Shown in pieces: positions 1 to 64,000 of a stretch of DNA of 64,000 nt. Within the stretch, counting starts at the first letter, position 1. Every line of letters begins with the position of its first letter. The stretch is from Squalus acanthias. Lineage: Eukaryota. Under the pieces are notes generated by a model, which was not told where the DNA came from, made no database searches, and saw only the letters and a list, made by a program, of their open reading frames with translations. The stretch is from the NCBI GenBank assembly GCA_030390025.1, contig CM059432.1, positions 23,004,001 to 23,068,000 of the forward strand, given 5' to 3'. The translations under genes were made by a program, and so were the position numbers.

Positions 1-1164
1 AAGGTCAGAAAACCCGAAGTTCTCGACACGGGGATTGCGAGATCCCTGTGCGGAGTGTTCTTCAGGGTCAGCAGCTGGCTCCTGTGCTTCGCTGGGCCAA
101 AGACACTATCTGAAGAACAGATCCATGGGTAGGAGATGCAGTGTGTAAAGCTTTGCTGTTGACAGACTTTTGAAATTGACACAGAACATAGTCTTGCAGT
201 TGCATCATCTCTTGTGTTCCTGACATAAAGGTAACAGTTTAGCTTAATACCAGCTCTTAAAAAATTCTTCTGGTCCTGAACTATGGTGGTGGGGGTTGGG
301 GGGGAGTGGGGAGTGGTCATTTAGTTGATAGCACTCTTGTCTTGACTTCTAAGAGACGCACAAGAGCAATACAGGTTGACACGTTCTCTGATTTTCCCAT
401 TCCCATAGCAGAAGCACTTTAACTCCACTCAGCAAGTGTTTCCTATGGTCCACTGTGGACACCTGGCTGTATCCTGCAACTCAGAAGCACATTAACACAG
501 TGACCGTAGACTAAAATTTTAGTCCATTTATCTTGGCCTCAGTCTAAGCTTACCTCACCAAATCACTGCTACCAAACTTACCTTGACTTCTCTCTCATTC
601 TTTTCAACTTTATTGGTGTCTGCACTGTGGGCCATCGCATTGGTTTCAAGATTATAGGCGATCTACTTCTTGAATCAGAAATCAAACTATTAGCTCTACC
701 TTAATGGCTTAGTTGGGAAATCCACTGCCCAATATGGTACTAAGTAGTACAGACCAGACAGACCCCAGGTTTAATCCCTGGTTTATGTTGAGTTGGCTGA
801 TCTCAGGCAAGGCAGCTGTAAGTTTACTACAGTTGCTACAAATAGTATGCTAACATTCTCTGGTCCCACAGAATGAAGTCAAGTGAAGTACTACAGGACA
901 ACTGGCACCCACAACACCAAGGGGGATAAATTGGTTAGTGTCCATTTTCGGGTGTGAACCAGGTGCCACACAAATTGCACGTGCCAGAAGAGGCCAGCCC
1001 AAGGACCACCTGAAATTGGTCTTTGGGCCTGATCTTAATATTTCAGGCTATCGTGCCACTAGAGGCAGCTAGGCTGCAAACACACCAGTGAAACTTGCAG
1101 AGAGCAGGCTAGATGCCTGCGCCACTCAGAGCAGCCCCAATTCCCAGAGGGGTCCTTTTCTTAA

Positions 1165-2317
1165 AATTTGGTTATGGGATGTGGGCAGTCGCTGGCAATG
1201 CCAGCATTTATTGCCCATTCCTAATTGCCCTTGAGAAGGTGGTGGTGAGCCGCCTTCTTGAACCGCTGCAGTCTGTGTGGTGAAGGTACTCCCACAACGC
1301 TGTTAGGTAGGAAGTTCCAGGATTTTGACCCAGCGACGATGAAGGATCATCAATATACTTCTAAGTCAGGATAGTGTGTGACTTGGAGGGGAACTTGGAG
1401 GTGGTGGTGTTCCCATGTGCCTGCTGCCCTTTTCCTTCTAGGTGGAAGAGGTCACGGGTTTGAGAGGTGCTGCCGAAGAAGCCTTGGCGAGTTGTTGCAG
1501 GGCACCTTGTAGATGGTACACACTGCAGCCACGGTATGCCGGTGGTGGAGGAAGTGAATGTTTAAGGTGGTGGATGGGGTGCCAATCAAGCGGGCTGCTT
1601 TGTCCTGGATGGTGTCGAGCTTCTTGAGTGTTGTTGGAGCTGCACTCATCCAGGCAAATGGAGAGTATTCCATCACACTCCTGACTTGTGCCTTGTATAT
1701 GGTGGAAAGGCTTTGGGGAGTCAGGAGGTGAGATACTCGCCGCAGAATACCTAGCCTCTGACCTGCTCTTGTTGCCACAGTATTTATGTGGCTGGTCCAG
1801 TTAAGTTTCTGGTCAATGGTGACCCCCAGGATGTTGATAGTGGGGGATTCGGTGATGGTAATACCGTTGAATGTCAAGGGGCGGTTGTTAGACTCTCTCT
1901 TGTTGAAGATAGTCATTGCCTGGCCCTTGTGTGGTGTGAATGTTACCTGCCACTTATCAGCCCAAGCCGGAACATCGTCCAGGTTTTGTTGCATGCGGGC
2001 ATGGACTACTTCATTATCTGAGGAGTTGTGAATGGCACTGAACACTGTGCAGTCATCACCGAACATCCCCATTTCTGACTTTATGTTGGAGGGAAGGTCA
2101 TTGATGAAGCAGCTGAAGATGGTTGGGCCGAGGACACTGCCCTGAAGAACTCCTGCAGCGATGTCCTGGTGCTGTGATGATTGACCTTCAACCACCACAA
2201 CCATCTTCCTTTGTGCTAGGTATGACTCCAGCCAGTGAGAGTTTTCCCCCCAATTCCCATTGCCTTCAGTTTTACTAGGGCTCCTTGATGCCACACTCGG
2301 TCAAATGCTGCCTTGAT
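1165..2317 (-). mobile_element. 5'-truncated LINE (RT C-terminal half plus 3' tail), same family as 16718-20263
   Basis: ORF 1452-2294 has QGSVLGP and FGDD RT motifs. The sequence is nearly colinear with 18835-20250. Confidence 0.9.
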
Positions 2318-3145
2318 TAGGTCCAACTTCTACACCCACATTTTCAACATAAATCAGGACAGGAGTGAAACTTGGAAGGGGTGAAATTTTAGTCTGAGCT
2401 CTTTTAATAATTTAATATATTTTTTTAATAAAATGTCACAAAACTGGAAACTAAAATATATGCTACTGTTTTCTTGCAAGCATCTCTTTTCACTTAACTG
2501 ATGAAATGATGATTGCTCTGTGAACGCTTTCACCAGCATAAATATATGTGCACATCTGAAGTTACTGCAATCCAGATGGTCTGAATCTATAATTGCCTCT
2601 TCACTGCTACTTTCATTTTTTTGTTTCAAAATATTCTACATACTGTACATACTCATTTTATGTACTGATTTCCCCTCCAACTCATTTTCTCTCCATTCAC
2701 ACCTGAAGATTTGGCTTCTGCTGTTCCACAAGCACTGGCCTTCCTTCTTAACCTCACTCTTCCTCATAGTGCATGGCAGCATGTTATTCAACTGTGGGGG
2801 AGAAACCTGAGCCAGATCCTGTCCCCGCCTTGACAGACCACATTTATGTGCTTTCCAGCATGGGTTACTGAGCAGCAATTAGGAGCTGGCCGATTTATTC
2901 ATTCCCTAGGACAGTTGGCACTGAGGCCAGTTGCGACACCCCTGCTATCTGACAGATCAACGTTTACAACTCAACGAGGTCAGAACCTGGGTTGTTGTGG
3001 TGGAGTGTCTCCTCCCATGTGTTCTTTTATCACACACTAGGCTGAAACACGAGTCGCAGATGTGATCATATTTAGCAAGAGTGAATTCAATGTCTGGCTG
3101 CCAGCTTTTATTTCTGTTATTCCCTTTCATCAGTGCAGCTTAAAT

Positions 3146-3724
3146 ATGATAGAAATTGGTATGCACTGCGCCTGCTTTTCGGGCGTAACACGGATGTAAA
3201 GCATACCAATTTAGCAGTGGGACGGCCTGCGCCCAATCTGCCCAAGCCCACTGCTAAATTTGTGGGGTTCTTTTTTTAGGTGTCCCGGGCCGCCACCTAA
3301 AACAGGCATTAGTCCCTTGAATACGTTAATGTAGGGCCTAATGCCTGCTTCAGGACCCCTTTACAAAATTAGTTACCGATGAGTGGTGCAGGCATCAGCT
3401 TCAGCACGTTCAGGATTCTTCAGCAGGCCCTGGGCTTCCAACTAAGGGTAAGTTGTATATTTTTATAAAATAGCCTTTCTGAGGAGTCAGGAGGAGCAGA
3501 AATACACCCCTGACTCCACAGTCCTACCGATCACACCCCCTCCCCCCCCCCCACACTATTGCCCGCTCCAAGCCCCCTCCCGGAACTTACTTGAGGGCCG
3601 CTGCCAGCAAGGCAGACAGGCCAACATTGACTTTTCTCATGGGGTGAGCTGCCTGTGGAGGCGCGGTCGTCGCCGCAGCTCGTCTCGAATATGTAGCTGA
3701 AGCCGGAGGACAATTTCTAGCGAA
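3146..3724. mobile_element. Degenerate GC-rich MITE-like element
   Basis: Termini gatagaaattg...caatttctagc resemble the GGGNNAGAAATT TIR class. Related internal sequence at 922-1140 and 35540-35965. Confidence 0.5.
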
Positions 3725-4069
3725 CCTCAGGTCTCTTGGTTCGTTGTGTGCTGCTCACGAAGCCCATAAACGGACAAAGACTAATTTCTACCTCTGTCTC
3801 TCAAAGTGGCATTGGTTTCAATGCATTCTGCCACCCATTGTGGTCTGCTGTTCCCAAGATTCCATACTGACGTTACAGTTCTGAGGCTGCTTTTCAATGT
3901 ATTGTGACAACGTTTGAACTGGGAATGTTCATCCCCTTTTAGTTTGGAACAGAAGAAAATCTTGGACATCTTGCCATTAGATGTCTTTTAAGAGGTGCCA
4001 TGGGTATCTAAGCTGACCCTTGACAGCCAGCATGAGCAAGGACCTCAGTGTTTCAGAATTCTATCTTGC

Positions 4070-4495
4070 TATCAGTTGGTAGCACCTTCGCCTCTGAGTC
4101 AGAAGGTTGTGGGTTCAAGTCCCTTTCCAGAGACATGAGCACATAAGCCAGGCTGACACTCCAGTGCAGTACTGAGAGTGTGCTGCACTGTCGGAGGTGC
4201 CATCTTTCAGATGAGATATTAAACTGAAGCCCCGTCTGCCCTCTCGGGTGGATGTAAAAGATCCGATGGTACTATTTCGAAGAAGAGCATGGGAGTTCAC
4301 TCTGGTGACCCTCAACCGACATCGCTGAAACAAATGATCTGGTAATGATTACATTGCTGTTTGTGGGAGCTTGCTGTGCACGAATTGGCTGCCGTGTTTC
4401 CTACATTACAACAGTGACTTCACTTCAAAAGTACTTCATTGGTTGTAAAGTGCTTTGGGATGTCCTGAGGTCGTGAAAGCAAATATAAAATTATG

Positions 4496-4526
<31 letters not shown>

Positions 4527-4530
4527 TTTC
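4070..4530 (+). mobile_element. tRNA-derived Deu-type SINE with L2-like tail and (TTTC)n end
   Basis: B box GGTTCAAGTCC, body shared with 7190, 29040, 41210 and 45140, tail gtaaagtgctttgggatgtcctgagg. Confidence 0.8.
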
Positions 4531-5394
4531 TGCTGAGAATGTATAAATCTTCAAGGTCTTTGATGTCGTGGAGATAAACTCTCCAAACCTTATAGCTGTG
4601 GATCATCGCCATATACAGCTTAATCTTGGACTTCATTTTCAGTCCATGTTTGTTCTATATATGTGTTCTCAAACAGACAAAAACTGAGCAGGTCTTACTC
4701 TGTCACGGAAACTCCTCTTTATCCTGAGATGTGCCTAATAACAGGGTGCTGCATAGGCAAGTCAGTTTATGGACTGAACTCAGCTGTGTTCATTCAATGA
4801 ACAGCAATGGTGGTATTTATTGTGAGCAAAGTGCCAGCTGGAACATAAATTTAGCCTTCTTCAGACCGATGGGTAGCCTGTGGCTTTTGGCCGTAGATTC
4901 AAAATAGTTGGTATTGGTCTGGAGATCCTCCAATGTTTTGGTACAACAAAGCGCAATCATCAGTGAACACCATCGCATGAATGATGACTTATTTAATCAA
5001 GCAGCTTTTCAGCTGTTATGAACGGGTTATATGCTCAATCCCAGGGGTCTGATATGTTTTCCCTCAGCATGGCAGAGAAGAACAGGCCAAATAAGTTGAC
5101 TCCGCTGGTGGTAGAGAACACATCAGATATTGCCACGTTAATAATCCCTCTCCCTGACATCCCATCATGCAGTTTTGAATCACATTGGTCAGCAAAGCCA
5201 AGATCAGCTAAGAGCTTCCACGGTGCCTTCCTGCTTACAGTGTCAAAGGCCTATGGTTTTGGCTGAGATTTTGTATACAGCTTCTTTCAACTTTGTCCAC
5301 CCAGCTTCTAGTCCATTTATTACTGATGTGTTGTTTAATGCTGCTGTGATGGTCTCAGTGAATTTCTGACATAAAGTTGACTCACATCCAGCTT

Positions 5395-5979
5395 TACCAT
5401 GGTGTTGGCAGCATTTTGGTAAGGATGAGAGGTGATGTCAAGAAACATCTTAAACCAGATTTGTTATTGGTCTCTTCAACAGTCAGATTCAGGCCTGCTG
5501 TTTTACAATGATACAGCAAGGAGGTGCCCGAGCTCCTTCGCCTTCTCAGCTGTGGGTGGTTGTTTTCCTCAACCTCTATGGAGAAATGGAGTGCTTTTGA
5601 AGAATTTGAAGAACGTAGGTCGCCACTTCCCCTACCATTGATGCCGCTTCCCCCTCCCCCGACCATCGCCGCTTCCCCCCTGACCCAACCTCCAATCTCC
5701 CTCCCCACCTGGGCTCCGATTCCCCCTCAGCCTCAGTTTCTCCCTCCCCAGCCCTCTCTTAACTGAGGGCTACTGCAACACTAGCAGCAGCCCGATCTTC
5801 ATTGGTTCTTCACCAGCTGCTTTATCGCACCATAACAGCTTGATGTTAATGAGACCCGAGGTCCAATATCAAGGGCACCTCAGGCCTCACCATGCAGGGA
5901 TCATACCCTGTGCCGCTCCCCACTCCCCACCCCCCTCCACTCCATGTGGTAAAAATGGGTGCGCTCAAATTTCTACCCT
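5395..5979. mobile_element. Degenerate GC-rich MITE-like element
   Basis: Ends in aaatttctaccc. Internal C-rich ccgatc-type tract like the other MITEs. Confidence 0.45.
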
Positions 5980-6705
5980 GATCACTGACCAACATTCCTA
6001 TCGTTTATTTTCACGACCTATCTAATCCAAACTTCCCATAATCTAACCACTACTTCCTGATTTGCACTAACATATGAAATTAGAGATGAAAAAAGAACTT
6101 TCGGTCCATGAATGCTCATCCTATCCATTTCACCCCCACCAATTTTTAGTAATTCTAATCCAGTGACAGACAAAAACAAAATCAAGAGATTTACCTCATC
6201 TATTTTTTCTATTCTTTTCAACTTTGGTGTCAGCCCTTCACAGTGGCTGCTCAAAACAAAAATCAGCAGCATGACTGTTAAAGCTTTCTGAAAAAAAACC
6301 CACAAGGCCAGGTCTGTCATGGACTAGTTCTTTTTATGTTCAACAGCAGATTGGCATGCTTCCCAGCCCTGGAATCTGATCAGTTTTTAAAAATCAGTAC
6401 CGGTTGGGGCTTGATTCTTTTAAGAAAGGGATTAATGTTTAAAAATGTGGTGTGAGTTGAATATTATCCTTATTGAAACAATTTGTGGCTGCCTTTCAAT
6501 TCATGTCACCAGCCTTGAGTGTTTTAACACTTTTCAAACCATGGTTCTACAGCAATGTACATTATTACACATTATCAAAAAAGTCACAGAGCAAGTGCAG
6601 TTGGTTGGAAGATTACCCTTATCAATCACTGGGACTCCTATTTACCGATCACTGTCTAGTGCCCTCTGCTGTAAGATCTACTTTGGGTGAAGACAAGATT
6701 GTCTT

Positions 6706-7077
6706 TTTTTTTATTCATTCACGGGATGTGGGTGTCGCTGGCCAGCATTTATTGCCCATCCCTAATTGCCCTTAACTGAGTGGCTTGGTAGGCCATTTCA
6801 GAGGGCTGTTAAGAGTCAACCACATTGCTGTGGGTCTGGAGTCACATATCGGCCTGACTGGGTAAGGATGGCAGATTTCCTTCCCTAAAGGACATTAGTG
6901 AACCAGATGGGTTTTTAAGACAATCCAGTAGTTACATGGTCACCAGTACTGATACTAGCATTTGATTCTAGATTTATTTTTTAACTGAATTTAAATTTGG
7001 GATTTGAACTCACGCCTCCAGATCATTAGTCCTCTGGATTACTCGTCCAGTAACCTAACCACTATGCTACCATTCCC
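6706..7077 (-). mobile_element. tRNA-derived SINE made of the head plus 3' tail of the LINE at 16718-20263
   Basis: Reverse complement starts GGGAATGGTAGCATAGTGG, runs through ...ctctgaaatggccta..., then joins directly to aagggcaattagggatgggcaataaatgctggcc and poly(A). Confidence 0.85.
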
Positions 7078-7189
7078 TTAATAATCCACTTTAATAATCC
7101 ACCCATGACATTGACCATCCAGGCTCAAATATGAGGAATCAACATCTTCAGAGGAGGAAAGAAAATTTGGGGAAAAATTATACTCCAGA

Positions 7190-7552
7190 AATTGAGCACT
7201 TAATCTCGGTTGAGACTTCAATGCCGTACTGAGGGAGTGCTGTACTATCGAAGGTGCTATCTTTTGGATGAGACGTTAAACTCAAACCTGTCTGTCCTCT
7301 CAGGTGGATGTAAAAATTTCCTTGGTACTATTTGAACAATAGCTCTCCAATATTCATCGCTCAACCGACATCACTAGAACAGTTTATTCACTTAATAATT
7401 GTATTACTGTCTGTGGGACCTTGCTGTGCACAAATTAGCTGCTGCATTTCCCTACATTACAACAGTGACTACTTTTCAAAAAGTACTTCATTGGCTGTGA
7501 AGCATTTTGGGACATCCTGAGGTCATGAAAGGCGCTATATAAATGCACATTT
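7190..7552 (+). mobile_element. Deu-type SINE, diverged
   Basis: Homologous to 4070-4530. Ends ggcgctatataaatgca. Confidence 0.75.
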
Positions 7553-7587
7553 TGTACTTTCCCTGGAGCAAAAGTACAAAAGTACAA

Positions 7588-7716
7588 ATTTGCAGGGCTA
7601 CGGGAAAAGGTCGGGAGAGTGGGACTAGCTGAAGTGCTCTCGCAGAGAGCCGGCATGGACTCGATGGGCTGAATGGCCTCCTTCTGTGTTGTAATCATGA
7701 TTCTATGATTCTATGA
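7588..7716 (+). mobile_element. CR1 LINE 3' tail fragment
   Basis: Near-identical to 15678-15797. Ends in (gattctat)n repeats. Confidence 0.75.
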
Positions 7717-8423
7717 TATATTCCGATGTGTGGACTGCAAAGTTTGATAAAGTGTCCCAAACATTTCTGCTGGAGTTTAGCCAAAGGGAAAAGGCCATCA
7801 AAGACTGAGGAGGAGTAAGGGAGTACAATACTGCGCTCCCCATGAATGGGTTAGTGCAGCTTGGCTTGGAGTCTCACAATACAAGACAACAACAAAAAAT
7901 TCTACACTAACACAAACCGTTGGGAGTAAATTATCTACAATAAACCCACAAACGTGCCATAAAAATATTCACTCAAAGCGCTATTGTTTAAAATTAAAAC
8001 ATAGAGCAGGACCCAACAGAGCACATGTCTTCATTTTGAAATGAAATTTTTACTTTTAACTAATAGAAATTTTAAGGTAGAATACACCTTGAAAACCACT
8101 GCTGGAAGCTCTTTTCATTTGGGAATTAACAAGAAAACAACTTCCTTTAATACATTCAGTCTGATGAGGGCAGGCTTTAACAAACTGAAGAGGGAGGCTG
8201 GAAGTGCGTATAATAACAGCCTTCAATTGTGTCGTACATCACTTTAAGTGGATCTCCTCTCAAAAGGAGCACAAAGGAGCTAAGTGAAAGAGCCAGGCTT
8301 TCCTTTATCTTTCTGGCATCCACTGTTTCGAGGCAGCATGTTGCAGTGAAATGCTTTGGGGAGCAGTGCTGATGATTTTCAATGCATACTGTGTATTACC
8401 TGCCGACTCTGCTTCCTTCACAG

Positions 8424-8990
8424 GCTGCAAGAATGTCCACTATGATCTTGTCTTTCTGCTGGACACGTCCTACAGCGTGGGAAAGGAGAACTTTGAAAAG
8501 GTCAGGCAGTGGGTGGCCAATTTGGTGGAGACGTTTGATATCGGTCCAGATAAGACCAGGGTAGGGGTCGTAAGCTACAGTGACAAGCCGCACACGGAGT
8601 TCAACTTAGGTGCTTACCAGAACGTAGACGACATCAAGCAGGCTGCGGCGAGCATCAGGTACCGCCGAGGGAACACCATAACCGGGGAGGCCATTGGCTA
8701 CATCACTTTGAATAGCTTCTCGCAACAGGCGGGCGCAAGACCCAATGATCCGGACATTCAGAAAGTGGCAATCCTCTTGACAGATGGCAGAAGTCAGGAT
8801 GAAGTGTTGCCGAATGCTACCTTGGCTCACTCCGCTGGCATCAGGCTCTTTGCCGTGGGGGTTGGTGACGCCCTTAAGGAGGAACTGGAGGAGATCGCCT
8901 CTGAACCCAAAACAGCTCACATGTTCCACGTTACTGATTTCAATGCCATAGATAGGGTCCGAGGAATACTGCGACAAAGACTGTGTCAAA
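8424..8990 (+). CDS. COL22A1: Collagen XXII alpha-1-like, vWA-domain exon. It may extend 5' to ATG 8351 if the signal peptide is in this exon.
   Basis: Translation GCKNVHYDLVFLLDTSYSVGKENFEKVRQWVANLV...LTDGRSQD...KEELEEIASEPKTAHMFHVTDFNAID...LRQRLCQ closely matches the collagen XXII vWA domain as I recall it, with an intact MIDAS DxSxS. Donor A|gtaagt at 8990/8991 (phase 1). Candidate acceptor ctctgcttccttcacag ends at 8423 (phase 1). Confidence 0.92.
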
Positions 8991-9229
8991 GTAAGTACTT
9001 ACTGTTTGTTATGGGGTGAAGTGCATCAGGCAAGAAGATGTTACCTGAAGGTTTTAGAAAACCATATAAATTCATTTACCTAATGGGCTTCATGCGCCTG
9101 TGAACTTTTGATCATTCATTTTTAGTTGTATGTAACTGCACTCATCCATGAGTTAAAGTAACTATGTCAACCTGCCTGAGGCAGAGAAGTATATGTGATT
9201 GGACAAGCAGAAGTTATACTTGGCGGAGG

Positions 9230-9727
9230 GTATCCTGCTGCAGTTCCCCAGTTTGATGTGGCAGAAAATCGGTCAGCTTCTGCACAGAACCAGTGGGCAG
9301 GTTAGGCTTGTTGGAGGCTGGGGGAGGAGATGTGGGAGGGGGGTGTGAATTCTGGGGGGACAGCAGTGGGCCGGAAGAATGCTCCTCCTGGCCCCCCCCC
9401 AAAAATTATCAAATGTAACAACTCACCTTATCGGACCGACCGCCCGCAGTGCCTTTAAGGACCACTGGTTGGGCCACTCGATGCCTGGAAAAACCATTCC
9501 ACCCCTTTCTCCATGAAAATTGCAAAAACTGGCGTGGGACCTGCATTTGCATATTTAAACAGGCTTTCACCTGTTCTGGGTGGGTGTGTCCGACTCCGAT
9601 TTTAAAAGCTTGCCTGAAATTAGAATCCGTCCATAACTTGGGTGTCCGAGGTCCCCACCAGATTTTCCTCTGCAGTCGTCCATTTTTCAGGTGAGATACG
9701 CAGGGTTGGCAGTTGAAAATCCCGTCA
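9230..9727. mobile_element. Degenerate GC-rich MITE-like element
   Basis: Shares aatgctcctcctggcccc and actcacctt motifs with 38300-38700. Ends gaaaatcccgtc. Confidence 0.45.
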
Positions 9728-10367
9728 TGTGTCCCTTTCGAAAGTCTGCTGTTTAAATCAGCATTCATAATCGGTAAAAGTAAACTAGCAAAATTGCCAA
9801 GTCAGCAGCAGGGATCGTTTAAACTGGCAAATTGACTTGTCTGGACTCCTGTGTATGTGTGAAGGGAAGCTAGATAAACACACGAGGGAGAAAGGACCAG
9901 TAGGTTCTAGTGATAGCATGAGATGAAGTAAGGTGGGAGGAGGCTCATGTGGAGCATAAACTGTTGGGCCGAATGGCCTGTTTCTGTGCGAGAAATTCTA
10001 TGTAATGTGTGTTGCTGTCTGTGTGTGCACTTGCTGTTGACCAGATGTGCACTCCCACTGTGCCCCCTCACCCGAAACAAAGACTGTTGCAATCCACGGA
10101 TCAGAGAATTAATTTTTTTTACACTATTATTCGATGGCGATGGAACATTTGTGAGAAAGAAACTGTTTTGCTTGACTTTTAAGCTGTTGTTCTGCAATCT
10201 TCATCAGCAACACTTCAAAAATGCACAATGATATAAAAAAAAAGTGTTTTTCTTCCCCTATTGGAACAGATTTTGCTCTCATGGGTTGAGCAGAACTGAA
10301 GGTTTGCGCTGTGAACTTGCAAGGTCCAAGCTCATTTCCCTTGGGTCCTTAAAGCTCGCAGCAACTT

Positions 10368-10531
10368 GCGCTGGGAATTTCTTTGGGGCGTCTCCCGCTC
10401 CACCACTGTCACTTCACCGAAAGATCGGGGGTGGGAAACTCCAGCTTTATGCGCGCAAATGAGATTTCGCGCCGAGCTTCTAGTGAAGTTACAGCGGCGG
10501 AGCGGCAGAAGCCCCGAGGTAATTAAGCCCC
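10368..10531. mobile_element. Short palindromic MITE
   Basis: Imperfect inverted arms ggggc..cgctccaccactgtcacttcacc / gtgaagttacagcggcggagcgg..gcccc. Confidence 0.6.
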
Positions 10532-11734
10532 CTGAATTTCATGCCAGCGGGCTGGGCTGGGGCTCAGATTCAGGCTCAAGAGGTGAATGTATATAGTGTG
10601 CTTGAGCCACTCCACCAGCCAGTTACCAAAAAAAGAGGTCGCGTCGTGTCTGGAATAAGTGAGGTGATGCAAAATATTTCTGCCCATGATTTATTTTAAG
10701 TGTTGCACAGTCAAGGGATAACTAATGACAGTTCTTTCCATTTTCACTGGCTGAAAGCATCTAATTATTCATGAAACTAGCAAATGACTTGAAAGAAGTA
10801 ATTAAAGGGCACCGTCTTCATCTCCAAGGCGAGAGCAGAGGCAGGCCAGCCGTGAATCATTTTTGACTCAGTGATGTCAGGCACATGGAGTGTGACGTTC
10901 TCACAATCCAGTGCTTTCATGTGGATTACTTCACTCATCGGGTATTTGGCAAAGGAAGAAAACAGGTTTGCCAAATGTATTTTGATCAAGGCTGTGCCCC
11001 TTTAATTATTTTAGAACTCTGGCAAGACGCTTGGACCATGAATGTGCTGAACGCTCCACGCTGATTAGAAGGCGGTGCAATATAAAGGCTAGAAGGTGAA
11101 TCTTTGGTACCAACCCAACACTGGCCACTGTACTCACTAGTTCTGCACTGTTTCACTGCCCTGGTGTTGTAGAAGTTTAGACAATCCCTGAACACTGTAA
11201 TGTTTATAGGGGGAAGTAACTGGACACTAAGCAGCATCTATCAGGCATCTCATCCCTTTGTTTTATGCTTCAGAATTTCTTGTCTGGAGCTGCTTAGGAG
11301 AAGGCATTTTCTGTAGGATTTCTATGGCATCATAAACCCACTCATTGCATTATGTATGGGAAATAGAACCAGAAAATGTACTGCACAGTAGGCCATTGTG
11401 CCCATCATGTCTGCGCTGGCTCTTTGCTAGAGCAATCCAAAACCAATCCTACTACTCATGCTCTGCCCACAGCCCAGTATTATTCTCTGCCTCAGATATT
11501 CATCCAGTTTTCCCTTAAAAGATGCAATGGCCTCTGCCTCAACCACTCTCTGTGGCAAGCATTCCATGCTCCAAAAACTCTCTGTGTAAAGAAATGTTTC
11601 TTAATTTCCCTTCTTACTCTCTTAGTGATCAATTCATTGATGACCCCTTATCACTGACTCCCCAAGCAAAGGAAATGTCTTTCCTCAGTCACTTTATCTA
11701 AAACACTTCATCATTTAAAAAATATCTATTGAAT

Positions 11735-13420
11735 AACAACAACAACAACTTGTATTTATATAGCGCCTTTAACGTAATAAAAAGTACCAAGGCGCTTCAC
11801 AGGTGTATTATAAGACAAAAAATTTGACACCGAGCCACATAAGGAGAAATTAGGGCAGGTGACCAAAAGCTTGGTCAAAGAAGTAGGTTTTAAAGAGCAT
11901 CTTAAAGGAGGAAAGAGAGGTAGCGAGGCAGAGAGGTTTAGGCAGGGAATTCCAGACCTTAGGGCCTAGGCAACAGAAGGCACGGCCACTAACGATTGAG
12001 CGATTATTATCAGGGATGCTCAAGAGGGCAGAATTAGAGGAGCGCAGATATCTCGGGGGGTTGTGGGGCTGAAGGAGATTACAGAGATAGGGAGGGGCGA
12101 GGCCATGGAGGAATTTGAAAACAAGGAGGAGAATTTTGAAATCGAGGCATTGCTTAACCGGGAGCCAATGTAGGTCAGCGAGCACAGGGGTGATGAGCGA
12201 ACGGGACTTGGTGCGTATTAGGATGTGGGCAGCCGAGTTTTGGGTGACCTCAAGTTTAGGTAGGGTAGAATGTGGGAGGCCAACCAGGAGTGCGTTGGAA
12301 TAGTCAAGTCTAGAGGTAACAAAGGCATGGATGAGAGTTTCAGCAGCGGATGAGCTGAGGCAAGGGCGGAGACAGGCGATGTTATGGAGGTGGAAATATG
12401 CGGTCTTAGTTATGTCGCGGGTATGTGGTCAGAAGCTCATTTCAGGGTCAAATATGACACCAAGGTTGTGAACAGTGTGGTTCAGCCTCAGACAGATGTT
12501 AGGGAGAGGGATGGAGTCAATGGCTAGGGAACGGAGTTTGTGGAGGGGATCAAAAACAATGGCTTCGGTTTTCCCAATATTTAATTGGAGAAAATTTCTG
12601 CTCATCCAGAACTGGATGTTGGACAAGCAGCCTGACAATTTAGGGACTGTGGAGGGGTCGAGAGAAGTGATAGTGGGGTGGAGCTGGGTGTCGTCAGCGT
12701 ACATGTGGAAACTGACGCTGTGTTTTCGGATGATGTCGCCAGGAGGCAGCATGTAGATGAGAAATAGGAGGAGGCCAAGGATAGATCCTTGGGGGACACC
12801 AGAGGTAACGATGCGGGAGCGGGAAGAGAAGCCATTGCAGGTGATTCTCTGGCTACGATTAGATAGATAAGAATGGAACCAGGCGAATGCAGTCCCACCC
12901 AGCTGGATGATGGTGGAGAGGCGTTTTCTGTTTGTATTTCAGATTTCCAGCATCCACAGTATTTTGCTTTTGAGGATGAGAAGTTGTTTGGTGTTAAGGC
13001 TGAGGGAGCGAAACAGTGAAGATATCTCGGTAATAACATTTTTGTGGTACTTGGGTGGGCGGTAGAGAACGAGAATTTTAAATGAGTGCTGAGAGGGGTG
13101 GAATAAGGTGAGATGCTCAAAGGAGGAGAAAGTGCCGGAGGAGTAGGGACACAGACCAAGGTGTGATTTGGTGATGAGAGCCACACCACCACCACGGCGG
13201 TCTGAGCGGGGCAAGTGGTGGAAGGTATAGCCAGATGGGGAGGCTTCATTTAAGGGTAAGGTGTCATCACCCTTCAACCAAGTTCCCGTCAGGGCCATGA
13301 TGTCGATGCAATCATCCACGCTAAGCTCATGGATGGCAAGAGCCTTGTGCGCAAGTGAACGGACATTCTGGAGGGAGATGTAGGGAAGGTCGGTGATGGC
13401 TGACCCACTGCCAGTGTCCA
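11735..13420 (-). mobile_element. L2-clade LINE with internal deletion (APE fragment, RT C-terminus, (TTG)n tail)
   Basis: ORFs contain HMYADDTQL, LHWLPV and LQNVRSL...MALTGTWL (endonuclease). aacaacaac tail at 11735. Confidence 0.88.
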
Positions 13421-13589
13421 CAGGGTCAGCACTGATGAGGATTAGTTGGACGGGGAGGAGATTGGCAAGATTTGCCCCCAGTGGGAGTGCTGGGCGGGAA
13501 AGTTGGCGAGAGAGTAGGATGGGGCATTTGGGGTTGCTGCTCTAGTGGAAATAGTCCCTGTTTCTTAAGTCTCTCTTCATACATGTAGT

Positions 13590-14070
13590 TTTTTTTTACT
13601 TGTTCTTGGGATGTGTATGACACGGGCAAGGCCACAATTATCGCCCATCTTAGTTTCCCCGAGAAGGTGGTGGTGGTGGTGGACTTTCAGTTTGAACTGA
13701 TGCAGTCCTTGTGATGATGGTGCTTCCACAATGGTCTTATGTAGGGCATTCCAGGATTCTGACTGAGCGACACTGAAGTCAGGATGATGGTGTTCCTACA
13801 ACATTGCTGGTCTTGTTCTTCTTGATGGTAGAGCTCACAGGCGAGGAAGGTGATGCTAAAGTAACCTTGGTGAGTTGCTGTAGTGCATCGTGTAGATCGT
13901 ACATACAGCATCTACATGTGAGCCAAGGGTGGAGGGAGTGGATATTGAGTCCAGTGGCAGTGGCACCAGTCAAGTTAACCACTGTGTCCTGGATGGTGTT
14001 GAGCTTCTTGAGTGTGTTGTGGTTGCACCCATCCAGGTGAGTGGTGAGTATTCCATCACAGTCTTGAATT
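13590..14070 (-). mobile_element. Older, degenerate copy of the 16718-family LINE 3' end
   Basis: Gapped similarity to 1165-1700. Confidence 0.65.
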
Positions 14071-14267
14071 AGATCGGTAATTGACTAAAGTTTCCCAGCC
14101 CTGATGTCATCCTGGTGAATCTACGCTGCATGCCCTCTATGGCTTTAATATCCTTCATAATGGAGTTACCAAAATTGCACACTTTACTCCAACTGTAGCC
14201 TAGCTATTGCTTTTAGCATTGCCATTTGCTATTTTAATCTAAGACCCTATTTATAAAACCCAAAATG

Positions 14268-15797
14268 CTATTGGTAGTGGGGAAGCTTTTAGAAACGATA
14301 ATCTGGGACAAAATTAACAGTAACTTGGACAAGTGTGGATTAATTAAGGAAAGCCAGTACGGATTTGTTAAAGACAAATCATGTTTAACTAAATTGATTG
14401 AGTTTTTTGAAGAGGTAACAGAGAGGGTTGATGAGGGCGATGTGATTGATGTGGTGTACATGGACTTTCAAATGGCATTTGATAAAGTGCCACATAATAG
14501 GCTTCCCAGCAAAGTTGAAGCCCATGGAATAAAAGGGACAGTGGCAGCATGGATATGAAATTGGCTAAGTGACAGGAAACAGAGAGTAGTGGTGAACGGT
14601 TGTTTTTCAGACTGGAGGAAGGTATACAGTGGTGTTCCCCAGGGGTCGGTATTAGGACCACTGCTTTTCTTGATATATATTAATGACTTGGACTTGGGTG
14701 TACAGGGCACAATATCAAAATTTGCAGCTTACACAAATCTTGGAAGTATCGTGAACAGTGAGGAGGATAGTGATAGACTTCAAGAGGACATAGACAGGCT
14801 GGTGGAATGGGCAGACACGTGGCAGATGAAATTTAATGCAGAAAAGTGCGAAGTGATACATTTTGGTTGGAAGAACAAGGAGAGGCAATATAAACTAAAG
14901 GGTATAATTCTAAAGGGGGTGCACGAACAGAGAGACCTGGGGGTATATGTGCAGAAATCGTTGAAGGTGGCAGGGCAGGTTGAGAAAGCGGTTAAAAAAG
15001 CATACAGGATCCTGGGCTTCATAAATAGAGGTCATGATGCGGAGATGCCGGTGTTGGACTGGGGTGGACAAAATTGAGAGGTCGCACAACACCAGGTTAT
15101 AGTCCAACAGTTTTATTTGAAATCACAAGCTTTCGGAGCTATCGATTTGCTCCTTCCTCAGGTGAAGTGGTGTTGTGCGACCTCTCAATTTCATAAATAG
15201 AGGCATAGAGTACAAAAGCAAGGAAGTTAAGATGAACCTTTATAAAACACTGGTCTGACCTCAACTGGAGTACTGTGTCCAATTCTGAGCACCACACTTT
15301 AGGAAGGATGTGAAGGCTTTAGAGAAGGTGCAGAAAAGATTTACAGGAATGGTTCCAGGGATGAGGGACTTCAGTTACGTGGATAGACTGGAGAAGCTGG
15401 GGTTGTTCTCCTTAGAGCAGAGAAGGTTGAGAGGAGATTTGATAGAGGTGTTCAAAATCACGAGGGGTCTAGACAGAGTAGATAGAGAGAAACTGTTCCC
15501 ATTGGCGGAAGGGTCGAGAACCAGAGGACACAGATTTAAGGTGATTGGCAGAAGAACCAAAGGTGACATGAGGAAAAACATTTTTACACAATGAGTGGTT
15601 AGGATCTGGAATGCACTGCCCCAGATTCAATCGTTGCTTTCAAAAGGGAATTGGATAAGTACCTGAAGGAAAAAAAAATTGCAGGGCTACGGGGAAAGGG
15701 CGGGGGAGTGGGACTAGCTGAAGTGCTCTTGCAAAGAGCTGGCACGGGTTCAACGGGCCGAATGGCCTCCTTCTGTGCTGTAACCATTCCATGATTG
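14268..15797 (+). mobile_element. CR1 LINE RT fragment interrupted by a Penelope-like insertion
   Basis: KSCLTKLIEFFEEV, DFQMAFDKVPH, GVPQGSVLGP and RRLRGDLIEVFKI motifs. Internal stops. CR1 tail. Confidence 0.92.
15032..15189 (-). mobile_element. Short Penelope-like element (PLE) end with hammerhead motif
   Basis: 14-bp TSD ttcataaatagagg (15018-15031 / 15190-15203). Short inverted end. Homologous to 19288-19546 and 49641-50172. Confidence 0.8.
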
Positions 15798-16107
15798 CCT
15801 ATTTTGTGGCTTTAACTACCTGCACTCAAACTTTTAAGGAATTCTGTATTTGAACCCTTTAGTTTCTTTGTTCATCCATACCATTCAACATCTTTCTTTT
15901 GAGTATATAACTTTCATTCTTATGTTTTCCTCCAAAATGTATACATCACACTTCTCTGCATTAAATTGCCCATTCCGTTGCCCACCTGTCTGCCCATTCT
16001 GCTAACATGTATATGTTCCCTGAAGTCTTTTACAATCTGCATTACCGTTTTATGTCACCAGTAAATTTCAAGATTGTGATCCTCATGCCCAATTCCAAAT
16101 CATCCAG

Positions 16108-16128
16108 ATATATATATATATATATATA
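16108..16128. repeat. (TA)n microsatellite
   Basis: Seen directly in the sequence. Confidence 0.9.
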
Positions 16129-16717
16129 GGTAGGAATACAGATAAGAAAAGCCCAGCACTGTGGCAACCAACTACCCACTTCCCATCAATGTGAGAAGGG
16201 GACAGAGACTCAGGAATATCACTGGATGAAGAAAGGGAGAGTTTTACACAGAGGGTTATTAGAACATGGAATACCTTACCACAAGTGGATACTGAGGCAA
16301 AAACTATAGCATCATTTAAAAGGAAATTGGATAAATACTCAAAAAAGAAAAAGATAAAAGGATATGGGGAAAGAGCAGGAAAACACGATTAGTCTGCCTA
16401 AGTTAAGGTGCTTGCACATTCACATTCACATTCACATGTACAGAATGGCCTCCTTCTGTGCTGTAATTTCTATTATTCTAGTGGCTAATAATAGAATAGC
16501 ACGGACTGACGTCTGGAAGCAAGTGCTGCCTTATTTGTTGGGGATGATAATCCTGTAGTTCTGATACAGACCCTTTTTGCAATTTGTTAAACATTGTTTA
16601 ACAATATCTAATTTGCAATTAGTTAACTCATCATTAAGAGGTGATTTTGAAATTAAATGCAACCTTGGTGAGATCATTAGTATTGCGAGTATTGTGTCCA
16701 GTGTTAATCCCAGAGCA

Positions 16718-19700
16718 GGGAATGGTAGCGCAGTGTTAATGTCACTGGGCTAATCATCCAGAGGCCTGGACTAATGATCCAGAGACGTGAGTTCAAATCC
16801 CACCACGGCAGCTGGGGAATTTAAATTCAGTTAATTAAATATCAAATAAATAAATAAATCTGGAATAATTACTAGTATCAGTAATGGTAACCATGAAACT
16901 ATCGGATTGTCATAAAAACCCATCTGGTTCACTAATGTCCTTTAGGGAAGGAAGTTTGCAGTCTTTAACTGGTCTGGCCTATATGTGACTCCAGACCTAC
17001 AGCAATGTGGCTGACTCTTAACTGCCCTCTGAAATGGCCTAGCCATTGTAACAAACTGCTACGAAACAAAATAATAAGAATGAAACCGACCTCGGCACTG
17101 GCTACGGACACGGCAATGGCACGCCCAGTCGACCCTGCAAAGACCTCCCCACTGACATCTGTGGACTTTTGCCAAAATTGGGAGAGCTGTCCCACAGACT
17201 AGTCAAGCAACAGCCTGACATAGTCATACTTACAGAATCATACCTTTCAGCCAATGTCCCAGACTCCTCCATCACCATCCCTGGGTATGTCCTGTCCCAT
17301 CAGCAGGACAAACCCACCAGGGGTGGCGGCACAGTGGTATACAGTCGGGAAGGAGTGGCCCTGGGAGTCTTCAACATTGATTCCGGACCCCATGAAGTCT
17401 CATGGCTCCAGGTCAAACATGGGCAAGGAAACCTCCTGCTGATTACCACCTACCGCCTTCCCTCAGCTGATGAATCAGTACTCCTCCATGTTGAACACCA
17501 CTTGGAAGAAGCACTGAGACTAGCAAGGGCACAGAATGTACTCTGGGTGGGGGACTTCAATGTTCATCACCAAGAGTGGCTCGGTAGCACCACTACTGAC
17601 CGAGCTGGCCGAGTCCTGAAGGACATCGCTGCCAGTCTAGGCCTGCGACAGGTGGTGAGAGAACCAAAACGAGGGAAAAACCTACTTGACCTCGTCCTCA
17701 CCAACCTACCTGTCGCAGATGCATCTGTCCATGACAATATTGGTAGCGGTGACCACTGCACAGTCATTGTGGAGACGAAGTCCCGTCATCACACTGAGGA
17801 CACCCTCTATGGTGTTGTTTGGCACTACCACCGTGCTAAATGGGATAGATTCAGAACAGATCTAGCAGCTCAAAACTGGGCATCCATGCGGCGCTGTGAG
17901 CCATCAGCAGCAGCAGAATTGCATTCCACCACAATCTGTAACCTCATGGCCTGGCATATCCCTCACTCTACCATTACCATCAAGCCAGGGGACCAACCCT
18001 GGTTCAATGAGGAGTGTAGAAGAGCATGCCAGGAGCAGCACCAGGCGTACCTAAAAATGAGGTGCCAACCTGGGGAAGCTGCAACACAGGACTACATGCA
18101 TGCTAAAAAGCGGAAGCAGCATGCTATAGACAGGGCTAAACGATCCCACAATCAACGGATCAGATCAAAGCTCTGCAGTCCTGCCACATCCAGTCGTGAA
18201 TGGTGGTGGACCATTAAACAATTAACAGGAGGAGGAGGCTCCATGAATATCCCCATCCTCAATGATGGTGGAGCCCAGCACATGAGTACAAAAGACAAGG
18301 CTGAAGCGTTTAGCAGCCAGAAGTGCCGAGTGGATGATCCATATCGGCCTACTCCTGAGGTCCCCACCATCGCAGAAGCCAGTCTTCAGCCAATTAGATT
18401 CACTCCACGTGATATCAAGAAACGGCTGTGAGCACTGGATACAGCAAAGGCTATGGGCCCCGACAACATCCCGGCTATTGTGCTGAAGACTTGTGCTCCA
18501 GAAACTAGCCGCACCTCTAGCCAAGCTGTTCCAGTACAGCTACAACACGGGCATCTATCCGACAATGTGGAACATTGCCCAGGTATGTCCTGTCCACAAA
18601 AAGCAGGACAAATCCAACCCGGCCAATTACCGCCCCATCAGTCTACTCTCAATCATCAGCAAAGTGATAGAAGGTGTCATCGAAAGTGCGATCAAGCGGC
18701 ACTTACTCACCAATAACCTGTTCACTGATGCCCAGTTTGGGTTCTGCCAAGACCACTCGGCTCCCGACCTCGTTACAGCCTTGGTCAAAACATGGACAAA
18801 GGAGCTGAATTCCAGAGATGAGGTGAGAGTGACTGCCCTTGACATCAAGGCAGCATTTGACCGAGTGTGGCATCAAGGAGCTCTGGTAAAACTGAAGTCA
18901 ATGGGAATCGGGGGGGAAACGCTCCACTGGCTGGAGTCATACCTAGCACAAAGGAAGATTGTTGTGGTGGTTGAAGGTCAATCATCACAGCCCCAGGACA
19001 TTGCTGCAGGAGTTCCTCAGGGCAGTGTCCTAGACCCAACCATCTTCAGCTGCTTCATCAATGACCTTCCCTCCAACATAAGATCAGAAATGGGGATGTT
19101 CGCTGATGACTGCACAGTGTTCAGCGCCATTCACAATAATGAAGCAGTCAATGCCCGCATGCAACAAGACTTGGACAACGTTCAGGCTTGGGCTGATAAG
19201 TGGCAGGTAACATTCACATCACAGGAGTGCCAGGCAATGACTATCTCCAACAAGCGAGAGTCTAACCACCTCCCCTTGATATTCAACAAAAATGAGAAGT
19301 CGCACAACACCAGGTTATAGTCCAACAGATTTATTTAAAATTACAAGCTTTCGGAGCTGTCGCCCCTTCGTCAGGTAAAGGTGCAATGAAGGAATCCACA
19401 ATATTACACAGCTCCGAAAGCTTGTAATTTTAAATAAATCTGTTGGACTATAACCTGGTGTTGTGCGACTTCTCATTTTTGTCCACCCGAGTCCAACACC
19501 GACATCTCCGCATCATGACCACTATTCCTGGCCAGGATGGAGATGATTGATATTCAACGGCATTACCATCGCCGAATCCCCCACCATCAACATCCTGGGG
19601 GTCACCATTGACCAGAAACTTAATTGGACCAGCCACATAAATACTGTGGCAACAAGAGCAGGTCAGAGGCTAGGTATTCTGCAGCAAGTGTCTCACCTCC

Positions 19701-20263
19701 TGACTCCCCAAAGCCTTTCCACCATCTACAAGGCACAAGTAAGGAGTGTGATGGAATACTCTCCACTTGCCTGGATGAGTGCAGCTCCAACAACACTCAA
19801 GAAGCTCGACACCATCCAGGACAAAGCAGCCCGCTTGAGTGGCACCCCATCCACCACCTTAAACATTCACTTCCTCCACCACTGGCGTACCGTGGCTGCA
19901 GTGTGTACCATCTACAAGATGCACTGCAACAACTCGCCAAGGCTTCTTCGGTAGCACCTCTCAAACCCACGACCTCTTCCACCTCGAAGGACAAGGGCAG
20001 CAACCATATGTTAACACCACCACCTCCAAGTTCCCCTCCAACTCACACACCATCCTGACTTAGAAGTATATCGCCGCTCCTTCATTGTCGCTGGGTCAAA
20101 ATCCTGGAACTCCCTACCTAACAGCACTGTGGGAGTATCTTCACCACACGGACTGCAGCATTTCAAGAAGGTGGCTCACCACCACCTTCTCAAGGGCAAT
20201 TAGGGATGGGCAATAAATGCTGGCCTTGCCAGCGATGCCCACATCCCATAAACAAATAAAATA
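16718..20263 (+). mobile_element. Near full-length LINE (CR1 group, possibly Zenon-like) with tRNA-SINE head and a disrupted APE-RT ORF
   Basis: A box TAGCGCAGTG at 16726 and B box GTTCAAATCC at 16791. APE motifs ILTESYL, GDFNVHH, LDLVLTN and GDHC. RT motifs ALDIKAAFDRVWH, GVPQGS and FADD. Stop at 18429, frameshift near 18503, PLE insert at 19288. A-rich tail. Confidence 0.9.
19288..19546. mobile_element. Inverted-repeat PLE insertion with hammerhead motif
   Basis: 12-bp TSD ttgatattcaac (19276-19287 / 19547-19558). Inverted arms at about 19288-19360 and 19408-19481. Confidence 0.82.
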
Positions 20264-21716
20264 ACTTAGAGGATTGAGCAATGAAGATTGATTGTGTATG
20301 CTGGGATTTTCTCTCTTGAAACAAAAAGACTAAGGGGAGACTGGATATAAGTTTATGAAGGGTTACTGTATGTTTGATACAGTACACAGATTTCCAGAAT
20401 GATAGGGTATATCTGAGATTTGTATCGAATCATAGAATCATACAGCACAGAAGGAGGCCATTTGGCCCATTGTGCCTATGGCGGCTCTTTGATAGAGTTT
20501 GCCAATTAATCCCACTACCCTGCTGTTTCCCCATAACCCTGTAATGTTTTTTTTCCTGTCATATCTATTTGTATAAGATAACGAAAGCTAAATAGGCAAT
20601 CTTGTGTTCACAAAAGGGTGATCAACATTTGAAACAAACTTTCAGGTGTTTGAACAGGAAACTTTAAATGGTTTTGAGAAAGCTCCAGGCATCTGACAGG
20701 ATTCAGTTGTTAAACTGTATAATTGATTTTACCTAAAAACCCAACTATTCGCCCAATATAAATTGGAATGTAGCTTTGTCACTCATCTGTGGTCATTTTT
20801 CACCTCAGTGACCACCACTTATCCTCGCACGTGCATCGACATACTTGGAGATCACTAGTGAAATGTTGTCCAGTCTAATCAGTGCAGCTCAGTAACGTCT
20901 CTGCCTTTGACTGCTGACAGCCGCCAGACTGTCGGCACTCAGCACTCGACTAGTGAGCAGAGATTGGTGCAGACAGTCATTCACAACATAAAGATTGCCA
21001 AGTACAGGGTTAGAGATTGGCCTGTCGTACTGTACTTTGGCAGAAGTCTTTTTCTATTAGAAGCAATGAATAATTTTATACAGTAACAGAACTGATATTT
21101 AACTGTTATAGTCTAGTATTTACTGTTCCCCAACGTGCAGCTTTAACAACAGTGGGAAACTTGGATAACTGGTTGTCTTCTCTCCCGCCCAACTCCCTCC
21201 TGTCCCCCCACCCCCACACCCGTCTACTAGACTAATAGGGATTAAATTAACGAATGACCTCAGCCCTTGGCACCTATCTTTACTGGCTGTAAGGGGGGGA
21301 AGTCATTAGTTCTGACAGTCCATGTTTAGTGAGGCATGTCTCTCTCCGTATATATACCACCATTTTATTTAAAGGGAAAATACCCATAAAACTGCGCGAG
21401 GCCAAATTCAGAATTTCCTGATTTAATCTAAAATGGTTCAATAGGAATCAGTCCGGATATACATTTGATGCTCATTCTTAAACTGAAAGATGCATCTGTT
21501 ATGTTTTCTTGGCTTCATTGCAAATTTTTCTCTCAAAGTCAATGCTAAAGACCACACACAATAATAATTCGTCACTCCTATGAACCAGAGTGTGACTCGA
21601 TATACTCAATGTCTGTCCTGTAAGCATTGTCCAGGTTTGGGTTGAACATGAACCCTTGTTAATGAATTGGCATGAGCCTTCTCGTGCTCTTCTGATGGTG
21701 GAATAATAAATACTCT

Positions 21717-22701
21717 GGGGAGAATTTTAACCTAAAAAAAATGGGTGGGTTGGGGGCGTGGGGATAGTTAGTGTGAAAAATCTGAACTGACCTGAACCCG
21801 CCTCCAACCTGCCCACTTCCGGTTTTAACGGAGGCGGGACGTTTATTTAAATATTATAATGAGGCTGGAAGCCTCTTCTTTAACCATCATTTTGTGTTTA
21901 ACTGTAGCCGGTCGGGTTTTGCACACCTTGTAAAACTCACCAAGGTGAGGATTGCTGCATTCAGGAGGTACCTTTACACCTACCTCCTGGATCCAGGATC
22001 CCTGCCTAACCCACTCCCCGCGATCAGAGACCTCCCCACTAGACCTCAATCACCCCCACTGGCCTACCCCCCAGGCCTCCCCCCCACCACCACCACCAAG
22101 CCTCCAATCACCCCCCAGGCCTCCGAAACCCACCCCCCCACTCCCACAGACCATCAATCCCTGCCCCAGGCCACCAATCCCCTTGCCAGGCCTTTGATCC
22201 CTCCACGATGCCTCTCTCCCCCCAGACCCCTGATCCATCCACGAGGCTTCCGATCCCTCCACAGGGCTTCCCCCCATCTGAGGACTCCGATTCCCCCCTA
22301 TCTTCCGGCAGCCTCGTACTGCTCCTCCAGCCCCCAATCCTCTTCGTACCCCCTGCCATCATCTTCCGGCCCCTGACTCTCTTTGGATTCCCCCTCCCCT
22401 GATCTTTCCCCGGCCCCCGATCCATTTTGGACCCCCCCCGATCTTCCCCGGCCCGAGACTCTCTTCGATCTTCTCCCAGCACAACCCCCCCCCCCACCCC
22501 CCCGCCGCGGTCCCTGCCTCCCTCCTTTGTGCGGCCTAGTGCCGCAGGCCTACCTGCCCAGAGCCAGCCAGCCTTTCAATCTGGCTGGCTGCAGGTGGGA
22601 AACAGAGGCTTCCCATGCTGGAAACCTGTTCTCCTGGGTTTCCCGACCGCCTTGGAGCCCGCCCACCCCCCCAAACTGCCTTCTCCATTAAAATTCAGCC
22701 C
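21717..22701. mobile_element. Harbinger-type MITE with C-rich internal repeats
   Basis: TIRs GGGGAGAATTTTAA / TTAAAATTCAGCCC. Homologous to 30298, 36162 and 44122. TSD not preserved. Confidence 0.7.
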
Positions 22702-23039
22702 AATATGAGGTATGTATGAATTAGATCATAAACTGCGAACCAGGTTTATTAAGTGTAAAAGTGAAACCGTAACACAAAGTCAATACAGCAAATTGCCCTT
22801 GGTTACAGAATTTCTAATTTATACCTTTTTAAGTTTTAAGGAAGTATAAGTGAGAGATTCTGTAACCATTTAAGAAACAGTTGGATGCTGCCATGTGAGG
22901 ACTTTAGGATCTTTCTGAATAGAAGAATCTAGATACACCAAATGGCCTTCCTCATCTGTAACTATCTTGTGATCTTCTGAATACAAAAGTAGCTAGGGGA
23001 GATGCAATACTTTAGGTGCAGTGGCACTTTTCTAAATGT

Positions 23040-23383
23040 CTTTATTCATTCTCGGGATGTGGGTATCATTGGCAAGGCCAGCATTTATTGCCCATCCCCA
23101 GTTGCCCTGATACAACTGAGTGGCCTGCTAGGCTACTTCAGAGAGTAGTTAAGAGTCAACCATGTTGGTGTGGGAATAAAGTCACATATAGGCCAGACCC
23201 GGTAAGTACGGTAGGTTTCCTTACCTAAAGGACCTCAGTGAATCAGTCGGGCTTTTACGACAATCTGACAGCTTCATGGTCACTTTTACTGATACCAGCT
23301 TTTTATTTCCAGATATTTTTTTAAACTGAATTCAAACTCTCAAACTACCATGGTGAGATTTGAATTCATGTTCTCTGGATTAT
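23040..23383 (-). mobile_element. Diverged copy of the head-plus-tail SINE (6706 family)
   Basis: Colinear with 6706-7040. Confidence 0.75.
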
Positions 23384-23839
23384 TATACACCCATTATACA
23401 TCCCGCCCATTTTGCTTTCCGTTGAAATCAGTTTCCCACCCTGCCAAAAGTGAAAAGTATCCCCTTTAACTTCAAAATTATTATTTTTTTCTGCAAAAAT
23501 CTCTTCCGTCTGTTTAGCTAGACAGTAAATAAAAGGGAACGTGACTTTGCATTATTACTTCCATTCTAAGCTGGTTGAGATTTGTAAAAGCTGTGCATAT
23601 TGGGACTCAGCAACGGAGAGGTAGAAGAGCTTTAGGACGCATTACGGCAAAGCGGTGGGATCTGGCGGAGGGAGAGGCGGAAGCAGTACAGCACTTTGGA
23701 TAGGAAGGGACAAAGCATTGAGACTCAGCCAGTGAGGAATCAGAGAGTATCGAAGTGAGCAGGAAGAGGGAGCTAAAGCCAAAGACCATTCTCACCCCAG
23801 GGTGTTGAGACTAAAACTTATTTGTGATGTTCAGAAAGA

Positions 23840-24445
23840 GGCTGGAATACCAAGGGGTGGAAATTATGTTAGAGCTGTATAGAACTCTGGTGAGACCCCA
23901 TCTGGAGTAACTGCATTCAGTTCTGGGCACCGCACCTCAGGTGGGATATATTGGCCTTGGAGGGAGTGCAGCGCAGATTCACCAGAATGATACTGGAGCT
24001 AAAAGGGTTAAATTGTGAGGACAGGTTGCATAGACTAGGCTTGTATTCCCTGGAATATAGAAGATTAAGGGATGATTTAATTGAGGTGTTTAAGATGATT
24101 AAAGGATTTGATAGGGTAGATAGAGAGAAACTATATCCTCTGGTGGGAGAGTCCAGAACAAGGGGCCATAACCTTAAAATTAGAGCTAGGCCGTTCAGGG
24201 ATGATGTTGGGAAGCACATCGTCACACAAAGGGTTGTGGAAATCTGGAACTCTGACCCTCAAAAAGCTGTTGAGGCTCGGTCAATTGAAAATTTCAAGAC
24301 TGAGATTGATAGATTTTTGTTAGGCAAGGGTATTAAGGGTTACGGAACCAAGGCGGGTAGATGGATTTAAGATACAGATCAGCCATGATCTAATTGAATG
24401 GTGGAACAGGCTCGAGGGGCTGAATGGCCGACTCCTGTTCCTGTG
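23840..24445 (+). mobile_element. CR1 LINE 3' fragment
   Basis: LEGVQRRFTRMI...RRLRDDLIEVFKM...TRGHNLKI followed by a CR1 tail. Confidence 0.88.
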
Positions 24446-26164
24446 TTTGAATGTTCCTAAGAACTAGGGTAGGAGGGGCAGGAGCTCTAATTGGCCAAAT
24501 GTCCTTTTTTCATTCTTGATTTATGTTCTGAATCTGTTAAAACCTTTCCAATTATGTCTATAGATTTATGATTGTGGAAGAACTGTATCGCTTGCAGATG
24601 AAAGTAGTTTAGTGTGGGTACAGACTTTCTGCTGGCTATTAACATAATGTGGGAACTGTAATGATCCCATTGCAGAGCCCTGAGGGACAACCAATCAATC
24701 ACGTTAGTGTCAGATGGTGACCCTTCAACGGAAACCATTTGATGTCATGTCTAAAAGATATGCTTGGAATGGTTTCAGTGCAACAGTGAGTTTCTCTGTT
24801 AGGAGACATAAGCAATTTGTATTGTATCAAAGGTCATGGCATATCAGAAGTGTTACAGTACATTACAGAAGTTATAATAGGATACCTAACAGATCAAGCA
24901 GATGCCATTTGACTCTCAAACAGGAGGTTATAAATTTTGGTCTCTGGGTTGCCTGTTATTCAAAAAAAAAATTTGCTTCCTCCTATACAACAGAATACTG
25001 AGCTGCATGAATCAGCTTTGATCCCGACATGCCCTTGACTCTGACTCCATCAGCCACTTCGGCTGTTCTTTCAGATTGGATCTTGTGCTGTTCAACAACA
25101 CCCGCTTCATAGAAACATAGAAACATAGAAGATAGGAGCAGGAGTAGGCCATTCGGCCCCTCAAGCCTGTTCCGCCATTTAATGAGATCATGGCTGATCA
25201 TCCAAATTCAGTACCCTTCAATCCTGAGCTGAGCATTTTATCTCCAAATCCAGCTGTTGTCAAGATTGCATTTTTCCACCTGCAGAACATTGCCTGCTTT
25301 CGCCTATATTTCTTCTTGTTGGTCTCTTTGCCTCCATCCATCAGTTAATCCAGAACTCTCCTGATTTCCGTCCGTCTCTTTCCTCCACAGTGGATTGACT
25401 TCAAGATCCTTGTCCTTGTCTTTCAAATCACTCCACAGTCTCACTGCACCCTACCTAAGCAATCTTCTCCAGCCATACATCTGTACCTGAATTCTCCACT
25501 CCTTTGACTTCACACCATCGCTTCTTACCTGCTCCACTATCAGAGAATGATCATCAGCCATTATGTCCTACGTTTTGCAATTCTCTCCAAAATCATTTTC
25601 CTTCACTATCTCCTTTATTGCATTCAAAAGCCTCTTTAAAGACCGCTTCCCCTTTCTCTGACTATATCTGTGGTCTCTCCCTCACTCTCCCTCCCAAATT
25701 CCTCCTTTTCCTGCTTGGTATCCATTTCTCCACCTTTGAGATGTACTTTTATGCAAGGAGTGCTAGGGAGAGAGGGAGACACGTGAAAGTTGTTATTAGT
25801 CAACAGATCTGAGCTAAAGTAGTGGCAGCGTTCGACAACTGGCCTCAGTACCCCTGGGATCAGGAGGAGAAAAAAAAATCAGCTAGCGATCCCAGTGTTC
25901 AGTGGCCTCTACTAGAAAGTGTACATGTGTGGAGGTAAGGCAGTGACAGGATTGGGCTCAGCTGTGATACTCTGCATGATCTGCCATCATTTGCTATTTG
26001 GACTCGTAAGAATCACCACCTGGTTGAGGTTGACCCATGGCTCATGATCCAGCATATGCTACTTGCTTCAGGAGAGGAGGAAAAACATTTGAAGGGAACA
26101 AAATCTGAAAACACAAATCTAGTTTGTTTATAAGATCACATGAATGACACAACTGCGGATTATT

Positions 26165-26890
26165 TTTTTTATTCGTTATGGGATGTGGGCATCACTGGCA
26201 AGGCCAGCATTTATTGTCCATCGCCAGTTGCCCTTGAGAAGGTGGTGGTAAGCTACCTTCTTGAACCGCTGCAGTCCGTGTGGTGAAGGTACTCCCACAA
26301 TGCTGTTAGGGAGGGATTCCAGGATTTTGACCCAGCGACGATGAAGGATCAGCGATATACTTCCAAGTAAGGATGGTGTGTGACTTGGAGGGGAACTTGG
26401 AGGTGGTGGTGTTCCCATGCGCCTGCTGCCCTTGTCCTTCTAGGTGGAAGAGGTCACAGGTTTGGGAGGTGCTGCCGAAGAAGCCTTGGCGAGTTGCTGC
26501 AGTGAATCTTGTAGATGGTACACACTGCAGCCACGGTACGCCGCTGGTGGAGGGAGTGAATGTTTAAGGTTGTGGATCGGGTGCCAATCAAGCGGGCTGC
26601 TTTGTCCTGGATGGTGTCGAGCTTCTTGAGTGTTGTTGGAGCTGCACTCATCCAGGCAAGTGGATCACACTCCTTACTTGTGCCTTGTAGATGGTGGAAA
26701 GGCTTTGGGGAGTCAGGAGATGAGACACTCGCTGCAGAATACCTAGCCTCTGGCCTGCTCTTGTTGTCACAGTATTTATTTGGCTGGTGCAGTTAAGTTT
26801 TTGGTCAATGGTGACCCCCCAGGATGTTGATGGTGGGGGATTCGCCGATGGTAATACCGTTGAATGTCAAAGGGAGGTGGTTAGACTCCT
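26165..26890 (-). mobile_element. 5'-truncated copy of the 16718-family LINE
   Basis: Colinear with 1165-1895. Confidence 0.88.
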
Positions 26891-27476
26891 AAATTATCAA
26901 CTCTGCCTCTACCTTACCACTAAGTAACAACTCAAATATTTCTTTCTTGAGCCATTTGCAAATGTTATTGACTATAATTAGTTTTACCATTAATAAATCT
27001 AGCACTGGTTGATTAAAGACTAGGAAGTAAAGTCGTACTTCGATATAACTCAACACCCACCACTTAAAGAATACAAACTACACCCACTGCATGTTAAAAT
27101 AATTGAACTGGCTAGCTCAAGAGTGGAAGTGGCCACAAAAATGAAAAAAGAAATTGGTACCAGCTTCAAAATGTCTAGCAGTTAGTTCCATGGTTTTGTG
27201 AAGCAGTTTGATGTGTATTACGAGTTCAAGGCATGAAACTGAACTGGAGTCACATTTGTTCTGATGAAGATTTTTCTATCAAGATACTTAGGTGTAGGAT
27301 CAGGACCCATAGTTCAAGATGCCAACAAGTTTCAAAAGCCTTAGAGAGAAGATTTTGTGTTTGCAGTTCATAGCAAAATCATAAAAATCTGGATAAAGGA
27401 CGCTCACAGTTTTACTAATAACGATTATCAGAAAATTCCCTCTTCACGAGAAGAAGCAAGATAAATAAAAATAGTA

Positions 27477-28110
27477 ACAAAAACAGAAAATGCTGGAAAT
27501 ACTCAGCAGGCCAGGCAGCATCCGTGGAGAGAGAAACAGAGTTAACCTTTCAGGTCTGTGACCCTTCGTCAGAACTGGATAAAGTTAGAGATGTAACAGA
27601 TTTTAACCAGGTGCAGGGGCAGGGAAAGTGGGGGAGGGAAGGAAAAAATGAAAGGGACAGTCTGTGATAGGGTGGAAGGCAGGTACCCTGACCTCTCCGT
27701 TCTCGGCCTCTTACACTGTTCCAATGAAGCTCAACGTAAGCTCAAGGAACAGCAGCTCATCTTTCGATTAGGCACTTTACAGCCTTCTGGACTCAACATC
27801 GAGTTCAACAATTTCAGACCATAACCTCTGCCCCTATTTTTTCAAGCTGTTGATAATTTTGCCATCCTCATTTGCAACATTTAACGACTCCTGCCTTCCA
27901 CCCTCTCACAGACCGTCCCCCCCTTTCCTTGCCCTTGCATCTGGTTAAAATCTGTTACATCTCTAACTTTTTCCAGTTCTGTCGAAGGGTCACAGACCTG
28001 AAACGTTAACTCTGTTTCTTTCTCTACGGATGCTGCCTGGCCTGCTGAGTGTTTCCAGCATTTTCTGTTTTTGTTTTGGATTCCAGCGTCCGCAGTATTT
28101 TGGTATTGTG
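27477..28110 (+). mobile_element. Penelope-like element (second family): inverted 5' arm, GIY-YIG C-terminus and 3' repeat
   Basis: 14-bp TSD aaataaaaatagta (27463-27476 / 28111-28124). 27690-27824 encodes DLSVLGLLHCSNEAQRKLKEQQLIFRLGTLQPSGLNIEFNNFRP*, a typical PLE GIY-YIG end. Arm 27477-27683 is inverted relative to about 27890-28075. Confidence 0.85.
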
Positions 28111-28369
28111 AAATAAAAATAGTAGTTGTTCACTGACACCAAGCTTAGGTATTGTAGGCTGTGCATTGTAGGAAAACTGAAGCAAGGAGTTCAGAGTTTT
28201 GACATGCTGAGAAAGAATGAGAATGGAAACATTATGTTGAGTCTTGATTTCAACACGGTTTGGATGCTGGAAGGAGGAAGAGTGTGTCGGAGCTTAGGAG
28301 GGTCAAGGAGCAGTGTGACCCTACTAATATCAATAAATATAAGAAGGATTCCAATAGATAGATAGAGAG

Positions 28370-28514
28370 GACAAAAGCAAAATACTGCGGATGCTGGAAA
28401 TCTGAAATAAAAACGGAAAATGCTAGAAATACTCAGCAGGTCAGGCAGCATCTATGGAGCGAGAAACAGAATTAACGTTTCAGGTCGATGACCTTTCGTC
28501 AGAACTGGAAAAAG
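28370..28514 (-). mobile_element. PLE 3' fragment (second family) with hammerhead motif
   Basis: Reverse complement of 27968-28110. Contains CTGACGA-A-AGGTC/GACCT-GAAACGTT. Confidence 0.8.
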
Positions 28515-29039
28515 TACTGTAAAGTAGAGTGGTTTTGGAGGCCAAAATGAAAGTAGGATTGCCTAGCGGACAAGGCTCCCCAAATATGGTAGATGCTTAA
28601 ATGTGTTAATATAGATAATTGTCTTCCAAATTCCAATTTAAAATCAGTCATTTCACTTTCTCTTAATGAATGTCTAATTATCTCCCTAGCAAATAATGGA
28701 GGAGGACTATAAGTATTTGGATTTCAACTTTGCCAATTGCAAAATGTATCCCATAATGACAAGAAGAAATCCTCTAGATGTGGGCATCCCACTCCTTGAT
28801 CAAAGGCAGGGATACTACATTTAGACACTTTCCTCACATGAAATAGTTGAGATTCAGGTCCTCAAGAGATATAAAATGTAATGGCTGTGGAATTTCTGAA
28901 AAACACAGGGAGTAAAAAAATGTCTTTATCATTTGCCTTCTATGTCCCATGATGTGATCCAATATGAGTTATGCCATTCTTCTTCTTGCAACATTATCCT
29001 TCTATCATGTGACCTAATTGCTACTGATATCTTTTGTGT

Positions 29040-29480
29040 GTCAACTTGGCTCAGATGGTAGCACTCTGACCGCTGAATCATAAATTTGTGAGTTTAAGCA
29101 TAATACCAGGACTTAATCTAGGCCAACATTTCACTGGAGTGTTGAATTGTCAGAGGTGTCATTTTCTGGATGAGATGTTAAACCAAGATTCTATCCGTCT
29201 GTTCACGTGGATGAAAAAAAATCTCATGACATTCATTACAGAAGTACAGGGAGCTGTCTTGGTCAACATTTCTCCCTTAATCAACAGCAAAAAAAGAACA
29301 GATTACCTGGCCATTCATCTTATTTGCTTTTGTGGGGCATTGCTGTGCACATGTTGACTACTATGCTTGCATACATAACAATAGTGACTGCACTTCTCGA
29401 GTAGTTAATTGGTTGTGAAGGCTTTGGAACATCCTAAGGGTGTAATAAGGTGCTACGGAAATTAAAATTCATTCTTTCTG
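29040..29480 (+). mobile_element. Old Deu-type SINE
   Basis: tggctcagatggtagcactct head. Body homologous to 4070-4530. Confidence 0.7.
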
Positions 29481-30297
29481 ATGAATTCCATTGCAGATAT
29501 TTTCATACAGCGATGGACCAAATGGCATCTTAGCTACTTATGGAACTTTTATAGCATAACAATTTTGTCGAAATTAATAACTCAATATTGGGACATAAAA
29601 ACATAGAAAACCTTGTCCTCTCAGTTGATGATGTTGTGTGAAACTTTACCCAACTGCTATTATCTGTTTACATAGGTGTCATGTTAGTTATTGAGCAGTG
29701 TTCTCCACTTTCCAGATTAAAAGAGGTGCCAACTTCATGGAAAAGTGGTGGGCACACCTTATTTCTATTTGTTTGAAAATGCACATCTCAATGATGCCAA
29801 CCATATCGAGACACATCATGCACCTTATATGTATCATCCTGAGGAAACGGATGCATGGCTTTTCTGCCTCCAACGAAAGATTGACAAACAACCTTTTATC
29901 AAGATAGTGCCACTTTAAGTGAAAACTGACAAAATGGTGAAAGTCGAATGAAGTCAGCATCAAAGTAACTTAAGTGAGACATGTGCTATGGGGCCAGACA
30001 ACAAGATACCGATGACAGATATTTTTACCAAATTATCACACGTGCATTCCTGGCTATAGTTAGAGGCAGCTTGGTGTCTACACTTGAGGAATGGACAGCA
30101 AATAAATCACTGGGAGGAGTGCAGTACTGTATTACAGGGCTCCCGATGTTGTACACCAACAGGTATGACTCAGTCCGAAATAATCTTTCCCTTTCTCTCC
30201 AAAGCTACAAAACTATTGGCAAATTAATATATATATAAAGAAACTTATATAAAATGCCAAGGACCAAGGTAGAGAGCCAATGTTGCAAAGAATCATA

Positions 30298-31091
30298 GGG
30301 GCGAATTTTAACCCCCCACGATGGGCGGGAAAGGGGTGGGGGGAAAGGTTAAAATTTCAAAAATCTGAAACCCGACCCCAACCCGCCTCGAATGTGTCCA
30401 CATCCGGTTTTAATGGGGGCGGGTTGGGGAGCGGACAACTAACTTGCCCTCAAGAGGTGGGCCAGTTATTTAAATGTGTTAATGAGGCGGCATGCCTCAA
30501 ATTTTAACAGACTTTTAAATTTAATGGCTCGTGGAACTCGATAGCTGAAGGGAGATGAGAAAGGCCGGATCCAACAGGTAAATGCCTTTCCAGCACTGCT
30601 TGTGGGCCTGGCGGAGCAGGTGTGCTTCCTCCCAGCCCCTCAAGCAAACATGCTTCCCTCCTCGCAATCGGCCTCCCTCCCCGCGATTCAAAGCCCCCCA
30701 TGACCCGTGATCTCTTCAACCACCACCCTACTTTTTACCCGAGATCCACGATCTCTTCAACCACCACCCCATGATTTCCCCCCGACCCGTGATCACTTCA
30801 ACCGCCCCCCCACAATCTCCCCTGACCTACGATCTCCCCCAACCCACAAACTCTTCAACCCATCTCCCACCCACGATCTCTCCCTCTCTCCCTTCCTACT
30901 CCAGGCTCCCTGGCTGCAGCCTTCCAACATCGGCCTTTGCACCCGACAGCCAGCCAGCCTCTCAATCTGGCTGGCTGCTAGCCGGGAAATGGGAAAAAAA
31001 ATTCAAATGAGGTCCTTCCGTTAAATTCGGCAGGGCCTCCACTTTAACCGCATTTCCGCTCCCTCACCGCCTCCCTATAAATATCGGGACC
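30298..31091. mobile_element. Harbinger-type MITE
   Basis: GGGGCGAATTTTA...TAAATATCGGGACC flanked by ATA on both sides. Confidence 0.72.
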
Positions 31092-31629
31092 ATAAAGTCA
31101 TACAGCACAGCTCTTAAGGGTATGGAAAAGAAAGAGTTAGAGGTAAATTTATTGTTCCTTGCAGGTAGCTACTTTTTGAATGTCGGAGAATCAGGACTAC
31201 ACTGTTTTGGCTCCACAGCTGAGTATGACCCCTGCTGAAAGTAGGATTATGGAATTCATCCTTTAGAATAGGGGATAGTGCAATGTGTTTGGTTGCAACA
31301 CATGACAGATGAAGAAGAATGGAATGGAGTTTAGAAGGACCATGTATGAATTCCTACAATTCTAAGTCTTTTAATAGACAATAGCTATTCTGCTATTCTT
31401 TCTATATAATAGCTCTGATAGTGATAACCAAAATTAGCCCAAGACCAAAGATGGATATTCAGTGCCATTTTTTAAAGGCGCATTTACTTTGCTGCTGGGG
31501 TTCCTGGGACAGTGCTGCTCAATCAGCGACCTATGACCTTCTCCACTGCTTACCTCTCCTGTATGCTTGTGGGAAAGGCAATAGAACAAGGCATCTGTTT
31601 TTAGTGCCTCTAACCCTCACTGCTGGGTC

Positions 31630-32560
31630 ACAACAATGTGCACTTATTTAGTACCTTTATCATAGAAGTCAGCCAAGGCACTTTGCAGAGGGGAGGAGAA
31701 AAAAATGAAATAAAACAGATAAATGAACAAGCGCTGAGACATGGAGGGAGAGTTAAGAGAGGTGACCGAAAGCTTGGGAAAAAAAAATTGGTTTTTGAGA
31801 TGATTAACAGAGATGGAGAGAAAAGTGAAGATGGAGATGTTCCAGAGAGTAGGGCTGAGGTGACCGAATGCTTTGCAACCAATGGTGGGCGAAGGGAGGG
31901 TACAATGCACAAAAGGCCAGAGTCAGTGGACTGAAAGGTATGGGAGAGAATGTAAAGGCTGGAGGAAGTTGCAGAGTTATATTGGAGTGAGGCCATGGAG
32001 TGATTTTAAGATGAGAATAAGGAATTTAAATTTAGTGCATTGGAAAACAGAAAGCAAGGACAGGAGTAATGGATGAGTGGGACTTAGTGCAGGTCAGGAT
32101 ATGTACGCCTGAATTTTGGACAGGTTGGAATTAATGGACAGTGAGGAATGGAAGACCAGAAAGGAAAACTTTGGAGAAAGCAAGTGTAGAGGTAGCAATG
32201 TACGGATAGGGATTTCAGTGGCAGTGCGACTGTGATAGGGTTTGAAGCTCAGTTCTGGGTTAAACAGGACATGGAAGTTTCATTTGGACTGGTTCAGCTT
32301 GAGCAAGTGGCTGAGAAATGGTGGCAAAGGAGTGAGTTTATGGTGGTGGCTGAAAACAATGGCTTCAGTCTTCCCGATGTTCAGTCAGAGGAGGCATTGG
32401 CTTATCCATATCTTGATAGCAGACAGGCAGCCTGACTACAAAGAGCTGATTGTGGAGTCGAGGGAAATGGTGGAGAAGTAAAACTAGTGTCTTCAGATGA
32501 AATCACCAAAGGGTAGCATGTGAATGAGGAAGAGGAGAGGTAAAGGATTCCAGGGCTGGC
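31630..32560 (-). mobile_element. Old L2 LINE fragment that appears to continue at about 34370-35400 beyond the CR1 insert
   Basis: Degenerate similarity to 11740-12800. Confidence 0.6.
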
Positions 32561-32749
32561 TATATGGAAGATGTGCCATTGTGTTGGGACATAAGAACAT
32601 AAGAACATAAGAAATAGGAGCAGGAGTAGGCCAATCGGCCCCTCGAGCCTGCTCCGCCATTCAATAAGATCATGGCTGATCTGATCCTAACCGCCAATCT
32701 ACTATCTATCACAGAACCATCTCCTGCATCTAACAGAATTGCACACACA

Positions 32750-34370
32750 AAATAGGAGCAGAATCAGGCTACACAGTCCCTGGGCCCGCTCCACTACCCA
32801 CAGGGCCATGACCGATCCGAACCTAGACTCATGTCCAAATTCCTGCCCGCTCCCCGTAACCCTTAATGCCCTTTACTTCTAGGAAACTGTCTATTTCTGT
32901 TTTAAATTTAATTAATGTTGTAGCTTCTACAGCTTTTTGTGGCAGCATATTCCATGGACCTACCACCCTCTGAGTGAAGTAGTTCCTCCTCATCTCAGTT
33001 TTGAAAGAGCAGCCCCTTATTCTAAGACTATGTCCCCTAGTTCTCGTCTCACCCGTCGTCGGGAACATCCTCCCCGCATCCACCCGATCCAACCCCTTCA
33101 CAATCTTATATGTTTCAATAAGATCGCCTCTCATTCTTCTGAACTCCAATGAGTAGAGTCCCAATCTACCCAACCTCTCCTCATATGACCACCCCCTCAT
33201 CCCCGGGATTAACCGAGTGAACCTTTTTTGCACTGCCTCGAGAGCAAGGATGTCTTTCCTTAAGTAAGGACACCAAAACTGTATGCAGTATTCCAGGTGC
33301 GGTCTCACCAATACCTTGTACAACTGAAGCAATACCTCCCTATTTTTATATTCTATCCCCCTAGCAATGAAAGCCAACATTCCATTTGCCTTCTTAATCA
33401 CTTGCTGCACCTGCATACTATCCTTTTGAGTTTCGTGCACCAGGACCCCCAGATCCCTTTGCACTTCAGTACTCTCCAGTTTCTTGCCATTAAGATAATA
33501 AATTGCTCTAGGATTTTTCCTGCCAAAGTGCATCACCTCACACTTTCCAGTGTTGTATTCCATCTGCCAAATCTCTGCCCACTTACTTAGCCTGTCTATG
33601 TCCCCTTGCAGGTTTTTTATGTCCTCCTCACTCACTACTTTCCCTCCCATCTTAGTATCATCTGCAAATTTTGATATGTTACACTTGGTCCCTTCCTCCA
33701 AATCGTTAATATAGATTGTAAAGAGTTGGGGACCCAGCACTGACCCCTGTGGAACACCACTAGTTACTGATTGCCAGTCTGAGAATGAACCATTTATCCC
33801 AACTCTTTGCTTTCTGTTAGATAGCCAATCCTCTATCCATGCCAGAATATTACCCCCAATCCCGTGATTTTTTACCTTAAGCAATAATCTTTTGTGTGGC
33901 ACCTTGTCAAATGCCTTTTGGAAGTCTAAATACACTACGTCCACTGGTTCCCCTTTATCCACTCTATATGTTACTTCCTCAAAGAACTCCAGCAAATTTG
34001 TCAAACATGACTTCCCCTTCGTAAAACCATGCTGACTTTGTCCTATTAAATTATGATTATCCAAATGTCCTGTTACTGTTTCCTTAATAATGGACTCCAA
34101 AATTTTACCTACCACAGATGTTAGGCTAACCGGTCTATAGTTACCAGCCTTCTGTCTACTGCCCTTTTTAAATAAGGGTGTTACATTAGCAGTTTTCCAG
34201 TCTGCCGGGACCTTAGCGGAATCCAGGGAGTTTTGAAAAATTATTACCAATGCATCTACAATCCCTACCGCCACTTCCTTCAAGACTCTAGGATGTAAGC
34301 CATCAGGTCCAGGTGATTTATCCGCCTTGAGTCCCATTATTTTACCGAGTACCACTTCCTTAGTGATTTT
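32750..34370 (-). mobile_element. Young CR1 LINE with uninterrupted RT-domain ORF (5'-truncated)
   Basis: ORF 32829-34526 has KSPGPDG, NYRPVSLTS, DFQKAFDKVPH, GVPQGSVLGP and FADD with no stops. The first ~50 aa come from flanking sequence. Confidence 0.95.
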
Positions 34371-36161
34371 GATCAGGTAGGAATGGAAACACAAAGGCAG
34401 TCCCTTGGAGCTGAACAATGGAGGAAAGTCCATGGAAGGGGATGATGTGGCTGTCCATATTGAGTGCTGTGGAAAGGTCAAGGTGGATAAGGAAGGATAA
34501 TGCATCACAATCACTGAAGATGTCATTTATAAATTTGGTCATGGTGGTCTCAGTGCTGTGAGCAGGGCAGAAACTAGACTGAAGGAATTCAAACAGGGAG
34601 TTTTGGGAGAGATGGGTACAGAGCTGCGAGTGAATGCCACATTCTAGGACATTATAGAAGAAAGGAAGGCTAGAGGTGGGGCTGTACTTAGAGAAGACAA
34701 CTGCATCAGAGGTGAATTTGATAATGGAAGGATGGGGTAGGGTAGATGCCCAAGCAAAGAAAATAATTAACAACATTGGCCAGCATGAGGGCCAGGAAGT
34801 TTAGTTGATTGGTCAGGAGTTATCAAGAGAGCACTAGGTATGTCTCATTAGAGGTTAGCTTAGAGAGGGTAGGGTGATTAATAAAGTGATTGATGTAGAG
34901 TAGGTAGGAGACTGGGAGGAGGGGGAGAAGAGGTTGGACATGGGGAGAAAGGGGAGATAATAGCAAAGGTGGCTGAAATCCTTGAACTCCTCAGACTTGG
35001 CATTGGCGGTGAGGGTGGAGGAGGACGAAGAGATGGATTTGAGAAGGTGTTTAGTCATGCAGAAAAGGAGCATTGGGTTGTTCTTGTCTTCAATGTAATT
35101 CTGGAGGAATTGGAGGATTTTGTCTAGGAAACAAGGCATGGTAATACAAGACATGGTTGGGCCAAATCTGTCAATAAATGACTAGTTGTGCATCAGTTGC
35201 CTCTGAGTTTGCAGCCCTCTGACTTAAGATAGAGAAGATGAAGAATGTATGGGGGAAATGGTGGGGGTGAGAAACAGTAATTGATTTGGTTGAATCGAGG
35301 GCATCAGTGGCAAAGGCAAGGTAGCAGTTTAGCAGGTCAACAATACAGATAGACAGAAAGAAGGCCAGATGAGAGGGAGATGGGAATTTGAGAATGAACC
35401 AGTGAGGGAGCTGAGAGAGAGTTTTCCATGAGCATATGTTGAGGGTAGTGGGTGTTGAGGGTAGTTGCTATAGAGGAAGGTAGAGGGACATCGGGATAAG
35501 GGATTGATCAGAACATTGGGACAGGTGGCTGATCGGGATGAGAGGGCATGAATGGTGGCCGGCAGTATTTTGTTGTTTTATTGTTGAGCCAGGAGGAGTA
35601 CTCCTGCTCCTCCTAACTCCACATTCAGGTCAGTATTTTTTCAAAACTTACCTTGGTGATGACCTGTAGCGGTCTCTTTAAAGATCGCCAGTTAGGCCGT
35701 ATGACCTGGTTTTCCTGATTTTCAGGGCAACCCAAATTTGCACAGGGTGCCTCAAACAAGTGTTAGGCCCCTTCTTTGCATATGCAAAGGGCCTAATGCC
35801 TGTTTAAGGCGCTAACCCTGGTAGCCTATATTTTGCCTATACTAATATGGTGGGCGGCGCACTTTCAGCTCGTAATGAGTGTGTACTTCTTACCTGCCAT
35901 ATTGGAAGCTTTGGTGCCCATTTAGCACCGCGAATCAGGTGTAGCGCCATCGAATTTCTAGACCCAAGTTCCCTTCGAACTAGGTTATGTCACCTTCTGT
36001 AACTATTGTTTGTTTTACTTGTTACCCAAATACCTGTTTTAAATTAGACCAAACATATTGGATAACTGTACACTTCGGAAGTAATTTTTGTCCCCCGTGG
36101 TAATCTTGGTATCAAATTGACCCAAAACTTGCTGTGGCAGACTTGCCCTTGCCCGTTTAAT

Positions 36162-36480
36162 GGGGGGAATTTTAACCCCCAAAAATGGGTGGTTTGGGGT
36201 CGGGTGGGAGGTTAAAGTTTTAAAAATCTGAATCCTGACCCCAACCCGGCTCCAACCCACCCACTTCCGGTTTTAACGGGTTGGGGGTGGGGAGGCGGGC
36301 GGCCATCCCACTCCCAGCAAGCGGTTTGCCACTTTAAATATTACAATGAGGCTGCGTGCCACATTTTGAATCTCTATTTTAAATTTAACTGTGGCTGACA
36401 GGTTTCCCTGCCCTCGGGGAACCCGCCAGCTAAAGGAAGGCAAGGACTGCTGGATCCAGCAGGTAAGCGCCTTTCCACAT
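36162..36480. mobile_element. Truncated Harbinger-type MITE (21717 family)
   Basis: Starts GGGGGGAATTTTAACCCCC and shares ccacttccggttttaacgg. Confidence 0.7.
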
Positions 36481-36737
36481 CACAGCCCAGTTCAAACCTG
36501 CTGTCACTTGACGGCCCCATCTGGACTTTGCATTCAAAGTCATTAGATACTGATCAGGAGTTAAATCCTGGCCTTATTTGCCTAACACGGTGCACTGTGG
36601 ACAGTTGTGCTAATACTGTCACTCTAACTGAGATCAGATAACTCAGTAGCAGGGCAGGCCAGGCTAGGGATTGAACCAGGAACTAGTATGGATCCATTCT
36701 GCACGGAGCAGCACACTTACCGACTGAGGTATTGGAG

Positions 36738-38226
36738 AACATAAGAAATAGGAGCAGGAGCAGGCCATTTGGCCCTTCGAGCCTGCTCCACCATTCAATA
36801 AGATCATGGCTGATCTTCTACCTCATCTCCACTTTCCTGCACTATCCCCATATCCCTTGATTACCTTCATATTCAAAAATCTATCGATCTCTGTCTTGAA
36901 TATACTCAACGACTGAGCCTCCACAGCCCTCTGGGATAGAGAATTCCAAAGATTCACCACCCTCTGAGTGAAGGAATTTCTTCTCATCTCAGTCCTAAAT
37001 GGCCGACCCCTTATTCTGAGACTGTGACCCCTGGTTCAAGACTCCCCAGCCAGGGGAAACATCCACCCTGCATCTACTCTGTCAAGCCCTGTAAGAATTT
37101 TGTATGTTTCAATGCGATCATCTCTCATTCTTCTAAACTCTAGAGAATATAGGCATCTTCTACTCAATCTGTCCTCATACGAAAATCCCCGCATCCCAGG
37201 AACCAGTCTGGTGAACCTTCGTTGCACTCCCTCTATGGCAAGTATATCCTTCCTTAGGTAAGGAGACCAAAACTGTACACAATGGGCCAGAAATTCGGGT
37301 CGGAGGCTTCCCGCGGGTGCAAGCCCCCAACCTTCACTTACCTAGCGCGCCTGTCATTGTGCTGTGGGCCCGCGTGGGATTCCGGTCCTGGGCCTCCTCC
37401 AGCTGCCGGTGTGCAGTGCTCGCGTGTCCCAGGGGCGCAGTTAGTTCGAAGCGTCCCCTGGGATCACATGGGCCATGGAGAGCCAATCGGAGCAGGGAAT
37501 CTCCATTCATAGATTTGACAGGAAGACCTGTCAAACGTATGAATAGAGATCACCCCCAAAACCTAACTAAAACTTCAAATAATTTTTTTTTAAAAATCAC
37601 AGTTTTAAAATAACTATAAATTACATAATTTAACTATTTTAAACAAAAATTTAAATTTTTGAAAAAAATAATTACAGTTTTTAACGGGGCTAAAAATAAA
37701 CTTACCTTTCTTTAAAGTATTTAAAAAAGATAAACCTGTGGGAAAAATGTTTAAATTTCACTTAATTCGTCACTTACCTTGTTAAAAGCAGGCCTTCGCC
37801 TGCTTTTTCCCCGCGCAGCTGCCAGAGACTTACCCTCACTTCAAAACCTGTAAAAAAAACGAAAGTTTGCTGCGTGCGTGCTGCCTCTCCGGCGCACGCA
37901 CTTGACCTCCGAACCCCTTCCTTCAAGGGAACGGAAGTTCCGGTTTCCAGCGCATGCGCAGTGCATGCGCAAAACCGGCACTTTCGTTGGGTCTACGGGT
38001 GAGTACACAGCACGTACTCACCCATGGAGACCCGAATTTCTGGCCCAATACTCCAGGTGTGGTCTCACCAGGGCCCTATATAATTGCAGTAAGACGTCTT
38101 TACTCTTATACTCAAATCCTCTTGTAATAAAGGCCAACATAGCATTTGCTTTCCTAATTGCTTGCTGTACCTGCATGTTAACTTTCAGTGATTCATGTAC
38201 AAGGATACCCAGATCCCTCTGAACAC
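36738..38226 (-). mobile_element. CR1 3' fragment split by a MITE
   Basis: QRRFTRLVPGMRG..RRMRDD. CR1 sequence resumes at 38047. Confidence 0.85.
37284..38046. mobile_element. Intact non-autonomous DNA transposon (PIF/Harbinger-like MITE)
   Basis: Perfect 18-bp TIR GGGCCAGAAATTCGGGTC / GACCCGAATTTCTGGCCC. 3-bp TSD AAT. Cleanly splits a CR1. Confidence 0.9.
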
Positions 38227-38744
38227 CAGAAGCTCCTCTGAAGACTTTTTAAAGAAACGTTAATAACATATCAGCAGGCTCTTACTAAATGACGATCCCC
38301 TCAGCCAAGTGCCCTTTAATGTGGGTGAGGGGGGCGGGGGGAGGGGTTTAGCTGCCCTGTGGCAACCTGCAGGTTTCAGTTAGATTCCCACACATCTGCA
38401 GTAGAATGTGGCCACGGTCATTTTAAACGCGGAGCATCATTAACGTACCGTCAGCCAATATCCGGGCGGAATGCATTCCTGCTCCTCCTGGCCCCACAAA
38501 GAGAAGTAAAAAAAAATTGCCTTGAATGTGCTTTTCTGCTTCCGATCCTCTTCCGGCTTCACTTTACCTGGTGAGAACGCCGCAATGGCTTCGCCACTCA
38601 GATTGCAGTTAAAATAGCGGTCAGGGCCCGATGATTTCATTGGGCCCCAATCTGCATAATTAAAGAAGGGCCCCGCTGGCTTCAAACGGGTGCCTTTGCC
38701 ACCTGCTCAGAAGAGCAGGTCCAAATCTTATGCACAGATGCAAA

Positions 38745-39350
38745 AACTAATCAAAAAAGGCTAATGGAATTTTGGTCTTTATCTCGATCCGGAATGCAAA
38801 AGTGAGAAAGTGATCCTTGTTGAGACCCCATCTGGGGTACTGCTCTCAGTTTTGGGCAGCGAACCTCAGGAATGATATATTGGCCATTGGAGGTACAATG
38901 AAAATTCACCAGAATGATACCACGGTTTATGAGGACAGGTTGCATAAGCTTGGTTTGTATCTGCTTGGGTTTAGATGGTTGAGGGGTGGTCTAATCAAGG
39001 TCTTTAAATGATAAAGGGATTAGATAGGGTAGATACAAATAAACTACTTCCTCTGGTAGGGGAATCCAGAACAAAGGGGCATCATCTTAAAATTAGAGCT
39101 AGGAAATAAGGAAGTACTATTTTACACAAAGTATAATGGAAATCTGGAACCCTCTCCCCCAAAAGGCTGTGGGCGCCGGGTCAATTTAAATTTTTAAGAC
39201 TGAGGTCGATAGATTTTTGTTAGGTAAGGGTATCAAAGGTTATGGATCAAAGACAAGAAAATTGAGTTGAAGTACAGATCATCCATGATCAAATTAAATG
39301 GCGGAACAGGCTCGAGGGGCTGAACAGCCTATTCTTTTTCCTATGTTCCT
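38745..39350 (+). mobile_element. Degenerate CR1 3' fragment
   Basis: LRPHLGYCSQFW motif. Homologous to 23840-24445. Confidence 0.8.
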
Positions 39351-39555
39351 AAATGTAGGACGGCACGTTCTAGGTGGGACATCAGCGGGTAAGTCACCCA
39401 GTCGATTTTAGCTGCCCACCACACGGTTTTCGCCATGTAAACAACATCCTAGAAATTAAAGAATAGCAAAGGATAAGTATCTGAGCTTTTTCCTGCTGTT
39501 GAATGAATGTTAATAGCTACATCAAATATGCATCTGCCATGCGCGCACACATAAA

Positions 39556-40780
39556 ACAACAACAACAACTTGCATTTATATAGCGCCTTTAACAAAGTAA
39601 AATATCCCAAGTGTCCCGTCACAGGAGCGCTATCAAACAAAATTTGACACCGAGCCACATAAGGAGATATTAGAACAGATTTCAGAGATCTGTCTTAAGG
39701 AGCGTCTTAAAGGAGCAAAGAGAGGTAGAGAGGCGGAAAGGTTTAGGGAGGGAATTCCAGAGCTTAGGGCCTCGGCAACTGAAGGCACGGCCGACAATGG
39801 TGGAGCGATTAAAATGGAGGATGAACAAGAGGCCAGAATTGGAGGAGCGCAGATATCTCGGAGGGTTGTAGGGCAGGAGAAGGTTGCAGAGATAGGGAGG
39901 GGCGAGGTCATGGAGGGATTTGAAAACAAGGATGAGAATTTTAAAATTGAGACGTTGCTTAACCGGGAGCCAATTTAGGTCAGCGAGCACAGGGGTGATG
40001 GGCGAACTGGACTTGGTGCGAGTTAGGACACGGGCAGCCGAGTTTTGAATGACCTCTAGTTTACAGAGGGTGAAAGATGGGAGGCCGGCCAGGAGTGCAT
40101 TGGAATAGTCAAGTCTAGAGGTAACAAAGGCATGAATGAGGGTTTCAGCAGCAGATGAGCTGAGGCAGGGGCGGAGTCGGGCGATGTTACGGAGGTGGAA
40201 ATAGGCGGAAATAGGATGACGCGGATATGTGGTTGGAATCTCATCTCGGGATCAAATACGACACCAAGGTTGCGAACGGTCTGGTTCATCCTCAGATAGA
40301 TGCCAGGGAGAGGGATGGAGTCAGTGGCTAGGGAACGGAGTTTGTGGCGGGGACCGAAAACAATGGCTTTGGTCTTCCCAATATTTAGACGAAGGAAATT
40401 CCTGCTCATCCAGTACTGGATGTCGGACAAGCAGTCAGATAATTTAGAGACTGTGGAGGGGCCGAGCGAGGTGGTGGTGAGGTAGAGCTGGGTATCATCA
40501 GCGTACATGTGGAAACTGACTCTGTGTTTTCAGATGATGTTGCCGAGCAGCAGCATGTAGCTGAGAAATAGGAGGGGGCCAAGGATAGAACCTTGGGGGC
40601 CACCAGAGGTAATGGTGCGGGAGTGGGAAGAGAAGACATTGCAGGTGATTCTCTTGCTATAAACGGATAGATAAGAATGGAACCAGACGAGTGCAGTCCC
40701 ACCTAGCTGGATGACAGTGGAAAGGCTAAGAGAAGGATGGTGTGGTCAACCATGTCAAAGGCTTCAGGCGGTTGAGAAGG
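39556..40780 (-). mobile_element. L2 LINE 3' fragment
   Basis: YADDTQLY and LNWLPV motifs. aacaacaac tail. Confidence 0.88.
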
Positions 40781-41209
40781 ACAAATGTTTCAATGATCTC
40801 ATTAGATCCAATTAGAGCTTGCTCAGCCTATTCAGATACGGAAGTGAAACACAGCACAAGAGGGACAGAACATTTAAAAGCGAGGCAGGGGGAAAAATAT
40901 ACAAAATGGGTGTGGATGTCATTTACAAAGTGCAACTTTTGGAAAAGGCAGTACGTAAAAATGGCAATCATCAGTGTGATCGCATGAAGAACTGAACTGT
41001 ACAAATCCAAATACACACAACAATCATGGTTGCTGTCCAAAGCCACATAGGCAATCCTCAATTATATGGAGGACTGCAATGTAAGTGATGTTTACAGAGG
41101 GATTACACCCATCAAACACAGGTTATAATTAGAGCATAAGCCACAGCTATTATAAGGCACATATCATTTAGTGTCAGTTCCTCCCTTATCTCTTAAAGGG
41201 AAATGGCTC

Positions 41210-41615
41210 ACTGAGTCAGAAGGTTGTGGGTTCAAGCCCCACTCCCGAGACTTGAGCACAAAATCTAGGCTGACACTTCAGTACTGATGGAGTCCTGCAC
41301 TATCGGAGGTGCCATCTTTCGGATGAGACATTAAACCGAGGCCCCGTCTGCCCTCTCAGGTAAACGTAAAAGATTCCATGTCACTATTTTAAAGAAGAGT
41401 AGAGGAGTTTTCCCCAGTGTCCTGGCCAATATTTATCCCTTAACCAACAACCCCAAAAAAGTAGATTATCTGGTCATTATCTTATTGCTGTATGTGGGAC
41501 CTTGCTGTGCACAAATTCGCTGCCGTGTTTCATACATTACAGCAGTGACTACCTGTAAAGCACTTTGGAACATCCTGAGGTCGTGAAAGGTGCTATATAA
41601 TACACTTTTTTCTTT
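41210..41615 (+). mobile_element. Deu-type SINE
   Basis: B box GGTTCAAGCCC. Homologous to 4070-4530. Confidence 0.8.
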
Positions 41616-41954
41616 GAATATTATATTAAACCCATTAGCTGCCTCACTGTTGAAGTAACTAGCATTTCTCAAAGATAAGTAGAGAGGAGGAACGTCATTT
41701 TATATGCTTGATCTTCAGTTCTTGTTTTTGCCTCACCCTCTTTGTTTCGGTCAGTCCTCTAAAAGGATTCTGCTGCTGACCAGTTCTGCTGAAGGGTCCC
41801 AGTTCCAACGTTAACCTGCATTTTTCTTTCTGAATAATCTGCTGTCCATTTTTATTTCAATGTTCACATGGAATACGGCTGATGTGAATGGTCAAATAAA
41901 ATGTCTTGGGCACAAATTATAATTTACTCAGGCCAAGAGGGTGTAGCTGCAGCC

Positions 41955-42762
41955 TAATCCATTCCCTAGCCACTGACTCCATCCCTCTCCCTAGCATCTG
42001 TCTGAGGCTGAACCACACTGTTTGCAACCTTGGTGTCATATTTGACCCTGAAATGAGCCTCCGACCACATACCTGCGGCATAACTAAGACCGCCTATTTC
42101 CACCTCCGTAACATCACCCGTCTCCGCCCTTGCCTCATCTCATCCGCTGCTGAAACCCTCATCCATGCCTTTGTTACCTCTAGACTTGACTATTCCAATG
42201 CTCTTCTGGCTGGCCTCCCACGTTCTACCCTACCTAAACTTGAGGTCATCCAAAACTTGGCTGCCCGTGTCCTAACTTGCACCAAATCCTGTTCATCCAT
42301 CACCCCTGTGTTCATTGACCTACATTGGCTCCCAGTTAAGCAACGCCTCGATTTCAAATTTCTCATCCTTGTTTTCAAATCCCGCCATGGCATCGCCCCT
42401 TCCAATCTCTGTAATCTTCTTCAGCCCCGCAACCCCCCGAGATATCTGTGCCCCTCTAATTCTGCCCTCCTGAGCATCCCTGATTATAATCGCTCAACCA
42501 TTGGTGGCCGTGCCTTCTGTTGCCTAGGCCCTAAGCTCTGAAATTCCCTGCCTGAACCTGTCCGCCTCGCTACCTCTCTTTCCTCCTTTAAGACGCTCCT
42601 TAAAACCTACCTCTTTGACCAAGCTTTTGGTCACCTGCCCTAATTTCTCCTTATGTGGCTCGGTGTCAAATTTTTTGTCTTATAATAATCCTGTGAAGCA
42701 CTTTGGGACATTTTACTACGTTAAAGGTGCTATATAAATACACGTTGTTGTTGTTGTTGTTG
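41955..42762 (+). mobile_element. L2 LINE 3' fragment
   Basis: HAFVTSRLDYSN and LHWLPV motifs. (TTG)n tail. Confidence 0.9.
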
Positions 42763-44121
42763 TACTCACAGGCCACCCTCATGTTCTATAGTATTCTTGG
42801 TGGAGCAGCAAGTGTGATACTCTGCTCTGAGCCAGTATTTTTCAGAGCGCATATCCTCTCCAACAATACAATTGCTTACTTCCACCACTGCAACACTTCG
42901 TCCACCTTTATCTCTGCCCCTCTGCCGCTGAAACTCTCATACATCATCACCTTCATCATCTTCAGCCTCGACTGCTCCAATGCCTTCCTTGTTGGCCGCC
43001 TTTCCTCCACCCTGCATTATGCAGAACTCTGCTGCACAGAACGTTTCCCTGCACTAAATCCTGTTCGCCCATCAGCCCTATCCTCGCTGACTTACATTGG
43101 CACACGGCCCCCAAGCATTCAATTTAAAATCCTCATCTGCATCTTTAAATTCCTGCAAGACCTTGTCCCACCCTATCTCTGGAAACTCCTTCAACCCTGT
43201 ATTCTCCTCTGAACACTGTCCTCTGCCCTCTATTTGACCCTCCGTTGGCCTTCATCCATCCCAGCTTCCGGAATTTCCTCCTTCAATCTTTCCACCTCTC
43301 GCTCCATCTTTAAAAATCTCCTCAAAACACATATCCTTGATCGGGCCTTTGGTCAGGCGTCCTCAGCCCACCCTTCCTGCCTTGGCGTCCATTCTTCTCT
43401 TATGCCTGCCTATCTGTCAATTGCTATGGGACATTAATTATGTTAATGGTGGTAGAGAAATGCAAGGTGTTACTTAAAATCTACTCTGGAAATTACTGTT
43501 TACAATATTAGCAGACGCTTAATGTGTTCCTCTTCCTCCTATTACTATACATGCATTAGCCTGTTTATCTGATATATTTTAATATCTCCATTAAAATACT
43601 GGACAGAGGAATATTGTATCAACATATTCAATCACTAATATCACCAACAACAATTCCCAACCTTATTATTAAAAAGTTAACTAATCTCAGCTGGGTTGGC
43701 AGTGGGGGACCTACAGTTGATCTCAGTGTTCGACTTGGAGGACGTAAAATTGACCAGGGTTCCCAGTTCTGTTTGCTATCCAGTGGCAGATGGGCTGAGG
43801 CAGGGGTGGAGCAGGGCAACGTATGGTGGTGGAGAAAATAGGGGGTCGTAACTCGGAGGCTCAGCTCGCAATCGCTGAGGACGTGAACAGCCTAGTTGAG
43901 CTTGAGACAATTGCTGAGGAGGGGAATGGAATCGATGGTAAGGGTACAGACTTAGTGGCAAAGACCAAAGACAATAGCTTCGGCCACCCCAGTGTTAGGT
44001 GGAGGAAACTGGACTGAATGTCGGATAAATCCTCTGACAACACAAATGCTGTAGAGGGGCCGAGTGGTAGTGGAAAGTTAGAGCTGGGTGTCATCAGCAT
44101 ACATATGGAAACTGAACCCAT

Positions 44122-44906
44122 GGAGGGAATTTGAACCCCCAAAAACATGTAGGTTTGAGTCGGGTGGGATGTGAAAATTTTAAAATTCACAAACCTGAAC
44201 CCAACCCATCTCCAACCCACCCACTTCCGGTTTTAACGGAGGCGGGACAGGGGCAGGCAACCAACCCACTCCCAGGAGGCGGGTTGGTCATTTAAATATT
44301 ATAATGAGGCTGCGTGCCTCATATTATATCTGTTTTCCAGCTTTAATGCTGGCCGGCCGGGTTGCCCAGGCCTCGGGAAACTGGCAGCTGAAGGGAGGCG
44401 AGGACTTCTGCGTGGAACAGATAAGTGCTATTCCAGCACTGCTTGTGGGCCAGGAGAAGCAGGAATGCTTCCCCTGGCCCCCCAAGCTTACCTGCTTCCC
44501 CCACTCCAGGATCGCTGACCCTCCCCCTCAGATCGGACATAAGAATTAGGAGCAGGAGTAGGCCATACAGCCCCTCGAGCCTGCTCCGCCATTCAATAAG
44601 ATCATGGCTGATCTTTGACCTCAATTCCACTTTCCCAGGATCAGACCCCCCCCCAGGAATAGACCTCACCCCAAGATTCATACCCCACCCCGCCCCCCCC
44701 GCCTCACCTCCGCACACTATCACTACTCCAGCAGCAGGCTCCCTACCTGCTCCTGGGGCTGTGTCCTTCTGGAGTGTTCACCGCCCAACAGGGAGCCAAG
44801 CCTGTCAATCAGGCCGGCTTCCGGGCGGGGAACCTGCTGGAAAAAAAAGACACACGCAACGCCTCCCCACCGCTCAGAAAATCCGCCCCAGTCAAGATCG
44901 GAGCCC
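44122..44906. mobile_element. Harbinger-type MITE inserted in an L2 and containing a CR1 tail (about 44537-44636)
   Basis: L2 sequence gaaactgaacccat resumes as catgtctttggatgatg. 3-bp duplication (CAT or ATG). Confidence 0.75.
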
Positions 44907-45139
44907 ATGTCTTTGGATGATGTTGCCAAGTGGTAACATTTTGATGAGGAATAGGAGGGGGCCATGAATGGATCCTTCGGGTAATCCAGAGTTAGCAGTG
45001 TGAGGACAGGAAGAGAACCCATTGCTGGAGATCCCTGGCTACAATCGGATAGGTAAGAGTGGGACCGAGGGAGGGCAGTTCTCTAGGCTGGACAACAGAA
45101 GGGAACCTTTAGAGGAGGATGGTGTGGTCACCCATGTCA

Positions 45140-45606
45140 AAGAAAGAAAGACTTGCATTTATATAGCGCCTTTCACGACTACCGGGCATCTCAAAGTGCT
45201 TTACAGCCAATGAAGTACTTTTGAAGTGTAGTCACTGTTGTAATGTGGGAAACGCGGCAGCCAATTTGCGCACAGCAAGCGCCCACAAACAGCAATGTGA
45301 TAATGACCAGATAATCTGTTTTTGTTATGTTGGTTGAGGGATAAATATTGGCCAGGACACCGGGGATAACTCCCCTGCTCTTCTTCGAAATAGGGCCGTG
45401 GGATCTTTTACGTCCACCTGAGAGAGAGCAGCTGGGCCTCGGTTTAACATCTCATCCGAAAGACGCCACCTCCGACAGTGCAGCACTCCCTCAGCACTGC
45501 ACTGGAGCGTCAGCCTAGCTTTATGTGCTCAAGTCCCTGGAGTGAGACTTGAAGCACACAACCTTCTGACTCAGAGGCGAGTGTGCTACCCACTGAGCCA
45601 CAGCTG
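45140..45606 (-). mobile_element. Most intact Deu-type SINE copy
   Basis: Reverse complement starts gctgtggctcagtgggtagcac (A box), has B box gcttcaagtc and an L2-like tail with (CTTT)n. Confidence 0.88.
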
Positions 45607-47901
45607 ATGCAGAAAGGTCGAGAAAGATGAGGATGCATATTGCACCGTGGTCACAATCATAGAGAATATTGTTTGTGACTTTAGTTAGGGTGGTTTGGAT
45701 GCTGTGGCAGGGGCAAAAACCTGATTGGGAAAATTTAAGCAGGGAAAGATAGCCATGGATTTGAGAGGTGACAACATGTTCAATGAGTTTAGAGACAAAA
45801 GGGAGGTTGAATACGGATGGTAGTTTGCAAGGACAAAGGAGCTGAGGGTAGTTTTCTGATAAGTGGGGTGACTAAAACGGTTTTGAAAGGGACAGGAACG
45901 CCACCTGAGGAGAGGGAACCATTTACAATGTCAGCTAGCGTGGGGGCAGGGATGGGATGTTGGGTGGTCAGCAACTTAGAGGGAATGGGATCAAGGGAAT
46001 AGGAAGTGGATCGGATGGATAAGATGAGCTCGGACAGGGCTTGAGGGGAGATGGGGGTTCACGATTAGAGCAGGAGGGAGACTTCGACCTGATGAAGTGA
46101 AGATGGGGCCATACCTTGGAGAACAACTGGGATAGGAGGTAGAAAAAGTTTTGTTGGGGACAAAGCCATCAAAGGTGGAGGTGAGGGAGTAATTGAACAA
46201 ATTGACAGCTGCTTTGTATTGTGATGTTTGGAGAGCCAAAGGCTGATCTTGATTTTTCTACTCTCTCTCTAATAAACCCGTGTTTGCCTTTATCCCAATT
46301 GCCAGGTTTAGCCCCTATGAACCTAACCATTTCCTCTACAGTATTATTTACTTGAGATGAAGGGATGACTTAATTCTTTGCCGTCTTTCGTCCTGACAGC
46401 TGGAAACACATAGAGGGTGAAAAATTAAAGACTTCATTCTTTAACAGACAGAAATAGAGAAAGTTGGCACCCTCTGTGGTCTGGATCACTTCCAAGGTCT
46501 TGGGCTAAATGCATACTTCACTCAAAATGAGGATCAGAGCATGTTGAAAATATAACAGCTGGCCTCAAAAAGTACAAAAAATTCCTTTCAACGCCACACT
46601 CACTGAGACAGAGGGAGCAATTTTAAACTAACCCGCCCGTCGGGAAACTGACGGGATCAGGTGCAACATTGGTTTTACACCCCGCCCGATTTTACTCTCC
46701 ATTGAAGGCAATAGAGAGTAATATTGGGCCGGGTCCCCAAGGTCCTACCTGCTGGATTGGTTCAGGTGCATGTTAAAGATCCCATCCCGCTATTTAAAAA
46801 GGAGCAAGGAGTGCTCCCAGTGTCTTGACCAACTTTCCTCCTTCAACCAACACACCAAAAAGCGAATGAATAGTCATTCACCTCATTGTGGGATCTCATC
46901 TTGTGCACATTCCTGGCTCTTAGAGGGACCTGGCATATCATTGGCAGCGGTGATACCTGGTGAGATCATTCCAGGCTTGCCTGGGCTGATCGGGACAGCT
47001 CAACGTTTTTCCCGGGAATCCACCAATGCCTTGTTGACGGCCACTCTTGTGCTGCAAATTGTGGTCTCTTCAGTGGGTGGGTGTCCCAGAGTCTCCCTCT
47101 AGTGGCACAATTGCCTGATGCCAGAAACTTTGGAGGAGTCAGCAAAAGAGTTTCCAGACATCCCAATACTTATGCTGAAATACTGGGAGAGCTTTATCCT
47201 GCATTTGGCCTGTGCAATATCTAATTCAGAATGCTTCATGCTGACTATGGGTACAAAACTAGCAAAGTGACCCATCCTCTAGCACTGACTTTGCTCACCT
47301 TGACTGATGTAAGAATACAAGAACTTCAGAAATAGTGTAGTGCCATTACGCCCAATAAGCTCGTTTAGACATCAAAATTGCCTACTTGTATTCTCACCAT
47401 ATTCCTCAAACTCTACTCTCTCAGAAACACGTCTAATTGGTACTTCAATGCACTATACTGTCCATTGCAATGGCATTCTCTGGTAACTTATTCCACAGTT
47501 TTATTAATCATTGGGTGAAGTAATTCTGCTTGGCTTCTTTTCTTATACTTAACTTGTAACCTGTTGTCTCCTGCTATTGAAGCCATTCATTGTAGCGTAG
47601 ATTTGGTGATGTGTTTGTGTGAGCTGTAGGGGTTTAACAATATGTGGATGCTTTCCATGTATTTCAGCTATGAGTCGGAATTAATCAAACTGTGCAACTG
47701 AATGTTATTTTCAGCCTGGATGTCAAAAATATTTCAAGCAACTGGGCATCACAGCCTACAGACTATAGCCTGTCCCTGGCTATAGTCTACACCTGCGTAC
47801 TTCCCAGTAGGAGTTCTTGGACAGCGATCAGAAACATAAACCCCAGCTGATCTCTCCCTGCACCCCCCAATTGTCTAACCAAGGGACACTGAAGCCAATT
47901 G

Positions 47902-48842
47902 TATTGTCCCTACTGTTGCTTTGGCTGAAATTAATACAGCATAGACTGAAACTCGAACCTGGGACCTTATGTAAGACCACAAGAAAGTCCAAAGTGAGAA
48001 TAAGCCATTCAGCCTATCAAGTCCAATCAATCCAGAGCCCAAGTATGATTATTCTATCCTGAACTTTCCCCTCCCACACCGCCTATTGATCCTTACTTCA
48101 GATATCCTTATCCTATCTCCCCTGAAATAAAGTCAAACACTGCTAATGGTCTCCCGATGAATCTTCATCCACTTCTCAACAGAAATGGATCCAGCTCCCT
48201 CTTCAAGGTGTCAATTTATCCCGAATTAGCTATCTTCTTTTCTCTATATCTCAATACCGCAACATGCAGTTTGCTTACCACTGGGCCCTCATTTAAACAC
48301 GAAGGTTCATTTTTAGCCACAGAGATGCCATGTTAGCTGAGACTGACAGTACAGCAAATTCATTTGGTACTTGTATTGAGAGCTTGGCATATTTGGATAG
48401 AAATAAATGTTCTATATTTGCATCTTCCAGCTTAACTACCATAGTGAGAAGAAATCAAACAAATCAAACAGAAACTCTGCCCTCCACCTATTACTGTCCA
48501 AAATTACCTCAGAGAGACCCTAGCCACACTGGTCAATAGCTACCGGCTGGCCTCGCTAATAACTGTTAGCTCACTGCTGTCTCTTAACTTTTAAAAATAA
48601 AGTCTGTTTGACTTTATTTCAGGGGAGATAGGATAAGGATATCTGTAGTAAGGATCACTAGGCGGTGTGGAAGGGGAAAGTTCAGGATAGAGTAATCATA
48701 CTTGGGCTCTGGATTGATTGGACTTGATAGGCTGAATGGCTTATTCTCACTCTGGACATTCTTGTGGTCTTACATAAGGTCCCAGGTTCGAGTTTCAGTC
48801 TATGCTGTATTAATTTCAGCCAAAGCAACAGTAGGGACAATA
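47902..48842. repeat. Inverted duplication with ~238-bp arms and a 465-bp spacer
   Basis: 47902-48139 is the reverse complement of 48605-48842 with few mismatches. Confidence 0.9.
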
Positions 48843-49640
48843 GGCATTGTCTAAATGACAGCTAAATGTTGAATTTGACATTTTCCTTCCAGCCAGTGTC
48901 CAATACAGATATTTATTAGGGCAAATGATTTGATACAGCGTGACATCCCATGGATATCCCACAGACTTGCTGCTCAAGTACTAAAACTTTGCATAAAAGG
49001 TTGTGGAGGCTGTGAGAATGAGGATGTTCGAGCGATTGAAACTTATCACAACAAGTAACTTGCTCTAATTATTATTTGGTGCAATCATTTTTGTATTATC
49101 CTTCTTTCACATTCTCCACCAGCTTCTCCTTAAAAAATGTACTTAAAAGCTTTTTTTATTTAGCTGCTTGCGCCATTACTCTCGATCCTATGGTCCGTTT
49201 TGGAAAAAAAATAATTTAATTGGACAAAAATACATTTTAAAGATATTCCTGTCAGCAGCCCTGCTGCTCGACAGCACCCAGGCAAGTAAACTCGACTGCA
49301 GAACTCAAAGGGTTAACATTAAAATGAAAGCCAATGGTAGATATTTAAAGTGAACATGTATGAATCTGTCCACAAAGTGGTCCACAAATCCCAATGAGAA
49401 CAGAAGACTCTATCTTAGAGCCATATGTAAAATGTATTACACTAAGGGAATTGCTATATAGAAGCAGTCAAAGGGTTGTGAATCTTGGTAATTCTCTACC
49501 CTAGGGGGCTGTGGATGCTCAGTCATTGTGTATATTCAAGACAGGGATCACTAGATTTTTAGATACTAACGTAATCAAGGGATATGGGGATAGTGCGGGA
49601 AGGTGGAGTTGAGGTAGAAGATCAGCCATGATCTTATTGA

Positions 49641-50172
49641 GAAGTGGCACAACACCAGGTTATAGTCCAACAGTTTTATTTAAAATTACGAGCTTTCGGA
49701 GCTGTTGTCCCTTCGTCAGGTAAAGGTACAATGAGGGAATCTATTACACAGTATATAAACACAGAAAGCAATTTGTCTGCAGAGATACAATCTTTTAGGG
49801 AGGCATTACATCAAAGACACATCAGAGTACAGCTAAGACAAAGAGATGGGTCACAGGGGGTCAAAAAAAAAGTTAAAAGCTCAACTGCAGACGGCAGGAT
49901 TTGACACGTTGGACCCCCTGTGACCCATCTCATTGTCTTAGCTGTACTCTGATGTGTCTTTGATGTAATGCCTCCCTAAAAGAATGTATCTGCAGACAAA
50001 TTGCTTTCTGTGTTTATATACTGTGTAATAGATTCCCTCATTGTACCTTTACCTGACGAAGGGGCAACAGCTCCGAAAGCTTGTAATTTTAAATAAAACT
50101 GTTGGACTATAACCTGGTGTTGTGCGACTTCTCATTTTTGTCCACCCCAGTCCAACACCGGCATCTCCGCAT
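49641..50172. mobile_element. Inverted-repeat PLE insertion in a CR1 3' tail (about 49465-50230)
   Basis: 14-bp TSD catgatcttattga (49627-49640 / 50173-50186). Arms at about 49641-49862 and 49912-50130. Hammerhead motifs on both strands. Confidence 0.87.
50049..50086 (+). ncRNA. Minimal type I hammerhead ribozyme motif (PLE-associated)
   Basis: TTAC-CTGACGA-A-GGGGC-AACA-GCTCC-GAAA-GCT-T-GTAA: stem I TTAC/GTAA, catalytic core, stem II, and palindromic AGCT in place of stem III. Confidence 0.75.
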
Positions 50173-50964
50173 CATGATCTTATTGAATGGCGGAGCAGGC
50201 TCAAAGGGCCAAATGGCCTACTCCTGCTCCTATTTCTTATGTTCTTATATTCTCGGTCTTTGTCCATCCAAGTGCTATAGTGAAGGGAAGCAACAGATGG
50301 ACAGTATATCTTGTGTAGATATACACAAATAATTACCTATTGGTGTTACAATTTTTCAACACAGTTTAGTGTCAACATTTCCATTTCAAATTTGCCACAT
50401 CAACTGTCGCAATGTTCTGGTCACAAGGCAGCTCTGTGAACTGAGTTTCTGCAGTCTCTCTCCCAACGAATCGTCATCATGTATATAAAAAAAAAAATTC
50501 ATCAACTCACCATTGGCAATGCCAAGGGCAATATACTAGTGCGGTTGTGTGTAGTTAAGTAATATATTTGTGATCTTCGATTTGTTGCATCAGCTGGCCT
50601 GTCTGTAACATGTGCTCCCACCAAGAGAGAGGGCAGAAAGTTGCTCACAAACTTGTGTTGGAGTTGTCACTGTCCATTTTTGATTGGAAAGTCCTAATAG
50701 GCTGGGTGGACAAGATCCATTTTCGAGTGTGAGGCCCCGTGTTCATCCCATTTTCTAGGTCGCACACAATCTCGTAGAAGCCAAGTATTTATGGTTAGTA
50801 TAGGACTCAGAGACTCCGGGTTTTGCTGTTTCAGTTGGTATGAGTAGACAACTTCTTGCCTCGTTCTCCACTCAGCAACCACTGCTGCTGAGATCTGTAT
50901 GAGTTATTTGCAGCCAGGTTAATCTGATGTCCTGATGTTAAGATCCTGCAAATCCATTGGCAGG

Positions 50965-51487
50965 ATAGGCGCACCAACGTCAGTGTTCTTGCTCAGGCCA
51001 ACATCCCCAGCATCGAAGATTTGACCACGCTCGATCAGCTCCGATGGACGGGTCGCTCATCCGTATGCCCGATACGAGACTCCCAAAACAAACGCTCTAC
51101 TCGGAACTCCGACACGGCAGGAGAGCCCAAGGTGGGCAGAGGAAACGCTTCAAGGACACCCTCAAAGCCTCCTTGAAAAAGTGCAACATCCCCACCGACA
51201 CCTGGGAATCCCTGGCCCAAGACCGCACAAAGTGGAGGAAAAGCATCGGGAAGGCGCCGAACACCTCGAGTCTCTTCGCCGGGAGCAAGCGGAAGCCAAG
51301 CGCAAACAGCGGAAGGAGCGCACGTCAACCCAAGCACCCCACCCACCCGCCCCTTCAACCACTGTCTGCCCCACCTGTGACAGAGACTGTAGGTCCCGCA
51401 TCGGACTCATCAGTCACCTGAGAACTCATTTTTAGTGTGGAAGCAAGTCATCCTCAGTTCCGAGGGACTGCCTTAAAGAAGAAGAAT
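50965..51487 (+). mobile_element. RTE-clade LINE 3' fragment
   Basis: RMPDTRLPKQTLYSEL..GGQRKRFKDTLK..WESLAQDR, C-terminal CPTC..HLRTH zinc motif and (AAG)n tail. Confidence 0.88.
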
Positions 51488-52363
51488 ATGATATCCCATT
51501 CTTCTCTCAGAAGAGCTGCTGTCAAATACACTAGTGACTTCTTGAAAAGCCAAGTTGTTAGTGTGGTGAGAAGAGCAGGTCATCAGCCCACACTCTCCAC
51601 ACTAGTATGTAGTGAGGGAGGATCTTAACAAGGTTAGGAACATGATTAAAAGTGGGAGCGCAAAATTCCTTCTCTGAAACCTCTGCCCAACATCTGCAAG
51701 GAATTTTGGTTGGGTTAAATTTTCATAGCAGCAGCTGAAAGATCTGAATCGGTGCAAAGCTCTTCTAATGTGTTTTATTTGGTGGGTGGGGAAGCATAGC
51801 AAATTTTAATTTTAACTTAAAGGTTTATTTTATCTTAAATTTTAAAAATATGCATCCAGTCACCCCATACATCTCATACAAATGGGGCCTGCAGCATTGA
51901 TGCACATCGAGCACCACACCCTGCATTATGATGGGCTGGGGTCTGAGGTCATCGAGTGCCCATGCACACAGGCCTCAACAGCATGATCTAGCAGTTCCTC
52001 AGGCCCATTTCTGCACTATGCTCATTGAAGCCCCAGTACTCAGTCAAAAGGGATATCCCAATAATCTGAGTAAAGCCCCTGAAAAAACATTAAATTGCAC
52101 TGAAAAATAGGCCTCTTCCTTTTAGTTGAATCTTAAAGGTGCACTGATGTTTTTAGTGTTTCTCTTTGCAAGTTCTGTTTTCTCTGTTTTTTTGCTATTG
52201 GGGAACAATTGAAGATGGTGAAATTTCTAGTAACCATCCTGAAAGCTTCTTAAAGATATCTGCAACTTTTGTCTGTGCCTGTAAGTCCAGCAAATGACAT
52301 TAGTGATTTGCAAAGAGCTATGGGAATCCTTATGGGCATACCTCTCTATTTGAAAGCTGAAGT

Positions 52364-54213
52364 AAACATAGAAACATAGAAGATAGGAGCAGGAGTAGGC
52401 CATTCGGCCCCGCGAGCCTGCTCCGCCATTTAATGAGATCATGGCTGATCATCCAAATTCAGTACCCTGTCCCTGCTTTCTCCCCATATCCCTTTAGCCT
52501 TAAGAAATATATCTAACTCCTTCTTGAATATATTTAATGAATTGGCCTCAATTGCATTCTGTGGTAGAGAATTCCACAGGTTCACCACTCTCTGGGTGAA
52601 GAAATTCCTCCTCATCTCAGTCCTAAATAGCTTTCCCCTTATCCTTAGACTGTGACCCCTGGTTCTGGACTCCCCCGCCATCGGGAACATCCTTCCTGCA
52701 TCTGGTCTGTCTAGTCCTGTTACAATTTTATAAGTTTCAATGAGATCCCTCTCATTCTTCTAAACTCCAGCGATTATAAGCCTAATCGACCCAATCTCTC
52801 TTCATAAGTCATTCCTGCCAACCCAGGTATCAGTCTGGTGAATCTTCGCTGCACTTACTCCATGGCAAGAACATCCTTCCTCAGATAAGGCGACCAAAAC
52901 TGCACACAATACTCAAGGTGTGATCTCACCAAGGCCCTGTACAACTGCAGCAAGACGTCCTTGCTCCTGTACTCGAATCCTCTCGCTATGAAGGCCAACA
53001 TACCATTTGCCTTCTTAACCGCCTACTGCACCTGCATGCTTACCTTCAGTGACTGGTGCACAAGGACACCCAGGTTTCGTTGCACTTCCCCTTCTCCCAA
53101 TCTATTGCTGTTCAGATAATAATCTGCCTTCCTGTTTTTGCCACCAAAGTGGATAACCTCGCATTTATCCACATTATACTGCATCTGCCATGCATCTGCC
53201 CAATCACCCAGCCTGTCCAAATCATACTGGAGTTTCTCTGCATCCTCCTCACAGCACACACGCCCACCCAGCTTTGTGTCGTCTGCAAACTTAGAGATAT
53301 TACATCTAGTTCCCTCGTCTAGATCATTAATATATATTGTGAATAGCTGGGGTCCTAGCGCCAATCCCTGCGGTACCCCACTAGTCACTGCCTGCCACCC
53401 GGAAAAAGACCCGTTTATTCCAACTCTTTGTTTCCTGTCTGCCAACCAGTTTTCTATCCAAGTCAGTACCTTACCCCCAATCCCATGTGCCTTAACTTTA
53501 CACGCTAATCTCTTATGCGGGACCTTATCGAAAGCCTTCTGAAAGTCCAAATACACCACCTCCACTGGTTCTCCCTTATCTATTCTACCAGTTACATCCT
53601 CAAAAAATTCCAGTAGATTAGTCAAACATGAATTACCTTTTGTAAATCCATGTTAACTTTGTCCGATCCTGTCACTGTTTTCCAAGTGCTCTGCTATTAC
53701 ATCTTTTACAATGGACTCTAGCATTTTCCCCATTACCGATGTCAGGCTTACCGGTCTATAATTCCCCGTTTTCTCTCTACCACCTTTTTAAATAGTGGGG
53801 TTATATTAGCTACACTCCAATCCATGGGAACTGTGCCAGAGTCTATAGAATTTTGGAAGATGACCAGCAATGCATCTACTATTTCTAGGGCCACTTCCTT
53901 AACTACCCTAGGATGTAGATTATCAGGCCCTGAGGATTTATCGGCCTTTAATTCCGTCAATTTCGCTAACACCATTTCCCTACAAATACTGATTTCATTC
54001 AGTTCCTCCCTCTCATTAGACCCTATGTTCCCCGACATCTCTGGGAGGTTATTTGTGTCCTCCTTTGTGAAGACAGAACCAAAGTATGTATTTAATTGGT
54101 CAGCCATTTCTTTGTTCCCCATTATAAATTCCCCTGATTCTGACTGCAAGGGGCCTATGCTTAACTTCACCAATCTTTTTCTCTTCACATATCTATAGAA
54201 GCTTTTACAGTCA
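52364..54213 (-). mobile_element. CR1 LINE, 5'-truncated and frameshifted
   Basis: KSFYRYVKRKR, DFQKAFDKVPH and FADDTK motifs. (ctatgttt)n tail. Confidence 0.92.
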
Positions 54214-54299
54214 GTAGAAAGTAGAAAGACAATCAGATCAGGAATGACAACCAGGCACTTTTGTTTCTTCGATGCTGCGTTACAGCTTATCCTCATTTC

Positions 54300-54465
54300 A
54301 CCACCCATGTTTTCAAGGTCAGGCACTTGTTTCTGTACATGTATCCTGAAGGAGACCACAACAGAACTATGGACAATCCTGCAGCCAGGCTGGAGAACCA
54401 CTTCCAGGCCAGGGATGACTGTTAGTTGTTGCGAAGATGACAACTCTTATGCAACAGGCTCCAGG
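54300..54465 (+). pseudogene. Degenerate PIF/Harbinger transposase N-terminal remnant
   Basis: Frameshifted pieces HVFKVRHLFLYM, KETTTELWTILQP, VVAKMT and YATGS follow the order I recall for HARBI1-like transposases. Confidence 0.5.
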
Positions 54466-55949
54466 GATGATTTGGCAATTGGACACTCCCAGCAAGGAGC
54501 AGCGCTCACAGTGAGCACAGCCTGCAACCCATGATTTTCCAGCCATTGATATTAATGGGCAATAAACCACGGGCTGCAGGCCTGCTATTTCCTGATCTTC
54601 CACTCCCTGGTGAGAGCGCTCGATCGTGGAATCAGCCCTACGCTACTTGTGCACAGGCTCCCGCTGCCCTCTGCACTCGCCTTGCACACAGATGGGCACT
54701 GAGCATCTCGGCCACATTGCAGGCTTCAGGCCTCCACATCTGAATCTTCCAGTGACCGGCCGCCCAATGCAATTCATCACCATTAGCTCTATTGTCTTGA
54801 TTCTTTTATCAAGGGTGCCTTGATGACTCCCTATTGGGAGGAGAAAATTGGGGAGAGAAAGGCAAACAGCTTGATGCTAGTTTAATTCATTTGAAGTCAT
54901 TTTCATTAAGCAACAGTAGGAAATAGAATCTGTGTTTTCCTTTGCACAGATCTTACACAAACTGCTGGATTTCTTCATTCAGAATCCTTTTTCCCCTACA
55001 TTGGGAGTGGCAGCTGTTAAAGGATCTCAGAGCGCTGATGAATTGGTCAGTTACAATCACAAAATTCCAGCTGACAGCCAAGTTGGTGATAAAGTATCCA
55101 CTAAATGGTGGACTTATATTTAACAGATTATTTACAGGACTGTGATTTAAACCCAATACTCGATATGGTACACTGAGTCAGTCTACTATTTAAAAATGAC
55201 AGCTGCGTTCTTTTTATAATTCACCACACTTCCCGAGAATTTCAAAAGGACAGTCAACAGGTGTGTTTCCAATTCTCCAGTCAATGTGTGACAACAATGC
55301 CCTGCAGCACCATTGTTTCACCTCTGGAACCGCCCCTTCCCCACATTTCAAACCCGGACCAGTGGCATTATGGGTAGGATGTCAGTACTGGTGCAGTTTG
55401 ACCTCTCCATCTGTTCCTGTGTAGCTCTTCACAATTTTGAATGGTTATTATTATTTGAAATCAGCTAAAGTCAGCATAATGGCCCATAAATGCTGATCAA
55501 ACTGATGTCATCCAACAAGGGATGTACTGTGGGCAAGAGAAGACACCATCTACCTCTTCCACTATAGCAGTACAGCGCAAGATGCAAGTGCTTGAGTTTC
55601 CATCCATCTGTTGCACTCCATTATGTAAAAAAAAAAGCCCAGGTTCCAGGAACTGGTGGCATTGTAGATCCAGATGTGGCTGTGGTCGTGCGGTTGCAAA
55701 AAGGGAGCCTACGCTCATTGTGAGGCTTCATATTAAAAGTGGACCCCAGACACCTACTCTTGAGCTACCATTTCTGAGTGTAAAGGCCAGAGAGTGGCAC
55801 TTGTTGGTCATTCTTCTGAAACAAAGCACAATTTTGAGCACAGGTAAAAGTATCTAATTACATAGTCAACAGTGGGGCATTACTGATGTGAATGTGTGAT
55901 TTACCACTCCACCGATCCCAATCCTTTACCTTTCCTAATTTTATATTTA

Positions 55950-56730
55950 AATAACAATAATTTGTATTTATTTAGTGCCTTTAATGTAGTAAAACATCCC
56001 AAGGCGCTTCACAGGAGCGTTATCAATAAAATTTGACACCGAGCCACATAAAGAGGCATTAGGTCAGGTGACAGAAAGCTTGGTCAAAGAGGTAGGTTTT
56101 AAGGAGCATCTTAAAGAAGTAGAGAGAGGTTGCAAGGCGGAGAGGTTTAGGGAGGAAATTCCAAACATTAGAGCCTAGGCAGCTGAAGGTTGGGCCGTCA
56201 ATGGTGGAGTGATGAGAATCGGGGGTGTGCCAAAATTGGAGGATCGCAGAGATCTTGGAGGGTTGTAGGGCTGGAGGAGGTTACAGAGATAGAGAGGGGC
56301 GAGGCCATGGAGGGATTTGAAATCAAGGATGAGATTTTTAAAATCGAGGTGTTGCCAGACCGGGAGCCAATGTTGGTCAGCGAACACAGGGGTGATGGGT
56401 AAATGGGACTTGGTGCGAGTTAGGATACAGGCAGCAGAGTCTTGGCTCAAGTTTATGGAGGGTGGAAAATGAAAGGCCAGCCAGGAGAGCATTGGAATAG
56501 TCAAGTCTAGAGGTAACAAAGGCATGGATCAGGGTTTCAGCAGCGATGAGCTGTAGCAGGGGCAGAGATGAGCGATGTTATGGAGGTAGAAGTAGGCGAT
56601 CTTGGTGATGGAGTGGATATATGCTCAGAAGCTCATCTCAGGGTCAAATAGGACGCCAAGGTTGTGAACGGTCTGGTTCAGCTTCAGACAGTGACCAGGG
56701 AGAGGGATGAGTCGGTGGCTAGGGAACAGA
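55950..56730 (-). mobile_element. L2 LINE 3' fragment
   Basis: Homologous to 11740-12540. QHWLPV motif. Confidence 0.85.
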
Positions 56731-57013
56731 GTTTTTTTGGTGTACATCTCAATCTGCAAACTTCCCCTGCAAGTACAATTATATACTTGACGTCAGGCTT
56801 ACAGGAATCAGACTTTGTGGTCTTAAATGGACAGGTTAGTTTAAACATAGCTCCATCTTAGCAGCAGGATAATACATTGCACAGTACGAGGTATAATGCT
56901 CCTCTCATTTTAAAACAGCAAATCATCCACGTTGCAATGAGCAATGCCATAGACGATCTGATGGTATTCTGTAATTATACATTGAGTAACATTTGTATTT
57001 TATGCTTCAACAG

Positions 57014-57088
57014 ATGTGCTATGTCCCAATCTGAGATTGGAGGGCAGTCAGTACAAACTACCAAATAAAGCTTCAGCTAACATCCCAG
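57014..57088 (+). CDS. COL22A1: COL22A1-like 75-nt linker exon, (N)VLCPNLRLEGSQYKLPNKASANIP(G)
   Basis: Acceptor ttttatgcttcaacag and donor CAG|gtaagt, phase 1-1. Splicing to 8990 gives LCQ-NVLCP, matching collagen XXII LCE-NVLCP. Not in the ORF track in this frame. Confidence 0.9.
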
Positions 57089-57262
57089 GTAAGTGAGTTT
57101 CATAGCAGGACATGTAATCGCAGAATCTCATATATGTCGCATTGCAGTTGGTCTATTTTTTTGACATACACAGCAACCAATCAGCATGCTTATGAGTCTT
57201 CAAACCGAGCTACTAAGAAATCTAGATCGGTAGAATGTTATCATGCTGTAGGATAAACATTT

Positions 57263-57904
57263 GGGGGTACGGTTTTCATTTTGGCAATCGGGAAATTGTA
57301 CCCAAATTGCACTTGACATTGCGCTGATTAGGTTACAGTTTCCGCTGAAATTTATTTGCGTAGTCACAACCGTAAAATCTTCCATGAACCAGCGCAATTC
57401 GGCAGCGTAATAGAACATAATTGTTTCTTTTTTTCTTCTTTCCTTTAAAAAGTATTCCTCGATGTATTTAAGAGCGGTAACCTGGGGCAATTTTATTAAT
57501 ACAGCTGAGAATGGGTTTATCAGCAAAAATAAGCAATTTTAATAACAGGTGTCCAGTGCTCCACCTGAGAGTAACCTGATTTTTGATACGGAAGTACTTT
57601 TAAAATGCGCCTACTGGTGCTTGTGCGTCTATGAAAATGAACGCAATTTGAAGAGCCTTCTCGAATCAGCGCAATCGGCAGAATCTAGCAATTTCGACCT
57701 GGGTACGTGGCCAGTTTGGTGGGTGGGGTCGGACCTGGGCAAATTGAATCTAGGAACAGCGTAAAAGATCGCGGAAAACACAAATGCAAGTGGTTTTGGG
57801 CGTATCTCACTTGTCCTTAAAATTCCCCAATTTTTGCAATGGTTCTGCCGATTCTGCCCAGATTGCGCTGATATTATTGCGGAAACAAGCGGAAACTTGA
57901 CCCC
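57263..57904. mobile_element. MITE-like element
   Basis: Termini GGGGGTACGGTTTTC / GCGGAAACTTGACCCC. CpG-rich subtermini. Confidence 0.55.
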
Positions 57905-58412
57905 ATCATTTAGCTAAAGCCAGAGAGCTTAGGCACAGGTTGGCAAAGTCAAGGCTTAGGGATCCCTATCAGTTTTCAGCAGGACCAGAGCAGCGATAAG
58001 CTTCAGCACTTCTCAACACACATGAGGGTTCCTGTTGTTTGGCCAACTAAAACCCAGCTTCCCATTGGCACATTGGCTTGCAGGATTATTGGAAGAGGTG
58101 AAAAGAATCCCAGGCCCCTTAAAGTCATCAATGAAATCAGTACTTTAAACAGAAAATATTAGTCCCTCCCACATCCTGATACACTAAGGTTTCTGTACTT
58201 TATTCATGGGGGCCAGTTCTCTGTGCTGACGGTGGTGGTGATGTCACAGGGCAGGGGCGCTGCTGCAGCACCAGATTTAAAAGGAGCAGTTCCATGGGCT
58301 GTTAGGAGCAATGCCCGGGAGACTAGGCCACAGCACACCAAATGGAACTGCTCTGCGGGCTGTGCGTTTGACACCCCTGCTTTAAATGATGAAAAAGATA
58401 ATAAAACATATA

Positions 58413-59145
58413 GGGGGAGAAATTCCCCTCGAGCCCCGTTTGGGGCGCTAAATCAGAAAAGCTGGAAAAGTTAGCGCCAGGCGCTAACCTCTTCCTCCCT
58501 CTCTGAAATTCCCATTTTCTTGCTCCAAGAGAACGCACAAGGAGGGGAAGTTGGTGACCCGGGGCAATGTGCTCAGCAGCACCACAAGTGGCCAAGCATG
58601 GCGCTGCCGCGTTGCAGGAGCGCTTCCCTGAATTAAAGGGAAGGGCCCCACCACTGCGAACTCTGCAGTTTTTTTTAAACTTACCTGGACCATCGGGGAG
58701 CAGGGGTGCTGCGCGATTAGCCAGCACTCAAGCAGAATGCCGGGCTGACCGATCGGGGCACGGACCCCGCATCTGGAGGCGCAAAAAAAAAGTTTTTTAA
58801 AATCCGACTTTTTTCTCAGGGCAGCCGGCCACCTCACCTTTAACTTCTGCCCTGCTAGCGGCCAGCCGCCCTGCTCGCGTCCCCTGCAGCAGACGCTGCC
58901 ATCGCCCGGCGCTGCTGCAGAGGGCGAAGGGGAACTTTTGTGCCAGGGGGCTACCGGGGCGATGTGCCCAGAGATGATGTCACGATCTCCGGGTGCATGA
59001 GATTGGAGCGCAACCCGGTAACGCCACCGCTAACCTCCTGCGGAATTTGTCGCGAGGCGCGGTCAGCACCGCGCCCGGGCGAAAAGGCCTTTGCGCCCCA
59101 TTAGCGCCACCCAGGGGAGGTGCAAAGGAGGGGAATTTCTCCCCC
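58413..59145. mobile_element. Harbinger-type MITE
   Basis: Perfect TIR GGGGGAGAAATTCCCCTC / GAGGGGAATTTCTCCCCC. TSD ATA. Confidence 0.9.
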
Positions 59146-59203
59146 ATATTTTTTTTAAACAATTTTCATAACATCAGCTTACTTTTGGTGTGTATTCAAA
59201 CAG

Positions 59204-59303
59204 GTTTTGACCTGATGGAGCTGTTCCGTGTGAGAAGCATTATCAAAATGAAAGATGGAGGATTTGTTCGCCTTGGAATAATGCCAGTAGTTCAGATGAC
59301 AAA
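59204..59303 (+). CDS. COL22A1: COL22A1-like first TSPN/LamG exon, GFDLMELFRVRSIIKMKDGGFVRLGIMPVVQMT(K)
   Basis: Acceptor ttcaaacag and donor AA|gtaagt. In frame with the previous exon. GFDLMxLF...V.R.G..PVVQ.T is the TSPN start of collagen XXII. Confidence 0.9.
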
Positions 59304-59334
59304 GTAAGTGACAAAATGTGGTGTATCTGGAGTC

Positions 59335-59740
59335 ACTGCACTCTATGCACTCCAGTCCATTCGATTCCATTCCAGTGCGCTCCACTCCATTCCACTTTGC
59401 TGCACTCCGGTCTGCTCCATTCCATTCCACTTTGCTCGATTCCAGTTCGCTCCACTCCATTCCACTTAGTTCCACTCCAGTGCACACCACTCCACTCCAC
59501 TGAATATGAAAAAAACAGCTCTTTAGATCACTTCATTGTTCTCCGCCTTACTGAACATCATTTCACTCCACTACTCACCAATCTACGGCATTAGATACAA
59601 ACAATTGTCTTGCACTCTATTCTATTGGACTCCAGTGGATACACTCCACTGGAAATGGCTGTGCTGTAAACGGACACCACTGCACACTACTGTGCTCCAT
59701 TTGATACCATTGCAATGCACTACTCTCCATTCCCTCACTA
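59335..59740. repeat. Degenerate (CTCCA/TTCCA)n pentamer repeat
   Basis: Seen directly, just downstream of the TSPN exon donor. Confidence 0.8.
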
Positions 59741-60955
59741 CAAAGTACTGAGGTATCAATGTGCAACTGTAATATGCCACTCCTTTGGTTCCTGATGCAA
59801 GCCATGTGTTGGGAACTGAATGGAAGCCAGCCACCTCCCCTCAGGGAGGGAGAGGAAATCAGAAGAAAAATCTGACATACTTTCCAGCATCTGGTCTCAG
59901 TGTGGCAAAGATGGAGACCCAACAACAGGTTGCCTGTTCACTCTCTTGGTAGGTGATAGCGTAAAGTATATTCAAAAAGGAGAATTTAGAGGAGTCTAGG
60001 TCACATTGTGGAAAAATGCTATACTGATGTGGTAGCATCCAATTTAGTTTCTGAGGCATATTGTTGGAAGAGTAAAGAGAGCTTTACATTGCATATAACT
60101 ATGCTTCTTAGATTTAACTACTTCACATGGAGGGTGATGAATGTATGGAGCAGACTATCTAGGAAGACAGCAGAACGAGACAGTGTTATCAAATTCAAGA
60201 GGGAGATGAAAATTATTTTGGGGATAGAAGCAGTTGATAGATATAAGAGATAGAGCATATACTATAGCAAAGGTGTCCAGGTTTTCTGTTTTCATGTAGG
60301 CTCATACCATGGAGTCTCATGCAAAGTTCAAATAGCAACAACAACTTGCATTTATATAGTGCCTTTAACATAGTAAGATGTCCCAAAATGCTTATATATC
60401 CATATTAATTCTCATTAACTGGCATATATATCAAGTTGCTGATATAACAGATCTTGGTGTCTTGATTTAGAGAATCAATGCTAAGAATGGCTCTTTCCAA
60501 ACCTACAATTCAAACAGAACAAACCAGCAAATAAGAAATATAACCTTAAGAAGTATGAGTTGCTTGGACTTTGAGGGCTGGATTGTCATTGCTCAGGTGT
60601 TACATGTGGACCACAGGGTGCATTTTGTGCACTCATGTAGTATAGTTTCCTTTAACCATGGGACCAGCCAAATGGGCTACAAAGTTTTATTCCAAGGCTG
60701 TATATCTCTATGTCTTACCAGGAGTGCTTGGTGCTGAACTGAGTGTCCAAAATAAAAAGCATCCCATTCCTTAGCACTATCATCTCTCAGTATGATGAAC
60801 ACAAACTTCACAAGCGCATTCTAATTTACTGAGGATGAGGGAACCAAAGCCGATGTGTTTAACACAATGCATGTGCAGGTTTGTCGCCTACATGTTTAAT
60901 GAGGCACTGTGTGAACATTTACTAGCCGTATTTAATCTGTCACTGCAGATTCTAT

Positions 60956-61834
60956 GACCAGGATCTTACCTGAAGAGGCGCGTTGGGGGTGGGACTGCTG
61001 CCTTTCGGGTTCTAGTCCCTCCCCCAGCGATGTCTGACGCACAGACGCTATTTTGCGTCAATTGGGCTTGTTAAGCCCACCCTGCGGGCTTACCAGCCAA
61101 TTAAGAGAAAGCCGGTGTCAGATGATGTCAGTTGATGATGCGTCATCTGCCAGTTTTCTTAAAGGGGCCACCACCGTTTCTTTTTGACAGATGATTTTTT
61201 CAGTGTTTGACAGCATTGAGGTGCTGCAAACACTGACAATCACTGTACAAAGGTGAGCCCTTGCATCCAGGCTCTCCGGTGACTCTCTCCTTAGGCTAAA
61301 ACAGATGGCAGCTGCAGGTGAGGTTACAGAAGCGATCTGTCACTGGTGAGAGAGGTTCTCCCAATGAGGTGGGACTACACAAACGCTTCAAAGCTTGTCA
61401 CATACAGAAAATTCTAAACACATTAAAAATGACTTTCCCAACATTTTCTTACCTCTGCAACCCACCAGTGTCCCATTGGATCCTTCACACCACTTCTGCA
61501 GCTGTCATCAATGCACAAACCTTACAGTAGGCCCACAGCACGCCACACTTACCCTGGCGAGGTTTCCCAACATCGGGAAGCCCGCAGTAGAAGTGTCAAA
61601 ATTGCAAAAAGCCTCTTAACTGCCTGTTAACTACCTGTTAACAAGCAGTTAAGTGGCTATAATCCTCTTCCTGCTGCTAGGAGTCGAGTCCCTGCGCAAA
61701 TCGGGGACCCAACTCCCGGGAAGATTGATTGGAGGCGGGTTGGAAGCGGGTTCAGGACCCGCTGCCAATCTTTTTGATTTTGCCAGCAGTCCCGCCTCCA
61801 AATCCGACTCTTGAGCGCCGGCAAAATCGCCCCC
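60956..61834. mobile_element. Degenerate Harbinger-derived element
   Basis: Imperfect TIR GACCAGGATCTTACC / GGCAAAATCGCCCCC flanked by TAT on both sides. Confidence 0.55.
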
Positions 61835-62030
61835 TATCAGTCTGCAATATCTGAACAAAGGACGTGCAGTAAAGATTATACTTCTAAAGTGCTCCAATTT
61901 GTTAGTTCAAAAATGAAAGACTTGAAGTCTTTGTGGTGTCTTTTAGAACAAATGAACCAGATTAAAGTTGACCCTTTGATGTTAACATGCAGTGGATGTG
62001 AAGAAATCAATCTAAAATCCCACACTCACT

Positions 62031-62767
62031 GGGCTAGAAATTCCCCTCGAGCCCCATTTGGGGCGCTAAATCAGAAAAGCTGGAAAAGTTAGCACTAGCC
62101 TTTCTAAAATTCCCACTTTTTGCTCCAAGAGGGAAGTGGAATGCTAAATCAAGCGCTCCACTTCCTTCTTGGGGTGCAAGATGGGGGAAATTCGCGACCC
62201 GCGGCGCACAGCTCAGCAGCGCCACGCACTGGGCCGCGTGGCACTGACGCGTTGCAGGGGCTCTTCCCTAAATTAAAGTGAAGGGCCCCATGCTGCGAAC
62301 TCTGCAGTTTTAAAAAAAAAATTACCTGCAGCACCGGGGAGCGGGGGTGCCGCGCGATCAGCCCGGCACTCAAGCAGAGTGCCGGGCTGACCGATCACGG
62401 AACGGACCCCGCATCCGGAGCAAAAACAAAATTTTTCAAAAAAGCTGACATTTTTTTCAGGGCGGCTGGCCACCTCACCTTTAACTTCCGCCCTGCTTGC
62501 GTCCATTGCAACAGTCGCTGCCATCGCCCGGCACTGCTGCAGGGGGCGAAGGGGAACTTTTCTGCTGGGACGCTACCGGGGTGATGCGCCCGGAGATGAC
62601 ATCATACTCTCCGGGCGCATGAGATCGGGGCATAACCCAGTAGCGCCGCCGCTAACCTCCCACGGAATTTGTCGGGAGGCGCAGTCAACGCCGCGGCCAG
62701 GCGAAAAGGCCTTTACGCTCCGTTAGCGCCCCTCACGGGAAGCGCAAAGGAGGGGAATTTCTCCCCC
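62031..62767. mobile_element. Harbinger-type MITE, second copy of the 58413 family
   Basis: GGGCTAGAAATTCCCCTC / GAGGGGAATTTCTCCCCC. TSD ACT. Colinear with 58413-59145. Confidence 0.9.
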
Positions 62768-63479
62768 ACTGTGTTTTAAAGAAACATTGAAAACATTAGA
62801 GTTTGACACATTCATTTTTCTATAAATAAACTTCCATTTTTTTTTGTTTTGCTGTGGCAGGTCAAATGTCAATTTAACTGACTCCCACTTCTTCTTCATT
62901 TGACCCATGTTATCTGTGCTGTCAGAAATAGGGGACATGCATACAGAATGAACAAGCCTCAAGCAAAATTTGAGATTGGAAGCATTCTCTTCGCACAATG
63001 CAGTAAAAATGTTAAATAGATTCCTAACTAAACAGAAAATATTATATTGATTGACTCATTTTAGAAAGAGCTGGATGAATATTTCAGTTAGGTATGGGAC
63101 TGAGGATCGAAATAGGTAAAGTAAAAAATGTCCTTTCAAACATTATAAGGCTGCAAACCTACTAGGAATGTTATCTATGGAATGCAAGCGGTCAAGGTTG
63201 GATAATATAGATTTTCATGACAGATGGGTGTCTTGGAGCTTTTGTTTCACTGCCTTTGATGGTCAGGGAGAAATTTCACAGAACTTTATCTACCGATTCA
63301 GCTTCCTTTAAGGGGTTAAGTAAATAGAGTCCATTGTTGTGGTTATTGTACTTTGTTCAAAAGAACAGCTTGAATGAGCTGAATGAATGCCTTTTTTGAT
63401 TCATATTTTGCTGTGTCCTTACCTTTTTGATGCTAGGATTAGAGTTCGGATTATGATGAGGTTTAGAGTACAGTTTGAG

Positions 63480-64000
63480 TTTAGATAAAACCCTGGTTAG
63501 ACCACACCTGGACTACTGTGAACAGTTCTAGGCACCACACCTTAGGAAGGATATATTGGCCTTGGAGGGAGGGCAGCGTAGATTTACCAGAATGATACCC
63601 GGACTTCAAGGGTAAAGTTACGAGGAGAGATTACACAAATTAGGGTTGTATTCCCTAGAATTTAGAAGGTTAAGGGGGTGATCTGATCGAAGTTTTCAAG
63701 ATATTAAGGGGAATAGATAGGATAGATAGAGAGAAACTATTTCCACTGGTTGGGGGCATAGTCTAAAAATTAGAACCAGACCTTTCAGGAGTGAAATTAG
63801 GAAACACTTCTACACCCAAAGGGTGGTAGAAGTTTGGAACACTCTTCCGCAAACGGCAATTGATGCTAGATCAATTCTTAATTTTAAATCTGAGATTGAT
63901 TGCTTTTTGTTAACCAAAGGTATTACGGGATATAGGCCAAAGTATATGGAGTTAGATCGCAGATCAGCCATGATCTCATTGAATGGCGGAATAGGCTCGA
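63480..64000 (+). mobile_element. CR1 3' fragment running to the window end
   Basis: Homologous to 23880-24415. Confidence 0.85.

Follow-up and report, generated by a model that had tools for sequence, protein, structure and literature searches.

The retroelement at positions 16718-20264 (+) of the window, a stretch of 64,000 nt of Squalus acanthias DNA, is, judged from its sequence, a copy of the published elasmobranch Zenon LINE (Stuart et al. 2026, PMC13343379). The family is probably an autonomous LINE transcribed by Pol III from a tRNA-like head, as predicted from its sequence organization, and Pol III copying of a protein-coding element would, if so, be very unusual. As the family has already been published, what is new is the head and the use made of it rather than the element itself. 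In the text available, neither PMC13343379 nor its preprint refers to a tRNA, to Pol III or to a promoter in connection with these elements, so that the tRNA-like head, the avoidance of terminators and the partner SINE are not described there.

The LINE copies and their parts are located in the window as follows:

16718..20264, strand +: Zenon-type elasmobranch LINE, full-length decayed copy (sequence; 5' 400 nt compared by eye with SquAca_Zenon-1)
16718..16811, strand +: tRNA-derived head, the 5' end of full-length copies (sequence, Rfam, copy alignment)
16726..16736, strand +: A-box-type motif, predicted Pol III type 2 promoter element (sequence, family form)
16789..16800, strand +: B-box-type motif, predicted Pol III type 2 promoter element (sequence; T-arm aligned by Rfam)
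16812..17047, strand +: body common to LINE and SINE, candidate translation element (sequence)
17052..20203, strand +: single APE-RT frame, broken in the locus copy (translation, Pfam)
17080..17202, strand +: conserved ATG downstream of an A-rich linker, with a short out-of-frame ORF overlapping the start of the APE-RT frame
17181..17765, strand +: apurinic-like endonuclease domain (Pfam PF03372/PF14529)
18601..19242, strand +: reverse transcriptase domain (Pfam PF00078)
19288..19546, no strand assigned: unrelated later insertion, absent from the other copies examined
20204..20264, strand +: short 3' UTR with AATAAA at 20212-20217 and a decayed A-tail, common to the SINE
1166..2317, strand -: same LINE, 5'-truncated copy (sequence similarity within the window)
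26163..26888, strand -: same LINE, 5'-truncated copy (sequence similarity within the window)

The locus copy, its family and its 5' ends

The locus copy is 95.9 % identical to the family majority sequence and is dead, carrying a stop at 18429 and frameshifts; Pfam scored its APE domain at E 6e-12 and its RT domain at E 1e-34. The 259-nt foreign insert at 19288-19546 has 75-nt perfect inverted arms and a 12-nt direct repeat at its flanks. Neither the decay of the frame nor the insert appeared in the initial annotation. A target site duplication (TSD) was looked for around the LINE copy and none was found, as the initial annotation had reported, and TSDs are not general in the family either, with a shared flank word of at least 7 nt in 4 of 62 two-ended copies versus 4.4 % of mismatched pairs.

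The genome was searched with positions 16718-17400 as the query and 40 of 9,664 candidates were scored. All 39 non-self scored matches span the head/ORF junction and have unrelated flanks, which is the outcome that the initial annotation had sought from a check of this junction, and 27 of the 39 reach the LINE 3' end. Exact 24-nt motifs from the junction (head to linker), the body and the 3' end were counted 3,713, 9,943 and 42,685 times in the genome, respectively, while the backwards versions of these motifs, used as controls, gave 0 matches. The column majority of the 40 copies, which are 92-98 % identical to it, is 3,296 nt long and consists of the tRNA-like head, one APE-RT frame and an A-tail. 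The A-tails were ~5-10 nt long in the 50 tails inspected.

In a set of two-ended copies biased toward long ones, 17 of 62 start at position 1 and 25 of 62 within the first 10 positions. In a second set, obtained with the whole-length query (n = 39), 9 copies begin within the first 9 bases and 30 are scattered from 26 to 1075. Upstream sequences were compared for 26 of these 30 truncated copies and had nothing in common, apart from one pair that continues in element sequence, so that no alternative 5' UTR was found among them. A cluster of 5' ends near position 480 had been considered as a second 5' UTR and was rejected after this comparison. Full-length members with another 5' UTR or an ORF1 had been named beforehand as the observation that would count against the family structure, and no other 5' end was found.

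These data bear on the suggestion, left standing by the initial annotation, that the element is a one-off chimera made by template switching between a SINE and a LINE, either unique to the locus or amplified in trans by a master LINE with a different head. Template switching between SINE and LINE RNAs has been described (PMC4824008), and the scan of 40 copies, with 0 intact and a longest frame of 547 codons, would suit such an origin. The 3,713 exact junction motifs point to thousands of copies of a real family, the 26 truncated copies show no alternative 5' end, the ORF has been under purifying selection (see below) and the same structure is present in five shark and ray species. The chimera is thus largely refuted and we regard it as scarcely credible.

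Zenon elements are defined by an absent ORF1 together with a poly-A tail, the latter unique among CR1-group elements, and are found in elasmobranchs, coelacanth and hagfish (PMC13343379). At the family level the element shows the same features of this CR1-group clade, that is a single APE and RT ORF without ORF1 and a poly-A tail. Over its first 400 nt, SquAca_Zenon-1 agrees by eye with the family majority, and SquAca_Zenon-1/2/3 and CarCar_, ScyCan_, RhiTyp_ and HypSab_Zenon-1 share the length of ~3.3 kb, the single APE-RT ORF and the poly-A tail. As far as the first 400 nt show by eye, no sequence trait sets the elasmobranch Zenon elements apart from the family studied here.

The APE-RT frame opens, stop to stop, at 17052 and the first endonuclease strand lies ~90 nt past the shared body, so there is no space for an ORF1. 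The initial annotation was correct on this point. Its use of the missing ORF1 as evidence on the promoter did not stand, since ORF1 absence is clade-wide in Zenon and therefore carries no information on the promoter (PMC13343379).

Coding frame and translation start

The majority sequence has one frame of 969 codons from stop to stop, in which the first Met is codon 282. A protein search returned relatives at 26-48 % identity and fragments at 68-81 %. Variants were classed as nonsynonymous (N) or synonymous (S) at sites outside CpG in 78 copies. Singletons comprised 1309 N and 473 S (N/S 2.77), variants present in 2-4 copies 523 N and 268 S, and variants in at least 5 copies 38 N and 41 S (N/S 0.93) plus one stop. 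N/S falls among the shared variants (at least 5 copies versus singletons, Fisher P = 3.8e-6), which shows that the source elements were under purifying selection for the APE-RT protein.

The start of translation does not follow from the frame in a simple way. The initial annotation had suggested checking on a consensus whether an ATG near 17080 is in frame. Of 79 sequences examined 20 lacked an anchor and 59 were scored; the ATG at 17080 is out of the APE-RT frame at the locus and in 52 of the 59 copies, and the 7 in-frame cases carry differing deletions. In the undeleted copies (14 of 59) the ATG lies 80 nt upstream of the endonuclease start. By eye, the ATG is present in all five published elasmobranch species, and in the stingray row its distance from the endonuclease is 74 nt, in the same out-of-frame register. 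With the conserved ATG in another frame, translation of APE-RT would require either a frameshift or initiation at a non-AUG codon. Neither a canonical slippery heptamer (by eye) nor significant structure for a frameshift was found. In the majority sequence a scanning ribosome would also meet 8 upstream ATGs in addition to the out-of-frame ATG.

The tRNA-like head, terminator content and the choice of polymerase

The tRNA-like head with A and B boxes that had been noted initially was recovered: the A-box-type motif lies at 16726-16736, the B-box-type motif at 16789-16800, and the Rfam tRNA model gave a weak match to 16729-16811 (23.5 bits, E = 0.021), under its gathering score of 29. Scores below the gathering threshold are usual for SINE heads. 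ARAGORN called no tRNA in the head. The motifs were named after the A- and B-box consensus patterns; the A-box-type 11-mer of the locus copy differs by two changes from the family form, and a 21-nt tandem duplication (16745-16784) separates the two boxes. Full-length copies begin with the head itself, its first base lying 8 nt upstream of the A box, and SINE copies do likewise. In the published consensus rows of five species, inspected by eye, both boxes are retained while the spacer between them varies. Among the genomic copies the boxes are no better conserved than other sequence (change of 2.4-3.6 % versus 2.6-2.8 % elsewhere), as is expected from decay after insertion.

By eye, the five shark and ray consensus sequences hardly differ over the 3' 140 nt of the body, and the body matched no Rfam family. 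Its likeness to the MetaSINE domain, a 66-bp Meta-domain that directly follows the tRNA head in MetaSINEs, was suggested in the initial annotation and was unsupported in a limited test against bivalve sequences: the bivalve members BivaMeta-SINE1 and BivaMD-SINE1 show no likeness to the body by eye, and a 12-nt bivalve MetaSINE motif has no match in 16718-17050 at up to 3 mismatches. Folding of the head, body and linker revealed no overall excess of structure (z -0.7); a few windows fold to z -3.5, inconsistently between two copies except for the head duplication.

The tRNA-like head could alternatively act in RNA processing, as a signal for RNase P or a ribozyme-type element by which the LINE is released from longer host transcripts, much like R2 with its HDV-like ribozyme. 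The 5' end falls near the expected first base of a mature tRNA, and lepidopteran Zenon 5' ends carry a motif of the kind found in HDV-like ribozymes of RTE LINEs. By eye, the first 7 bases of the head are unpaired with the bases past the T-arm, hence there is no acceptor stem, and the Rfam scan of the element, read up to E = 10, included no ribozyme family. The copies keep the whole head, with no internal 5' hot spot, and do not fit the HDV-ribozyme-headed LINEs of R2/RTE type. A processing signal also would not predict terminator avoidance, and this explanation is highly improbable.

If the element is read by Pol III, oligo-T must be avoided on its sense strand, where TTTT and TVTTT are the shortest terminators that work (PMC8466645). 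This prediction, which goes beyond the initial annotation, holds against in-genome controls. The majority sense strand contains 0 T4 and 7 T3 runs versus 14 A4, 11 C4 and 9 G4. The ORF has 0 T4/TVTTT motifs versus 3.5 expected from synonymous-codon shuffling (P = 0.014), and its antisense strand has 19. Control LINE ORFs of the same genome, which are other than headless Zenon elements, contain 16 such motifs in a young CR1-like family (16.6 expected) and 14 in a second family (12.2 expected). For T4 runs the P value was 0.018 under a base shuffle, 0.11 and 0.09 in two runs of a synonymous shuffle and 0.21 under a first-order Markov null, and for T3 runs the three nulls gave 0.0004, 0.005 and 0.16, respectively.

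The 40 copies, with 112,559 aligned nt, contain 11 T4 versus 508 A4 runs, and no T4-creating variant is common to more than 3 copies. An older, heavily decayed Zenon-like subfamily, of which 12 copies were compared, none reaching the 5' end, has 9 T4 versus 22 A4 runs in 9,219 nt and is uninformative as a control. The sense strand is T-poor overall (19.6 % T), for which there may be other reasons, and the content of Phe is 1.9 % versus a median of 4.3 % across 33 long relatives, with a single relative below the family (1.5 %). Terminator depletion is therefore consistent and family-specific within the genome, modest in size and partly due to the T-poor strand, and its significance depends on the null (P from 0.014 to 0.21).

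T residues at the 3' end were also considered as a Pol III signature and rejected, since the runs lengthen with age and are thus undiagnostic. The T-run before the A-tail is 1-2 nt in 31 of 39 scored tails (the pattern was matched in 39 of 78) and at least 4 nt in just 6 of 39, so that the family has no fixed terminal terminator.

The main competing explanation is that the captured SINE head serves as an ordinary 5' UTR and that Pol II makes the RNA, either starting at a promoter within the head or body or reading through from host sequence, the scarcity of T-runs being a by-product of a T-poor, C/A-rich strand. LINEs are normally Pol II transcripts (Kojima 2024, PMC10886601), the absence of T4 is non-significant under the Markov and synonymous nulls, AATAAA with an A-tail suits Pol II equally well, and translation would be simpler for a capped RNA. 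On the other side, the full-length copies and the SINE copies have a common starting point, base 1 of the head, which precedes the A box by 8 nt, and the boxes are kept in five species (by eye) around a changing spacer. T3 (P = 0.005) and T4/TVTTT (P = 0.014) are depleted with protein and codon usage fixed, and two other LINE families are undepleted. A ribosome scanning a capped RNA would, moreover, encounter the out-of-frame ATG and 8 upstream ATGs before any start of the APE-RT frame. Pol II transcription is on balance rather unlikely.

A division of labour, in which Pol III supplies the template RNA while other RNAs, produced when Pol II reads through genic copies, encode the protein, would account at once for three features, namely the head, the avoidance of terminators and the lack of an in-frame start. 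That purifying selection acted on the ORF in the source lineages would be easier to understand if the copied RNA supplied its own protein, and the same reasoning applies to the maintenance of the ORF across sharks and rays (PMC13343379, supplement tables). We consider this division quite improbable.

According to the favoured explanation, Pol III transcription of a coding LINE, an ancestor of the elasmobranch Zenon elements would have gained the head from a tRNA-derived SINE, as suggested by the lack of a head in other Zenon elements. Pol III would initiate at the first G of the head and would traverse 3.3 kb because terminators had been selected against. The RNA might be polyadenylated near AATAAA, as in mammalian T+ SINEs, and would have to be translated without a cap, by means of a frameshift or a non-AUG start. 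Finally, the LINE protein would copy its own RNA by target-primed reverse transcription.

In the textbook division LINEs are Pol II-transcribed and coding and SINEs are Pol III-transcribed and non-coding. A 3.3-kb retrotransposon RNA made by Pol III and translated would, if true, break this LINE/SINE split, and the length limits of Pol III would be set by terminator content and not by processivity. It would also put a natural cap-independent translation element on offer and explain in a simple way how tRNA-SINEs can originate.

Precedents exist for parts of this scheme: cap-independent translation has been proposed for R2 (PMC12203849), and Pol III transcripts retrotranspose without ORF1p (PMC2666806). 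As a counterpoint, Pol III processivity has been held to limit elements of this kind to ~1.3 kb or less (PMC10886601).

The SINE partner and comparison with known systems

Two copies of the SINE are present in the window:

6706..7078, strand -: SINE copy A, LINE head and body fused directly to the LINE 3' tail (alignment to the LINE)
23041..23410 (5' limit approximate), strand -: SINE copy B, older, whose junction retains ~5 extra LINE-type linker bases (alignment)

The SINE majority, derived from 30 copies of ~400 nt that are 90-97 % identical to it, consists of LINE positions 1-325 (96 %) and the last 69 nt of the LINE (91 %) and has no sequence of its own. The SINE body of about 325 nt described initially thus agrees with the ~325 nt common to the short copies, and the proposal that the SINE may be an internal-deletion derivative of the LINE is supported by its composition. 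With the 5' and 3' ends of the LINE only, it has the structure of a short internally deleted element (SIDE). Copies A and B differ in their junction; junction A has 120 exact motif matches in the genome and a guessed second junction motif has 0. The shared part ends exactly at the SINE head/tail boundary, which favours derivation of the SINE from the headed LINE. On the strength of these alignments, internal deletion of the headed LINE is the likely origin of today's SINE and may have happened more than once.

Unstranded contigs assembled from four sequencing runs, possibly of RNA, cover all 30 bins of the element, and one contig of run X9 bridges the head/ORF junction. SINE-type joints occur in contigs of all 4 runs; the contigs give no strand, start or cap.

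Within Zenon the head is restricted in distribution as far as the published rows extend. By eye, the A/B-box head opens 7 of 7 elasmobranch consensus rows (5 species), which are T4-free in the 400 nt shown, whereas it is absent from the first 400 nt of the 3 rows from hagfish and coelacanth together, where T4 runs are present. In the first 400 nt of ~1,000 table rows of PMC13343379, two exact B-box strings were confined to the Zenon rows of elasmobranchs, and a 20-nt body motif occurs there in 6 elasmobranch Zenon rows and in no other.

In the literature covered, from which Repbase Reports, Dfam and most subscription papers are excluded, so that a description may exist elsewhere, no autonomous LINE with a tRNA-like head or driven by Pol III was found beyond a single sentence on RTE-1_DAn. 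This LINE and its relatives have a tRNA-like sequence matching many SINE2 elements (Kojima 2018, PMC5786205, the sole paper found to use the name). Unlike the shark family they belong to the RTE clade, and the sentence does not say where in the LINE the tRNA-like part lies or what it does; RTE-1_DAn may be an independent precedent.

Lepidopteran Zenon elements (3.1-3.7 kb) with Persaeus (PMC6740152), and ZenoSINE (PMC6685494), are likewise cases of a short element composed of the 5' and 3' ends of a LINE, and have arisen repeatedly. The Zenon-derived 5' ends of Lepidoptera are unrelated to tRNA and lack a Pol III promoter (PMC6740152), whereas the elasmobranch family has both boxes.

The T+ SINEs B2, Dip and Ves (PMC8466645), whose 3' end has AATAAA, a terminator and then the A-tail, share with the family the A/B-box head, AATAAA and possibly the T residues ahead of an A-tail, the T-run of the family being mostly 1-2 nt, and the TRIMp3 elements Helenus, Ajax and Cassandra (PMC10886601) share a Pol III promoter inside a retroelement. 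Both tRNA-SINEs and TRIMp3 elements are non-coding, non-autonomous and at most ~1.3 kb long, in contrast to the shark LINE, which encodes APE-RT over 3.3 kb. The LINE accordingly has the tRNA-related 5' head with A and B boxes of a SINE2 element and is not short, non-coding or non-autonomous as SINE2 elements are, traits that belong only to its short partner at 6706-7078. R2 (PMC12203849) is also a single-ORF autonomous element, whose RNA does not arise as a capped Pol II transcript and for which cap-independent translation has been proposed. R2 differs in being co-transcribed with rRNA, site-specific and released by an HDV-like ribozyme, none of which was found in the shark LINE.

Linker and conserved body of the Zenon-type LINE

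The linker running from the conserved ATG to the endonuclease start (window 17080-17136 and the homologous linker in the genomic copies L031-L133) was noted as a deletion hot spot. It was found in a form shorter than 80 nt in 45 of the 59 Zenon-type LINE copies, and this shortening was mostly the result of differing deletions, located between short repeats. A putative stem was recognized by eye in the conserved body (window 16945-16970), where the published shark and ray consensus rows, also compared by eye, displayed one two-sided and one one-sided change.

Related and control LINE families

13591-14063 (-), older Zenon-like subfamily
32850-34374 (-), very young CR1-like LINE
11735-12930 (-); 39555-40726; 41958-42761; 55950-56734, separate abundant LINE family

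The older subfamily (window copy and L199-L210) demonstrated approximately 70-78% identity to the Zenon-type LINE majority, and none of its 12 fetched copies reached the subfamily 5' end. The other two families served as controls. The 39 other scored copies of the CR1-like LINE were approximately 100% identical, with an intact 1,004-codon frame in at least eight copies, and the abundant family yielded 17,850 candidates.

Inverted repeats

An inverted pair of 238 nt with 97% identity was observed at window 47902-48139 and 48605-48842. The Zenon-type LINE copy itself contains a small repeat (window 19288-19546) with perfect inverted arms of 75 nt each, surrounded by a 12-nt direct repeat. Its relatives are present at:

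15024-15167
49636-49751
50021-50184

This inverted-arm repeat resembles an inverted retroelement end or a MITE.

Follow-up and report, generated by a model that had tools for sequence, protein, structure and literature searches.

Positions 16718–20263 (plus strand) of the window, i.e., the whole stretch of 64,000 nucleotides from Squalus acanthias that was analysed, hold a dead copy of a LINE, ~3.3 kb long and abundant in sharks, that belongs to the CR1/L2 group and carries the head and body of a tRNA-derived SINE as its 5' UTR (Table 1). The element has a single endonuclease and reverse transcriptase ORF of ~910–940 codons; there is no ORF1, as only ~430 nt precede the endonuclease. The A and B boxes of the head were located by pattern, using the usual box consensus. 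Rfam gave a weak tRNA match at 16729–16811, which at 23.5 bits (E = 0.12) falls short of the gathering score of 29, and ARAGORN found no tRNA. At the start of the head, the depth of public contigs in run X1 rises from ~5,000 (bin 16640–16728) to ~1.4 million (bin 16729–16817). The body is presumably the Deu domain of SacSINE1.

Table 1. Features of the LINE at 16718–20263 and of related copies in the window
Feature	Position	Strand	Remarks
tRNA-like head	16718–16811	+	A box 16726–16736, B box 16791–16799
SINE-like body	16812–17043	+	common to two window SINE copies (blastn, alignment)
TCTTT, terminator-like, private	16962–16966	+	missing from both SINE copies
Leader between SINE-like body and endonuclease	17044–17135	+	
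Stop-to-stop frame with AP-endonuclease domain (~17181–17753)	17052–18431	+	PF03372, E = 2.7e-9; PF14529, E = 6.3e-12
Only sense T4 outside the insert	17167–17170	+	probably private change in a Val codon
TGTTT, terminator-like, private	17816–17820	+	17819 is G in ~99% of contig depth, 4/4 runs
Reverse transcriptase domain	18487–19287	+	PF00078, E = 1.6e-34
Later insertion of another repeat	19288–19558		75-nt perfect inverted arms
C-terminal part of ORF	19559–20203	+	stop 20201–20203; two internal stops in window copy (translation)
3' tail common to SINEs	20190–20263	+	AATAAA 20212–20217; no internal T4
First flank T4	20307–20310	+	44 bases beyond 3' end; predicted Pol III stop of this locus
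5'-truncated LINE copy	1165–2317	-	91–94% identical; 0 T4, 3 T3
5'-truncated LINE copy	26164–26888	-	91%; 0 T4, 1 T3
Older related 3' fragment	13591–14065	-	66%; 0 T4
SINE, head and body joined directly to LINE tail	6706–7078	-	A and B boxes present
Second SINE copy	23041–23400	-	5' end degraded; body–tail join at shared TCA

The window copy carries a deletion at 17043, and its AUGs at 17080 and 17116 fall in the +1 frame; nine AUGs lie upstream of 17080. The predicted fold of the 5' 443 nt is no better than that of shuffled sequences (z = -0.21), which leaves a structured ribosome entry site without support. The stop at 18429 is private to this copy (T>A in >99% of public-contig depth), and the frameshift near 18503 coincides with loose ends of public contigs at the same position. 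The frame is broken also by the insertion, which is flanked by a 12-bp target duplication (19276–19287 and 19547–19558), places a T4 (19428) and a T5 (19476) on the LINE sense strand, and is missing from the copy at 1165–2317 and, judging by loose ends at 19279, from public contigs; no ribozyme was found in the insert family with Rfam.

Membership among the LINEs is supported by both an AP endonuclease and a non-LTR reverse transcriptase (Pfam). In a quick tree built without named references, in which the L2 row was long-branched and the out-of-frame row of L022 was disregarded, the reverse transcriptase falls into a clade of 14 rows (SH-aLRT 99) apart from the CR1 and L2 elements of the window, so that this separation and the missing ORF1 place the element outside the strict vertebrate CR1 or L2 clades. 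The head, with its two boxes and weak tRNA match, is that of a tRNA-derived SINE (SINE2), whereas a length of 3.3 kb and the presence of an ORF are at odds with the short, non-coding SINE2 type. The reverse transcriptase is 36–37% identical to those of L022 and L024, which, together with P0023 and their kin, have a single ORF of ~960–980 aa and no long ORF upstream. An alignment query matched four of seven candidates in genome contigs, which served as controls and are LINEs inside prokaryote bins; it matched none of 20 candidates in viral contigs. The endonuclease-based scan for related loci yielded none among 10 viral and 86 metagenome candidates. The tail motif was absent from viral and genome contigs, and its occurrences at 21 metagenome loci were taken as chance because no match extended beyond 18–45 bases.

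Copies of the family are dispersed, truncated at the 5' end, and alike at the 3' end; three further window copies end at the same tail, and 184,228 contigs of run X1 match the element. The SINEs, which are presumably of the SacSINE1 type, share with the LINE its initial ~325 bases, comprising the A and B boxes and the body, and its final ~70 bases. By blastn, 16717–17041 matches 7078–6789 (78%) and 16772–17043 matches 23385–23127 (75%), and the tail matches 6773–6706 and 23108–23041 (84–85%); Rfam gave no tRNA match in the SINE at 6706–7078. The join of head and ORF is supported as a family-wide feature by public contigs from four runs. In all four (X1, X6, X8, and X15), the consensus of loose ends behind 17043 goes on with the LINE leader rather than the SINE tail (238, 292, 283, and 33 contigs, respectively; agreement 0.60–0.66). 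The contig cover is unbroken across 30 of 30 bins, and a predicted protein of the whale shark (P0042) has body-derived residues ahead of the endonuclease start. Run X15 is possibly RNA and was used as contigs only; the comparison of window and contigs draws on 40 of 163 differences, the T4 at 17167 not being among them, and falls short of a full family consensus.

A sequence-only reading of this DNA had proposed that the sense strand lacks T4 runs, the Pol III terminator, because of selection for Pol III read-through. Its counts are accurate: the 3,275 bases of sense strand outside the insert contain a single TTTT (17167–17170), the other plus-strand T4+ runs of 16718–20263 being those at 19428 and 19476; the minus-strand copies at 1165–2317 and 26165–26890 contain none; and the CR1 at 32750–34370 (minus), said to have several, has four. 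A scarcity of T4 runs beyond chance is borne out only partly, and the refuting outcome named in the sequence-only reading, a count inside the shuffled range, applies to T4 under the dinucleotide and codon nulls. The deficit of the main copy is marginal against a base shuffle (1 vs. 4.88 expected; p = 0.034) and within expectation for dinucleotide shuffles (2.36; p = 0.29), codon shuffles (2.6; p = 0.22), and synonymous T/C permutation (1.9; p = 0.41). The Pol III inference cannot rest on the number of TTTT, as a complete absence of such runs would still give p = 0.15 under the dinucleotide null and 0.27 under synonymous permutation. The two short copies are uninformative by themselves (0.8–1.6 runs expected, p = 0.18–0.42), and both cover the same 3' part. 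The CR1 at 32750–34370 consists of 24.6% T, and its four runs match this content (4.4 and 5.4 expected); therefore, much of the contrast between LINE and CR1 is compositional, in line with the caveat of the earlier reading that the strand is T-poor (T fraction 0.208).

What holds up better is a deficit of T3+ runs and terminator-like motifs, which is larger than that of T4 and supports the direction of the earlier proposal. The sense strand has 12 T3+ runs where 23.4 are expected (observed/expected 0.51, p = 0.007), as opposed to ratios of 1.18, 1.01, and 1.30 in pooled CR1, L2, and RTE controls (composition-adjusted contrast, p = 0.003). The probability of a further T declines with run length, with P(T|T), P(T|TT), and P(T|TTT) of 0.163, 0.117, and 0.077 at a T fraction of 0.208. 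Motifs of the tested-terminator class, represented by TTTT and TVTTT (PMC3141230, PMC8466645, in the sections available), number 3 against 9.3 expected by base shuffling (p = 0.010), compared with 231 against 214 in the pooled controls; the A-equivalent class on the same strand is at expectation (30 vs. 28.7), which makes the deficit specific to sense T. Under synonymous permutation, it persists for T3+ (8 vs. 14.3, p = 0.012) and for the terminator class (2 vs. 5.7, p = 0.04), with T3+ ratios of 0.94 in CR1, 1.09 in L2, and 0.93 in L022; at synonymous sites where T would create TTT, T is used in 5 of 48 cases vs. 28%. All p-values are nominal and drawn from many tests. The orientation bias that was predicted is absent (TVTTT 2 vs. 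5.1; TTTVT 0 vs. 4.9), and several other elements dip as well: the control CR1 at 53023–54446 (T4 2 vs. 5.1, p = 0.04), the control CR1 at 14559 and 23894 (T3+ 10 vs. 14.3, p = 0.03), and the relative L023 (T3+ 9 vs. 13.8, p = 0.016). The T3+ deficit is missing in three of four invertebrate relatives, and those without ORF1 and tRNA head have 28, 26, 5, and 2 T4 runs, at or above expectation. A third-position-matched null was dropped, as it depletes CR1 too (p = 0.03 and 0.017) and ranks TTT only ninth, and an unstratified Fisher test was replaced by stratified permutation because it is confounded by CpG decay (odds ratios of 0.56–0.64 also in controls). Self-avoidance of a T-rich endonuclease target is ruled out by A4 runs at expectation (14 vs. 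15.9).

The strongest competing explanation, unlikely but a serious contender, is that composition and codon habit alone account for these figures: a T-poor, C-rich strand with few TT and little Phe would belong to a LINE made by Pol II, and its tRNA-like head would be a captured piece of SINE serving passively or as a Pol II 5' UTR. It is favoured by the low T content together with a TT ratio of 0.78 and by the main copy, whose T4, T3+ (p = 0.17), and terminator-class counts (p = 0.18) are all within dinucleotide expectation; the dinucleotide-adjusted contrast with controls is likewise non-significant (p = 0.23 and 0.17). T4-free stretches of 1.2–1.6 kb also span CR1 and L2 sequence of the window, and Phe makes up only 2.2% of 908 aa; in the nearest full-length relative, P0023, it is, however, 2.3%. 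Against composition, a null that preserves dinucleotides takes up the effect it is meant to test, and the TT deficit is itself unusual, since CR1, L2, and RTE do not have TT among their four lowest dinucleotides. The copies at 1165–2317 (T3+ 3 vs. 7.4, p = 0.010) and 26171–26870 (1 vs. 4.1, p = 0.027), which overlap and are not independent, have normal TT yet few T3+ runs. Synonymous T use drops only beside two flanking T's (28%, 28%, 10%), and the T-poorer relative L025 (T fraction 0.163) keeps two T4 runs in 953 nt.

All three sites of the window copy corresponding to experimentally tested terminators of human Pol III look like private decay. The T4 at 17167, which the sequence-only reading suggested checking as a private mutation, probably is one, since at that codon Val stands in the whale shark protein P0042 and Met in P0028, against Leu in the window copy; internal T4 runs thus number one in this copy and probably zero in the family. 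The TCTTT is missing also from the loose-end consensus behind 16953 (X8 and X15). The family master therefore probably has no Pol III terminators. In this best case, the terminator class would number 0 against 4.2 expected (p = 0.008, dinucleotide; p = 0.0035, synonymous), an upper bound that rests on two corrections picked after seeing that they remove terminators.

Pol II is generally considered the polymerase of LINEs, and Pol III that of SINEs. The best reading of the present element is a coding LINE driven by Pol III, which we consider about evenly poised between right and wrong, transcription being predicted from the sequence. Pol III read-through would be the simplest single cause of both the T-run deficit and the A and B boxes in a family-wide head; the avoidance of T-runs on the sense strand fits Pol III transcription without proving it. 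TFIIIC would bind the internal boxes, and Pol III would transcribe the whole 3.3 kb. RNA synthesis would end at any T4, TVTTT, or TTTVTT, ahead of the 3' tail needed for reverse transcription, so that active masters would have lost these runs, mostly by preferring C to T at synonymous sites. Pol III would stop at the first T-run of the flank, as in Alu, and the uncapped RNA would be translated without cap scanning; the protein would bind the ~70-nt tail and copy the RNA by target-primed reverse transcription. Each full-length copy would thereby carry its promoter, and a SINE sharing both ends would be moved as well. Because an isolated T3 is described as almost inactive as a Pol III terminator (PMC3141230, available text), the T3 deficit would require an indirect reason. 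The fuller proposal is more tentative, and we rate it slightly below an even chance: an autonomous coding LINE with an end-to-end Pol III transcript of 3.3 kb, cap-free translation, and a coding strand purged of every Pol III terminator, of which the SacSINE1-like SINE would be an internal-deletion derivative (joined at the TCA microhomology) and in which the conserved Deu body, so far without explanation, would act as a working 5' UTR, serving as translation entry or RNP signal.

It is improbable that the deficit reflects selection on U-runs in a Pol II RNA, for example against U-rich decay or cleavage signals, polypyrimidine splice acceptors, or polyadenylation enhancers. Such selection would agree with a strand-specific deficit that reaches T3 and TT, which by themselves are no Pol III stops according to the available text of PMC3141230, and with the equally low TA (0.67); the CR1, L2, and RTE elements of the window, presumably Pol II transcripts, show no such deficit, and the SINE and old copies of the family, for which Pol III is expected, are equally low (terminator class 1 vs. 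5.3 by base and 2.9 by dinucleotide shuffling). Least probable is a historical or mixed use, with a lineage shaped under Pol III or read by both polymerases, Pol III RNA serving as copying template and the protein coming from Pol II RNA that starts at a second promoter or results from read-through of host transcription; this would retain the T-run deficit and spare the translation of Pol III RNAs, described as uncapped, but conflicts with the usual action of LINE proteins in cis (both PMC11485995, the latter for L1, in the text available).

If Pol III transcription of the LINE holds true, a tRNA promoter would give rise to a naturally occurring Pol III mRNA of several kilobases in a vertebrate; a cap-independent route of translation would be required, and what the conserved body of the SINE does could be tested within the coding element to which it natively belongs. 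Two further gains would be a retrotransposon that is both compact and self-contained and a rule, at the sequence level, for long Pol III transcripts. If composition alone is responsible, what remains is the hybrid architecture of LINE and SINE. Neither this architecture nor a tRNA-headed autonomous LINE or its Pol III transcription was found described in a literature search of mainly open-access papers.

Among known systems, the Deu-SINEs of sharks and coelacanth, SacSINE1 and LmeSINE1 (PMC5499810, PMC3747384), resemble the SINEs of the window in their tRNA-related head, conserved body, and a tail common with a partner LINE, given as L2-2_CM (PMC5499810) or CR1-4_DR-like (PMC3747384). In the available text of these papers, SINE and LINE are described as homologous only in their tails, whereas the LINE of the window also has head and body. 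Bipartite SINEs derived from RTE and Vingi (e.g., Bov-tA, CoeSINE4, and SINE2_Gav) have both 5' and 3' parts in common with the LINE, as is the case here, but their tRNA head is described as present only in the SINE, whereas the coding LINE of the window itself starts with the head; the same source, as far as available, takes LINEs as Pol II transcripts (PMC5786205). The ORF1-less LINEs of the CR1 group (L022, L024, P0023, and kin) share the single endonuclease and reverse transcriptase ORF but differ in the absence of a tRNA head and in T4 runs at expectation. Alu and other terminator-less SINEs, as described in the available text of PMC11485995, have internal A and B boxes, no internal terminator, and a stop at a T-run of the flank, as proposed here; they are, however, non-coding and only ~300 nt long, whereas the LINE of the window comprises 3.3 kb and is coding.

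The element is a dead copy of a LINE. Its stop at 18429 is private, its frame is shifted near 18503, and it has suffered small deletions and an insertion. Its single ORF, which ends at 20203, encodes an AP endonuclease and a reverse transcriptase (RT); an ORF1 is absent from the element. The first 325 bases (75-78% identity) and the last 70 bases (84-85%) are common to two SINEs in the window. The head contains A box and B box motifs, and its tRNA match is weak (E=0.12); a tandem duplication widens the spacing between the boxes. The insert belongs to a short repeat family, other copies of which may contain a hammerhead-like core, suggested by eye, although Rfam found no hammerhead in the family. 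The LINE may be intronic to a collagen-type gene that is read in the same direction. The inverted pair flanking it resembles the 3' ends of two oppositely oriented CR1 copies; the CR1 with the long frame belongs to a young CR1 family.

Features of the LINE copy and its surroundings
Feature	Position	Strand	Remarks
LINE, main element	16718-20263	+	3,275 nt once the insertion is left out, with one T4
Insertion in main element	19288-19558		Later event; 12-bp target duplication at edges
T4+ runs in main element	17167 (T4), 19428 (T4), 19476 (T5)	+	Last two within the insertion
Tandem duplication, 21 nt	16745-16786		Within tRNA-like head
Perfect inverted arms of insert, 75 nt	19286-19360 / 19408-19482
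Pieces similar to insert	15024-15167, 49638-49751, 50021-50177
Hairpin-forming inverted repeat	49829-49945		Lies between two insert-family copies
Perfect inverted pair, 22 nt	16444-16465 / 20441-20462		Flanks element, 4 kb apart
Further LINE copies	1165-2317, 26165-26890	-	Sense T4 = 0
CR1 copy	32750-34526	-	Unbroken 565-codon frame
Exon-like frame	8288-9019	+	Contains a von Willebrand A domain; among solved structures, collagen VI alpha 3 matches best
Minisatellites	59348-59501; 30696-30827		Period 35/70; 41

The junction of head and ORF is no local accident. Among the loose ends behind 17043 (contig sequence continuing past this position) in four public sequencing runs from three organisms, the commonest continues into the LINE leader and not into the SINE tail. 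Contig cover is continuous in all four runs, with no single contig spanning the whole stretch, and a predicted whale shark protein (P0042) has body-derived residues ahead of the endonuclease start, where a predicted intron may be involved. In run X1, the flank ahead of the head has about 270-fold lower cover (depth does not equal copy number). The body-tail junction of one window SINE lies at a TCA common to both LINE sides, as would be expected if an internal deletion of the LINE gave rise to the SINE; in the reverse order, the LINE body may have been inserted into a SINE.

The sequence-only reading had counted one TTTT in the element without its insert, none in the two further copies, and several T4+ runs in CR1 32750-34370; these counts are right, and the four runs of the CR1 are as many as shuffling of the CR1 itself predicts (4.4 and 5.4). 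With T at 20.8% of the sense strand, the single T4 of the element is low against base shuffles (4.88 expected, p=0.034) but lies within the range of dinucleotide shuffles (2.36, p=0.29), codon shuffles over 2,475 coding bases (2.6, p=0.22), and random reassignment of T and C at synonymous sites (1.9, p=0.41). Its density of 0.31 per kb compares with 3.4, 3.7, and 4.5 in pooled CR1, L2, and RTE, a contrast with p=0.064 after adjustment for composition. The lack of T4 by itself is hardly beyond chance.

Avoidance of T-runs on the sense strand is broader than T4 and of moderate size. Runs of at least three T (T3+) number 12 vs. 23.4 expected (observed/expected 0.51, p=0.007), with ratios on control sense strands of 1.18 for CR1 (7,572 nt), 1.01 for L2 (5,739 nt), and 1.30 for RTE (1,122 nt; adjusted contrast, p=0.003), and the probability of extending a T-run drops stepwise (0.163, 0.117, 0.077 vs. 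0.208), with no such drop for A and G. The terminators tested in human systems according to the accessible text of PMC3141230 and PMC8466645 (T4+, TVTTT, TTTVTT), applied here to a shark element, occur three times, where base shuffles predict 9.3 (p=0.010) and dinucleotide shuffles 5.5 (p=0.18). The pooled controls contain 231 vs. 214 and 216 expected, and the A-equivalent class on the element's sense strand is about as frequent as expected (30 vs. 28.7). When T and C were permuted among synonymous sites without a following G, both T3+ runs (8 vs. 14.3, p=0.012) and terminators (2 vs. 5.7, p=0.04) were deficient, with T3+ ratios of 0.94 in CR1, 1.09 in L2, and 0.93 in L022, a related LINE locus; T is used at 63/229 such sites with no flanking T, 41/146 with one, and 5/48 with two. 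These p-values are nominal and come from many tests, and single controls dip too (CR1 53023-54446, T4 p=0.04; CR1 14559+23894, T3+ p=0.03; the related locus L023, T3+ p=0.016). The proposal that T-runs are lacking through selection for Pol III read-through is backed in its direction by this broader avoidance, whereas the T4 count on which it was based is weak. Composition only, with Pol II transcription, agrees with the dinucleotide shuffles, by which neither the T3+ nor the terminator count of the main copy is significant, and less well with the synonymous-site permutation; we consider it unlikely.

The terminator-like sites of the element look private to this copy. At the TGTTT at 17816, position 17819 is G in ~99% of contig depth in 4/4 runs, and the TCTTT at 16962 is missing from both window SINE copies and from the loose-end consensus of runs X8 and X15. 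That the T4 at 17167 is private is suggested by its codon, which is Leu in the window, Val in P0042, and Met in P0028 (the two close homologues covering the site), but the differences listed, 40 out of 163, do not include this site. All three residues are one step from GTG, which would leave no T4. A corrected sequence, with 37 of the 40 listed differences applied (the other three being two in the flank and one with low support) and the 3' part set by the majority of three copies, has nine T3+ runs, where base shuffles predict 22.2 and dinucleotide shuffles 12.9 (p=0.097), and six vs. 12.5 by synonymous permutation (p=0.007). With two inferred corrections added, as a best case, terminators fall to 0 vs. 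4.2 (p=0.008, dinucleotide; 0.0035, synonymous), and zero T4 still gives p=0.15 and 0.27, respectively.

Close homologues come from Heptranchias perlo, Heterodontus francisci, and Rhincodon typus, and a quick RT tree places the element's protein in a clade separate from window CR1 and L2. The T-run deficit is not a habit of this clade, because the four relatives with DNA, which lack the tRNA head, have 28, 26, 5, and 2 T4 runs, at or above expectation; these relatives belong to other hosts, and the T content of two of them is very high. Phe makes up 2.2% of the element's protein, below all 42 full-length relatives (2.3-6.4%), the nearest having 2.3%. Two relatives, L022 (1091-4030; frame intact, 979 codons) and L024 (3860-6860; in a 716-kb contig), are eukaryote-type ORF1-less LINEs with A-rich tails in genomes labelled Algimonas and Endozoicomonas, probably as host contamination of these bacterial bins.

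A coding LINE driven by Pol III is the leading reading, with about even odds for the whole route. Pol III would be recruited by the internal A and B boxes of the head and would read the whole 3.3 kb, stopping in the flank, where the first T4 here is at 20307. Terminators would be purged from active masters because reverse transcription requires the tail, which an internal terminator would cut off. The RNA would lack a cap; nine AUGs lie ahead of 17080. The AUGs at 17005, 17080, and 17116 share the +1 frame, one frame off the endonuclease in this copy, and read to ...PVDPAK and then a stop. P0042 runs from PVDPAK directly into the endonuclease, and the frame break at 17005-17200 may reflect either one base missing in this copy or a -1 slip of the family. 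Translation would therefore be unusual under either polymerase; no special folding of the leader was found. The expected stronger depletion of TVTTT than of TTTVT was not seen in the main element. Other RNA-level selection against T-runs we regard as improbable; mixed use of the two polymerases is more improbable still.

We take the window SINE to be of the SacSINE1 type with a Deu body, a likeness by description, not by alignment. No description of a tRNA-headed autonomous LINE was found in the accessible, mostly non-subscription literature. The SINE fits the description of SacSINE1/LmeSINE1 in the accessible part of PMC5499810 (tRNA head, Deu body, and a tail common with L2-2_CM), and a table in PMC3747384 names a CR1-4_DR-like partner LINE for such SINEs. 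The accessible text of PMC5786205 describes SINEs that combine the two ends of an RTE or Vingi LINE, and it treats LINEs as Pol II transcripts. Termination in the flank, as proposed here for a Pol III-driven LINE, is described in the accessible part of PMC11485995 for the Pol III transcript of Alu.
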